Part shown: positions 1 through 14,793 of the stretch, one piece after another
Numbering within the stretch: the stretch's first letter is position 1
How the letters are laid out: each line of letters begins with the position of its first letter
UHGV virus genome: UHGV-0120184
Origin: a virus
Strand: one strand, 5' to 3'
DNA: 14,793 nucleotides
Notes under the pieces: model-generated
Seen by the model: the letters and a program-made list of their open reading frames with translations, nothing else
Told to the model about the DNA's origin: nothing
Database searches by the model: none
Position numbers and translations under genes: made by a program

Positions 1-404
1 CCATCAGCCCGGAAAAAGCCAGAGAACTCAAAACCGCCGGGATCAACGCCTGGCGGAACAGAATGGAATCAGCCAGTTATATTTTCAGCTTTAATGGCCG
101 TAACTGGGATTATGGAAAGGAAACACAGGATCGCCTTGGCCCATCAGTTATCGCAGCAAAAGAAGGCAATCTCCCGGAGAAGTTTTTCTGGACAGACGCA
201 GACAACAACGACGTCCCCATGACTGCGGAAGAACTGATTGCGCTGAGTGAAGCCGCGCAACAGGCAATGTTCGCGAAGGGAATGGAAATTCATGTGCGCC
301 AGCGCAACATGAAAAAAGAGATTGCAGAACTTCAGGATGCGGAGGCCATTCAGCGTTACGTTGTGGGCTGGCCCACAACGGAAGAACCCGCCACCGAAAG
401 ATGA
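1..404 (+). CDS. Phage tail fiber assembly/chaperone-like protein, C-terminal part (5' end lies outside the window)
   Basis: Open frame runs from position 3 (…ISPEKARELKTAGINAWRNRMESASYIF…) to TGA at 402-404. The C-terminal pattern (…DVPMTAEELIALSEAAQQAMFAKGMEIHVRQRNMKKEIAELQDAEAIQRYVVGWP) resembles tail fiber assembly (Tfa/gpG, DUF4376-type) C-termini as I recall them. It sits beside a P2-like tail cluster. Confidence 0.55.
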   Translation, partial: ISPEKARELKTAGINAWRNRMESASYIFSFNGRNWDYGKETQDRLGPSVIAAKEGNLPEKFFWTDADNNDVPMTAEELIALSEAAQQAMFAKGMEIHVRQRNMKKEIAELQDAEAIQRYVVGWPTTEEPATER

Positions 405-412
405 ACAGCAAA

Positions 413-434
413 AACGCCCTGACACCAGGGCGTT
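413..434. terminator. Bidirectional rho-independent terminator between the convergent Tfa-like gene and gene U
   Basis: Perfect 9-bp stem AACGCCCTG / CAGGGCGTT with loop ACAC, flanked by an A-run (408-412) and ATTATTT (435-441), so a U-run follows the stem on either strand. It lies between the stop codons at 402-404 (+) and 440-442 (-). Confidence 0.6.
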
Positions 435-439
435 ATTAT

Positions 440-913
440 TTAAACCGGAATGGACAGATTATTCAGGGCACCTTTGACGTTATTCGCAAGATCACCAAGC
501 GACGAGGACTGAAGACGTTCACGCAGATCTTCATCCACACGCTCAAAAGTGACAGTAAACTCAATCTTTCTTGCCCGACCATAGCGATCAAGTTCAGAGC
601 GGGTGGTGTTAAGCCCGGTAATGACATACATCCCGTAAATCTGCCCTACCCCATCAATCAGCGGCCATGGTCGCCCGACGTAAGCCTGGCTGGTCAGTGC
701 GGTCAGGGAGACTTCACCGCCCGTAATTTCCGGGTAGAGCAAACCCGAAAGCGTGATGGTATCGTCACCCGCGCCGATATACTGCCAGCTGGCTGAGCGG
801 TTGATTCGCTCGTTCTTTACATGCCTCCAGTTACGGGACTGTTGTATTTGTTGGTATGGCAGTGTGCTTAACTGAAAAACAAACATGCCGTAAATCATCA
901 TCATAACCATCAC
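440..913 (-). CDS. U: P2 gpU-like tail protein
   Basis: 157-aa ORF (…FVFQLSTLPYQQIQQSRNWRH…DTITLSGLLYPEITGG…) matching the P2 gpU family from memory. It lies immediately downstream of the tape measure stop (916-918). Several in-frame ATGs at the 5' end (MMVMMMIYGM) leave the exact start ambiguous. Confidence 0.85.
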   Translation of the reverse strand: MMVMMMIYGMFVFQLSTLPYQQIQQSRNWRHVKNERINRSASWQYIGAGDDTITLSGLLYPEITGGEVSLTALTSQAYVGRPWPLIDGVGQIYGMYVITGLNTTRSELDRYGRARKIEFTVTFERVDEDLRERLQSSSLGDLANNVKGALNNLSIPV

Positions 914-915
914 TC

Positions 916-3747
916 CTAATCACGATCGCGGAAACTGTTCATACCGCCGGATTGTCTGCGAATTTCTTCCCGTACCGCCTCCCCCACCATTCTGGCAAGG
1001 TCGCGAGGGTTCTGCGTAACCACGTTGTGAAGGTGAACATGAATATCACCACCGTACACAGGCGGCGGTTCAGGAGAGCGCGAAGGCCCCCGGGGTGTCG
1101 GGGACACCGGATCCCACCGCTTAACCTCCACAGGACGGGAAGAATCCGGGGAAACCGCCGGAGACACAGGCGAAAACGCTGGCATAAGCGGAAGCCCGGG
1201 TGCAACAGTCGGTTCATTCCACTGCCCGCGAACAGCCAGCGCACGGGGGAGATTTTTAAACACGATATCGCCAGGACCGATACGCTTGCGGGCTTCCTGA
1301 AGCATACCCGACGTATTACCCTCGATACCTTTGAGCCTGCGAAGAACGCCACTGGTGCCGTCGTTTATGACAGAAGGCTTGCCACCATTATTACCTTTAT
1401 CATTGCCATCAACTGGCTTAGCGGGCGAGATAATGGCATTAACATCCCCCTGAAGCAGGGAGAGCTTGCCCTGAAGAAGCGAAGCCCGCTGTGCATCCTC
1501 CAGTTTCCGGCGCGCCCTTTCAGCTTCATCAGGCAGCACGCCAAGCTTTTCCAGTACCCAGGCAAGTCCATCCATCAGCGCCTTCAGCGGCGTAAGCGCA
1601 AGCGATATCGCCCCACTAAGTACACGACCGAAGCTTTCTCCCGCAGACGTACACCGTTCAAGAGATTCGTTGCTGGCCTGAACAGGCGTGAGTAACCGGG
1701 TAAACCAGTCAAACACCGTGGACACCGCACCCGACACCAGATCAAACAACGGCGCAAACTGAGCAATACTTTCACGAACAGGCGCAAGGCCAGCCCACAG
1801 CGACCGGAATGTGCCGAGCATGAACGCCTTAACCTGTTCCCAGTGACGCCATATGAGCAGCGCCCCACCGGCAAGAGCAGCAATCACGAGACCAACAGGA
1901 CTGAGAAGACCGGAAAGCACCCCGCCCAGCACAGAAACCGCACCGGAGACCATCCCCCACAGTGCCGGAAGGCCGGACAGGCGAAGAGCAAGACCACCAA
2001 CACCGTTTGTAAGCGAGGATAGCCCGCCACCAAGAAGCGCAGAGCCAAGCTGAAGTTTTGCAAAAATCCCCGTCAGTAACCCACCTCCGACAGACAACGC
2101 ACCAATGGCCGTTGTGGCCGCAAGCACGCCACCCACGGTAAGGGTCAGCGTGCGTACAAGCTGCGGGTTTTCCTGAACCCACGACCTGAAGCGTTCACCC
2201 ACAGAAGCAACAGCCTGTACAAGCTCGCGGATATCATCAGTAACCAGCGACACAACATCACTGCGAATACCGGAGAAAATGCCGGACAGACGATCGGTGT
2301 CGCCGCCGAGGTTGTCACGCAGAACATCCCCCATTCGCCGGGCGGTTCCCTGAACCAGCCCCATACGGTCAGATACCGTTGCAAGCGACCGGAGAAAATC
2401 CGGGATCTGGTCAACAGCCAGATCTTCAATGGGTGTGCCGAACAGCGCTATCGCCGCATTGGCCCGTTCTGCAGGATCCTGAATCTGTAACAGACCTGAC
2501 GCGGTGCGACGCATCGCTTCACGCGCGGCCGCGCCGCCACTGGCGATCGCTGACGACATTCTTTCAGCGTTAAGGCCAATCAGCTCATAGGCTTCAACGC
2601 TGGATTTGGACATATCCGAGCCGCGAATACTGAATTCTTTGACAGCATCGCCGGTTTTATCCAGGGCGAATTTCCCCTGCTGCGCCATGCTGACAAGCAG
2701 CGTCATGGTTTCAGAGCCGGATAGCCCCATATTGCGGAAATGCGTGGAATACTCATGCAGAATTTCAGGAAGTTCGCCGCGCATTTCGGCAGACATTTTC
2801 TGCATCCCTGCCGCCATCAGGTCGACGGCCTCACCTGCATTTGCGGCAAGCCCGTTTTTCAGCATAATGCCAGCAGCCTGAACCTGTTCAGCCACATTAC
2901 CGCCGGTGACCTGAGCAAGATCGATTGCCTGCCGTGTCACCCTTTCCAGTTCTTCAGTCCCTACGGTACCCAGTGCGCCAAGCGTGCTTTGCGCCGCAGC
3001 TGCTGCTTCCGAAATCATCGCGATATCCGTGGCCGCACCTGACGCACGGATGCTCTGAATCATACGGCTGTAGCGCTGGCCGTCTTCTGCGCTGCCGCCA
3101 CTCTGTGCCGCAATGAGCGCACCCTGCCGTTGCTCTTCAACAACAGGTGCAACCGCGCGACCGGCAGCATACAGACCGGCACTGCCAGCCGCCATGGCAA
3201 CAGCACCGCGCTGACTGAGCTTACCGGCAATATCCTGAACACGGTCATAGCGTTGCTGCGCCTGCGTGACGCGTGCAAGCTGGCCCCGCTGGCGTTCGAG
3301 CTGATCGTTGTATTCCTGCGTCCGCCTGATTGCCCTCTCGACCGCACGGTTACTTCCGTCCGCCCGTATACCGTGAGATTCCAGTTCGCGACTGGCTTCG
3401 CTAAGTCGGGATTTGTGGAGGGAATAAACCGTATTAAGGCGATCAATCTTCACAGTCAGCGAGCGTATAGCTTCCTGCTGTTTTTCCGTTAGTGTTGTGC
3501 CTGTACGCTGGGCCTCCTGGAGGCGCTGAAGTCGCGCACGCGCCTCGTTCAGACTGTTTTCAGTCGAGGTCACCTGCTGGCGGGCACGGGAAAACGCATC
3601 ACTGCTTCGCTGGAGTGACTTAAGAGCGTTCTGCGTGGAGGAAAGAGATTCGGAAAGCGCGCCGGTCATTTCCCGGGCGCGCCTGACGGGTTGAGTGAGA
3701 CGGTCGACCGCAGTAAGGGCTACACGTATCTGGAGATTATTACTCAT
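916..3747 (-). CDS. T: Phage tail tape measure protein (P2 gpT-like)
   Basis: Long ORF with an N-terminal coiled-coil-like region (repeated Q/R/E/L heptad-like stretches), a Gly/Ala/Leu-rich hydrophobic middle segment and a Pro-rich C-terminus, all typical of tape measure proteins. ATG at 3747-3745 (MSNNLQIRV…) is preferred because the E' frame stop (3742-3740) overlaps it; the ORF track's GTG at 3801 is an alternative start. Confidence 0.85.
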   Translation of the reverse strand: MSNNLQIRVALTAVDRLTQPVRRAREMTGALSESLSSTQNALKSLQRSSDAFSRARQQVTSTENSLNEARARLQRLQEAQRTGTTLTEKQQEAIRSLTVKIDRLNTVYSLHKSRLSEASRELESHGIRADGSNRAVERAIRRTQEYNDQLERQRGQLARVTQAQQRYDRVQDIAGKLSQRGAVAMAAGSAGLYAAGRAVAPVVEEQRQGALIAAQSGGSAEDGQRYSRMIQSIRASGAATDIAMISEAAAAAQSTLGALGTVGTEELERVTRQAIDLAQVTGGNVAEQVQAAGIMLKNGLAANAGEAVDLMAAGMQKMSAEMRGELPEILHEYSTHFRNMGLSGSETMTLLVSMAQQGKFALDKTGDAVKEFSIRGSDMSKSSVEAYELIGLNAERMSSAIASGGAAAREAMRRTASGLLQIQDPAERANAAIALFGTPIEDLAVDQIPDFLRSLATVSDRMGLVQGTARRMGDVLRDNLGGDTDRLSGIFSGIRSDVVSLVTDDIRELVQAVASVGERFRSWVQENPQLVRTLTLTVGGVLAATTAIGALSVGGGLLTGIFAKLQLGSALLGGGLSSLTNGVGGLALRLSGLPALWGMVSGAVSVLGGVLSGLLSPVGLVIAALAGGALLIWRHWEQVKAFMLGTFRSLWAGLAPVRESIAQFAPLFDLVSGAVSTVFDWFTRLLTPVQASNESLERCTSAGESFGRVLSGAISLALTPLKALMDGLAWVLEKLGVLPDEAERARRKLEDAQRASLLQGKLSLLQGDVNAIISPAKPVDGNDKGNNGGKPSVINDGTSGVLRRLKGIEGNTSGMLQEARKRIGPGDIVFKNLPRALAVRGQWNEPTVAPGLPLMPAFSPVSPAVSPDSSRPVEVKRWDPVSPTPRGPSRSPEPPPVYGGDIHVHLHNVVTQNPRDLARMVGEAVREEIRRQSGGMNSFRDRD

Positions 3748-4275
3748 CGTTATGATTCCCGGTTCTGACGGCCGCCCGTTCTCGCCAGGCAACCAGTTCA
3801 CCGGGAGTCATCACAAAGATTTCAGAGGGCGACCAGTGAAATACAACGGCTATATCAGCGACAATATCTTCAACGTAATCAAAAGCAAGAAGCGTTACGC
3901 GCCGCCCGCCTCCTGCGCCTTCTTCGCTGACGAGGGAAGCAAAAAACCGACTGCCACCTCGTACAGTTTAAAGAAGTCTTCCGGGCACATTGACATAAGT
4001 GCCGCGCGGCTGAGGTGAGGTTCAGTTACGCGTTCCAGAAAAATGGCGGCAGCATCAACATCGGTGTTGAACAGGTCCGTCATGCGGATCCCTCGAAGCG
4101 AGCCCACCTGACGCGCAAGCGCCCCAATCTTCACGCTGGAAACCGTCTTATTACCGCAGACAACAGGAACCCTGAGATTAACCGTGTCATTTGCGATCGC
4201 CTCTGCGTTTTCCGTGTCGCCATTCGTCACAGCATCTGTGTCATTCGTCACGATATTTTCTTCAGTCTGATCCAT
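3740..4275 (-). CDS. E': gpE+E' fusion product made by programmed -1 ribosomal frameshift
   Basis: Minus-strand heptamer T TTT TTG (complement of 3946-3940) lies in the E zero frame (GGT TTT TTG). The -1 frame stays open from there for about 65 codons (…VTLLAFDYVEDIVADIAVVFHWSPSEIFVMTPGELVAWRERAAVRTGNHNDE) and ends at TAA 3742-3740, overlapping the tape measure ATG at 3747. This is the same arrangement as P2 E/E' and lambda G/GT. Confidence 0.6.
3895..4275 (-). CDS. E: Tail assembly chaperone gpE-like protein
   Basis: ORF between tail tube and tape measure whose C-terminal part (…GIRMTDLFNTDVDAAAIFLERVTEPHLSRAALMSMCPEDFFKLYEVAVGFLLPSS…) is gpE-like. It carries a T6G slippery site near its 3' end. 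The acidic N-terminal extension makes the true start uncertain. Confidence 0.75.
   Translation of the reverse strand: MDQTEENIVTNDTDAVTNGDTENAEAIANDTVNLRVPVVCGNKTVSSVKIGALARQVGSLRGIRMTDLFNTDVDAAAIFLERVTEPHLSRAALMSMCPEDFFKLYEVAVGFLLPSSAKKAQEAGGA
3940..3946 (-). promoter_or_regulatory. Slippery heptamer TTTTTTG for the -1 frameshift (E to E')
   Basis: X XXY YYZ motif in the zero frame of E, 15 codons before the E stop, with the -1 frame open downstream. Confidence 0.6.
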
Positions 4276-4326
4276 TATTTTTCTCCCGGGGCAACAGGAC
4301 GCCGCCCCTGTTATCAGATTTAACTA

Positions 4327-4839
4327 TCAGCCAAGCCCCAGCATGGAGCGGGTGCGGTCAGGAAGAACATCCTTACCATCAATGCGCCAGATGAAGTTCA
4401 GCACGTCGATTTCAATAACATCGCTGTTATCAACGCTGAGCTTGTACCAGGTGCATTTCATCGCATAGGTATGTTCGGTATCTTCACCCTGTTTGGCCTC
4501 GCCCTTGTCGATTTCGACAATGCGACCACGGGCTTCAATATCGACGTACTCAATCCCTTCTTCGGAATAGTATTCACCCGAGAAGCGAACACGCACGGCA
4601 TCAATACCGGCGGCGTATTTGGCAAAGATGTGACGATCGACGCCACCAACCGCAAAGGAGAGATCCAGTGCACCATCATCAAGACCGAGATCCACCGACG
4701 CAGAGCCTGGCATCCCCGCCCCGCGATACGACTCTGTTTTACGGGTCAGTTTTGGCGGGGTAAAAGACGCCACCTTGCCCAGCTTGTTGTCACCGTCCAC
4801 AAAGACGGTAAACACACGAAGTTTTTTTGGTACGGCCAT
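4327..4839 (-). CDS. FII: Tail tube protein (P2 gpFII-like)
   Basis: 170 aa with strong resemblance to P2 FII (…LGKVASFTPPKLTRKTESYRGAGMPGSASVDLGLDDGALDLSFAVGG…). GGAGG-type Shine-Dalgarno upstream. Start overlaps the sheath stop (TAATG at 4837-4841). Confidence 0.9.
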   Translation of the reverse strand: MAVPKKLRVFTVFVDGDNKLGKVASFTPPKLTRKTESYRGAGMPGSASVDLGLDDGALDLSFAVGGVDRHIFAKYAAGIDAVRVRFSGEYYSEEGIEYVDIEARGRIVEIDKGEAKQGEDTEHTYAMKCTWYKLSVDNSDVIEIDVLNFIWRIDGKDVLPDRTRSMLGLG

Positions 4840-6044
4840 TAGCTACCTCCAAGAGATGCAAAAGCAGAGCCAAAGAACTCGTCGGTAAACGTCTGATAGA
4901 GTTCCATACACTCCATCGGCGGAACAGGCGTGTATTTGTAGCGAATACGCACAATGCCCTGACGAAGACTGGTTGTGCCGTTGTCGATGATATCGAACCA
5001 GCACTCAGCCCCGATGAGTTTTCCGGCTGTCACCAGTGCATCCAGCTTTGCCTTGATAGCGCTCACGGCATCCTTAGCATTGGCAGGCGTAAGCGGTGAA
5101 TCCACTATCTGAAGTTGCGCCTCCGCAATGGTGTCAGCCAGTTGCTGCGCCGTACGTGTGTACACCTCAAAGATGTACTCCGCAGTTTCCGGCGTACGGT
5201 TACCCCAGAAACGGAAGGAGCCGTCGCCCTGGTGAATAAGAGTGGTCACCTCGCTATTGTTCAGCGTGTTGGCATCGCTGTTTTCATCCTGAAGTGACCA
5301 GGAAACAGACGCTGACACCCCAAGAACATTTTTCACAGGCATGTTAGAAAGGGAGCGATGCCAGCCCTGTTCATGGTCGAGTCGGGCACGAAGACCGCAC
5401 GCATACGCCGCAGCCGGGAAGGTTTCGTTTTTACCGGACACCGGGTTGAACGCAATGAAATCAGGCCACAGAAGCATGATTTCGCGACCGGAAATCTTTT
5501 TACGGAACGCAATAGCATCGGACGGTTTTGTGCAGCCAGGGCAGCCGGAATACGCAAATGCGCGCATTTTTCCGGCAACAGTCACCAGTGCAGCCGTGAC
5601 AGCATCCGATTCAAGGCCCGGAGCGGCAAGAATGCGGGGTCGGTAACCAATACCTTCCATCTGTTCGGCAACCAGAAGCGCCTGCATACCGCTGTAGCTT
5701 CCGTCTTCTTCCGTGGTACCAATGACCAGTTGATCCTGTGTTTTATTCTCAGCCCCCTCTTTTGCCGCCTCCACGCGAACGACAATCACCCGTGTACTGA
5801 CCTGGTCAGATATCGCTTTAAGGGCCTTATAAAGCGTGCCCGCTTTCCCGGCCTTCCCCAGAACAGAAGATACACGGGTAATCAGCACAGGCTTGTTAAG
5901 GGGGAACTGCCCGGTATCCGCATCATCTGCAACGGCAACAATACCAATGACGCTGGAATCAACGTCATTAATGGCCGTCACAAGGTCGGTATTCTCCGTG
6001 ACGCGCACACCGTGAAATCGTTTTTCAGCCATACGATTCACCAT
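4839..6044 (-). CDS. FI: Contractile tail sheath protein (P2 gpFI-like)
   Basis: 401 aa with motifs matching P2 FI from memory (HGVRV…FPLNKPVLIT…GTLYKALKAISDQ…WPDFIAFNPVSG…FRFWGNRT…YKYTPVPPMEC). The start could instead be the in-frame ATG at 6032. Confidence 0.9.
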   Translation of the reverse strand: MVNRMAEKRFHGVRVTENTDLVTAINDVDSSVIGIVAVADDADTGQFPLNKPVLITRVSSVLGKAGKAGTLYKALKAISDQVSTRVIVVRVEAAKEGAENKTQDQLVIGTTEEDGSYSGMQALLVAEQMEGIGYRPRILAAPGLESDAVTAALVTVAGKMRAFAYSGCPGCTKPSDAIAFRKKISGREIMLLWPDFIAFNPVSGKNETFPAAAYACGLRARLDHEQGWHRSLSNMPVKNVLGVSASVSWSLQDENSDANTLNNSEVTTLIHQGDGSFRFWGNRTPETAEYIFEVYTRTAQQLADTIAEAQLQIVDSPLTPANAKDAVSAIKAKLDALVTAGKLIGAECWFDIIDNGTTSLRQGIVRIRYKYTPVPPMECMELYQTFTDEFFGSAFASLGGS

Positions 6045-6107
6045 CAGTTGTGTTTATGCTCGCCTGAATAATCCACCATTGGCGCACAGCCCTCACCTGA
6101 TGCGGGC

Positions 6108-6125
6108 TGTGGGGATTTTTTTACA
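6108..6125. promoter_or_regulatory. TGT-N12-ACA dyad, candidate Ogr-dependent late-promoter activator site in the divergent FI/D region
   Basis: Exact TGT(6108-6110)-N12-ACA(6123-6125) in the 141-bp region between the FI start (6044, minus) and the D start (6186, plus). The dyad centre is about 55 bp from plausible transcription starts on either side, matching the known architecture of P2/P4 late promoters. Confidence 0.4.
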
Positions 6126-6185
6126 ACAGAGCCGGACAGAAACGACAAGGTACGCGTGGGATGATACGCACACGGGAGGGATATC

Positions 6186-7331
6186 ATGAGCATCACTGAA
6201 TCAGTAACACATCACATCAACAGCGCACTGGATGCAGCGGAAGATACCGTTAGGGTGCCAGACTTCACTATCACACTGGAAGGGAAAGATGCCAGCCTGA
6301 AGAACATCACGCAGCGCATCATGAGCCTGACCATGACAGACAACAGGGGTTTTGAGGCTGACAGGGTGACACTGGAAATCGACGACGCCGACGGCGGGGT
6401 GGTACTTCCGGAGCGCGGAACACGATTATCGCTGGCGATGGGATGGAAAGGTGAAAGCCTCACTCGCAAGGGGGCGTTTGTGGTGGACGAAGTGAGCCAC
6501 GAAGGTCCGCCGGATAAGCTGACCATATCCGCGAACAGTGCGGATTTTCGCGAAGAGTTTAACGTGAAACGCGAAGTCTCCTGGCATGACGTGACCGTTG
6601 AGCGTGTGGTATCTGCCATCGCGCACCGTTACGGACTGAAAGCACAAATCAGCGAAATGCTGATGAATATCGAAATCGACCATGCAGACCAGACAGAGGA
6701 AAGCGACATCTCGTTCCTCACGCGTATGGCTGACATGCTGGGTGCAATAACCACCGTAAAAAACGGGTGCCTGCTGTTCATTCTGCCGGGTGGCGGTGTG
6801 ACAGCCAGCGGGCGCGCCCTCCCCTCATTCGCCCTGACCCGCTCGGATGGCGACAGTCATCGCTTTCGCATTGCTGACAGAAAAGCCTATACCGGAGTGA
6901 AAGCTTACTGGCTGGATTTAAAGTTCGGCCAGAAGAAGGCCGTGAACGTGAAAAAGCGAAACGCGAAAACCACACAGAAGCCGGAGAAAAGCAGTTCACG
7001 GGAGGGTGGATACATGGAAGGCGCAGAAGGCAATGTGTATGTGCTGAGAAAAACCTACCCGAACGAAGAAGCCGCGCGTCGCGCAGCTGCCGCACGCTGG
7101 CAGCAACTTCAGCGGGGTGCAGCAGAATTCAGCATCACGCTGGCGCGCGGACGCGCCGACCTGTATCCGGAGATGCACGGCACGGTATCCGGGTTCAAGA
7201 GCGACATTGACAATCAGGACTGGATTATTTCGCGCATTGAGCACGTCATCGACGACAGCGGCTTCACCACCAGACTGGAGCTGGAAGCAAAAATCGCAGA
7301 CTGGATAGCAGAGCGCGCCACGACTGGCTAG
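6186..7331 (+). CDS. D: Phage tail protein D (P2 gpD-like late control / tail formation protein)
   Basis: 381 aa with gpD-family hallmarks (PDFTITLEGKDASLKNITQRIMSLTMTDNRGFEADRVTLEIDDADGGVVLPERG…FLTRMAD…ISRIEHVIDDSGFTTRLELE). GGGAGG Shine-Dalgarno 5 nt upstream of the ATG. Confidence 0.9.
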   Translation: MSITESVTHHINSALDAAEDTVRVPDFTITLEGKDASLKNITQRIMSLTMTDNRGFEADRVTLEIDDADGGVVLPERGTRLSLAMGWKGESLTRKGAFVVDEVSHEGPPDKLTISANSADFREEFNVKREVSWHDVTVERVVSAIAHRYGLKAQISEMLMNIEIDHADQTEESDISFLTRMADMLGAITTVKNGCLLFILPGGGVTASGRALPSFALTRSDGDSHRFRIADRKAYTGVKAYWLDLKFGQKKAVNVKKRNAKTTQKPEKSSSREGGYMEGAEGNVYVLRKTYPNEEAARRAAAARWQQLQRGAAEFSITLARGRADLYPEMHGTVSGFKSDIDNQDWIISRIEHVIDDSGFTTRLELEAKIADWIAERATTG

Positions 7332-7372
7332 AATGAGCGCGAGCCCACCCCGTTTCAGCCAGGGGGACCATC

Positions 7373-7675
7373 ATGCATCCTTGCCCATACTGCGGAGCAA
7401 GTACCCGCACCAGAACAAGCCGCGACGCCAACGATACAGGAACAATCAGGGAGAAATATTACCAGTGCAACAACATTGAATGCAGCGCCACCTTTGTGAC
7501 GCACGAGTTTGTCGTGAGAACCGTATGCCGTCCGCAACCCACCGAAGAACGGGGAGTCGTCCCCGCAGACGCTTTCAAATCATGCCACCGGGGAAGGGAT
7601 CAACTCAGCCTCCCCCTGGGCGATTGCGCCTCCCAGTCAAAAACTGTACATTACGCGCGGGTGCCTTTCGGCTGA
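7373..7675 (+). CDS. ogr: Ogr/Delta-family zinc-finger late transcription activator
   Basis: N-terminus MHPCPYCG…TSR…REKYYQCNNIECSATFVTHE has the C-x2-C…C-x4-C zinc-finger layout and close resemblance to P2 Ogr. It lies immediately downstream of D, as in P2. The C-terminal tail is longer than P2 Ogr (100 vs about 72 aa). Confidence 0.8.
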   Translation: MHPCPYCGASTRTRTSRDANDTGTIREKYYQCNNIECSATFVTHEFVVRTVCRPQPTEERGVVPADAFKSCHRGRDQLSLPLGDCASQSKTVHYARVPFG

Positions 7676-7805
7676 CGGCTGGAAGGATTACCTGAAGGCC
7701 GGATGTGGAAAGGCCCCGGAAAACATCTCTGTTTAGCCGAGGCCCTAATCTACATATCTTTAGCAAGTAGAAGGTTAGCGCCTCTTTGAAAAAGGAGCAA
7801 GCGCT

Positions 7806-7946
7806 ATGCCGCAAAAAACGATCATCGTGAGCATTTTATGCTTAACCATGTTGTTGACCGTCTGGATGATACATCGTTCACCATGTGAATTCAGACTTAA
7901 CATCATGTGGTCAGAATTTGCGGCGTTCTTGCAGTGTAAACCGTAA
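7806..7946 (+). CDS. hok: Hok/Gef/PndA-family type I toxin (small membrane peptide)
   Basis: 46-codon ORF not in the supplied track: MPQKTIIVSILCLTMLLTVWMIHRSPCEFRLNIMWSEFAAFLQCKP. It has one transmembrane helix followed by the conserved Hok-family C-E-x-R and E-x-AAF motifs and is very close to PndA as I recall it. AGGAG Shine-Dalgarno at 7793-7797, 8 nt before the ATG. Confidence 0.75.
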   Translation: MPQKTIIVSILCLTMLLTVWMIHRSPCEFRLNIMWSEFAAFLQCKP

Positions 7947-7954
7947 GAAACCGC

Positions 7955-7976
7955 AGCGGGGGTGAAAGCCCCCGCT
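7955..7976 (+). other. Stable 8-bp GC-rich hairpin in the hok 3' region
   Basis: AGCGGGGG-TGAAAG-CCCCCGCT, 9 nt after the hok stop. hok-family mRNAs carry extensive 3' structure (the fold-back inhibition element); the specific role here is inferred. Confidence 0.4.
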
Positions 7977-8040
7977 ATCCGGTTGCCGAAGGTTCGGTCG
8001 AAAGCCGCACCCGTGCATGCAAGTGACAAAGAAAAAACAA

Positions 8041-8075
8041 AGCCCGCAGCGTAAAAACTGCGGGCTTTTTTATTC
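8041..8075 (+). terminator. Rho-independent terminator closing the hok locus
   Basis: Stem AGCCCGCAG / CTGCGGGCT with an 8-nt loop, followed by TTTTTTATT; preceded by an A-run, so it could also work on the minus strand. Confidence 0.6.
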
Positions 8076-8112
8076 ACATACCGAAGGTGTGGTAACTGCC
8101 TGGGTTCAGACC

Positions 8113-8136
8113 AAAAAAAGCCCCATAAAATGGGGC
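8113..8136 (-). terminator. Candidate minus-strand rho-independent terminator
   Basis: Plus strand reads A7-GCCCCA-TAAAA-TGGGGC; on the minus strand this is a GC stem followed by a T7 run. It lies about 300 nt downstream of the minus-strand membrane-protein operon. Confidence 0.4.
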
Positions 8137-8281
8137 TGAAGATTCTGTAAGGAATTTCACAGCAATGAGATTCTAGTCTCTTCCAATGATATATGAGTCT
8201 TCAGCCTGAATCAATGGGGCATGACTGTGAATCCACCGACGATCAAAACTTGCACAATGCCTGAAGTTGAGTTAGAAAAGT

Positions 8282-8342
8282 ACCGGGCGCGATATCCGGT
8301 TTATTTTTTGTTGCTGTGTTTTGCCTCGTGCCGGATATCGCG
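8282..8342. repeat. 12-bp perfect inverted repeat CGCGATATCCGG separated by a 31-nt T-rich spacer, with a nested terminator-like hairpin
   Basis: CGCGATATCCGG at 8288-8299 and its reverse complement CCGGATATCGCG at 8331-8342. The nested hairpin ACCGG-N9-CCGGT (8282-8300) is followed by TTATTTTTTG. Confidence 0.5.
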
Positions 8343-8432
8343 TCCACCGTTTTTCTGATGATTCTTATGAAATCGTACTTTATTGATTTACTGCCATCCT
8401 GGTTTGTCTTTTTATGTTCATTATTGCGACAG

Positions 8433-8828
8433 TCATTTCCTGTTTCTGGTGATGTTTTGATAAAAGTGAAAGAATAAAACGATCATTGCAGAAGGTATTG
8501 CTAAAACCATACATATCATTATATAAACAAGATGAAAATGATATATACCATAAGACCAGAAAAAAGGTTTTTTCCAGAATGATATGGATGTGTATTTTAG
8601 TGTAATTGTTTTTGTCAGGTATATTGAACAAGGAAGAGCCAGGCCACTGAGTATCAGAAATAAGTCAACTTTTATCGATGCTTCTGTTGGTGTGTCATAT
8701 ATAAGATGCAATATGGATATTATAATGGGGCACATTCCCCACAGGATATTTTTGAAATAGAATTTCCGGTTCATATGTTTATGCTCTTTGGTTTTATCCC
8801 GGGAATTGGCGCTTTGTTTTTTATTCAT
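8433..8828 (-). CDS. Hypothetical small membrane protein (3-4 TM helices); second gene of the operon, translationally coupled
   Basis: 131-aa ORF whose ATG (8828-8826) lies 5 nt upstream of the upstream gene's stop (8823-8821), giving an 8-nt overlap. Hydrophobic segments ILWGMCPIIISILHLIY, VDLFLILSGLALPCSIYL and YGIYHFHLVYIMICMVLAIPSAMIVLFFHF. Same AT-rich composition. Confidence 0.55.
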   Translation of the reverse strand: MNKKQSANSRDKTKEHKHMNRKFYFKNILWGMCPIIISILHLIYDTPTEASIKVDLFLILSGLALPCSIYLTKTITLKYTSISFWKKPFFWSYGIYHFHLVYIMICMVLAIPSAMIVLFFHFYQNITRNRK

Positions 8829-9492
8829 GAACGTTTTCGTTGTTTAATAACCATGGGGTATTATGATTATCCTTTATTTTTGATATGTAATTGTCAATAG
8901 TGGATTTCGTTTCATTATTGTGGTTATAGTAATCATGAAGAGTGCAAAACACATCATCTTTTATTGTGGCGATTAATGGGGCTTGTGTGAGGGTAAAATA
9001 TAAAGAACGATTACTTAGTGTCCTGAAATAAATTTTTTCGCCAATGACCAGATCGGTGTTCATTATATTGTAGCCTATTTCAAATATATTGTTTGATGGC
9101 ATGTGTAATACATATGTGGGGTATTTGTTGTGTTTTTTCATTAAATAATAAATAAAATCAGATACAGGCATCTGTTTTAGTTTTTTTTGCATCTTCCTTA
9201 TGTGTTGTGACATTAATATCATTTTCGAGAGAATGCATAAGAGACTAAACAAGAGATTAAATACTATGTTCAGTACTATCAGAGTAACAAACAGGCCAAT
9301 GCTCCTTAGCGCTGAAAATATATTGTCATTGTAAATATACTGGAATGTATATCCGGCTGATAAAAATGCCAATATATATAACACTATGTCTGTTTTATTT
9401 CGCTTTTTTATTTTGTAGGTTATTGCTGATTTTAAGAATAAGATGGCAATAAGAGCAGTGATAACCCAGAAAAATATAACGGAAACTTCCAT
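8821..9492 (-). CDS. Hypothetical multi-pass membrane protein (about 3 N-terminal TM helices plus a ~130-aa hydrophilic C-terminal domain); first gene of an AT-rich two-gene operon
   Basis: 223-aa ORF in a region of very low GC compared with the flanks. Hydrophobic stretches VSVIFFWVITALIAILFL, IVLYILAFLSAGYTF and IGLFVTLIVLNIVFNLLFSLLCIL. AAAGG Shine-Dalgarno-like motif upstream of the ATG at 9492. I recognise no family. Confidence 0.6.
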   Translation of the reverse strand: MEVSVIFFWVITALIAILFLKSAITYKIKKRNKTDIVLYILAFLSAGYTFQYIYNDNIFSALRSIGLFVTLIVLNIVFNLLFSLLCILSKMILMSQHIRKMQKKLKQMPVSDFIYYLMKKHNKYPTYVLHMPSNNIFEIGYNIMNTDLVIGEKIYFRTLSNRSLYFTLTQAPLIATIKDDVFCTLHDYYNHNNETKSTIDNYISKIKDNHNTPWLLNNENVHE

Positions 9493-9690
9493 AATTATAC
9501 CTTTATCGTGTTTTCAGGGAGGTAATTTATCATTGTGCTGATATGCATGTAAATACATGCATTATCTGTTTCTTATATTCTTTTTATGAAGTTACTGATT
9601 AATTTATATTAAAACAACACATTCATAATGAAATCAACATGTTCATATGGTTGACGGCAGATTTCTCTTTTTGTTAACCTGCATCTGCAT

Positions 9691-9939
9691 TAACTGTCGC
9701 TTCGGCGACCACCAATGTTCCATAGTGGCCTGTGAGGAACGCCTTCGGGTGGCCCATGTCGCTCCGGCGACCACCAATGCTCCATATGACCTGTGAGGAG
9801 CGCCTTCGGGTGGTCAGTTTTACACCTCCGTAGCCTGAAAGGAGCTGTGAGTACTGAAGGGAAACATCCCTGATGTATGGGCAAATCTGCACACCTTTGA
9901 GAGCAGATGTCACTACGGTTTTACGTGATGATGAAGGCA
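9691..9939 (+). repeat. Direct repeat copy A (~249 bp) bounding the recombinase module; begins with two tandem ~61-nt units
   Basis: Near-identical to 12484-12733 with only a handful of mismatches. Internal tandem units at about 9695-9756 and 9757-9817, each starting with the hairpin GTCGC-T(T/C)CG-GCGAC. Confidence 0.85.
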
Positions 9940-10682
9940 TTCCGGATTCCGTTCCGGTACTTTTATTTTTTCTCAGCAGACAGGCATAAAAACGCCTTTA
10001 AAATCTGCGTCTTAAGATATTTTCTGACTTTCCGCATGAGCTTCTTATGACTGTGCGCACGGCATAAGACCATTTGAAATTTGGTCGCTTGCGTGTGCAT
10101 GTGGAGTTTGAAGCTGTGCGGCGTCACTTGCGTGCGACCGAAGGGAACACCAAGTGACGCCGCGGCCATCTGCCCTGAAGGCAGCATCACGTAAGGTCTG
10201 GCAGAAAATCGTCGCTCGTGACAAGCGTCCTGATGCTCGTTTTGTCGCTCTGACAACGTCTTTCGGTGACGTATCCACGCCTTTCCGGCGCGTCCGTTTT
10301 CACACGGACGGCCACGCCGGAATGTCTTCTTAAACTTCGTAATACATGAGAGGTAAGTGTATTAACTGACTGAAATAAAGGAATAAAAATGAAAAATCGT
10401 TCTGATGTCGGGAGGCGTCATCGTAAGGTGACGGGGAGTATTCCTCAACAATCGCCCTGGTGCACAGGTAGCGAACTCCTGTAAGAACTCAACATGTGCA
10501 AGCTCTGCTACATCGACATCAAACGAGCCAGGAAGGCGAACAACCGCGTTACAGAGCCGTCCGTGATGACGAAAAACTAACAATATCAACGAACTTTTCT
10601 GTTTACCGGAAGGGCTGCGTATGCAGTTTTACTTTGTGAACGGAAGGGGGCTGCATCTGATTTTTACAGGGAGAATGACTTT

Positions 10683-11600
10683 ATGGCCCGGAAATCGTCA
10701 CGTTCTAAAGTTGAACTGTTTCGCAAGTCTTTCATCTCACTTGCCCGTGAGTGTGGTGGCAGTTACGCAACAACAGCTGACAGAATGAGAATTGCAAAGT
10801 ACTTCCTGAATTATTTACGTGAAAATGGAATTAAACTTCGCCAGACGAGCAGTATTAAAACCAGACATATTTCTGGTTACCTTCTCAGCAGGAAAGCAGC
10901 GGGTATTTCTCACCGGACTATTCAGAATGAACGGGCGGTTATGCGTGCCATTTTAGAAAAAGATGGACGACTTAAAATCGCAGATCCTTCTAACCCATTA
11001 TTGAGTAATGAAGCGCTCGGCCTAAAGGATACATGCCGTGATGGAAAGAAAATAGCATTGTCACCGGATGAATTCTGGAAAGCATTTGCTAAAGTGGAAA
11101 AAAAGAATCCTGGTGTGGCAGCTGCAATGCAGCTTTCTTATGTTCTGGGTTTAAGAACAAAAGAAGCCGTTCAGTCATGTAAGTCTGTTCAGTCATGGCT
11201 ACGGGAACTGAATTCAGGGTGCGATTCTCTTTCGGTCGTTTTTGGTACGAAAGGTGGAAGACCAAGAAATACCACAATTATTGACAGAGATGCGGTAAGA
11301 CATGCTTTGCTTTATGCTCAAAAAATAATGGATGAACACGACGGAAAACTTATTGACCGTCCAAATATAAAACAGGCTATCAATGTTTTTCGTTATCATG
11401 CCCGTAAAGCGGGATTGTCAGGAGTGAAATCTCCGCACAGTATGCGTTATCATTTTTCTCAGGAAGCCAGAAAATTTTATCGAAAAAATGGATATGGAGA
11501 GTCGGAAATCTACGCTCGTGTTTCTATGGATCTTGGCCATGGTGACGGAAGAGGTCGTTATGTAAAACAGGTTTATTTTAACGGTTCTGATGAAAGTTGA
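10683..11600 (+). CDS. Short tyrosine-recombinase-like protein (integrase family)
   Basis: 305 aa. Catalytic-domain-like order and spacing of residues: R in LGLRTKEA, K in TKGGRPR, H-x-x-R in HSMRYH, H in LGHGDG and a C-terminal Y in RYVKQVY. N-terminal region resembles a core-binding (SAM-like) domain. Assignment is by motif reading only. Confidence 0.7.
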   Translation: MARKSSRSKVELFRKSFISLARECGGSYATTADRMRIAKYFLNYLRENGIKLRQTSSIKTRHISGYLLSRKAAGISHRTIQNERAVMRAILEKDGRLKIADPSNPLLSNEALGLKDTCRDGKKIALSPDEFWKAFAKVEKKNPGVAAAMQLSYVLGLRTKEAVQSCKSVQSWLRELNSGCDSLSVVFGTKGGRPRNTTIIDRDAVRHALLYAQKIMDEHDGKLIDRPNIKQAINVFRYHARKAGLSGVKSPHSMRYHFSQEARKFYRKNGYGESEIYARVSMDLGHGDGRGRYVKQVYFNGSDES

Positions 11601-11603
11601 TAT

Positions 11604-12341
11604 TTAAAATGAATCTGGAGGATATGTGTTTTTGTTAATTTCGGTTATGATGATTTCTGATGCGCGATTACACATATCTTCATCAAAATACCCAATATGA
11701 CATTCATGAATGTGACAATTCAGTTTTCTGGATAGCCATATATTTGCCTCGTTACGGGATATGTTGGCTCTTTGCTGATAATTGTCAAAAAGTTTACGTA
11801 CTTTTGTTCTGAGTATTCTCAGGTTTTCTTTAGCCGGAGTACCTAATGGTCTTCCTGAGTTTTTATGGCATCCAACCCATGCATTGCATGGGGGACAAAT
11901 CCAGTAATATTTGTTTTCTGTCGCGGCTGAAATGGAAAATGGCATGAGAGCCCCTTTTATAAGATTCGTCTTATTTCCACAGTATGGGCAGATAACAATT
12001 GGTCGGACATCTGCAATATTCAGTGATGTATAAGTCAGTCGTTCATTTTTAACGATGTTTCTCTTTCCGCAATGGGTGAGAACATGCTTTATTGTATCTA
12101 ATTCTTCTCGTAGTATTTTGGAACTGACGCCAGTGCGATAACGTTGTTGAAAATAGCATTCAATATGACGTAGTTTTATGCTATTTGCTGAGCTTATCTG
12201 TATATTGGCATCTTTAAGAAATGAAGCAAGTCTTCTGGCTCTTCCCGTATATACCAACATATCTTCTGGCGTCGGGGCGCATGCTTTGGCTATTCTGAGT
12301 AGTTCATCTTTTAATTTTTTGTATTTCGATTTCATTTTCAC
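11604..12341 (-). CDS. Integrase-N-terminal-like domain fused to a Cys-rich zinc-ribbon-like domain; no recombinase catalytic motifs
   Basis: 245 aa. The N-terminal ~100 aa are paralogous in layout to the neighbouring recombinase N-terminus (…SSANSIKLRHIECYFQQRYRTGVSSKILREELDTIKHVL vs …TSSIKTRHISGYLLSRKAAGISHRTIQNERAVMRAIL). The C-terminus has CPYCG…CPPC…CH…CHIHECHIG…C Cys/His clusters. It is convergent with the recombinase gene, with stops 3 bp apart. Start is GTG 12341 or ATG 12335. Confidence 0.65.
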   Translation of the reverse strand: MKMKSKYKKLKDELLRIAKACAPTPEDMLVYTGRARRLASFLKDANIQISSANSIKLRHIECYFQQRYRTGVSSKILREELDTIKHVLTHCGKRNIVKNERLTYTSLNIADVRPIVICPYCGNKTNLIKGALMPFSISAATENKYYWICPPCNAWVGCHKNSGRPLGTPAKENLRILRTKVRKLFDNYQQRANISRNEANIWLSRKLNCHIHECHIGYFDEDMCNRASEIIITEINKNTYPPDSF

Positions 12342-12483
12342 ATCTCTCTTACAGGTTCATAAAGAGTGTTACTGAATTAAAAAATATCAAATTGAGCTGG
12401 CCTTGTCAGTCAGCTGTAGGTTATTACCATAGCCACGACAACAACTTGAAGTTTTATGTTGTTTATGATTATATTTTAGACGC

Positions 12484-12733
12484 TAACTTGTCGCTCCGGC
12501 GACCACCAATGTTCCATAGTGGCCTGTGAGGAACGCCTTCGGGTGGCCCATGTCGCTCCGGCGACCACCAATGCTCCATATGACCTGTGAGGAGCGCCTT
12601 CGGGTGGTCAGTTTTACACCTCCGTAGCCTGAAAGGAGCTGTGAGTACTGAAGGGAAACATCCCTGATGTACGGGCAAATCTGCACACCTTTGAGAGCAG
12701 ATGTCACCACGGTTTTACGTGATGATGAAGGCA
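12484..12733 (+). repeat. Direct repeat copy B (~250 bp)
   Basis: Second copy of the sequence at 9691-9939 in the same orientation. Differences: one extra T near the start, T to C in the first hairpin loop, and two single-base changes near 12668 and 12707. Sequences diverge completely after ..GATGAAGGCA. Confidence 0.85.
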
Positions 12734-12866
12734 CTTTGTATACAATGTGACTATGAGTTGTCTCTGGTCTTCTTAAGCGCATCGTGCTGACGCATTGATG
12801 TGTTCACCTGACGGATTTTCCAGTCCGTCAGGGCGGAACGTCCGTCTTTTTCATTCGGAGGTTCCG

Positions 12867-13268
12867 ATGTTTATACCACTTTTGTTACGTGCAGATATGC
12901 GCATAACGCCTTTCTTTCATCTTCTCAGACAATGTCTGTTTAATCAGAAGCGTTGTGTTCACCCACAACAGCCCTGGTCCGCTCCACAACTGAGGCATCT
13001 GTACTGCACTCCGTGGTTTATTAACGCCACCGGCAATCTGTCAGTCAGAGCCTGCATTGTTTCCACCAACGGTGCATTGCGACACTGCTTTGAGTTCCGT
13101 GAAGGCTCTCACAGCCGTGAATATCGTTACTGGTTTGAGGCACTTCCGCTGTCTGTCGTGCGGTTTAATGTCTTTACCGGTCGAATATCTGCTCGCCGCA
13201 CGCTTTCTGCTGCCTCCCGTATGGCCGTGCAGCTTACTTCTTTTCGCTATCGCTTCGGTCTTCGCTGA
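12867..13268 (+). CDS. Hypothetical basic Cys/Arg/Phe-rich protein (uncertain gene)
   Basis: ATG at 12867 preceded by GGAGG (12857-12861) at 5-nt spacing; 133 codons. The composition is unusual and no family is recognised, so it may be non-coding. Confidence 0.3.
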   Translation: MFIPLLLRADMRITPFFHLLRQCLFNQKRCVHPQQPWSAPQLRHLYCTPWFINATGNLSVRACIVSTNGALRHCFEFREGSHSREYRYWFEALPLSVVRFNVFTGRISARRTLSAASRMAVQLTSFRYRFGLR

Positions 13269-13380
13269 AGCCTGTTGAACGGTCGTCATGACCGTTGAAA
13301 GGTTTATCACACAACGCCCGGATCTGTCTGACCGTACCACGCGTGCGCGATGACAAATCTGAGTTTTCCTTAACCCGTCC

Positions 13381-13417
13381 GGGACCGCTCCCGTTCGGGG
13401 ACGGTCCCGCTGTTTTT
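13381..13417 (+). terminator. GC-rich hairpin plus T-run immediately upstream of the next gene's RBS (terminator or attenuator-like)
   Basis: GGGACCG (13381-13387) pairs with CGGTCCC (13402-13408), with internal TCCC/GGGA pairing, followed by TTTTT (13413-13417) and then AGGAG (13421-13425) and ATG 13433. Confidence 0.45.
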
Positions 13418-13432
13418 ATCAGGAGATTGTTT

Positions 13433-13813
13433 ATGGGACTCGATATTTTTTTCCTTGGGCGTGATCGTGTTACCGACGCGGTAGTATCGGTACCGGAAAC
13501 GCGGGAAGTGGGTTACTTTCGCAAGGTTAACCCACTGATTGCCTGGTTTGAGACGCATTGTGGACCGGTTGAAAATGCCGTGGAGCGTCCGGTTTCCAGA
13601 ACGGAACTGGAGGCACTACTGAGCGATCTTGAATGCCTTACGCCGGAGAACTGCCGGGAATTCTTCCCCACAACAGAAGGATTCTTTTTTGGTTCTCAGG
13701 AGTATGACCAGTATTACTGGAAGGATGTTGAGATCGTGAAATCGTGGGTCAGAAGCACGCTTGATTCGTTTGATTTTGAACGAAAAATACTGTTGCTCTG
13801 GGCATGGTGGTAA
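13433..13813 (+). CDS. Hypothetical protein
   Basis: Start at ATG 13433 chosen (AGGAG 8 nt upstream) over the track's 13295, which would read through the hairpin and T-run. 126 aa ending …SWVRSTLDSFDFERKILLLWAWW. No family recognised. Confidence 0.55.
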   Translation: MGLDIFFLGRDRVTDAVVSVPETREVGYFRKVNPLIAWFETHCGPVENAVERPVSRTELEALLSDLECLTPENCREFFPTTEGFFFGSQEYDQYYWKDVEIVKSWVRSTLDSFDFERKILLLWAWW

Positions 13814-13913
13814 TTATTTTTCTGTCCTTGTTTTTAACCTTATTACCCTGTCGGGAACATGTGTCCCGTAGGGCAGGTGTGTTCCCGTAATTTTTTGTAT
13901 CTGAGGTGAACAC

Positions 13914-14393
13914 ATGAATAGTCTGTTAATACTCCTTTACGTTGTTGTATGCCGTGCCTGCACCATTCTTCGGGTAATCGCACCAGTGTCGTCTGTCCGT
14001 GCGTGGTGTGAGTATCAACTGGAAGGTATGACGATACTTCGTGATGCGTACAGCTCGCTGGCTAAGGCGGCTGGAATGCAGAATGATGCATTTGAATATC
14101 TTGAAAGTATTGCTCGTCATCTGGGCTACGAAAGCGGTGGTGACCAACTGAAATCAGGACTTTTCCGGCCGTTTCTGTGGCATATACGTGCGAAAGGCCA
14201 CAGGCTGGGAGCTGTCATGGAAATGGCGGTATGGCAGGCATGGAAGAATGGCTGTAACGATGTCTGCAATCCATGGGAGGATGTCTACAATCCATGGGAC
14301 CGTGGATGGAACGATGGCTGGACTGAATGTCTGGATCAACGTATAGCCGGTCTCCTGAAGGCGGTCTGTATTGACTTTTCCGACGCCGACTGA
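13914..14393 (+). CDS. Hypothetical protein with hydrophobic N-terminus and Trp/Asn/Asp-rich repeats (NPWED…NPWDRGWNDGW)
   Basis: 159-aa ORF with GAGGTG Shine-Dalgarno-like motif 6 nt upstream of the ATG. No family recognised. Confidence 0.5.
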   Translation: MNSLLILLYVVVCRACTILRVIAPVSSVRAWCEYQLEGMTILRDAYSSLAKAAGMQNDAFEYLESIARHLGYESGGDQLKSGLFRPFLWHIRAKGHRLGAVMEMAVWQAWKNGCNDVCNPWEDVYNPWDRGWNDGWTECLDQRIAGLLKAVCIDFSDAD

Positions 14394-14427
14394 ACGGTTT
14401 TTCTTTTACTTACTGTACCGTGTACCT

Positions 14428-14508
14428 GCGTCGGTGGCGTGGGTCAGCGATACGCTGAAGACGTTTGATTTTGAGCGTCATTCACTGGTGATGCTGGCGT
14501 TGTGGTAA
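14428..14508 (+). pseudogene. Orphan 3' fragment paralogous to the C-terminus of the 13433-13813 gene
   Basis: The translation ASVAWVSDTLKTFDFERHSLVMLALW* aligns with KSWVRSTLDSFDFERKILLLWAWW* at the end of the 13433-13813 protein. There is no start codon or Shine-Dalgarno, and it begins right after the stop of the 13914-14393 gene. Confidence 0.4.
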
Positions 14509-14600
14509 GTCCGGCCAGTCTGATTTTCGTTATTAATTTAACCGTATGGTGCATGTTCACCGTACGGGGAGCATGCATCTTTTTTATGGAGCGTGCTCTT

Positions 14601-14753
14601 ATGAAAACGAAAAAACATACTTCATGTCCCGTGAACAAAACCCCGGAGCGTGACCTGTATCAGCTGGTGACGGACAGGGTGATTGAGGCCATCGAAAAGG
14701 GCGTAGCCCCCTGGCAACGTCCATGGCGCTCAGTACGGTGTCAGCGCCAGTGA
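14601..14753 (+). pseudogene. ArdC-N-like (DUF1738-type) antirestriction protein N-terminal fragment, prematurely terminated
   Basis: MKTKKHTSCPVNKTPERDLYQLVTDRVIEAIEKGVAPWQRPW matches the conserved DLYQ-VTD-II-LE-G-PW-PW N-terminal motif of ArdC-like proteins as I recall it. The ORF stops after 50 codons and all three forward frames have stops within 14751-14770. Confidence 0.4.
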
Positions 14754-14793
14754 TATAAGACGGTAATTCACCATTTGGATTGTCCGCTCCACC

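Follow-up and report, generated by a model that had tools for sequence, protein, structure and literature searches.

The DNA examined here, a 14,793-nucleotide stretch of the virus genome UHGV-0120184 (hereafter the window), raises a question of gene order: why do the P2-like tail genes FI to U lie on one strand and D on the other, and which promoters could serve two groups of genes arranged in this way? Homologues of FI, FII, E, T, U, D, and Ogr are all present, making up the contractile-tail module of a P2-like (Peduoviridae) phage (table 1). Six of the seven tail-module proteins exceed the curated Pfam cut-offs. The exception is gpE, which matches PF10109 weakly (20.5 bits, under the curated cut-off of 25) and is 29–40% identical to E of relatives by tblastn; the module was also compared by tblastn with P2, P88, and SEN5. 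On the minus strand, a −1 slippery site, TTTTTTG, at 3946–3940 brings a T-run just ahead of the E stop codon, and the E' frame reads open to the TAA at 3742–3740, overlapping the start of T. These features predict a programmed −1 frameshift, a device known for E/E' in P2 (Christie et al. 2002, as cited in PMC5694545). The canonical one-strand order FI-FII-E-T-U-D is replaced by an FI–U block on the minus strand, from 6032 to 440, and a D gene on the plus strand. Open reading frames, Pfam matches, and the RefSeq gene calls for a locus 99.7% identical to it all bear out the inversion of this block relative to P2 that had been proposed in a sequence-only reading of the window, and D is, as that reading held, physically uncoupled from the FI–U operon. 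The Tfa-like gene, within which the window begins, is complete in prophage L001 (CDS 19802–20404) and is the final gene of an operon of the V-W-J-I-H-G type. At the other end, in the right third of the window, a hok repeat connects the prophage to an integrating conjugative element (ICE); this prophage–ICE junction is absent from all complete E. coli genomes.

Table 1. Features of the prophage part of the window; promoter elements are predictions.
Feature	Position	Strand	Evidence or remark
Tfa-like (DUF4376) tail-fibre-assembly gene, 3' part	1..404	+	Pfam PF14301, E = 3.5e-16
Bidirectional intrinsic-terminator hairpin, Tfa/U convergence	413..434	.	9-bp stem
gpU tail protein	440..904	-	PF06995, E = 6e-41; RefSeq CDS in L001
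gpT tape measure protein	916..3747	-	PF10145; RefSeq CDS
gpE	3895-4275	-	Predicted frameshift product, E+E' region 3740..4275
gpFII tail tube	4327..4839	-	PF04985, E = 6e-49
gpFI tail sheath	4839..6032	-	PF04984, PF22671, PF17482; 73-74% identity to P88/Xuanwuvirus sheath
Predicted -10 of P_F, GATTAT	6068..6073	-	44-49 nt from dyad centre
Ogr-type dyad TGT-N12-ACA	6108..6125	.	Centre 6116.5; 84.5 nt from FI ATG
Predicted extended -10 of P_D, TG-G-GATGAT	6157..6165	+	Hexamer 44-49 nt from dyad centre
gpD baseplate hub / late control D family	6186..7331	+	PF05954
TAGAAT, candidate -10 of ogr-proximal promoter	7329..7334	+	In 41-nt D-ogr gap
ogr/Delta-like zinc-finger late activator, 100 aa	7373..7675	+	PF04606, E = 1e-15

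The inverted order is found in all 57 species-representative prophages with a D at least 58% identical and the canonical order in all 23 loci with a D at most 53% identical, these 80 loci having been taken as the top-scoring hits of a D profile and not as a random sample of Peduoviridae. The inverted prophages span more than 25 genera of Enterobacterales. According to neighbor-joining trees of both D and FI, a single branch splits the inverted from the canonical order, and the window groups with the 56–57 inverted loci. Among sequenced phages, sheath and D are on opposite strands in P88, P884B11, PhiSM, PhiR44_2, Chuche, and 500465-2, as well as in phiT5282H, KSP20, Kp48xx, ST16-OXA48phi5.4, 3LV2017, and SEN4/5, with 150–190 bp between the two genes; P88, SEN4/5, PhiSM, 3LV2017, phiT5282H, and KSP20 are cultured phages. 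The window shows the same P88/SEN4-type arrangement: Tfa converges with U, FI diverges from D over a spacer in the 110–180 bp range, and ogr follows D. P88 and PhiSM form plaques (PMC5285337, PMC6456863) and are therefore functional. The FI–U inversion is thus standard in a large and old group of P2-like phages that has already been sequenced and classified by ICTV. The sequence-only reading had implied that the order was remarkable while conceding that it would not be if standard in a well-known P2-like subgroup; the comparison with relatives places it in just such a group. The literature that we searched contains no explicit description of the FI–U inversion, and the SEN4/5 and P88 papers make no comment on gene order. 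As this order is normal for widespread enterobacterial P2-like prophages, tools and readers with P2 as their sole template will keep flagging it wrongly.

The same 8 kb are present in 16 complete E. coli genomes with at least 98.8% identity. A contig mis-assembled at 404–440 or 6044–6186 is next to inconceivable: both junctions are identical in these 16 independent genomes, in agreement with the earlier argument against an artefact, and they recur in all members of the clade, including phage genomes sequenced from virions. Our search for support for mis-assembly at either junction yielded none. Only slightly more credible, and still extremely improbable, is a recent, strain-specific inversion brought about by an invertase or by inverted repeats. 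Such an event would find a parallel in P88, where a DNA invertase and alternative tail-fibre cassettes adjoin the U end of the block, and in ENT90, where an invertase lies directly upstream of FI. Against it, the order does not vary among the 57 relatives, which span more than 25 genera, a single tree branch sets it apart, and this region of the window has no invertase gene. A search of the block boundaries for short inverted repeats that could have mediated the inversion had been proposed, but none pairs 404–440 with 6033–6185, as would be expected if the inversion were ancient.

At the U end, a strong hairpin between the converging genes agrees with the proposal of a terminator common to the Tfa-like gene and the FI–U block. 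Six of its nine base pairs are G-C and its predicted folding energy is −16.1 kcal/mol on each strand (z = −5.3 and −4.2 for the two strands). Directly after the stem come UUUUUG on the minus strand and UUAUUAUUU on the plus strand, and the minus-strand U-run is the better of the two. At the FI end, the divergent spacer exists as described previously but measures 153 bp, not 141, because FI starts at 6032, a position backed by a GGTGA Shine-Dalgarno sequence as well as by homology, and not at 6044.

This spacer holds the sole TGT-N12-ACA dyad of the prophage part of the window, as had been noted. By our arithmetic, one such motif per ~150 bp is about a 1-in-27 event (~150 of 4,096 positions). 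The motif occurs three times window-wide against 4.1 expected, and neither the window nor the whole prophage L001 nor a P2 genome is enriched in it. The reality of the dyad at 6108–6125 is therefore argued from its conserved position and not from motif counts. Its centre lies 78.5–88.5 nt from the FI ATG (median 82.5) in 57 unique relatives and 81.5 nt from it in the P2 genome (L005). Among the 57 unique spacers, 35 have a perfect dyad and 18 a dyad with a single mismatch; in 22, the half-site nearer to FI departs from TGT, reading TCT or a still poorer sequence. As a genome-wide marker of late promoters, TGT-N12-ACA was rejected, being too degenerate and too often imperfect for use alone.

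Late promoters that depend on Ogr/Delta in P2 and P4 combine a −10 element and a poor −35 with a dyad whose centre lies at about −55 relative to the transcription start; such a promoter needs Ogr and the alpha subunit of RNA polymerase to be transcribed. We analyzed 31 nonredundant FI–D spacers (mean identity 41%), scoring as −10-like any A2/T6 hexamer and anchoring them on the dyad centre, since the automatic choice of the D start codon was unreliable. On the FI side, 29 of the 31 spacers have such a hexamer beginning exactly 44 nt from the dyad centre; 26 have one at this distance on the D side, and 25 have both. At any other offset it occurs in at most six. Canonical relatives show conservation on the FI side of the dyad only. 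The −55 geometry fits both sides if the hexamers at 44–49 nt are −10 elements, with predicted transcription starts near 6061 on the minus strand for P_F and near 6172 on the plus strand for P_D, the latter followed by a Shine-Dalgarno sequence, GGGAGGG, at 6174–6180. The predicted late promoter has the upstream TGT-N12-ACA dyad characteristic of Ogr/Delta dependence, at a position conserved across the clade. A generic sigma-70 scan detected no promoter in the FI–D spacer, an expected outcome if these promoters are activator dependent. The literature searched yielded no transcript, footprint, or reporter data for any clade member. The earlier suggestion of a single dyad shared by divergent promoters gains genuine comparative support in silico from these clade-wide mirror hexamers, from which we infer the transcription starts, the binding of Ogr, and the Ogr dependence of P_D.

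The dyad might instead serve P_F alone, D and ogr being expressed from an Ogr-independent extended −10 sigma-70 promoter and the symmetry being a by-product of packing in ~150 bp; we regard this as possible but rather doubtful. The TG at +41/+42 on the D side is conserved (G at +42 in 25 of 31 spacers) and, in many relatives, is preceded by a TTG-like −35 with a 17-nt spacer. With these elements P_D could work without Ogr, in which case the constant distance might come from two promoters being packed tightly together and not from shared activation. Some Ogr-independent expression of ogr is, moreover, required to start the cascade. However, the 44-nt offset of the hexamers is invariant across spacers that are merely 41% identical, the interval from dyad to −10 on the D side contains no indels, D is a late protein with a structural role, and the window has GGACAG where relatives have the TTG −35. 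In addition, ogr apparently has a conserved TAnAAT-like hexamer of its own just upstream, at about equal distance ahead of its ATG across the inverted clade. This suggests that ogr most likely keeps a small promoter in the D–ogr gap, in which case an Ogr-independent P_D is not needed. We put slightly above even the chance that a single palindromic Ogr site at −55.5 co-activates P_F and P_D throughout the lineage. Its symmetry would have let the 5.6-kb inversion become fixed, since only a new mirror −10 would have been needed to rescue D, and late transcription would depend on two bidirectional nodes (P/O and FI/D) versus the four promoters of P2.

Taken as a whole, an account in which the window carries the right end of a P2-like prophage with one ancient FI–U inversion and one Ogr dyad positioned for both P_F and P_D appears likely. 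A single inversion in the distant past would have turned around the FI-FII-E/E'-T-U segment, which lies between the tail-fibre operon and D. The Ogr-dependent promoter P_F would have travelled with the segment, its dyad centre staying, as in P2, ~82 nt ahead of the FI ATG, and D would thereby have been placed back-to-back with P_F. D and the downstream ogr would form a transcription unit of their own, the extended −10 of P_D (TG-n-hexamer) being the putative exact mirror of the P_F −10 about the shared dyad. With −10 elements mirrored at 44–49 nt, one Ogr-bound palindrome near −55.5 would be positioned to activate both promoters. Termination of the FI–U operon would take place at the hairpin that also serves the Tfa gene converging on it. 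As a modest but clean gain, the comparison of relatives predicts that D forms a fifth late transcription unit, reading through into ogr, and that these phages have a second bidirectional node under Ogr control; the exact coordinates can be tested directly in P88 and PhiSM, both of which are cultivable. The lineage would also illustrate in a simple way how an operon inversion becomes tolerable when the activator site is symmetric.

The closest known systems are P88 and P884B11 (both Xuanwuvirus), PhiSM, 500465-2, Chuche, and PhiR44_2. Their gene order and strands are identical to those of the window: tail fibre/Tfa (+), U-T-E'-E-FII-FI (−), D-ogr (+), and then hok. They share the architecture of the FI–D spacer and are the best protein matches, with a sheath 73–74% and a D 72–73% identical (72–76% when prophages of the P88 type are included), whereas their tape measure is only ~39% identical. 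Megablast detected no DNA similarity to any phage over the structural genes of the window. Membership of Xuanwuvirus (ICTV) demands at least 70% whole-genome nucleotide identity to a member. The window contains only the right end of the prophage; with a protein identity of ~73% and no megablast match over the structural genes, this prophage probably falls outside the genus. P88 further differs beyond U: the stretch up to the fibre genes contains an invertase and tail-fibre cassettes in P88 but only a terminator in the window. The P88 dyad is TCT-N12-ACA, not TGT-N12-ACA, and is centred 88.5 nt from the FI ATG. The inverted block and divergent D are found again in a more distant group (sheath 53–68% identical) comprising SEN4/SEN5 (Senquatrovirus), 3LV2017, ST16-OXA48phi5.4, phiT5282H, and KSP20. 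The hosts are Escherichia for P88, 500465-2, Chuche, and PhiR44_2, Citrobacter for PhiSM, Klebsiella for 3LV2017 and ST16-OXA48phi5.4, Enterobacter for phiT5282H, Serratia for KSP20, and Salmonella for SEN4/5. The FETUD operon of P2 shares with the window its genes, the E/E' frameshift device, the geometry of P_F, and the location of ogr after D. In P2, however, the operon that FI leads closes with D, all on one strand, and the far side of the P_F dyad is not conserved. A likeness to the FI/D arrangement exists at P_P/P_O of P2-like phages, where back-to-back late operons flank a ~150-bp spacer around an Ogr-type palindrome; in Smp131, a single palindrome was assigned to both the P and O late promoters (PMC3931495). 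The P/O spacer of P88 similarly contains a single TCT-N12-ACAACAAAAG with −10-like hexamers ~44–50 nt on each side, as in the FI–D spacer, and both spacers have the CGCGCGCG element.

The layout of the window is concordant among the ORF listing, Pfam, and the RefSeq annotation of a 99.7% identical Escherichia coli locus (L001), and the tail genes FI to U lie on the strand opposite to D and ogr. Within E, a TTTTTTG slippery site is found at 3946–3940, and the −1 frame is open as far as 3740, overlapping the start of T. Homology and a GGTGA ribosome site favor 6032 as the start of FI over the upstream ATG at 6044 chosen in the sequence-only reading; the divergent FI–D spacer is therefore 153 bp long, not 141 bp. 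The dyad TGTGGGGATTTTTTTACA is indeed present at 6108–6125. Likewise, the terminator hairpin proposed at 413–434 is real, with a 9-bp stem and a stability of −16.1 kcal/mol on either strand, which none of 200 shuffles matched. As its U run is better on the minus strand, it best terminates the FI–U operon.

Genes of the prophage end and of the adjoining hok region
Gene	Position	Strand
Tfa-like DUF4376 gene, 3' part	ends at 404	+
gpU	440–904	−
Tape measure T	916–3747	−
E	3895–4275	−
FII	4327–4839	−
FI	4839–6032	−
D	6186–7331	+
ogr/Delta zinc finger	7373–7675	+
hok	7806–7946	+

The inverted block is neither an artifact nor a recent event: 16 complete E. coli genomes carry the entire 8 kb with identical junctions and 98.8–99.7% identity. 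The sheath and D were used as tblastn queries against 50,697 phage records. Many phages encode the two on opposite strands with 150–190 bp between them, among them Escherichia phage P88 and other Xuanwuvirus, Citrobacter PhiSM, Escherichia phages PhiR44_2, Chuche, and 500465-2, Enterobacter phiT5282H, Serratia KSP20, Salmonella SEN4/SEN5, and many Klebsiella phages, including 3LV2017 and ST16-OXA48phi5.4. For P88 and SEN5, genome annotation bears out the full order: fibre/Tfa, reversed U-T-E'-E-FII-FI, then D-ogr. Unlike the window, P2 and ENT90 have the canonical order. Since P88 and PhiSM form plaques (PMC5285337, PMC6456863), the inverted order is fully functional. The prophage proteins are ~73% identical to those of Xuanwuvirus, and no phage record gave a megablast-level DNA match over the structural genes.

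A profile search, restricted to one genome per species, yielded 80 loci whose order was typed by tblastn. All 57 loci with a D at least 58% identical to that of the window are inverted, and all 23 with a D at most 53% identical are canonical. Hosts of the inverted loci include Symbiopectobacterium, Edwardsiella, Citrobacter, Serratia, Erwinia, Pantoea, Mixta, Enterobacter, Klebsiella, Kosakonia, Salmonella, Brenneria, Pectobacterium, Providencia, Morganella, Xenorhabdus, Photorhabdus, Yersinia, and Hafnia, among others. In neighbor-joining trees of both D and FI, the inverted and canonical loci are split by a single branch. This distribution indicates that the inversion of FI–U is one old event inherited by a large lineage. 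The sequence-only reading, which considered the order unusual, is confirmed in its observation and partly supported in its interpretation: the order is standard in this P2-like lineage and, by that reading's own measure, unremarkable. We found no remark on it in the searchable literature. No inverted repeats linking the two block boundaries were found. In P88, the region that separates U from the fibre genes (8251–10955 of its locus, L002) holds a DNA invertase along with alternative tail-fibre/Tfa cassettes, and the canonical ENT90 carries an invertase just upstream of FI (2133–2522 of L004). It is conceivable that the block inversion originated in connection with invertases of this type.

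The window itself is composite. The prophage end, which adjoins serS in L001, extends to ~7710, and from about 7639–7645 on, the right part (7639–14738) matches internal sequence of an integrating conjugative element (ICE), with an integrase-domain protein, a zinc-finger protein, and ArdC; in the locus L086, TraG and ICE genes are located upstream. According to the SNP pattern, the switch occurs inside a 68-nt identical stretch (7645–7712) spanning the ogr stop, within an ogr-3'-end/hok/sok repeat of ~450 bp that is ~91% identical between the two elements. Among 5,426 complete E. coli genomes, there is none in which positions 6800–9600 are contiguous. The two elements are far apart in several genomes, and in G1/2 they are ~1.35 Mb apart and inverted. 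The junction could be a real hok-mediated rearrangement (inversion) or an assembly chimera. Within the ICE part, positions 8500–9500 have a very low G+C content (0.30–0.32 vs. ~0.55 in the prophage) and carry a 223-aa hypothetical ORF (8821–9492, minus strand).

The TGT-N12-ACA consensus and the four late operons of P2 have been described (cited in PMC3931495). We anchored all inverted spacers on their best dyad. Of 57 unique sequences, 35 carry a perfect dyad and 18 a dyad with one mismatch; the dyad center lies 78.5–88.5 nt (median 82.5) from the FI ATG. The corresponding distance in P2 is 81.5 nt; the FI–U promoter (P_F) therefore moved with the block. In an ungapped, dyad-centered alignment of 31 non-redundant spacers with a mean identity of 41%, conservation is limited to a few elements: on the FI side, GCGTGA 19–24 nt from the center and a hexamer at 44–49 nt (GATTAT, 6073..6068 in the window); the dyad with its ACAACAAAAA extension; and on the D side, successively, a CGCGCGCG tract, TG at +41/+42, and a hexamer at 44–49 nt (GATGAT, 6160–6165). 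Hexamers combining A at position 2 with T at position 6 begin exactly 44 nt from the center in 29/31 spacers on the FI side, 26/31 on the D side, and 25/31 on both, compared with at most 6/31 at any other offset from 25 to 65. Canonical relatives lack any conservation beyond the P_F dyad on the side away from FI. The alternating CGCGCGCG tract, directly upstream of the D-side TG/−10 and ~30–40 nt from the dyad center, is conserved across the clade and weakened to ACGCGTG (6150–6158) in the window; it could be a binding site or a spacer element keeping the promoter activator-dependent. L012 (NZ_JBQPOM010000071.1), a contig from a nominally Gram-positive genome labelled Vagococcus sp. WN89Y, carries a P88-type prophage whose FI–D spacer almost equals the P88 spacer (two differences in the stretch compared); the contig probably represents enterobacterial contamination or a mislabelled assembly.

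From these observations of gene order, phylogenetic distribution, and motif position and conservation, we propose that Ogr would bind the single palindrome and activate both P_F leftwards and the D promoter (P_D) rightwards. If the hexamers at 44–49 nt are −10 elements, the dyad is centered at about −55.5 for both promoters. The geometry of the activator site in the Ogr/Delta-dependent promoters of P2 and P4 matches such a position. Transcription would then start near 6061 (−) and 6172 (+), the rightward start lying immediately before the ribosome site of D, GGGAGGG (6174–6180). The main alternative, an extended −10 P_D that works independently of Ogr, would fit the conserved TG and the TTG-like element present 17 nt upstream in many relatives; we consider it rather unlikely, as the dyad spacing is invariant across very divergent spacers and ogr apparently has a separate promoter. 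Under shared activation by Ogr, P_D transcripts would run on through the 41-nt, terminator-free D–ogr gap into ogr, which would additionally have a start-up promoter of its own. Throughout the clade, a TAnAAT hexamer precedes the ogr ATG at a similar distance (TAGAAT, 7329–7334 in the window). In the D–ogr gaps of the window and of L002–L084, its variants TAGAAT, TAAAAT, CATAAT, and TATAAT lie ~35–40 nt before the ATG, followed in many relatives by a conserved GAGTTCAACTCCC; together, they likely represent an ogr-proximal promoter and leader. Similarly, ogr of P2 has a separate promoter. As a by-product, the mirror-symmetric pair of promoters is neat and testable, though no surprise.

In the full-length relative L001, the terminase–scaffold (P/O) spacer (7147–7231 of that locus, outside the window) is 66 bp long versus 154 bp in P88, its dyad TGT-N12-ACAACA (7214–7231) either borders directly on the first scaffold codons or overlaps them, and the scaffold gene is annotated with a TTG start. 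Given the short spacer and the dyad position, the O-side half of the control region (−10, ribosome site, ATG, and ~6 codons) seems to have been lost by deletion, and expression of the head and lysis genes may be defective in this prophage lineage. A palindrome shared by two divergent late promoters is not a new concept. In Smp131, PP' and PO' were assigned the same coordinates on opposite strands (PMC3931495). The P/O spacer of P88 contains a single TCT-N12-ACAACAAAAG with −10-like hexamers ~44–50 nt on either side and, as in the FI–D spacers, a CGCGCGCG tract upstream of the terminase-side −10 (L087, 14183–14192). Counting the FI/D pair, the inverted lineage therefore seems to possess two such single-palindrome divergent nodes.

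Follow-up and report, generated by a model that had tools for sequence, protein, structure and literature searches.

The window, by which we mean the whole 14,793-nt stretch of viral DNA analysed here (UHGV-0120184), is best explained between positions 7623 and 8075 by an intact hok/sok-family type I toxin–antitoxin cassette, an identification that we regard as very probable. The sequence supports a type I toxin locus of the Hok family, including a highly structured hok-like mRNA and a predicted cis-antisense Sok RNA. A chance origin of these features is excluded by the pass of the toxin peptide against its Pfam profile, together with the folding of the 417-nt transcript region (minimum free energy [MFE] -175.6 kcal/mol, z = -9.6 against shuffles). 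The locus is of an already known kind, real but ordinary, save for an absent helper reading frame. We suggest that it be annotated as a hok/sok-type cassette at approximately 7623–8075, the beginning of which shares sequence with the 3′ end of ogr (Table 1).

Table 1. Features of the cassette and its immediate surroundings in the window, ordered by start position.
Feature	Positions	Strand	Details
ogr, late-gene activator	7373–7675	+	100-aa ORF; Pfam PF04606 (Ogr_Delta), 57.8 bits
Predicted hok promoter	7624–7652	+	-35 TTGCGC 7624–7629; 17-nt spacer; -10 TACATT 7647–7652; +1 = G7659
Crossover interval	7646–7707		62 bp identical in window, prophage and island copies
Predicted full-length hok mRNA	7659–8075	+	417 nt; MFE -175.6 kcal/mol, z = -9.6
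5′ closing element (tac-like)	7659–7676	+	GGGUGC plus extension; pairs with 7993–8012 in the full-length fold
Upstream ORF, mok candidate	7703–7789	+	28 codons; no conserved reading frame
Predicted Sok antisense RNA	7708–7765	-	About 58 nt; 5′ end at 7764/7765 by analogy with sokW and sokC
GAGG at the mok Shine–Dalgarno position of hokC/hokW	7739–7742	+	From comparison with mokC and mokW
Predicted Sok promoter	7772–7800	-	-35 TTGCTC 7800–7795; 17-nt spacer; -10 TAACCT 7777–7772
SD-sequestering hairpin	7776–7806	+	CCUC 7782–7785 pairs with GGAG 7794–7797
hok toxin gene	7806–7946	+	46 aa: MPQKTIIVSILCLTMLLTVWMIHRSPCEFRLNIMWSEFAAFLQCKP; Pfam PF01848, PHROG 251
Downstream box in hok ORF	7917–7926	+	Pairs with start-codon region 7806–7815
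3′ UTR stem-loop	7949–7984	+	-25.3 kcal/mol, z = -5.9
3′ closing element (fbi-like)	7993–8012	+	Core GCACCC 8007–8012
Intrinsic hok terminator, two-way by sequence	8039–8075	+	Terminator scan; -19.6 kcal/mol, z = -5.4

An earlier note on this DNA had placed the locus at 7690–8075. Its end is retained, but the start lies further upstream, with the promoter -35 region at about 7623 and the 5′ end of the predicted plus-strand mRNA (7659–8075) at 7659. Because the unit begins there, it overlaps the last 17 codons of ogr: about this many codons extend across the predicted hok promoter and 17 nt into the hok mRNA. Annotation of E. coli relatives calls ogr an ogr/Delta-like zinc finger protein. The core of the description given in that note holds, namely a 46-codon toxin gene with a strong Shine–Dalgarno (SD) sequence about 130 bp after the ogr stop: the ogr ORF ends 130 nt upstream of hok, which is an ATG-initiated ORF of 46 codons plus stop, and AAGGAG is located at 7792–7797, 8 nt 5′ of the ATG.

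The proposed membership of the Hok family is likewise borne out. The peptide scores 27.8 bits against the Pfam HOK_GEF profile (PF01848; gathering score 22), with residues 9–44 aligned to profile positions 7–42 of 42, and 69 bits against PHROG 251. The gene had been described as missed by the ORF track, which is true by reason of length alone; RefSeq/PGAP does annotate the identical peptide (WP_001135720.1, ‘Hok/Gef family protein’) in those E. coli genomes of RefSeq that were examined. Among related cassettes, which were gathered by a DNA pattern scan, the hok ORF is 45–48 aa long in 81 of 81 distinct versions. Its alignment columns have entropies of 0.48/0.25/0.65 at the three codon positions, a variability of the kind expected in coding DNA. 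More than 80% of Hok peptides conserve Met1, a Cys-x-Thr in the helix, Leu-Cys-Glu, a later Glu, and a C-terminal Cys/Tyr (Escalera-Maurer et al., bioRxiv 10.1101/2025.08.07.668861). The window peptide has the signature residues C12, T14, C27, E28, E37, and C44, with Pro26 in place of the Leu that precedes the conserved Cys-Glu in over 80% of these peptides. No match to Hok or to two AT-rich neighbouring ORFs was obtained with the PADLOC defence models. A 100-aa ORF on the minus strand (7775–8077) was set aside as an artefact because it matches no family and lies antisense to hok and its terminator.

Construct 82_1289, to which the window peptide is 80% identical, shares the Pro before Cys27 and belongs to a set of forty-five Hok constructs tested, of which three were non-toxic, 82_1289 not being among those three (Escalera-Maurer et al., bioRxiv 10.1101/2025.08.07.668861). 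In cluster 72 of the same study, identity is 57% to 72_1589, a Stx-phage copy next to lom, and 48% to 72_1621, a P2-like phage copy. These three constructs and the window peptide have in common a length of 46 aa each, two hard-coded cysteines, and an AAFLQCK end. That work addressed coding sequences and toxicity only, and Sok, mok, and the mRNA elements of these clusters are undefined there (bioRxiv 10.1101/2025.08.07.668861). The best-scoring named subfamily is that of E. coli hokA (NCBIfam NF007290): the window peptide is 45% identical to K-12 HokA and shares with it the MPQK start, the WMI-x-x-S-x-CE motif, AAFL-x-CK, and both encoded cysteines. HokA differs in its 50-aa length and in having mokA annotated as an in-frame extension, and the window peptide does not reach the cut-off of this HokA equivalog model (37.9 vs 89 bits).

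On the RNA side, the promoter elements ATTGC and TA.ATT are invariant and at fixed spacing in eight cassettes from unrelated contexts, the spacers and upstream DNA of which differ. The predicted +1 coincides with the beginning, at 7659, of a match to the Rfam hok-leader model; this model, RF01794, bears the name ‘sok’ and represents the hok leader in mRNA sense, an orientation that was verified on hokC. The covariance-model search recommended earlier gave a divided answer: the match on the hok-sense strand (7659–7816, +) extends over the full model length with 45.9 bits (E = 5.4e-9), but the family's gathering score, 59 bits, is not reached. Scores for this Hok branch are 36–48 bits, those of hokC and hokW being 118 and 113, respectively. 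Rfam matches of the Thr_leader, Trp_leader, MicC, and similar types at 8006–8137 are look-alikes of the terminator hairpin and are far below their gathering scores.

An alignment of fifty-nine sequences, spanning the mRNA up to the 3′ closing element (window 7659–8015), yields a consensus fold in which 98.7% of cells are paired, compared with 38–44% in slid controls, and which includes eleven compensatory pairs, the tested structure having been derived from the same alignment as that used for testing. In the MFE fold, 5′–3′ closure is formed by the pairing of 7659–7664 with 8012–8007 and of 7665–7672 with 8004–7997. The closing helix (RNAalifold columns 1–8 with 372–378) is kept in 52–59 of the 59 sequences with no compensatory change, and because it is invariant it offers no covariation evidence. 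The SD hairpin (-13.5 kcal/mol, z = -3.2) corresponds to helices 7 and 8, which are 99.7–100% paired in the fifty-nine sequences; the start codon (7806–7808) pairs with 7926–7924 in the MFE fold, and alignment helix 9 (columns 157–164 with 271–278) is 99.8% paired. The stable hairpins and terminator announced in the earlier note are both present: the 3′ UTR stem-loop is GC-rich and contains four pairs with compensatory changes in 10–17 sequences each, and a hairpin at 8039–8068 followed by a U run is part of the first plus-strand terminator after ogr in the terminator scan.

From these elements, a constitutive promoter (TTGCGC-17-TACATT) would direct synthesis of an approximately 417-nt hok mRNA from G7659, the 5′ end of which (7659–7676) would pair with the 3′ element (7993–8012) and thereby close the molecule. 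With the SD locked and the AUG paired with a box inside the ORF, folding together with comparative analysis shows the full-length mRNA to be translationally inert. If the locus works as do R1 hok/sok and Sp5 hokW/sokW, slow 3′ trimming down to the 7949–7984 hairpin, which is the likely stop for exonucleolytic trimming, would remove the 3′ closing element and let the leader refold. Removal of the 3′ 90 nt in silico results in local refolding of the 5′ end.

The Sok RNA, previously expected on the minus strand over 7700–7810 without an assigned promoter, can be placed within that range: a sokW/sokC-like promoter was located at 7800–7772, and the predicted RNA runs from 7765 to 7708, its 5′ end being set 7–8 nt past the -10 box after the examples of sokW and sokC. 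Both promoter hexamers are invariant in fifty-nine relatives; because they overlap conserved RNA helices, this invariance is not specific to promoter function. A consensus promoter scan misses the promoter because 7/12 positions match. The GAGGC..TAACCT at the locus matches the -10 region of sokW, mutation of which silences sokW (Takada et al. 2021, PMC8621323). In the predicted Sok, an unpaired 5′ tail of 19 nt precedes a hairpin (7745–7712) and then UUUCC, and the fold has -21.5 kcal/mol (z = -2.9); in forty-five distinct versions the tail is variable, and the hairpin arms and the end of the tail are conserved. A YUNR (U-turn) motif is frequent in the loop targeted by Sok, although we give no weight to so weak a test. 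The opposite-strand promoter, with its -35 overlapping the hok SD, would thus produce an approximately 58-nt Sok with full complementarity to leader positions 7708–7765. By analogy, this unstable RNA would pair with the refolded leader and bring about RNase III cleavage and decay; once the supply of Sok ends, possibly through element loss, transcription shut-off, or SOS induction, the 46-aa membrane peptide would be made and would depolarise the inner membrane.

This organisation resembles that of R1 hok/mok/sok, in which a long mRNA is closed 5′ to 3′, a terminator hairpin follows the 3′ element, and the hok SD is sequestered; R1 Sok is a short antisense RNA, the promoter -35 of which overlaps the hok SD. 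The window locus is predicted to have the same closure, terminator hairpin after the 3′ element, SD sequestration, and Sok promoter placement. The toxins, compared by length alone, differ (52 aa in R1 and 46 aa here). R1 hok requires translation through the 70-codon mok frame as far as the hok SD (Le Rhun 2022); in contrast, a conserved mok frame is absent from the branch to which the window locus belongs. Loci of the same type are hokW/sokW, carried by the Stx2 prophage Sp5 (Takada et al. 2021, PMC8621323), and chromosomal hokC/mokC/sokC of E. coli K-12. The window locus has the Sok promoter layout of both (the -10 TAACCT being the same in sokW) and, like hokW and hokC, a 5′ GGGUGC and a 3′ GCACCC motif. 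The toxins are more distant, with 28% identity to HokW (51 aa) and 24% to HokC, and hokW and hokC have an in-frame Mok extension, which at the window locus is prevented by a UAG 30 nt upstream of the AUG. The locus is not the published hokW/sokW itself: primers place hokW elsewhere in Sp5, and hokW has a 51-aa toxin and a hokC-like leader. A second cassette, next to lom in Sp5 and in 933W, is a relative of the window locus.

The earlier note had also proposed that a 28-codon ORF (7703–7789) ends inside the SD region and could act as a mok-like coupling frame. The ORF exists, but its TGA is located 2 nt before AAGGAG and hence upstream of the SD, and comparison does not support the coupling role. 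From the conserved ATG, the ORF has 1, 8, 15, 19, 25, or 61 codons in the twelve relatives compared, and it is a single codon in a relative that encodes the identical toxin. In the cassette of the serS prophage, the frame reads ATG-TGA. An ATG/GTG/TTG leader ORF reaching the hok SD is absent from 29 of the 59 representatives, and start columns vary among the rest. No mok start of the CTG, ATT, ATC, or ATA type is conserved after the conserved GAGG in a twelve-cassette alignment, and frame analysis found no start codon after GAGG 7739–7742 in the window. An in-frame UAG 30 nt upstream of the hok AUG, placed by the Sok -10 box, is conserved in every branch member, so that a mokC-type in-frame extension is not possible. 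The alignment columns of ATG7703 are invariant and belong to conserved RNA helices and to the Sok 3′ end, and the conservation of this ATG is better explained by these helices than by a reading frame; as judged from the aligned relatives, the 28-codon ORF of the window is lineage-specific.

These observations bear on two other readings of how, or whether, the locus works. Ribosomes terminating at the TGA (7787–7789) of the 28-codon ORF might open the SD hairpin, with Sok blocking the leader. Such coupling would fit the position of the stop in the 5′ arm of the hairpin at 7776–7806, the finding that R1 mok translation need only reach the hok SD (Le Rhun 2022), and the extent of Sok, which at 7708–7765 would cover nearly all of the ORF; given the erratic length of that ORF in relatives, its reduction to a single codon beside an identical toxin, the 29 of 59 representatives that lack such a frame, and the alternative reason for the invariant ATG, we consider it unlikely. 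The other reading is that the cassette is a silent relic, its toxin or its translation disabled and the DNA kept by hitch-hiking. A conserved leader ORF is indeed missing, Pro26 stands beside the conserved Cys in place of Leu, and chromosomal hokA, hokB, and hokC did not confer post-segregational killing in earlier work (cited in bioRxiv 10.1101/2025.08.07.668861). Yet phages, plasmids, and islands all carry the unit whole, about 440 bp at 70–91% identity, and its helices show compensatory changes; the hok ORF has kept its length and its codon-position pattern; the Pro variant also occurs in 82_1289, outside the three non-toxic constructs; and toxicity of R1 Hok survived single alanine changes of conserved residues, that Leu included. 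We regard a relic as very unlikely.

A further alternative concerns the context of the locus, not its nature. In related P2-like prophages, the cassette closes the cargo region, with ogr before it and attR after it; in E. coli S1-CAM-02-A, 95 nt separate the hok terminator from attR, on the prophage side of that site, and attB, attL, and attR could be reconstructed at the serS terminator. An ogr-like gene is found at most 700 nt upstream in 85/127 cassettes. The claim that the locus sits at the prophage boundary, from which a stabilising or abortive-infection role had been derived, thus applies to such relatives (S1-CAM-02-A), but in the window the phage-type sequence ends inside the cassette. 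Relative to a P2-like prophage (L001), the window has 0 mismatches in 7300–7707, and all differences begin at 7708; relative to an ICE-like island (L139), it has 2 mismatches in 7646–8140 and 99.7% identity over 7622–12200, with divergence running leftwards from 7645. By this comparison, the window cassette is a hybrid with one part from a prophage copy and the other from an island copy, arising via recombination or misassembly.

We think it somewhat more probable than the opposite that the cassette belongs to the neighbouring ICE-like island and is not prophage cargo, its adjacency to ogr being secondary, through homologous recombination of two cassettes, RecA-dependent phage insertion at the island cassette, or joining by the assembler at the 62-bp repeat; if so, no prophage-related role can be read from its position. 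Window positions 7646–12200 are 99.7% identical to an island of E. coli S19-651, where the genes ahead of hok are an L31 paralogue and a TraG-like gene. Additionally, phage-type identity stops at 7707, the 95-nt phage arm from hok to attR is missing from the window, E. coli G1/2 carries both cassette copies (inverted, 1.36 Mb apart), and the junction was found in no complete E. coli RefSeq genome. On the other side, the same prophage type has a complete cassette in other strains, which makes the prophage-borne hok one parent of the hybrid, and the window by itself fits both true recombination and misassembly. Site-specific phage integration into hok cassettes was considered and rejected for this phage type: the serS terminator, 95 nt past the cassette, is its att core (CCTGCGGGCG), and the single copy of the cassette 5′ region in the genome inspected also counts against it. 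Elsewhere, a relative of the cassette adjoins trbA on an IncI-gamma/K1 plasmid. A scan of genome contigs found the cassette in only four species representatives, of which two are probably contaminants.

Near-identical hok cassettes in a prophage and an island of one chromosome amount to portable homology, which here has either recombined or misled the assembler. In other respects the biological gain is small: the peptide already has a RefSeq entry, published work describes an enrichment of hok in prophages, and a close relative has been toxicity-tested. What sets the locus apart is its leader. A conserved mok frame is missing despite a stable SD hairpin, and in the 46-aa Hok branch, the hosts of which include P2-like and Stx phages, IncI plasmids, and ICE-like islands, the SD hairpin, the 5′–3′ closure, and the predicted Sok are all conserved without mok. 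Since the leader frame is unconserved in this branch, Sok probably acts otherwise than by blocking mok translation. We offer more tentatively, as a possibility somewhat short of even, that the branch (clusters 72 and 82) is a naturally mok-less form of hok/sok in which Sok control does not pass through mok translation. If it is, Sok may act through duplex-triggered RNase III decay alone or by occluding a ribosome standby site at GAGG 7739–7742, and this widespread Hok branch, seemingly without mok, would be a handy natural system for studying control independent of mok.

The window is E. coli DNA and carries a real, intact hok/sok-type cassette. The 46-codon ORF that begins 130 nt past the ogr stop (table below), already recognised as a Hok gene in the earlier note, is, judged from its sequence, a Hok toxin. 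The peptide scores 27.8 bits against Pfam HOK_GEF (gathering score 22) and 69 bits against PHROG 251, the ORF is 45–48 aa long in 81 of 81 distinct cassette copies, and its variability per codon position (0.48/0.25/0.65) follows the pattern expected of a coding region. The best NCBIfam model, the HokA equivalog, is far under its cut-off (37.9 versus 89), and PADLOC has no model matching the peptide. The cassette is already known, both from RefSeq annotation and from the literature, where it is catalogued: WP_001135720.1 is the identical peptide, labelled ‘Hok/Gef family protein’ by PGAP in each E. coli genome inspected. Toxicity has been reported for 42 of 45 Hok homologues tested, the three exceptions being constructs other than 82_1289 (Escalera-Maurer et al., bioRxiv 10.1101/2025.08.07.668861). 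In that collection, 82_1289 is 80% identical to the window peptide, and 72_1589 and 72_1621 are 57% and 48% identical.

Features of the hok/sok-type cassette and its surroundings (window positions)
Feature	Position	Strand	Basis or property
ogr ORF, 100 aa	7373-7675	+	ORF scan
Predicted hok promoter	TTGCGC 7624-29, TACATT 7647-52, +1 G7659	+	ATTGC/TA.ATT conservation in 8 contexts
28-codon ORF	7703-7789	+	ORF scan; TGA ends 2 nt ahead of AAGGAG
Predicted Sok RNA, ~58 nt	7765 to about 7708	-	start set 7-8 nt past -10 box
Predicted Sok promoter	TTGCTC 7800-7795, 17-nt spacer, TAACCT 7777-7772	-	homology to sokW/sokC
Shine-Dalgarno (SD) AAGGAG	8 nt upstream of toxin ATG	+	sequence
hok toxin ORF, 46 codons, ATG start	7806-7946	+	ORF scan
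GC-rich hairpin	7949-7984	+	-25.3 kcal/mol, z = -5.9
Intrinsic terminator with U run	8039-8068	+	z = -5.4

The hairpin and terminator noticed earlier 3' of hok are both confirmed, and the proposal of a hok-like mRNA is likewise upheld. A covariance-model search, the check that the earlier note had named, found no hok or sok family across the window at the Rfam gathering threshold; under E-value reporting, however, RF01794 gave a full-length match at 7659–7816 (+, 45.9 bits, E = 5e-9), under its gathering score of 59. Labelled ‘sok antitoxin’, RF01794 is modelled in the hok-mRNA sense, from the mRNA 5' end through the hok AUG (in the K-12 hokC region, L004 602–754, minus strand, it falls on the hokC/mokC strand, opposite annotated sokC), so the match marks the hok leader and not the strand of a Sok gene. 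Every member of the 46-aa branch, the Hok relatives in P2-like and Stx phages, IncI plasmids and ICE-like islands, scores 36–48 bits, against 118 for hokC and 113 for hokW. For the predicted 417-nt transcript the computed folding energy is −175.6 kcal/mol (z = −9.6); in the MFE model, its 5' end (7659–7672) would close with 8012–7997, the SD (7794–97) would pair with CCUC at 7782–85, and the AUG with 7924–26 inside the toxin ORF. RNAalifold returned the same helices from 59 representatives (97% clustering), and 98.7% of cells are paired, versus 38–44% with partners slid, as tested on the same alignment that yielded the consensus. Compensatory changes affect 11 pairs, 4 of them in the 3' hairpin; the 5'–3' closing helix is invariant and thus fits the model but provides no covariation evidence.

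Homology in eight unrelated contexts sets in at an invariant ATTGC, 17 nt ahead of an invariant TA.ATT, which we read as the hok promoter. This placement of promoter and +1 corrects the locus start from 7690 to a point about 31–67 nt earlier. The 5' part of the cassette overlaps the end of ogr, whose last ~17 codons (7623–7675) coincide with the predicted promoter plus the initial 17 nt of hok mRNA; several other P2-like relatives have an 86-aa ogr, versus 100 aa here. The ~440-bp block (window ~7623–8075) recurs at 70–91% identity in P2-like phages such as P88, in Stx phages (adjoining lom), on plasmids (on an IncI-gamma/K1 plasmid adjoining trbA) and in E. coli chromosomes. A cassette DNA pattern scan retrieved >120 viral contigs and four species representatives from GTDB, so the branch is essentially confined to Escherichia and Salmonella. 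Exact pattern matches in a Planococcaceae MAG and a Vagococcus assembly (L015, L017), both Gram-positive, are likely contamination with enterobacterial DNA. Some records hold tandem pairs of family cassettes 460–720 bp apart (L006 1–742; L034 4318–5395; L111 5545–6358), one pair adjoining serS in the 1.2-Mb record pSTEC1012_1, filed as a plasmid. Stx2 phages (933W / VT2-Sakai; L003 1501–1878, L013 603–927) have two distinct hok loci: one is hokW/sokW as published (51 aa, hokC-like), and the other, just past lom, is a 46-aa cassette of the window's branch that older records leave unannotated or call ‘hypothetical’.

For the Sok-like minus-strand RNA, which had been expected earlier with no promoter pinned, there is now a candidate promoter at 7800–7772; the RNA itself is predicted. 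Both boxes, 17 nt apart, are invariant in 59 of 59 relatives, and sokW of prophage Sp5 and sokC of K-12 share the arrangement. Takada et al. silenced sokW by mutating its −10 region, GAGGC-TAACCT (PMC8621323). Because only 7 of 12 consensus positions match, a generic promoter scan misses this promoter. The RNA would consist of an unpaired 19-nt tail followed by a hairpin (−21.5 kcal/mol, z = −2.9); among 45 distinct Sok versions the tail is variable, and the hairpin arms and UUUCC end are conserved.

A position at the prophage boundary, as formerly suggested, holds for a related prophage, but the window's own junction lies inside the cassette. Left of ogr stand P2-like late genes (tape measure, sheath, gpD), and in E. 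coli S1-CAM-02-A a prophage of the same type is flanked by serS and dmsA. Set against K-12, this locus gives attB at the serS terminator, with CCTGCGGGCG as the duplicated core; attR lies 95 nt beyond the hok terminator, which makes hok terminal phage cargo in S1-CAM-02-A. An ogr-like gene occurs ≤700 nt upstream in 85 of 127 retrieved cassettes, and 43 of these lie at the very end of their viral contig. The 95-nt phage arm from hok to attR is absent from the window, which is completely identical to the serS-type prophage only through 7707, every difference falling from 7708 on. Positions 7646–12200 match, at 99.7% identity, an ICE-like island in E. coli S19-651, where the cassette comes after a TraG-like gene and an L31 paralogue. 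These identities place the crossover within 62 bp (7646–7707) common to both copies. Both parental copies occur in E. coli G1/2, in inverted orientation and separated by 1.36 Mb; they are 91% identical and encode one and the same toxin, with differences concentrated in the Sok region. Since the 62 bp are shared and no complete RefSeq E. coli genome contains the window junction, that junction is either a recombinant of two hok cassettes, which could have arisen by inversion or homology-driven insertion, or a join made across the repeat during assembly.

Rightward, a minus-strand terminator (8137–8119) is followed by a 30%-GC segment (8400–9600) with minus-strand ORFs 8433–8828 and 8821–9492, neither matching Pfam or PADLOC; the longer carries a hypothetical annotation in E. 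coli relatives, as does, in one genome, a second gene within this segment. Two STAXI RNA motifs (9695–9868 and 12489–12662; 78 and 76 bits) and an EFASI motif (10397–10525; 72 bits), all above Rfam gathering scores and all inside the island, adjoin an Integrase_1-domain gene (10683–11600) and a DUF3268 zinc-finger gene (11604–12341, minus strand). The repeated DNA around the STAXI motif extends over about 250 bp.

By analogy, possible roles of the cassette are stabilising its carrier, excluding other phages, or helping lysis when the prophage is induced, the last of which has been reported for hokW/sokW. A terminator scan found no plus-strand terminator between ogr and 8039, so late ogr transcripts may read into hok, and such readthrough would fit the lysis idea.

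The 28-codon ORF exists as described, although it stops just before the SD and not inside it; its proposed role as a mok-like coupling frame does not survive comparison. From the conserved ATG, the ORF spans 28 codons here versus 1–61 elsewhere, and a single codon in the serS-prophage cassette with the identical toxin. In 29 of the 59 representatives no ATG/GTG/TTG ORF extends up to the hok SD, and start columns differ among those in which a leader ORF does. A UAG, complement of the Sok −10 box, lies 30 nt before the AUG, in the hok frame, in 12 of 12 cassettes examined, and its context, AGGTTAGCG, is invariant in the 59-sequence alignment, which excludes an in-frame extension of the mokC or mokW kind. 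GAGG at 7739–42 occupies the position of the mok SD in hokC and hokW and is followed by no start codon, canonical or near-cognate. In R1, hok expression requires mok to be translated as far as the hok SD (Le Rhun et al. 2022); in a branch without a mok frame, hok translation therefore starts another way or is poor. Since its stop lies within the SD hairpin's 5' arm, the window's own uORF may help hok translation in this lineage. That this Hok branch apparently lacks a mok frame altogether is the sole mildly novel point.

Follow-up and report, generated by a model that had tools for sequence, protein, structure and literature searches.

A divergent orphan homologue of colicin E1/Ia-type immunity proteins and a membrane protein of a small family in the AT-rich cargo of an E. 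coli integrative conjugative element

The window analysed here is the whole stretch of 14,793 nucleotides of the virus genome UHGV-0120184, and it holds an AT-rich trough whose features are collected in Table 1. The GC content is 0.30-0.37 over ~8200-9600; the prophage part to its left has 0.50-0.62 and the sequence immediately to its right 0.47-0.50. Two open reading frames lie here on the minus strand, i.e. ORF1 at 8821-9492 (223 aa) and ORF2 at 8433-8828 (131 aa if the longest frame is taken), and in the window allele the two frames have the 8-nt string ATGAATAA in common. An initial annotation of the same DNA had described this segment as far more AT-rich than its flanks, as indeed it is (GC 0.30-0.37 versus 0.47-0.62), and as horizontally acquired, which agrees with its place in mobile DNA as cargo of an integrative conjugative element (ICE) and of an EHEC island.

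Table 1. Features of the AT-rich segment and its borders in window coordinates
Feature	Coordinates	Strand	Description
hok/sok-type locus	7647..8076	+	common to the P2-like prophage and the ICE, join of both; hok CDS 7806-7946
Terminator-like hairpin with T-run	8119..8137	-	~300 nt downstream of ORF2; consensus match only
AT-rich trough	8200..9650	.	contains both genes; GC 0.30-0.37
ORF2	8433..8774	-	113 aa from the conserved Met (most likely start); by sequence, divergent orphan homologue of E1-type (three-TM) immunity proteins
5' extension of the ORF2 frame	8775..8828	-	allele-specific, source of the apparent ATGAATAA overlap; other alleles have no extension or a different frame
ORF1	8821..9492	-	223 aa; three TM helices at the N-terminus, conserved ~120-aa domain; small unannotated Enterobacterales family
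AT-rich region upstream of ORF1	9493..9690	-	putative promoter region from consensus scan and sequence reading
STAXI RNA motif	9695..9868	+	right border of the AT-rich segment; in copy 1 of a direct repeat of 245 nt

DNA of the segment is present in 607 of the 5,426 complete E. coli genomes, i.e. about 1 in 9. Among these carriers 13 are at least 99% identical to the window, 572 fall at 90-95% and 22 at 80-90%, and 587 of the 607 retain at least 80% of the query 8000-9800. They include O157:H7 and O111 EHEC, where the segment is located in the urease/tellurite island. We compared three diverged allele groups, namely the window, O111 strain 11128 (L002) and CP091394 (L007), and found both frames open in all three. 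The dN/dS ratios calculated by the Nei-Gojobori method across these groups are 0.35-0.65 for ORF1 and 0.26-0.36 for ORF2; within ORF1 the ratio is 0.5-0.7 in the membrane region and 0.22-0.6 in the C-terminal domain. The intact frames and these ratios indicate that both ORFs are real genes. Purifying selection acts on both of them and is looser on ORF1. In the two RefSeq records that we inspected, ORF1 is labelled as a 'hypothetical protein' and ORF2 is left without annotation by PGAP.

The AT-rich segment is cargo of an ICE and not of the neighbouring P2-like prophage. Positions 7622-14738 of the window are found again in E. coli S19-651 with 99.65% identity. In this genome the segment is flanked on the left by ICE conjugation genes (TIGR03749/52/51/57/56 and TraG_N), an L31 paralogue and hok, and on the right by STAXI, an integrase, ArdC, LPD29 and DUF1281. 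The transfer genes are of the TIGR037xx 'integrating conjugative element' type, and we take the ICE to be of the pKLC102/PAPI-1/ICEEc2 kind. The gene order of S19-651 recurs around the 78% allele. Between two related ICEs the TraG_N proteins are 88% identical while the ORF1 proteins and the integrases are each 43% identical, which puts ORF1 in a cargo region of fast turnover. In O111 the segment is found between the urease genes and an IS-ridden tellurite-resistance island, and a decayed version of the ICE is part of this EHEC island.

The window does place the two genes beside the end of a P2-like prophage, as the initial annotation stated, but this adjacency is incidental. For positions 1300-8076 strain EC2 has a prophage matching at 98.4%, the end of which reads ogr, hok and then tRNA-Leu, with neither ORF1 nor ORF2. 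In a three-way alignment the sequence changes from prophage-like to ICE-like at 7647-7708, within the shared hok locus of ~430 bp, and hence the adjacency stems from recombination at a shared repeat, or from an assembly join there. A moron of a P2-like prophage would be a poor description of the two genes, given the EC2 prophage end, the ICE location in S19-651 and a search of 50,697 phage records in which ORF1 was not found.

The true ORF2 most likely starts at Met-19 of the longest frame, so that it covers 8433-8774 and the preceding 8775-8828 is probably untranslated intergenic sequence. The longest ORF2 frame in the CP091394 allele is exactly 113 aa; it begins with MNRKFYF, 46 nt past the ORF1 stop. 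In the O111 allele the MNRKFYF methionine is preceded, at a distance of 16 codons, by a stop codon with no start codon in between, and a 1-nt indel brings ORF1 and ORF2 into one frame. The database variants of ORF2 carry three N-terminal extensions that are unlike in sequence and frame, and all the alignments of ORF2 to colicin immunity proteins open with Met-19 against their Met-1. A Shine-Dalgarno-like motif, AAGAG, is found 9 nt upstream of the ATG at 8774, and no Shine-Dalgarno-like sequence is found upstream of the ATG at 8828. A length of 113 aa is also that of the colicin E1 immunity protein. The 131-aa protein with 3-4 TM helices that had been reported thus exists as an ORF with three hydrophobic segments, while its length is allele-specific and likely 113 aa. 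The start/stop overlap, from which co-translation had been deduced, occurs in the window allele but in neither O111 nor CP091394; being an accident of this allele, it gives no support to translational coupling.

Co-transcription of the two genes is plausible from the signals that could be read, as the 46-nt gap between ORF1 and ORF2 is free of terminators, ORF1 has promoter-like sites upstream and a terminator-like hairpin follows ORF2 at 8137-8119. The promoter-like sites are two sigma-70-like matches of a consensus scan, at 9590-9561 and 9553-9524, and a hairpin with an 8-bp stem (9543-9562) overlaps the -35 element of the second one. AAAGG is the putative ribosome-binding site of ORF1, and the hairpin downstream of ORF2 is likely the end of the ORF1-ORF2 transcript. 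The earlier description of two membrane proteins probably encoded in one transcription unit is in line with these signals, which point to an operon.

Judged from its sequence, ORF2 belongs, as a divergent homologue, with the immunity proteins of the colicin E1/Ia type. Neither protein scored above the curated cut-offs in the Pfam, NCBIfam, PADLOC and PHROGs scans. ORF2 gave a sub-threshold match of 15.6 bits to PF03526, 'Colicin E1 (microcin) immunity protein', for which the gathering cut-off is 25, the model has only 55 positions and the genuine ColIa Imm itself reaches just 30.9 bits; its PHROG match spans the full length, and no NCBIfam model was matched. Close variants of ORF2 are named 'colicin immunity protein' in some NCBI records. 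Using tblastn against PLSDB, we found matches to ORF2 in 1,187 plasmids with ~31% identity over aa 12-116. The matched genes are annotated as immunity genes of colicin Ia or of the colicin E1 family, and at the plasmid loci that we inspected the matched gene is convergent to a colicin Ia-type gene.

The homology extends over the full length of characterised E1-type immunity proteins in both BLASTP and hhalign. BLASTP of ORF2 from Met-19 gave E-values of 1e-8 for ColIa Imm, with MNRKFYFKNILWG aligned to MNRKYYFNNMWWG, 6e-8 for ColE1 Imm and 7e-10 for a Klebsiella orphan immunity protein, the best pairwise match. The ColE1 Imm sequence used scores 115 bits on PF03526, which qualifies it as a valid family member. 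Aligning four ORF2 alleles to five known or annotated immunity members, hhalign gave a probability of 96.9% and an E-value of 1.6e-10 over 101 columns, end to end. Hydropathy shows three hydrophobic segments in ORF2 (7-25, 33-54 and 75-106), which together with its 113 aa agree with the ~110-115 aa and three TM helices of the E1 type. Proteins of the E1 type have three TM helices and those of the A type have four; the former act against colicins E1, Ia, K and pyocin S5, through helix-helix contact with the toxin within the cytoplasmic membrane, and block depolarisation by the incoming toxin (PMC10906532).

Besides the three hydrophobic helices and the similar length (113 versus 111-113 aa), ORF2 shares with the E1-type proteins the N-terminal motif MN/SRK-YY/FYF-N and a conserved (L/V)(A/S)(I/L/V)P motif in the last helix. 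It differs from them in a Pfam score under the gathering cut-off and in an identity of 26-31% to the characterised members, a level from which the toxin specificity of ORF2 is not inferable. Its surroundings differ as well: the site is a chromosomal ICE or genomic island instead of a Col plasmid, and the gene is preceded on the same strand by an unrelated membrane-protein gene instead of facing a convergent colicin gene. The initial annotation had recognised neither protein as a member of any family, which is true of ORF1, whose family is unnamed, but not of ORF2; profile searches lead to the immunity family for the latter, and profile and structure searches to no informative match for the former.

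ORF2 is an orphan, since no colicin gene or remnant lies alongside and its neighbours are hok and ORF1; a tblastn search of 7600-10100 with ColIa gave nothing better than an E-value of 1.6. No colicin operon in PLSDB has an immunity gene that is over 60% identical to ORF2, and a pattern scan of species-representative genomes (one genome per species) found no relatives of ORF2, hence its cognate toxin was not seen in these two collections. The variants P0010 and P0013 are truncated or frameshifted, indicating that ORF2 is dispensable in some strains.

Orphan immunity genes against pore-forming colicins are already known; they are common on E. coli plasmids and are apparently maintained there by selection, according to a survey that covered plasmids and genes with over 99% identity to known immunity genes (Nat Commun 2025, PMC12546727). 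Like ORF2, these genes lie on mobile elements without a toxin gene and are presumably directed against the toxins of competitors. What is new here is that ORF2 is a deep-branching homologue and lies on an ICE or genomic island, in addition to being unannotated in the two RefSeq records. The 'colicin E1 family microcin immunity protein' genes of Klebsiella IncFIB phage-plasmids are also orphan E1-family homologues. Their products are 119 aa long and 24-27% identical to ORF2, and they differ from it in the host element and in the neighbour genes, which are integrase and toxin-antitoxin genes.

For ORF1 the ~3 TM helices and the hydrophilic domain described earlier are borne out by the hydropathy profile, which shows a membrane region at the N-terminus and a C-terminal half of hydrophilic character, and by the AlphaFold model, with long helices at 3-30, 33-55 and 61-107. 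The model has a pLDDT of 83 for the whole protein; for the C-terminal domain, which is predicted to fold as a small beta-barrel-plus-helix, the pLDDT is 87.5 and the pTM 0.81. The domain is predicted to be cytoplasmic, as the positive-inside rule would put the lysine-rich loop that follows TM1 and the basic stretch behind TM3 inside. An exhaustive phmmer search against 1.84 billion representatives returned 27 matches, ~16 of which are full-length (210-228 aa) with 24-43% identity. Further relatives were obtained by profile search; all of them are 'hypothetical' and none has a Pfam domain. The named sources of the relatives are E. coli, Serratia and Atlantibacter. Across the family alignment the three TM helices are variable and conservation is good in the C-terminal domain, with the motifs WYVLY.PS.N..EIG.N, PVIGKKFY.KTL.GR and FY..N..TK..V.NYI..IK....PW.

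The ORF1 domain has no informative fold match, and Foldseek against BFVD gave nothing at E < 0.1. A PDB profile search pointed to a ubiquitin-like domain, where the similarity is limited to a beta1-beta2 hairpin of 26 residues (KTLxGR/K). We rejected this match, because its score was inflated by polyubiquitin repeats and the fold search was unsupportive. An immunity-like domain in the TM helices of ORF1 was rejected as well, with an hhalign probability of 0.1% against the immunity family. ORF1 is nearly absent from plasmids, with three matches only, all in E. coli records and at 86-87% identity.

ORF1 and ORF2 are not an obligate two-gene module, because distant relatives of ORF1 occur without an immunity-like partner. 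The pairing is kept among the E. coli alleles only, while elsewhere the ORF1 relatives stand alone or beside an unrelated soluble protein, contrary to the idea of a pair that is conserved as a unit. The same slot of the ICE is taken by P0014, a relative with 43% identity, and the next gene there encodes a soluble protein of 105 aa; P0018 has no credible partner downstream. Three others, for which no partner gene was found, lie with tandem tRNA genes on one side and a type I-F cas operon on the other (P0016), between argA and recD in Serratia (P0036) and after rplS (P0046). Conversely, none of the plasmid relatives of ORF2 has an ORF1 neighbour. The synonymous divergence between the window and CP091394 is 0.30 for ORF1 and 0.087 for ORF2, and this inequality suggests separate histories for the two genes.

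We consider the segment to be ICE cargo that combines an orphan immunity-type gene, ORF2, with an independent gene, ORF1, of a small uncharacterised family, and we give this reading a probability of roughly 0.6. The two genes would be transcribed together from the AT-rich region at 9500-9600, as a putative operon ending near 8130. By analogy with the E1-type proteins, ORF2 would sit in the inner membrane with three helices and, when a colicin-like toxin comes in, neutralise its channel-forming domain by intramembrane helix-helix contact, and the host would thereby survive a bacteriocin of others' making. The function of ORF2 is thus, by this analogy, probably protection against a pore-forming bacterial toxin or bacteriocin. 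ORF1 would have a membrane role of its own, and our best guess for it is another envelope self-protection or cargo role, not that of a partner required by ORF2.

The initial annotation had seen in the pair a possible phage-exclusion, abortive-infection or immunity module that might depolarise the membrane on infection. Of this, 'immunity module' comes close for ORF2, while the phage defence is without evidence. Two small membrane proteins, one of them without known function, in AT-rich mobile-element cargo adjoining hok and a prophage do recall such a module. But the annotation of defence systems with PADLOC-DB v2 matched no family to ORF1 or ORF2 at E <= 1, ORF1 is missing from the phage records, the pair is not conserved as a unit and the prophage adjacency is a join inside the shared hok locus. 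The proposed depolarisation runs opposite to the homology, as the relatives of ORF2 are bacteriocin immunity proteins, which prevent depolarisation by an incoming toxin. We therefore regard a phage-directed module as quite improbable. Still more so, to the point of being barely credible, is an island-stabilising pair of a membrane toxin and its neutraliser. As such a pair might, ORF1 and ORF2 code for membrane proteins from neighbouring positions on one strand, and the hok addiction locus adjoins them; yet the ORF1 relatives have no ORF2-like partner, the ORF2 relatives have no ORF1, and neither protein matches a known toxin family.

The context of ORF1 resembles that of TraS/Eex, as its gene for a small inner-membrane protein lies near traG in a variable slot of a conjugative element, and ORF1 might be an entry-exclusion factor of the ICE that recognises the TraG of a donor and blocks redundant transfer, with ORF2 as unrelated cargo. 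The relatives of ORF1 in the same slot near the TraG_N gene of related ICEs, the hypervariability of this slot (ORF1 43% versus TraG_N 88% identity), a TraT remnant nearby in O111 and the predicted cytoplasmic domain after three TM helices would all fit. The resemblance is one of context only, however, as ORF1 has no similarity in sequence or fold to any known exclusion protein, and the family, although ICE-linked, also has single-gene members at core-chromosome sites without conjugation genes nearby (the argA-recD site of Serratia, a site following rplS, and one next to tRNA and type I-F cas genes). Entry exclusion is hence unlikely in our view. Somewhat less so, but still doubtful, is that ORF2 is a decaying, functionless relic of a lost colicin operon in an inert, H-NS-silenced AT-rich DNA. 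The lack of a cognate colicin gene, the missing PGAP annotation in the two RefSeq records, the truncated or frameshifted variants and a GC content of 30%, typical of silenced DNA, could be read in this way; they are opposed by an ORF2 frame that is intact in three allele groups with a dN/dS of 0.26-0.36, by the 587 of 607 carriers that keep most of the segment, and by the apparent selection for orphan immunity genes on plasmids (PMC12546727).

If ORF2 does protect against a pore-forming bacteriocin, as the orphan-immunity reading holds, it would represent a chromosomal, ICE-borne 'immunity gain'. It would then extend the recent surveys of orphan immunity, which were confined to plasmids, and might help explain the colicin insensitivity of some pathogenic lineages. 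The current understanding is not overturned by these findings. ORF1, as a confidently modelled small family with no fold match, merits a phenotype screen and shows no sign of a new kind of system. We may speculate, at similarly long odds as for the relic, that its family is a new class of inner-membrane self-protection proteins (immunity or exclusion) with an undescribed cytoplasmic beta-barrel-plus-helix fold, which was recruited in E. coli ICEs beside an E1-type homologue to form a composite shield against a membrane-targeting toxin or incoming DNA.

A literature search for STAXI and for the protein accession numbers yielded nothing useful. The two copies of the 245-nt direct repeat are located at 9695-9939 and 12489-12733.

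The window is a mosaic by sequence match, with its left part matching a P2-like prophage (98.4% to a prophage of E. coli EC2) and its right part an integrative conjugative element (ICE; 99.65% to the matching element of E. coli S19-651). The two parts overlap in a hok locus that is common to both elements, and the join falls inside it, as listed in the table below. Prophage and ICE encode one and the same Hok protein, WP_001135720.1. The mosaic could represent either homologous recombination between both elements or an assembly join at the hok repeat.

Recombination between repeats is also suggested within the ICE part. Two nearly identical 245-nt direct repeats each contain a STAXI RNA motif (78 and 75 bits, Rfam), and enclose two genes and an EFASI RNA. 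CP091394, a diverged allele of the segment, has one copy of the repeat and lacks the entire 9752-12806 module, which points to gain or loss of this module by recombination between the repeats. The ORFs antisense to the two STAXI motifs lie where a structured-RNA motif is repeated, and for that reason are probably not genes.

Features of the window by position
Feature	Position	Strand	Remarks
Prophage/ICE join	7647-7708		inside hok locus
hok locus	7647-8076		~430 bp; overlap of prophage-like and ICE-like parts
Counterpart of CP091394 85-aa ORF	8221-8477	+	
Imperfect inverted repeat	8274-8299 and 8331-8356		within 8221-8477
Hairpin ATGCATGT-AAAT-ACATGCAT	9543-9562		upstream of ORF1
ORF antisense to first STAXI motif	9674-9940	-	88 aa; WP_016237203.1, hypothetical protein in RefSeq
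245-nt direct repeat	9695-9939 and 12489-12733		two copies, 99% identical
EFASI RNA	10397-10525		between 245-nt copies
Integrase-domain gene	10683-11600	+	between 245-nt copies
Zinc-finger protein gene	11604-12341	-	between 245-nt copies
ORF antisense to second STAXI motif	12483-12782	-	99 aa
71-nt direct repeat	13743-13813 and 14438-14508		70% identical

ORF2 (8433-8774), the orphan colicin-immunity homologue, is unannotated in both RefSeq records inspected, i.e. E. coli S19-651 and O111:H- 11128. In the search that matched 607 genomes, most rows list only one hypothetical protein under the match, namely the three-helix protein ORF1. The absence of ORF2 probably means that gene calling misses it systematically. 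CP091394 has an 85-aa ORF convergent to ORF2 and overlapping its 3' end; its counterpart in the window is broken into ORFs of 45 and 53 aa, and hence this frame is probably non-coding.

Residues 150-170 of ORF1 (~8983-9045) form a conserved hairpin motif, GKKFY.KTL.GR, similar to the beta1-beta2 hairpin of ubiquitin (QIFVKTLTGK). Inflated PDB matches arose from this motif, namely polyubiquitin and a repeat protein of 6,124 aa; ubiquitin-like folds were not returned by the fold search. Upstream of the ORF1 gene is a promoter-like site whose -35 element is overlapped by the DNA hairpin at 9543-9562; this hairpin may serve as an operator or, on the + strand, as a terminator.

Two + strand ORFs each have a copy of the 71-nt repeat as their 3' end; their C-termini are similar (...FDFERKILLLWAWW and ...FDFERHSLVMLALW), and they may be small paralogous genes of the ICE region upstream of ArdC. 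Outside the window, the ICEs carry a ribosomal protein L31 paralogue (L001 11218-11505 versus L010 7860-8123), differing between them near the C-terminus by extra FGR repeats, FGRFGRFGRFGRFGRF versus one copy.

What the first reader, a model, noticed from the sequence alone, without database searches (positions are those of the whole stretch)
9695..9817. Tandem ~61-nt units with conserved UUCG/UCCG-capped hairpins: possible structured RNA or recombinase target
Each direct repeat begins with two tandem units. Every unit opens with a 5-bp stem GUCGC/GCGAC capped by a 4-nt loop (UUCG, a classic stable RNA tetraloop, or UCCG) and contains a second CGCC-UUCG-GGUG hairpin. In unit 2 GACCACC can pair with GGUGGUC at its 3' end (7 bp). 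Loop and stem changes between units and between copies A and B preserve the stem. This is more consistent with a selected RNA or DNA secondary structure than with random sequence. Candidates are an sRNA gene used as an integration target, an RNA antitoxin-like repeat, or recombinase binding sites.
Basis: seen in the sequence. Interest (0 to 1): 0.5.

Follow-up and report, generated by a model that had tools for sequence, protein, structure and literature searches.

The report
Known STAXI leader RNA, two copies
The tandem hairpin units are the start of a known but functionally unexplained structured RNA (the STAXI motif, Rfam RF01728) that sits just after a promoter in front of gene sets of a conjugative genomic island in E. 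coli, so the find is real but not new.

Summary
Positions 9695-9817 hold two ~61-nt tandem units with the hairpins described, and a 99% identical copy lies at 12489. They are not a new element: both copies match the Rfam family STAXI (RF01728, 78 and 75 bits against a threshold of 40.5).

- **Fold.** Across 94 distinct homologous units, each unit is an H-type pseudoknot with strong covariation.
- **Strand.** The fold lies on the + strand: 145 G.U pairs against 6 A.C.
- **Promoter.** A near-consensus sigma-70 promoter sits at a fixed distance upstream in 71 of 75 lineages. This argues for an RNA that begins a transcript.
- **Extent.** Conservation and covariation continue past the Rfam model, through a third unit, two hairpins and a second pseudoknot. 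They end exactly where the window's 245-nt repeat ends.
- **Copy A** precedes a conserved inverted repeat, the EFASI RNA and an Integrase_1 gene.
- **Copy B** precedes a terminator and Shine-Dalgarno-masking platform, then an operon that includes ArdC.

The best reading is a cis-acting leader RNA of conjugative-island establishment genes; its trigger is unknown. Recombinase target, antitoxin repeat and single-stranded DNA element are poorly supported. Novelty: already known. Interest: modest.

The parts
9651..9679 (+). Predicted sigma-70 promoter of copy A: -35 TTGACG 9651-9656, 17-nt spacer, -10 TTAACC 9674-9679. Inferred, not demonstrated.
   Evidence: Read. It lies at the position where 71 of 75 distinct homologous upstream regions have their best promoter match (-10 ends 30-35 nt before CCAAUG). 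The -10 here is weak, so the consensus scan did not list it.
9695..9939 (+). STAXI RNA copy A, whole conserved RNA and first arm of the 245-nt direct repeat. Unit 1 9695-9757, unit 2 9758-9818, degenerate unit 3 about 9819-9882, hairpin H4 9885-9908, hairpin H5 9909-9929, 3' strand of the second pseudoknot 9933-9937.
   Evidence: Rfam RF01728 match 9695-9868, 78.2 bits, E 2.4e-15. Repeat. Covariation of the units, of the 3' domain.
9717..9740 (+). Pseudoknot stem of unit 1: GUUCC 9717-9721 pairs with GGAAC 9736-9740. It crosses stem P2 (GGCC 9727-9730 with GGCC 9751-9754). In unit 2 the equivalent is GCUCC 9779-9783 with GGAGC 9797-9801.
   Evidence: helix 28-32 with 47-51 is 98.9% paired, and 4 of 5 pairs show changes on both sides.
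9942..9975 (+). Terminator-like hairpin CCGGA/TCCGG followed by a T-rich run after copy A.
   Evidence: Not conserved in other loci of the same class, so its role is uncertain.
10118..10163 (.). Conserved 13-bp inverted repeat GCGGCGTCACTTG ... CAAGTGACGCCGC with a variable apical mini-hairpin, lying between STAXI-A and EFASI.
   Evidence: the stem sequence is nearly invariant in 11 loci, including two small plasmids. Function unknown.
10397..10525 (+). EFASI RNA motif (Rfam RF02957).
   Evidence: 72.3 bits against a threshold of 51.2. EFASI was found 440-620 nt 3' of STAXI in 9 of 9 loci with an integrase downstream, and at none of the 9 loci whose STAXI is followed directly by a small gene; in 4 integrase loci that also carry a second, gene-proximal STAXI copy, that copy has no EFASI of its own.
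10683..11600 (+). Tyrosine-recombinase-like gene (Pfam Integrase_1 PF12835 plus Phage_int_SAM_2).
   Evidence: E 3.6e-53. Annotated 'integrase domain-containing protein'.
11604..12341 (-). Gene for a protein with a Phage_int_SAM_2 N-terminus and a DUF3268 zinc finger.
12446..12475 (+). Predicted sigma-70 promoter of copy B: TTGAAG, 18 nt, TATATT. Unrelated in sequence to the promoter of copy A.
   Evidence: It resembles the promoter of the second STAXI of SGI-4, and the strain 2013C-3033 copy has the same hexamers.
12489..12733 (+). STAXI RNA copy B, second arm of the direct repeat.
   Evidence: Rfam match 12489-12662, 75.5 bits. 99% identical to copy A.
12807..12869 (+). Expression platform after copy B. 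Hairpin A 12807-12832. Overlapping terminator-like hairpin 12830-12848 plus a U run. Hairpin 12834-12866 that pairs the Shine-Dalgarno GGAGG 12857-12861. AUG 12867.
   Evidence: minimum free energy -35.3 kcal/mol, z = -5.25. The same architecture occurs in 33 homologous leaders.
12867..13268 (+). First gene after copy B (133 aa, no family match). It starts a run of 12 same-strand genes that includes ArdC in the near-identical E. coli S19-651 island.
   Evidence: annotation; window coordinate = L001 coordinate - 3001..

Best explanation
The units are the 5' part of a STAXI RNA (Rfam RF01728), an RNA of about 245 nt. It starts about 10 nt downstream of a sigma-70 promoter.

**Fold.** It consists of a 5'-terminal hairpin (P1), two H-type pseudoknot units, a third degenerate pseudoknot unit, and a 3' domain of two hairpins locked by a second pseudoknot.

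**Setting.** The window lies in an integrative conjugative element of the SPI-7/PAPI-1/SGI-4 type. Such elements carry about three of these RNAs. Each is the leader of a transcription unit for functions that handle incoming or single-stranded DNA:
- STY4534(DUF3577)-ssb;
- the ArdC anti-restriction operon;
- EFASI-Integrase_1.

**Proposed mechanism (inferred).** STAXI acts in cis as the common sensor or operator domain of these leaders. In copy B a downstream platform can form either an intrinsic terminator or a hairpin that masks the ribosome-binding site. Expression from the strong promoter is therefore off by default, until an unknown factor acting on the leader relieves it.

**Shown and not shown.** Shown: family membership, fold, strand, promoter position, gene context, alternative pairings. 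Inferred: regulation in cis. Unknown: the identity of the trigger.
For: - **Family.** Rfam matches of 78.2 and 75.5 bits against a gathering threshold of 40.5.
- **Fold.** Pseudoknot, P2 and P3 are 98.0% paired against 82.9% in shuffles, with 241 double-change cells against 67. P1 has 23 different complementary stems in 75 units. The 3' domain is 95.8% paired against 86.0%, with 259 double changes against 67.
- **Strand and molecule.** 145 G.U pairs against 6 A.C. The C(UUCG)G loop occurs in 89 of 94 units.
- **Promoter.** -35 is TTGACN in 63 of 75 regions. The -10 ends 30-35 nt before CCAAUG in 71 of 75, although the spacer sequences are unrelated.
- **Gene context.** Same-strand genes follow at fixed distances: about 195-270 nt to DUF3577 or small genes, and about 736-870 nt to Integrase_1. 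SGI-4 has three sense-strand leaders, in front of STY4534-ssb, ArdC and Integrase_1.
- **Platform.** The Shine-Dalgarno-pairing hairpin has z scores of -3.3 to -5.4. When the Shine-Dalgarno-to-AUG stretch is held open, the alternative fold shown for the 11 leaders printed was, in most of them, a long hairpin; a directly adjoining U run is evident for the short-platform leaders such as L005.
- **Transcripts.** RNA-seq intervals at STAXI just 3' of topB in Pectobacterium (PMC4710047). RT-qPCR signal in E. coli vesicles (PMC12370729).
Against: - No experiment shows regulation, and no ligand or partner is known.
- On small ColE1-type plasmids STAXI and EFASI are not followed by a same-strand protein gene. 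There the RNA cannot be a leader of a coding gene.
- Copy A is followed by a terminator-like site, which fits a free-standing small RNA.
- The Shine-Dalgarno-pairing test is weak: 83% of shuffles also pair the Shine-Dalgarno sequence.
- Rfam types the family as an sRNA gene.
- The promoters are consensus matches, not mapped transcription starts.
Confidence: 0.6

Rival explanations
1. STAXI is a free-standing trans-acting small RNA, as Rfam types it. It would be made from its own promoter, ended by termination or processing near 9940-9975, and would act on other RNAs or titrate a protein through its repeated units.
For: - Own promoter.
- Terminator-like site after copy A.
- STAXI with EFASI sits on small plasmids with no downstream same-strand gene.
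- Repeated similar units resemble protein-sponge RNAs.
- Both copies within one island are kept near-identical while alleles differ between islands. That would suit a matched trans partner.
- RNA detected in vesicles.
Against: - The terminator after copy A is not conserved in other loci.
- In most loci a same-strand gene follows at a fixed distance, with a structured platform in between.
- No target complementarity was identified.
Confidence: 0.25
2. The structure forms in single-stranded DNA during conjugative transfer or replication. It would be a single-strand origin, a priming site or a single-strand promoter, as Weinberg et al. considered possible.
For: - Neighbouring genes act on single-stranded DNA: ssb, DUF3577, ArdC, topB.
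- Several copies per island share one orientation.
- The motif sits on small, possibly mobilisable plasmids.
- A nearby conserved inverted repeat with a GAA-triloop mini-hairpin looks DNA-like.
Against: - A conventional double-stranded promoter at a fixed distance points to transcription of this strand.
- G.U pairs are frequent, and one is nearly invariant.
- The C(UUCG)G loop stabilises RNA but not DNA (argument of PMC2864571).
- The folding strand is the sense strand of the downstream genes. An F-plasmid-type single-strand promoter would need the template strand.
Confidence: 0.08
3. The repeats are recombination or integration sites. The 2794-bp segment between them (EFASI, the Integrase_1 gene and the zinc-finger gene) would be a cassette moved by the recombinase.
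For: Direct repeats flank a recombinase gene. STAXI is statistically associated with integrase genes.
Against: - None of 5426 complete E. coli genomes has the one-repeat junction.
- The two-copy arrangement is ancestral: SGI-4 has it with diverged copies, 90% identical over 179 nt.
- The repeat ends coincide with the ends of the RNA.
- Covariation shows selection on a folded single strand.
- The same RNA precedes ssb and ArdC operons.
Confidence: 0.03
4. The tandem units are a type III antitoxin-like RNA array, or the region encodes the annotated 88-aa protein on the opposite strand.
For: Tandem pseudoknot-forming repeats recall ToxI. NCBI's annotation pipeline (PGAP) calls a hypothetical protein over copy A in strain S19-651. 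Opposite-strand frames are often open.
Against: - No toxin or defence family in the window's neighbouring genes; representative first downstream genes of other loci gave only DUF3577 or no Pfam family.
- The units are only about 87% identical and differ by compensatory changes rather than being homogenised copies.
- The open frame has no conserved phase relative to conserved anchors (39/24/16), and the anchor spacing modulo 3 is 30/21/20.
- No protein family matches the 88-aa product.
Confidence: 0.02

Closest known systems
STAXI RNA motif (Rfam RF01728; Weinberg et al. 2010, Genome Biol 11:R31)
   Same: Both copies pass the curated threshold over the full model (positions 1-153). They show a pseudoknot repeated two to three times, occur in an enterobacterial host, and have integrase and anti-restriction neighbours.
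   Different: Nothing that excludes membership. In this copy the second unit carries its own P1 hairpin, which is an insertion relative to the model. The conserved RNA also continues about 70 nt beyond the model: hairpins H4 and H5 and a second pseudoknot, supported by covariation.
EFASI RNA motif (Rfam RF02957; 'Enterobacteriaceae, Frequently Around STAXI and Integrases')
   Same: It is present 458 nt downstream of copy A and 158 nt upstream of the Integrase_1 gene, the published arrangement.
   Different: It is a different RNA, not part of the finding. It occurs only after the STAXI copy that precedes the integrase.
Leader RNAs with terminator/antiterminator and ribosome-binding-site-masking platforms (attenuators, riboswitch expression platforms)
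   Same: A promoter-proximal structured domain is followed by mutually exclusive hairpins. One ends in a U run and one pairs the Shine-Dalgarno sequence.
   Different: No ligand, protein or tRNA partner is known, and switching has not been shown.
Phage T4 gene 32 mRNA leader pseudoknot (own knowledge, not tested here)
   Same: A 5' pseudoknot lies in the leader of a single-stranded-DNA-binding-protein gene. It is a precedent for coupling expression to the amount of free single-stranded DNA.
   Different: There is no sequence or family relation, and binding of any island protein to STAXI is untested.
Single-strand promoters and initiation sites of plasmid leading regions (F plasmid Frpo/ssi; own knowledge)
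   Same: The location is in front of ssb and anti-restriction genes of a conjugative element.
   Different: Frpo is a long DNA hairpin that mimics a promoter on the template strand. STAXI folds on the sense strand and has an ordinary promoter upstream.

Membership tests
STAXI RNA (Rfam RF01728) | Covariance-model score at or above the curated gathering score (40.5 bits) | tested here: met
   78.2 bits (9695-9868) and 75.5 bits (12489-12662), full model 1-153, + strand only.
STAXI RNA (Rfam RF01728) | [quoted passage not shown] | tested here: met
   Units 1 and 2 each have the crossing helices: 9717-9721 with 9736-9740 plus 9727-9730 with 9751-9754, and 9779-9783 with 9797-9801 plus 9788-9791 with 9812-9815. 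The degenerate unit 3 has CUCC 9826-9829 with GGAG 9841-9844. Covariation.
STAXI RNA (Rfam RF01728) | Enterobacterial host and neighbourhood of ssb, topoisomerase, anti-restriction or integrase genes | tested here: met
   The window is 99.7% identical to an E. coli chromosome island. An Integrase_1 gene lies downstream of copy A and ArdC downstream of copy B.
STAXI RNA (Rfam RF01728) | It is an RNA (transcribed) | tested here: inconclusive
   Supported by the conserved promoter position, the G.U bias and published RNA-seq and RT-qPCR in other strains. There are no expression data for this locus.
Type III toxin-antitoxin RNA array (ToxI-like) | Near-identical short tandem repeats followed by a ToxN/AbiQ-type endoribonuclease gene | tested here: not met
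   The units are about 87% identical. No such family in the window's flanking genes with Pfam, PADLOC or NCBIfam; six representative first downstream genes of other loci were scanned with Pfam only.
Single-strand DNA promoter or initiation site (Frpo/ssi/sso type) | The structure forms on the strand that serves as template or is transferred, and no conventional upstream promoter is needed | tested here: not met
   The fold is on the sense strand (G.U 145 against A.C 6). A conventional promoter is conserved upstream. Which strand is transferred could not be tested.
Recombinase attachment or cassette site | Sites mark the ends of a segment that is present or absent between genomes | tested here: not met
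   None of 5426 genomes has the one-repeat junction. Diverged copies in the same positions in SGI-4.
Protein-coding gene on the opposite strand (annotated hypothetical protein WP_016237203.1) | Conserved reading frame across homologues | tested here: not met
   The frame phase relative to conserved anchors is spread 39/24/16 and 20/27/24. No family match.

The most novel reading that the evidence does not exclude
STAXI would be the shared RNA operator of an 'establishment regulon' of SPI-7/SGI-4-type conjugative islands. An island-encoded single-stranded-nucleic-acid-binding protein (for example DUF3577/STY4534, SSB or ArdC) would bind the repeated pseudoknots and keep the terminator and Shine-Dalgarno-masking platforms closed. 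It would be titrated away by single-stranded DNA during transfer, so the strong promoters fire only in donors or new recipients. This is the logic of T4 gene 32 autoregulation applied to a whole island. Small plasmids that carry STAXI-EFASI would then be decoys or hitch-hikers on this circuit. The near-identity of the copies within one island, against divergence between islands, would reflect matching to the island's own factor.
Probability: 0.12. Interest if true: 0.7.

Novelty: already known. Interest (0 to 1): 0.3.

Why it matters
As an identification it changes little, because the motif has been in Rfam since 2010. STAXI is still an orphan, however: no function has been assigned.

The comparative results here narrow the options.
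- It is the start of a transcript made from a strong promoter.
- It is larger than the curated model.
- It heads the three transcription units of a conjugative island that deal with incoming single-stranded DNA.
- It is followed by what looks like a terminator or ribosome-binding-site switch.

These islands carry metal and drug resistance (SGI-4) and virulence genes. If the leader gates their establishment genes, it would be a control point of island transfer and a testable case of RNA-level control of conjugation.

Tried and rejected
Counted on 94 units and no better than shuffles.
- **Tandem Repeats Finder.** It did not report the 61-nt array. The units were confirmed by alignment instead.
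- **Single-sequence folding.** It gave only modest z scores, -2.8 for the + strand and -2.4 for the - strand, and cannot tell the strands apart. The G.U against A.C count did.
- **Integration cassette.** A synthetic one-repeat junction query found no genome with it.
- **Opposite-strand gene.** Frames are often open but have no conserved phase.
- **Type III antitoxin and defence context.** No matches.
- **Shine-Dalgarno masking as a statistic.** All 33 leaders pair the Shine-Dalgarno sequence, but so do 83% of shuffles. Only the conserved architecture and the z scores are used.
- **RNAalifold on the downstream platform.** It recovered only two conserved hairpins with little covariation.
- **Literature.** Searches for STAXI and EFASI found only the discovery paper and two descriptive studies. 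No origin of transfer for this island family was found in the reviews consulted.
- **Not done.** Metagenome and viral collections were not scanned. No structure prediction or large protein searches were needed.

Full report
**1. What is in the sequence**

Positions 9695-9817 hold two head-to-tail units of 62 and 61 nt that align at about 87% identity. The units begin a 245-nt segment (9695-9939) that recurs at 12489-12733 with 99% identity, 2794 nt downstream. Folding the single sequence gives only a modest signal (z = -2.8 on the + strand, -2.4 on the - strand). The case rests on comparison with homologues.

**2. Identity**

A scan of the window against Rfam 15 at the curated thresholds gave three matches:
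- STAXI (RF01728) at 9695-9868, 78.2 bits, E 2.4e-15.
- STAXI at 12489-12662, 75.5 bits. The gathering score is 40.5.
- EFASI (RF02957) at 10397-10525, 72.3 bits against 51.2.

[quoted passage not shown] It lies near genes for single-stranded-DNA-binding proteins, topoisomerases, anti-restriction proteins and XerDC-type integrases. The authors left open whether it acts as RNA or as single-stranded DNA, and favoured RNA because of the UUCG loops (PMC2864571). EFASI stands for 'Enterobacteriaceae, Frequently Around STAXI and Integrases'. The finding is therefore an instance of a known family whose function is unknown.

**3. The fold, tested on homologues**

One pattern scan of 185,579 species genomes returned 104 stretches. 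Nearly all come from Enterobacterales: Erwinia, Pantoea, Serratia, Kluyvera, Citrobacter, Pectobacterium, Edwardsiella, Xenorhabdus and others. About a dozen hits came from unrelated phyla; the six of these that matched the relaxed unit pattern all fail the pairing test, which makes them useful negative controls.

On 94 distinct units (alignment A2) I counted three helices. The pseudoknot pairs the G plus four bases after CCAAUG with the five bases after CUGNGA. Stem P2 crosses it, and hairpin P3 carries the UUCG loop. The results:
- 98.0% of cells are paired, against 82.9% in shuffles (0 of 500 shuffles reach it).
- Only 33-49% are paired when the 3' partners are slid by 1-3 columns.
- 241 cells change on both sides, against 67 expected.

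In the window the pseudoknot is GUUCC 9717-9721 with GGAAC 9736-9740 in unit 1, and GCUCC 9779-9783 with GGAGC 9797-9801 in unit 2. The two tandem units thus differ by a compensatory U-A to C-G change. Stem P2 differs by G-C to A-U.

The opening hairpin P1 is present in all 75 units that have room for it, with 23 different complementary stems. Its loop is not conserved (UUCG in 12 of 75).

**4. Strand and molecule**

In the paired columns there are 145 G.U or U.G pairs and 6 A.C or C.A pairs. Leaving out one nearly invariant G.U, the count is 56 against 6. The structure therefore forms on the + strand and could not form equally on its complement. The P3 loop is UUCG closed by C-G in 89 of 94 units; its first two bases were fixed by my search pattern and the last two were free.

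**5. A conserved promoter**

In 75 distinct upstream regions the best sigma-70 match ends 30-35 nt before CCAAUG in 71 cases, which is 13-17 nt before P1. The -35 hexamer is TTGACN in 63 cases. The spacers and flanks are unrelated between lineages, and the opposite strand scores lower.

In the window:
- Copy A has TTGACG 9651-9656 and a weak -10, TTAACC 9674-9679.
- Copy B has TTGAAG 12446-12451 and TATATT 12470-12475.

The two promoters are unrelated, and the 245-nt repeat begins a few bases after the predicted start. STAXI is therefore the 5' end of a transcript. This fits the RNA-seq intervals at STAXI just 3' of topB in Pectobacterium (PMC4710047) and the RT-qPCR signals for STAXI and EFASI in E. 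coli vesicles (PMC12370729).

**6. The RNA is longer than the curated model**

Conservation continues 3' of the Rfam model. The features in order:
- a third, degenerate pseudoknot unit;
- hairpin H4 (window 9885-9908) with a conserved loop, ..CCUUUG..;
- hairpin H5 (9909-9929);
- the sequence GAUGAAGG, whose GAAGG pairs with the H4 loop to form a second pseudoknot (9894-9898 with 9933-9937).

On 67 sequences (alignment A3) these helices are 95.8% paired against 86.0% in shuffles (0 of 500) and 36-48% when slid. There are 259 double-change cells against 67, including U-A to C-G and A-U to G-C changes in the second pseudoknot. The window's 245-nt repeat ends exactly at this point. The repeat is one complete RNA, not an arbitrary duplication.

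**7. Context**

- **Source of the window.** Positions 7639-14738 are 99.7% identical to part of an integrative conjugative element in E. coli S19-651. That element carries TIGR037xx transfer genes and TraG.
- **After copy A.** A 740-nt non-coding stretch follows. It holds a nearly invariant 13-bp inverted repeat (10118-10163) and EFASI. Then comes an Integrase_1/Phage_int_SAM_2 gene at 10683-11600.
- **After copy B.** Twelve same-strand genes follow, including ArdC.
- **Across other loci.** The next same-strand gene lies either about 195-270 nt away (DUF3577, or small proteins with no family) or about 736-870 nt away (Integrase_1). EFASI lies between STAXI and the integrase in 9 of 9 loci of the second kind. 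It is absent at 9 of 9 loci of the first kind.
- **A complete relative.** The Salmonella island SGI-4 has three STAXI RNAs, all in the sense orientation. They lie between topB and STY4534(DUF3577)-ssb, before EFASI-Integrase_1, and before the ArdC-DUF1281-methylase operon.
- **Small plasmids.** STAXI plus EFASI also occur on small ColE1/Rop-type plasmids of 5.6 and 6.2 kb. These plasmids have no integrase and no same-strand gene downstream.

**8. What follows copy B**

In 33 leaders of the first kind a conserved platform lies between STAXI and the start codon. In the minimum-energy fold a hairpin A is followed by a hairpin that pairs the Shine-Dalgarno sequence (z scores -3.3 to -5.4 for six examples). 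When the Shine-Dalgarno-to-AUG stretch is kept single-stranded, the 5' arm of hairpin A pairs instead with the anti-Shine-Dalgarno segment in most of the 11 leaders printed. In the short-platform leaders such as L005 this long hairpin runs directly into a U run, which makes an intrinsic terminator; in the long-platform leaders the U run lies 4-6 nt further on.

In the window:
- hairpin A is 12807-12832;
- the overlapping terminator-like hairpin is 12830-12848, followed by five U;
- the Shine-Dalgarno GGAGG 12857-12861 is paired within 12834-12866;
- the AUG is at 12867.

The simple count 'Shine-Dalgarno paired in 33 of 33' is weak, because 83% of shuffles also pair it. RNAalifold found little covariation here. 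I therefore treat the platform as suggestive, not proven.

**9. The direct repeat**

No complete E. coli genome (0 of 5426) carries the junction expected if the segment between the repeats were lost or not yet inserted.

In strain 2013C-3033 the promoter regions show the same hexamers as in the window, and the flanks (the integrase module and the region downstream of copy B) are 97-99% identical to it. Both STAXI copies there are nevertheless a different allele, 79% identical to the window's and with three canonical units. They are again 98% identical to each other over 269 nt, from about the transcript start to the end of the RNA. In SGI-4 the two copies are only 90% identical over 179 nt.

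The two-copy layout is therefore old. In E. coli the transcribed part alone is homogenised within an island, either by gene conversion or by selection for matching copies. I cannot tell which.

**10. Explanation**

I think the most likely reading is a cis-acting structured leader RNA shared by the island's transcription units for single-stranded-DNA handling, anti-restriction and a second recombinase. It would hold strong promoters in check through the downstream platform until some factor acts on it (confidence about 0.6; family identity about 0.97). The trigger is unknown.

The main rival is a free-standing small RNA (about 0.25). It is favoured by the small-plasmid copies and by the terminator-like site after copy A. 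The other rivals are each contradicted by tests above:
- single-stranded DNA element (about 0.08);
- recombination site (about 0.03);
- antitoxin array or opposite-strand gene (about 0.02). The annotated 88-aa opposite-strand protein has no conserved frame and no family match.

**11. Verdict**

The element is already known (RF01728). Three results go beyond the Rfam model and the papers held in the library searched here, as far as I could check. They are the fixed promoter, the 3' domain with a second pseudoknot, and the terminator and Shine-Dalgarno-masking platform. They make the orphan motif easier to test. I score interest as modest.

Noticed in passing
window 10118-10163: A nearly invariant 13-bp inverted repeat, GCGGCGTCACTTG ... 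CAAGTGACGCCGC, with a variable apical mini-hairpin (CCGAAGG here; GCGAAGC or CGCAAAGCG elsewhere). It lies between STAXI-A and EFASI and is conserved in islands of many genera and on small plasmids that lack the integrase. GAA-type triloops are typical of stable DNA hairpins. It may be a DNA-level site such as an origin of transfer or a single-strand initiation site.
   Followed up: partly
window 9695-9939 and 12489-12733; L110 2180-2448 and 5011-5279: The two STAXI copies are homogenised within an island (98-99% identical) but differ between closely related islands (79%), although the flanks are 97-99% identical and the promoters show the same hexamers. The converted tract matches the transcribed RNA. 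Either gene conversion or selection for matching copies would explain this.
   Followed up: partly
window 1-8074 and 7639-8074: The first 8 kb are P2-like prophage tail genes (99% identical to many E. coli prophages). From 7639 onward the window matches the conjugative island. The two matches overlap by about 435 nt, which include a hok/gef toxin gene (7806-7946 by transfer of annotation). The window thus spans a mosaic junction, possibly made by recombination at a hok locus.
   Followed up: no
window 9674-9940, minus strand: NCBI's annotation pipeline (PGAP) calls an 88-aa hypothetical protein (WP_016237203.1) antisense to STAXI copy A in a near-identical genome. The open frame has no conserved phase in homologues and no family match, so it is probably an annotation artefact caused by the RNA gene.
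   Followed up: yes
L002 1607-2309; L003 4204-4869; contigs L009, L015, L019, L030, L048, L083: STAXI with its own promoter, plus EFASI, sits on small (5.5-7.7 kb) plasmid-sized replicons of Pantoea, Cronobacter, Enterobacter and others. For the two annotated records (L002, L003) these are ColE1/Rop-type plasmids with a DUF2442 gene and a convergent HTH_17 gene alongside, and no integrase or relaxase. They may be hitch-hikers on the conjugative islands.
   Followed up: partly
window 12800-12869 and 33 related loci: A conserved leader platform follows STAXI. Hairpin A, a long alternative hairpin (followed at once by a U run in the short-platform leaders) and a Shine-Dalgarno-pairing hairpin share one segment that can pair with two others. 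No Rfam family matched it.
   Followed up: partly
window 13743-13813 and 14438-14508; 14259-14299: A 71-nt stretch is repeated at 70% identity at the 3' ends of two neighbouring small genes, which suggests paralogous C-termini. A perfect-looking 21-nt tandem duplication (2 copies, 95%) lies inside the gene at 13914-14393.
   Followed up: no
E. coli O157:H7 and other Shiga-toxin-producing E. coli genomes (hits H46-H71): Hundreds of these genomes match window 9312-9751 at about 91% identity. That stretch covers the upstream gene, the promoter and only the first STAXI unit, and similarity then stops. STAXI alleles seem to be swapped at unit boundaries.
   Followed up: no

Follow-up and report, generated by a model that had tools for sequence, protein, structure and literature searches.

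The genes examined here lie towards the end of the window (the whole stretch of DNA that was analysed; 14,793 nt of UHGV virus genome UHGV-0120184), in a part (7639–14738) that is 99.6% identical to a section of a complete conjugative element from strain SCU-106 (locus L001) with conjugation genes of the TIGR0375x type. Left of 7639 the element gives way to the late genes of a P2-like prophage, the two being joined through a hok segment common to both. Two STAXI motifs and one EFASI motif were recovered (75.5, 78.2, and 72.3 bits), and between these motifs are an Integrase_1/Phage_int_SAM_2 gene and a DUF3268/Phage_int_SAM_2 gene. STAXI and EFASI are known to occur together with genes for antirestriction proteins, SSB, and integrases, and a function as ssDNA has been proposed for STAXI (Weinberg et al. 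2010, PMC2864571). The second STAXI copy is followed by an array of small genes that begins with g0 (no match in Pfam; a homologue heads the array of another element, L004) and continues with g1, g2, a fragment of a third gene (g3), and the start of ardC, all on the + strand (Table 1), an orientation that continues in L001. The original prediction had named g1 and g2 as two small genes just upstream of an ArdC-N-like gene in an anti-restriction setting of an integrative element; both open reading frames (126 and 159 aa) are where it put them, the cluster is directly followed by the ArdC gene, and the setting is supported by ArdC, the STAXI and EFASI motifs, the integrase genes, and the co-oriented array.

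Table 1. Features identified in the window, with position (nt), strand, and the basis of each assignment
Feature	Position	Strand	Basis
STAXI motif, first copy	9695–9868		Rfam, above gathering score
EFASI motif	10397–10525		Rfam, above gathering score
STAXI motif, second copy, immediately ahead of the array	12489–12662	+	Rfam, above gathering score
Structured element upstream of g0 (S1, overlapping S2, T-run)	12804–12852	+	Covariance model E = 0.0023; fold z = −3.5
g0, 133-aa very basic hypothetical protein (pI 11.3)	12867–13268	+	Annotated CDS in L001
Structured element upstream of g1	13372–13417	+	Covariance model E = 9e-4; fold z = −2.5; terminator-like hairpin and T-run
g1, intact 126-aa acidic protein, MGLD/phrog_7971 family	13433–13813	+	Full-length phrog_7971 match, E = 1.3e-24
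Structured element upstream of g2	13846–13896	+	Sequence and fold, z = −2.8
g2, intact 159-aa hypothetical protein	13914–14393	+	ORF; 120 listed homologues
Conserved segment after g2 in all arrangements, left flank of the deletion	14393–14436	+	Identical in L002
Deletion junction; 421 bp of L002 (4239–4659) absent	14436–14437		Alignment to L002
g3 remnant (probable pseudogene fragment), last 23 codons and stop of a 127-aa MGLD-family paralogue	14437–14508	+	71 of 72 nt identical to the intact g3 3′ end in L002
Structured element upstream of ardC, two overlapping helices with covariation	14539–14585	+	Covariance model E = 8.5e-11; fold z = −4.2
ardC, first 46 codons (ArdC-N domain), truncated	14601–14738	+	Pfam ArdcN, E = 7.5e-8
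End of an IS3-family insertion sequence, interrupting ardC	14739–14793		59-nt query, 14735–14793

The ArdC-N match (PF08401) covers the first 50 residues and profile positions 2–29 only. The start of ardC is 99.6% identical in DNA to the L001 gene, where the ArdC-family protein is full length (327 aa), and the homology to L001 ends at 14738; the C-terminal metallopeptidase (MPTase-PolyVal) domain of ArdC is absent from the window and present in orthologues. Sequence annotated as IS3-family transposase genes in more than 2,000 genomes of E. coli is 100% identical to the terminal 59-nt query over the full length of the query. With ardC cut after codon 46 by this IS3-family end, the anti-restriction island is decaying in this window.

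The two intact genes differ in how widely their relatives are spread. The g2 protein starts with a hydrophobic helix, and its C-terminal region is rich in W and contains a 21-nt tandem repeat (14259–14299), the copy number of which varies among homologues. The 120 listed g2 homologues were all ≥82% identical, 152–168 aa in length, and exclusively from E. coli and Salmonella, including serovar Typhi; no family match was found among Pfam, NCBIfam, PADLOC, and PHROG profiles, and g2 appears from these comparisons to be a narrow enterobacterial orphan. For g1 the only family match was to phrog_7971, and neither gene matched Pfam, NCBIfam, or PADLOC, so that neither is a member of a housekeeping family or of any other characterised family in these libraries. 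Structure prediction, suggested for both proteins, succeeded for g1 (AF2, pLDDT 90.9, pTM 0.85) and not for g2, the model of which (pLDDT 56.6) was too poor for a fold search.

Directly after g2 the C-terminal end of g1 recurs. A repeat search of the window identified an ungapped direct repeat of 71 nt (13743–13813 vs 14438–14508, 70% identity), with TGGTAA closing both copies in the same reading frame and 12 of 23 residues identical at the protein level (SWVRSTLDSFDFERKILLLWAWW vs AWVSDTLKTFDFERHSLVMLALW). The recurrence had been placed from 14428 onward; the homologous portion starts at 14437, on a codon boundary, and the 9 nt ahead of it are part of the conserved segment after g2. The fragment begins 43 nt past the g2 stop without a ribosome-binding site and, relative to intact g3, without the start site and 104 codons, and it does not contain the complete domain of ~120–130 aa, with its N-terminal strands, that characterizes phrog_7971/MGLD members. 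In the AF2 model of g1 (strands at residues 4–11, 23–30, 52–54, and 118–125; helix at 93–112), the tail corresponds to the end of the helix and the terminal strand; as it spans only the helix end and the last strand of a four-stranded sheet, the fragment would not fold alone. It is a remnant and no functional member of the MGLD family, presumably a dead pseudogene fragment.

The intact paralogue was recovered by matching window positions 13200–14738 to E. coli chromosomes. Thirteen complete genomes matched this query in one piece (99.5–99.7% identity) with the same junction, and five matched in two pieces with extra DNA between them, keeping g3 beside g1 and g2. One of these five, NZ_CP027323 (locus L002), has three annotated genes ahead of an ArdC-family gene: g1 (127 codons including the stop), g2 (159 aa), and g3 (127 aa; MGLDIYFLARDNHQ...DIKAWVSDTLKTFDFERRSLVMLALW), the last 47% identical to g1. 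The fragment is thus the tail of a g1 paralogue, as predicted, with g3 itself as the source: the retained 72 nt differ at one position from the L002 g3 end, compared to only 70% identity with g1. Window and L002 are 98% identical on either side of a gap of exactly 421 bp, made up of 109 nt of intergenic sequence plus codons 1–104 of g3. At the junction there were 0 bp of microhomology relative to L002, and slipped-strand or microhomology-mediated deletion was rejected; the similar 9-mers GCGTCGGTG and GCGTGGGTC did not mediate the deletion, as both are still present.

The region is very probably the start of a co-oriented array of an integrative conjugative element in which a 421-bp deletion cut g3 down to its last 23 codons. 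The order in the E. coli element is g0, g1, g2, g3, ardC, and onward, and a single deletion in the lineage of the window would have taken the upstream element, the ribosome-binding site, and the first 104 codons of g3, with g2 an unrelated and intact neighbour that is not the cause of the truncation. With g1 still in place, and with E. coli g3 already divergent at the most conserved motif of the family, the loss of g3 may have been tolerated.

The original prediction proposed that g2 had arrived by insertion or replacement, displacing the 5′ part of a g1 paralogue and leaving the tail behind, a reading to which the position of the fragment directly after g2 and the mosaic gene content of the array between elements lend themselves. 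It is very unlikely, as g2 with identical flanks adjoins intact g3 in five genomes: L002 has the same g2 and the same 43-nt downstream segment beside intact g3, and its sole difference from the window is the clean 421-bp gap starting 43 nt past the g2 stop. Further, the arrays of L004 and L005 (g0′, g2, a 125-aa gene, a 209-aa gene, g3, and ardC) keep both the g2 homologue and g3 intact with two other genes between them. In L004 the segment after g2 (14393–14436) keeps 93% identity across 55 nt. Likewise rejected was a fusion of g2 to the tail by frameshift, with 13 of 14 aligned g2 homologues ending in SDAD; the L004 copy of g2 also ends in SDAD despite a different downstream sequence, and the frame that carries the tail has a stop at 14344–14346.

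Just as improbable is the view that the tail is a modular C-terminal unit swapped between proteins, the second explanation offered by the prediction, or that a real small protein is encoded by the 45-codon ORF at 14371–14508 in the window's ORF list. The MGLD family conserves the FDF...W tail as a motif and PGAP calls the ORF (in L001, a hypothetical protein of 45 aa, RefSeq WP_157906053.1), but the tail was absent from all 120 listed g2 homologues (the longest, 168 aa, has an unrelated frameshifted end) and forms the terminal β-strand of a single compact domain in the g1 model. The ORF starts at a TTG within g2 without a Shine-Dalgarno sequence. Codons 1–22 come from in-frame reading of the intergenic segment, and the ORF exists in the deletion allele only. 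WP_157906053.1 is best regarded as a spurious gene call over the pseudogene remnant, which is thus currently mis-annotated in RefSeq as a 45-aa protein.

The deletion allele is the commoner one among close relatives (13 genomes vs 5), as would be expected if the fragment were ancestral and the three-gene form had arisen when a copy of g1 was inserted ahead of a pre-existing short ORF. This order of events is less probable still, given that an intact family member sits directly beside ardC in at least eight other genera, that the fragment is far closer to the g3 end than to g1, and that the element upstream of g3 has orthologues in Morganella, Erwinia, and Xenorhabdus. Among complete E. coli genomes, at least 37 have intact g3, and in each of the three arrangements inspected (L002, L004, and L005) it is the gene immediately before ardC; on the basis of these three E. 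coli arrangements and of the family members beside ardC elsewhere, the state with intact g3 is ancestral. That the tail similarity reflects chance or low complexity has a negligible probability despite the short (71 nt) and only 70% identical repeat, as the best ungapped score of g1 against the region after g2 was 29, compared to a mean of 9.7 (sd, 1.2; maximum, 16) for 500 dinucleotide-preserving shuffles (z = 15.5), frame and stop codon coincide in both copies, and the intact donor gene is at hand. The tail finding itself is routine: a pseudogene remnant born of a deletion in a decaying mobile-element island.

The family to which g1 and g3 belong is of wider reach. g1 residues 1–126 match positions 1–124 of the 124-position phrog_7971 profile, intact g3 also matches (E = 2.5e-13), and all 23 aligned family members match over their full length. 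The hallmarks of the family are an MGLD(I/M)Y N-terminus, Y(F/W)RK.N, NC, PTT.GFFFGS.EYD.YYW.D, and a C-terminal FDF...AWW strand; g1 (pI 4.56) has all of the invariant and near-invariant columns (MGLD, YFRK.N, NC, PTTEGFFFGS.EYD.YYW.D, and FDF...AWW). E. coli g3 reads TGSRLRGEDY in place of the family's EGFFFGS.EY, and its dN/dS is 0.35–0.89, a pattern that fits relaxed constraint and may reflect tolerance of its loss with g1 present. At E ≤ 1e-3 a profile search of 1.84 billion representative proteins recovered 5,618 clusters, of which 3,899 passed E ≤ 1e-10, such that the family size of ~5,600 refers to representative clusters at 50% identity, and species-representative genomes with matches included Bacillota, Bacteroidota, Actinomycetota, candidate phyla, and archaea. 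Outside conjugative elements, the family's nearest relatives were those of SSU5-like phage-plasmids, and a tblastn search of cultured phages with a distant family member returned only the same seven SSU5-like phage-plasmids; the matches in BFVD were uncharacterised phage proteins, some of them from Pseudomonas phages Phabio and 201phi2-1. The finding points to a very large family without a Pfam model, present in phages, phage-plasmids, and conjugative elements.

Comparisons with characterised proteins were largely negative. Searches of g1, g2, and g3 against Pfam, NCBIfam, and PADLOC gave no useful match, the 23 family members scanned against Pfam at E ≤ 10 yielded scattered noise only, and a profile search of PDB sequences gave no credible relative; nor does any annotated homologue point to a function for g1/g3 or g2. 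No profile match was found between g1, g2, or g3 and known anti-restriction or anti-defence families (ArdA, ArdB/KlcA, Ocr, and others). The nearest solved folds to g1 were YfbM (1ryl), the N-terminal domain of DapD (3r5a, 2rij), and the DNA mimic DMP12 (3w1o), at 8–10% sequence identity, with no Foldseek E-value <0.1 and no sequence-profile link; this resemblance gives no function for g1.

A family member adjoins ardC in Salmonella, Photorhabdus, Morganella, Erwinia, and Xenorhabdus (two species), and also in Tenebrionibacter, Atlantibacter, and Dryocola; the adjacency was found in seven of the nine closest species-representative loci, along with four further loci (L006–L009), and in both gene orders. 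In Salmonella (locus L006) the ArdC-MGLD pair immediately precedes a gene for a TraI_2 relaxase, an adjacency that is only suggestive with regard to leading-region placement. Based on the repeated adjacency in both gene orders, the g1/g3 family may tentatively be seen as an establishment factor acting with or beside ArdC as the element arrives in a new cell in the form of single-stranded DNA, a reading that we hold at somewhat less than even chances. The small acidic protein could bind and block a host protein; another option, suggested by the many invariant polar and aromatic residues of the family, is that it would bind a ligand or be a small enzyme. No ArdC is encoded near the distant members of the family (Bacillota, Bacteroidota, archaea, and phages), and the link to ArdC may therefore be a lineage-specific arrangement and not a functional partnership. 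Overall, the repeated adjacency in Enterobacterales makes the MGLD family a reasonable candidate for a role in conjugative establishment or anti-defence.

Ahead of nearly all array genes, 10–20 nt before the Shine-Dalgarno sequence, is a structured element of ~45 nt with a common layout: a 5′ strand, a first complement (forming helix S1), a second complement (forming helix S2), and a T-run, with S2 pairing to the overlapping part of the 5′ strand of S1. The sequence of the element differs by position within one array and is conserved between orthologous positions across genera, and no Rfam family matched these intergenic elements. Covariation was quantified for the ardC-upstream set only, from nine genera. 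S1 was paired in 89.9% of cells, with compensatory changes at six of 10 pairs and a covariation score of 0.494 (shuffled, 0.213, reached in 0 of 500; slid partners, ≤0.12), and S2 was paired in 88.9% of cells, with compensatory changes at five of eight pairs and a score of 0.503 (shuffled, 0.236, 0 of 500; slid, ≤0.17). The two helices share four columns, and column 12 covaries with its partner in each, so that S1 and S2 are alternative states; an H-type pseudoknot of the two is unlikely by our estimated loop-length limits and by the covariation of column 12 in both. A covariance model built from the ardC-upstream copies only gave 57 matches at E ≤ 1 in 17 loci, 50 of them on the coding strand, including the elements upstream of g0 and g1; the element upstream of g2 was not recovered by this model at E ≤ 1. 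The MAFFT alignment of the MGLD-upstream elements was out of structural register.

Both g1 and g3 have their own upstream structured element and Shine-Dalgarno sequence; the g1/g3 duplication included the upstream element, and the g3 copy was removed by the 421-bp deletion. Array gene content is mosaic between elements, with mosaic boundaries in or near the intergenic elements, and one such boundary, in L002, is marked by a truncated element, TTTTCCCTGAC, only 10 nt from the left end of the deletion. The location of this truncated copy hints that the intergenic elements may also be rearrangement points.

Taken jointly, the element, ribosome-binding site, and ORF could be read as one module, in which the element would be an undescribed RNA or ssDNA switch and module joint and MGLD a factor coupled to ArdC, a combined proposal that we regard as doubtful. 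Under it, the ~45-nt switch would gate the expression of each establishment gene, the same element would serve as a break-and-join point for the gain and loss of modules, and MGLD (g1/g3) would act as a new factor, in establishment or in anti-defence, with a functional coupling to ArdC. Elements of this kind could explain both the regulation of the array genes and their reshuffling between elements; they may act as attenuators, as RNA-stability elements, or as ssDNA structures. Gene family and intergenic elements alike are uncharacterised and merit testing.

Several known systems offer points of comparison. ArdC consists of an ArdC-N ssDNA-binding domain and a metallopeptidase domain (PMC6222260), and g1, g2, and g3 are not ArdC homologues. 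phrog_7971, a PHROG with no function attached, was defined on phage proteins, whereas g1 is here a conjugative-element gene near ardC and the window's third copy, g3, is only a 23-codon remnant. The intergenic elements are like the attenuators of intrinsic terminator/antiterminator systems in having a GC-rich helix, a T-run before the next ribosome-binding site, and a competing upstream helix, though no leader peptide, known ligand, or protein partner was identified for them, and such short GC-rich two-state hairpins do not resemble Frpo-type promoter mimics. The array shares with the leading-region anti-defence islands of plasmids (Samuel et al. 2024, PMC11541004) a known anti-defence gene, here ardC, surrounded by co-oriented small genes mostly of unknown function; related elements here also carry SSB, topoisomerase, methylase, and toxin-antitoxin genes, and candidate single-strand-active STAXI motifs are located upstream, with the difference that the present element is integrative and not a plasmid. 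Lastly, by analogy to the attC-bounded cassettes of integrons, the element-plus-ORF pairs vary in presence as units between related elements; the proteins with integrase domains encoded near the array match Integrase_1, Phage_int_SAM_2, and DUF3268.

A single family of oriented intergenic elements, each roughly 45 nt long, lies 5' of nearly all of the small genes in the co-oriented array, with copies in the window and in L001 (the SCU-106 element with the deletion allele), as well as at many further sites across the loci L004–L019. In each layout, two overlapping and mutually exclusive helices (S1 and S2) are followed by a T-run after S2 and then a Shine-Dalgarno sequence, and compensatory changes among the nine genera compared support both helices. 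A covariance model built from the copies upstream of ardC returned 57 matches at E ≤ 1, of which 50 lie on the coding strand, and no match to the element was found in Rfam.

The array opens with g0, immediately 3' of the second STAXI copy, and the L004 array likewise begins with a g0 homologue. The g0 protein had no match in Pfam and is a possible nucleic-acid-binding partner for the intergenic elements. Both STAXI motifs belong to a 250-nt dispersed repeat (9691–9939 and 12484–12733), and the STAXI/EFASI motifs flank the Integrase_1 and DUF3268/Phage_int_SAM_2 genes.

Features of the array, its flanks and the compared loci (window coordinates unless stated)
Feature	Position	Strand	Remarks
Ogr/Delta zinc finger gene	7373–7675		
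hok/gef gene	7806–7946		
STAXI motifs (two)	9695–9868, 12489–12662	+	above Rfam gathering score
EFASI motif (one)	10397–10525	+	above Rfam gathering score
Integrase_1 gene	10683–11600		
DUF3268/Phage_int_SAM_2 gene	11604–12341	minus	
Intergenic elements	12804–12852, 13372–13417, 13846–13896, 14539–14585		
Intergenic elements, L001	upstream of 17923, 18335, 18880, 19950		
g0	12867–13268		133 aa, very basic, pI 11.3
Tandem repeat in g2	14259–14299		21 nt; encodes units of NPWEDVY/NPWDRGW type
WP_157906053.1	14371–14508; L001 16172–16309		45-aa hypothetical protein (RefSeq/PGAP) over deletion remnant
Intact E. coli g3	L002 4348–4731; L004 and L005 3600–3983		
IS3-family end	14739–14793		matches IS ends in >2,000 E. 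coli genomes at 100% identity

Homologues of g2 (152, 156, 159, 162 and 163 aa) vary in copy number of the 21-nt repeat, which suggests in-frame slippage. For g3, the g1 paralogue reduced to a remnant in the window, WP_157906053.1 should be handled as a pseudogene fragment. In intact E. coli g3, the most conserved family motif, EGFFFGS.EY, is replaced by TGS(R/C)LRGEDY (RNSRLRGEDY in L005) and pairwise dN/dS is 0.35–0.89, together suggesting relaxed constraint or a changed function. A truncated intergenic element (TTTTCCCTGAC; 4239–4249 in L002, NZ_CP027323, compared to 2337–2378 in L004) marks the boundary where two L004 genes are absent from L002; only 10 nt separate this scar from the point where the window's 421-bp deletion begins on its left side, indicating that the spot was rearranged more than once.

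At the right edge of the window, ardC is broken after codon 46 by the IS3-family end. Positions 1–7638 carry late genes of a P2-like prophage (tape measure, tube, sheath, gpD and the Ogr/Delta zinc finger), which meet the conjugative-element segment at the hok/gef gene, with the junction near 7639–7700. The same ogr-hok arrangement also occurs in P2-like prophages of 16 complete genomes, so recombination between prophage and integrative conjugative element may have taken place through the hok segment that they share.
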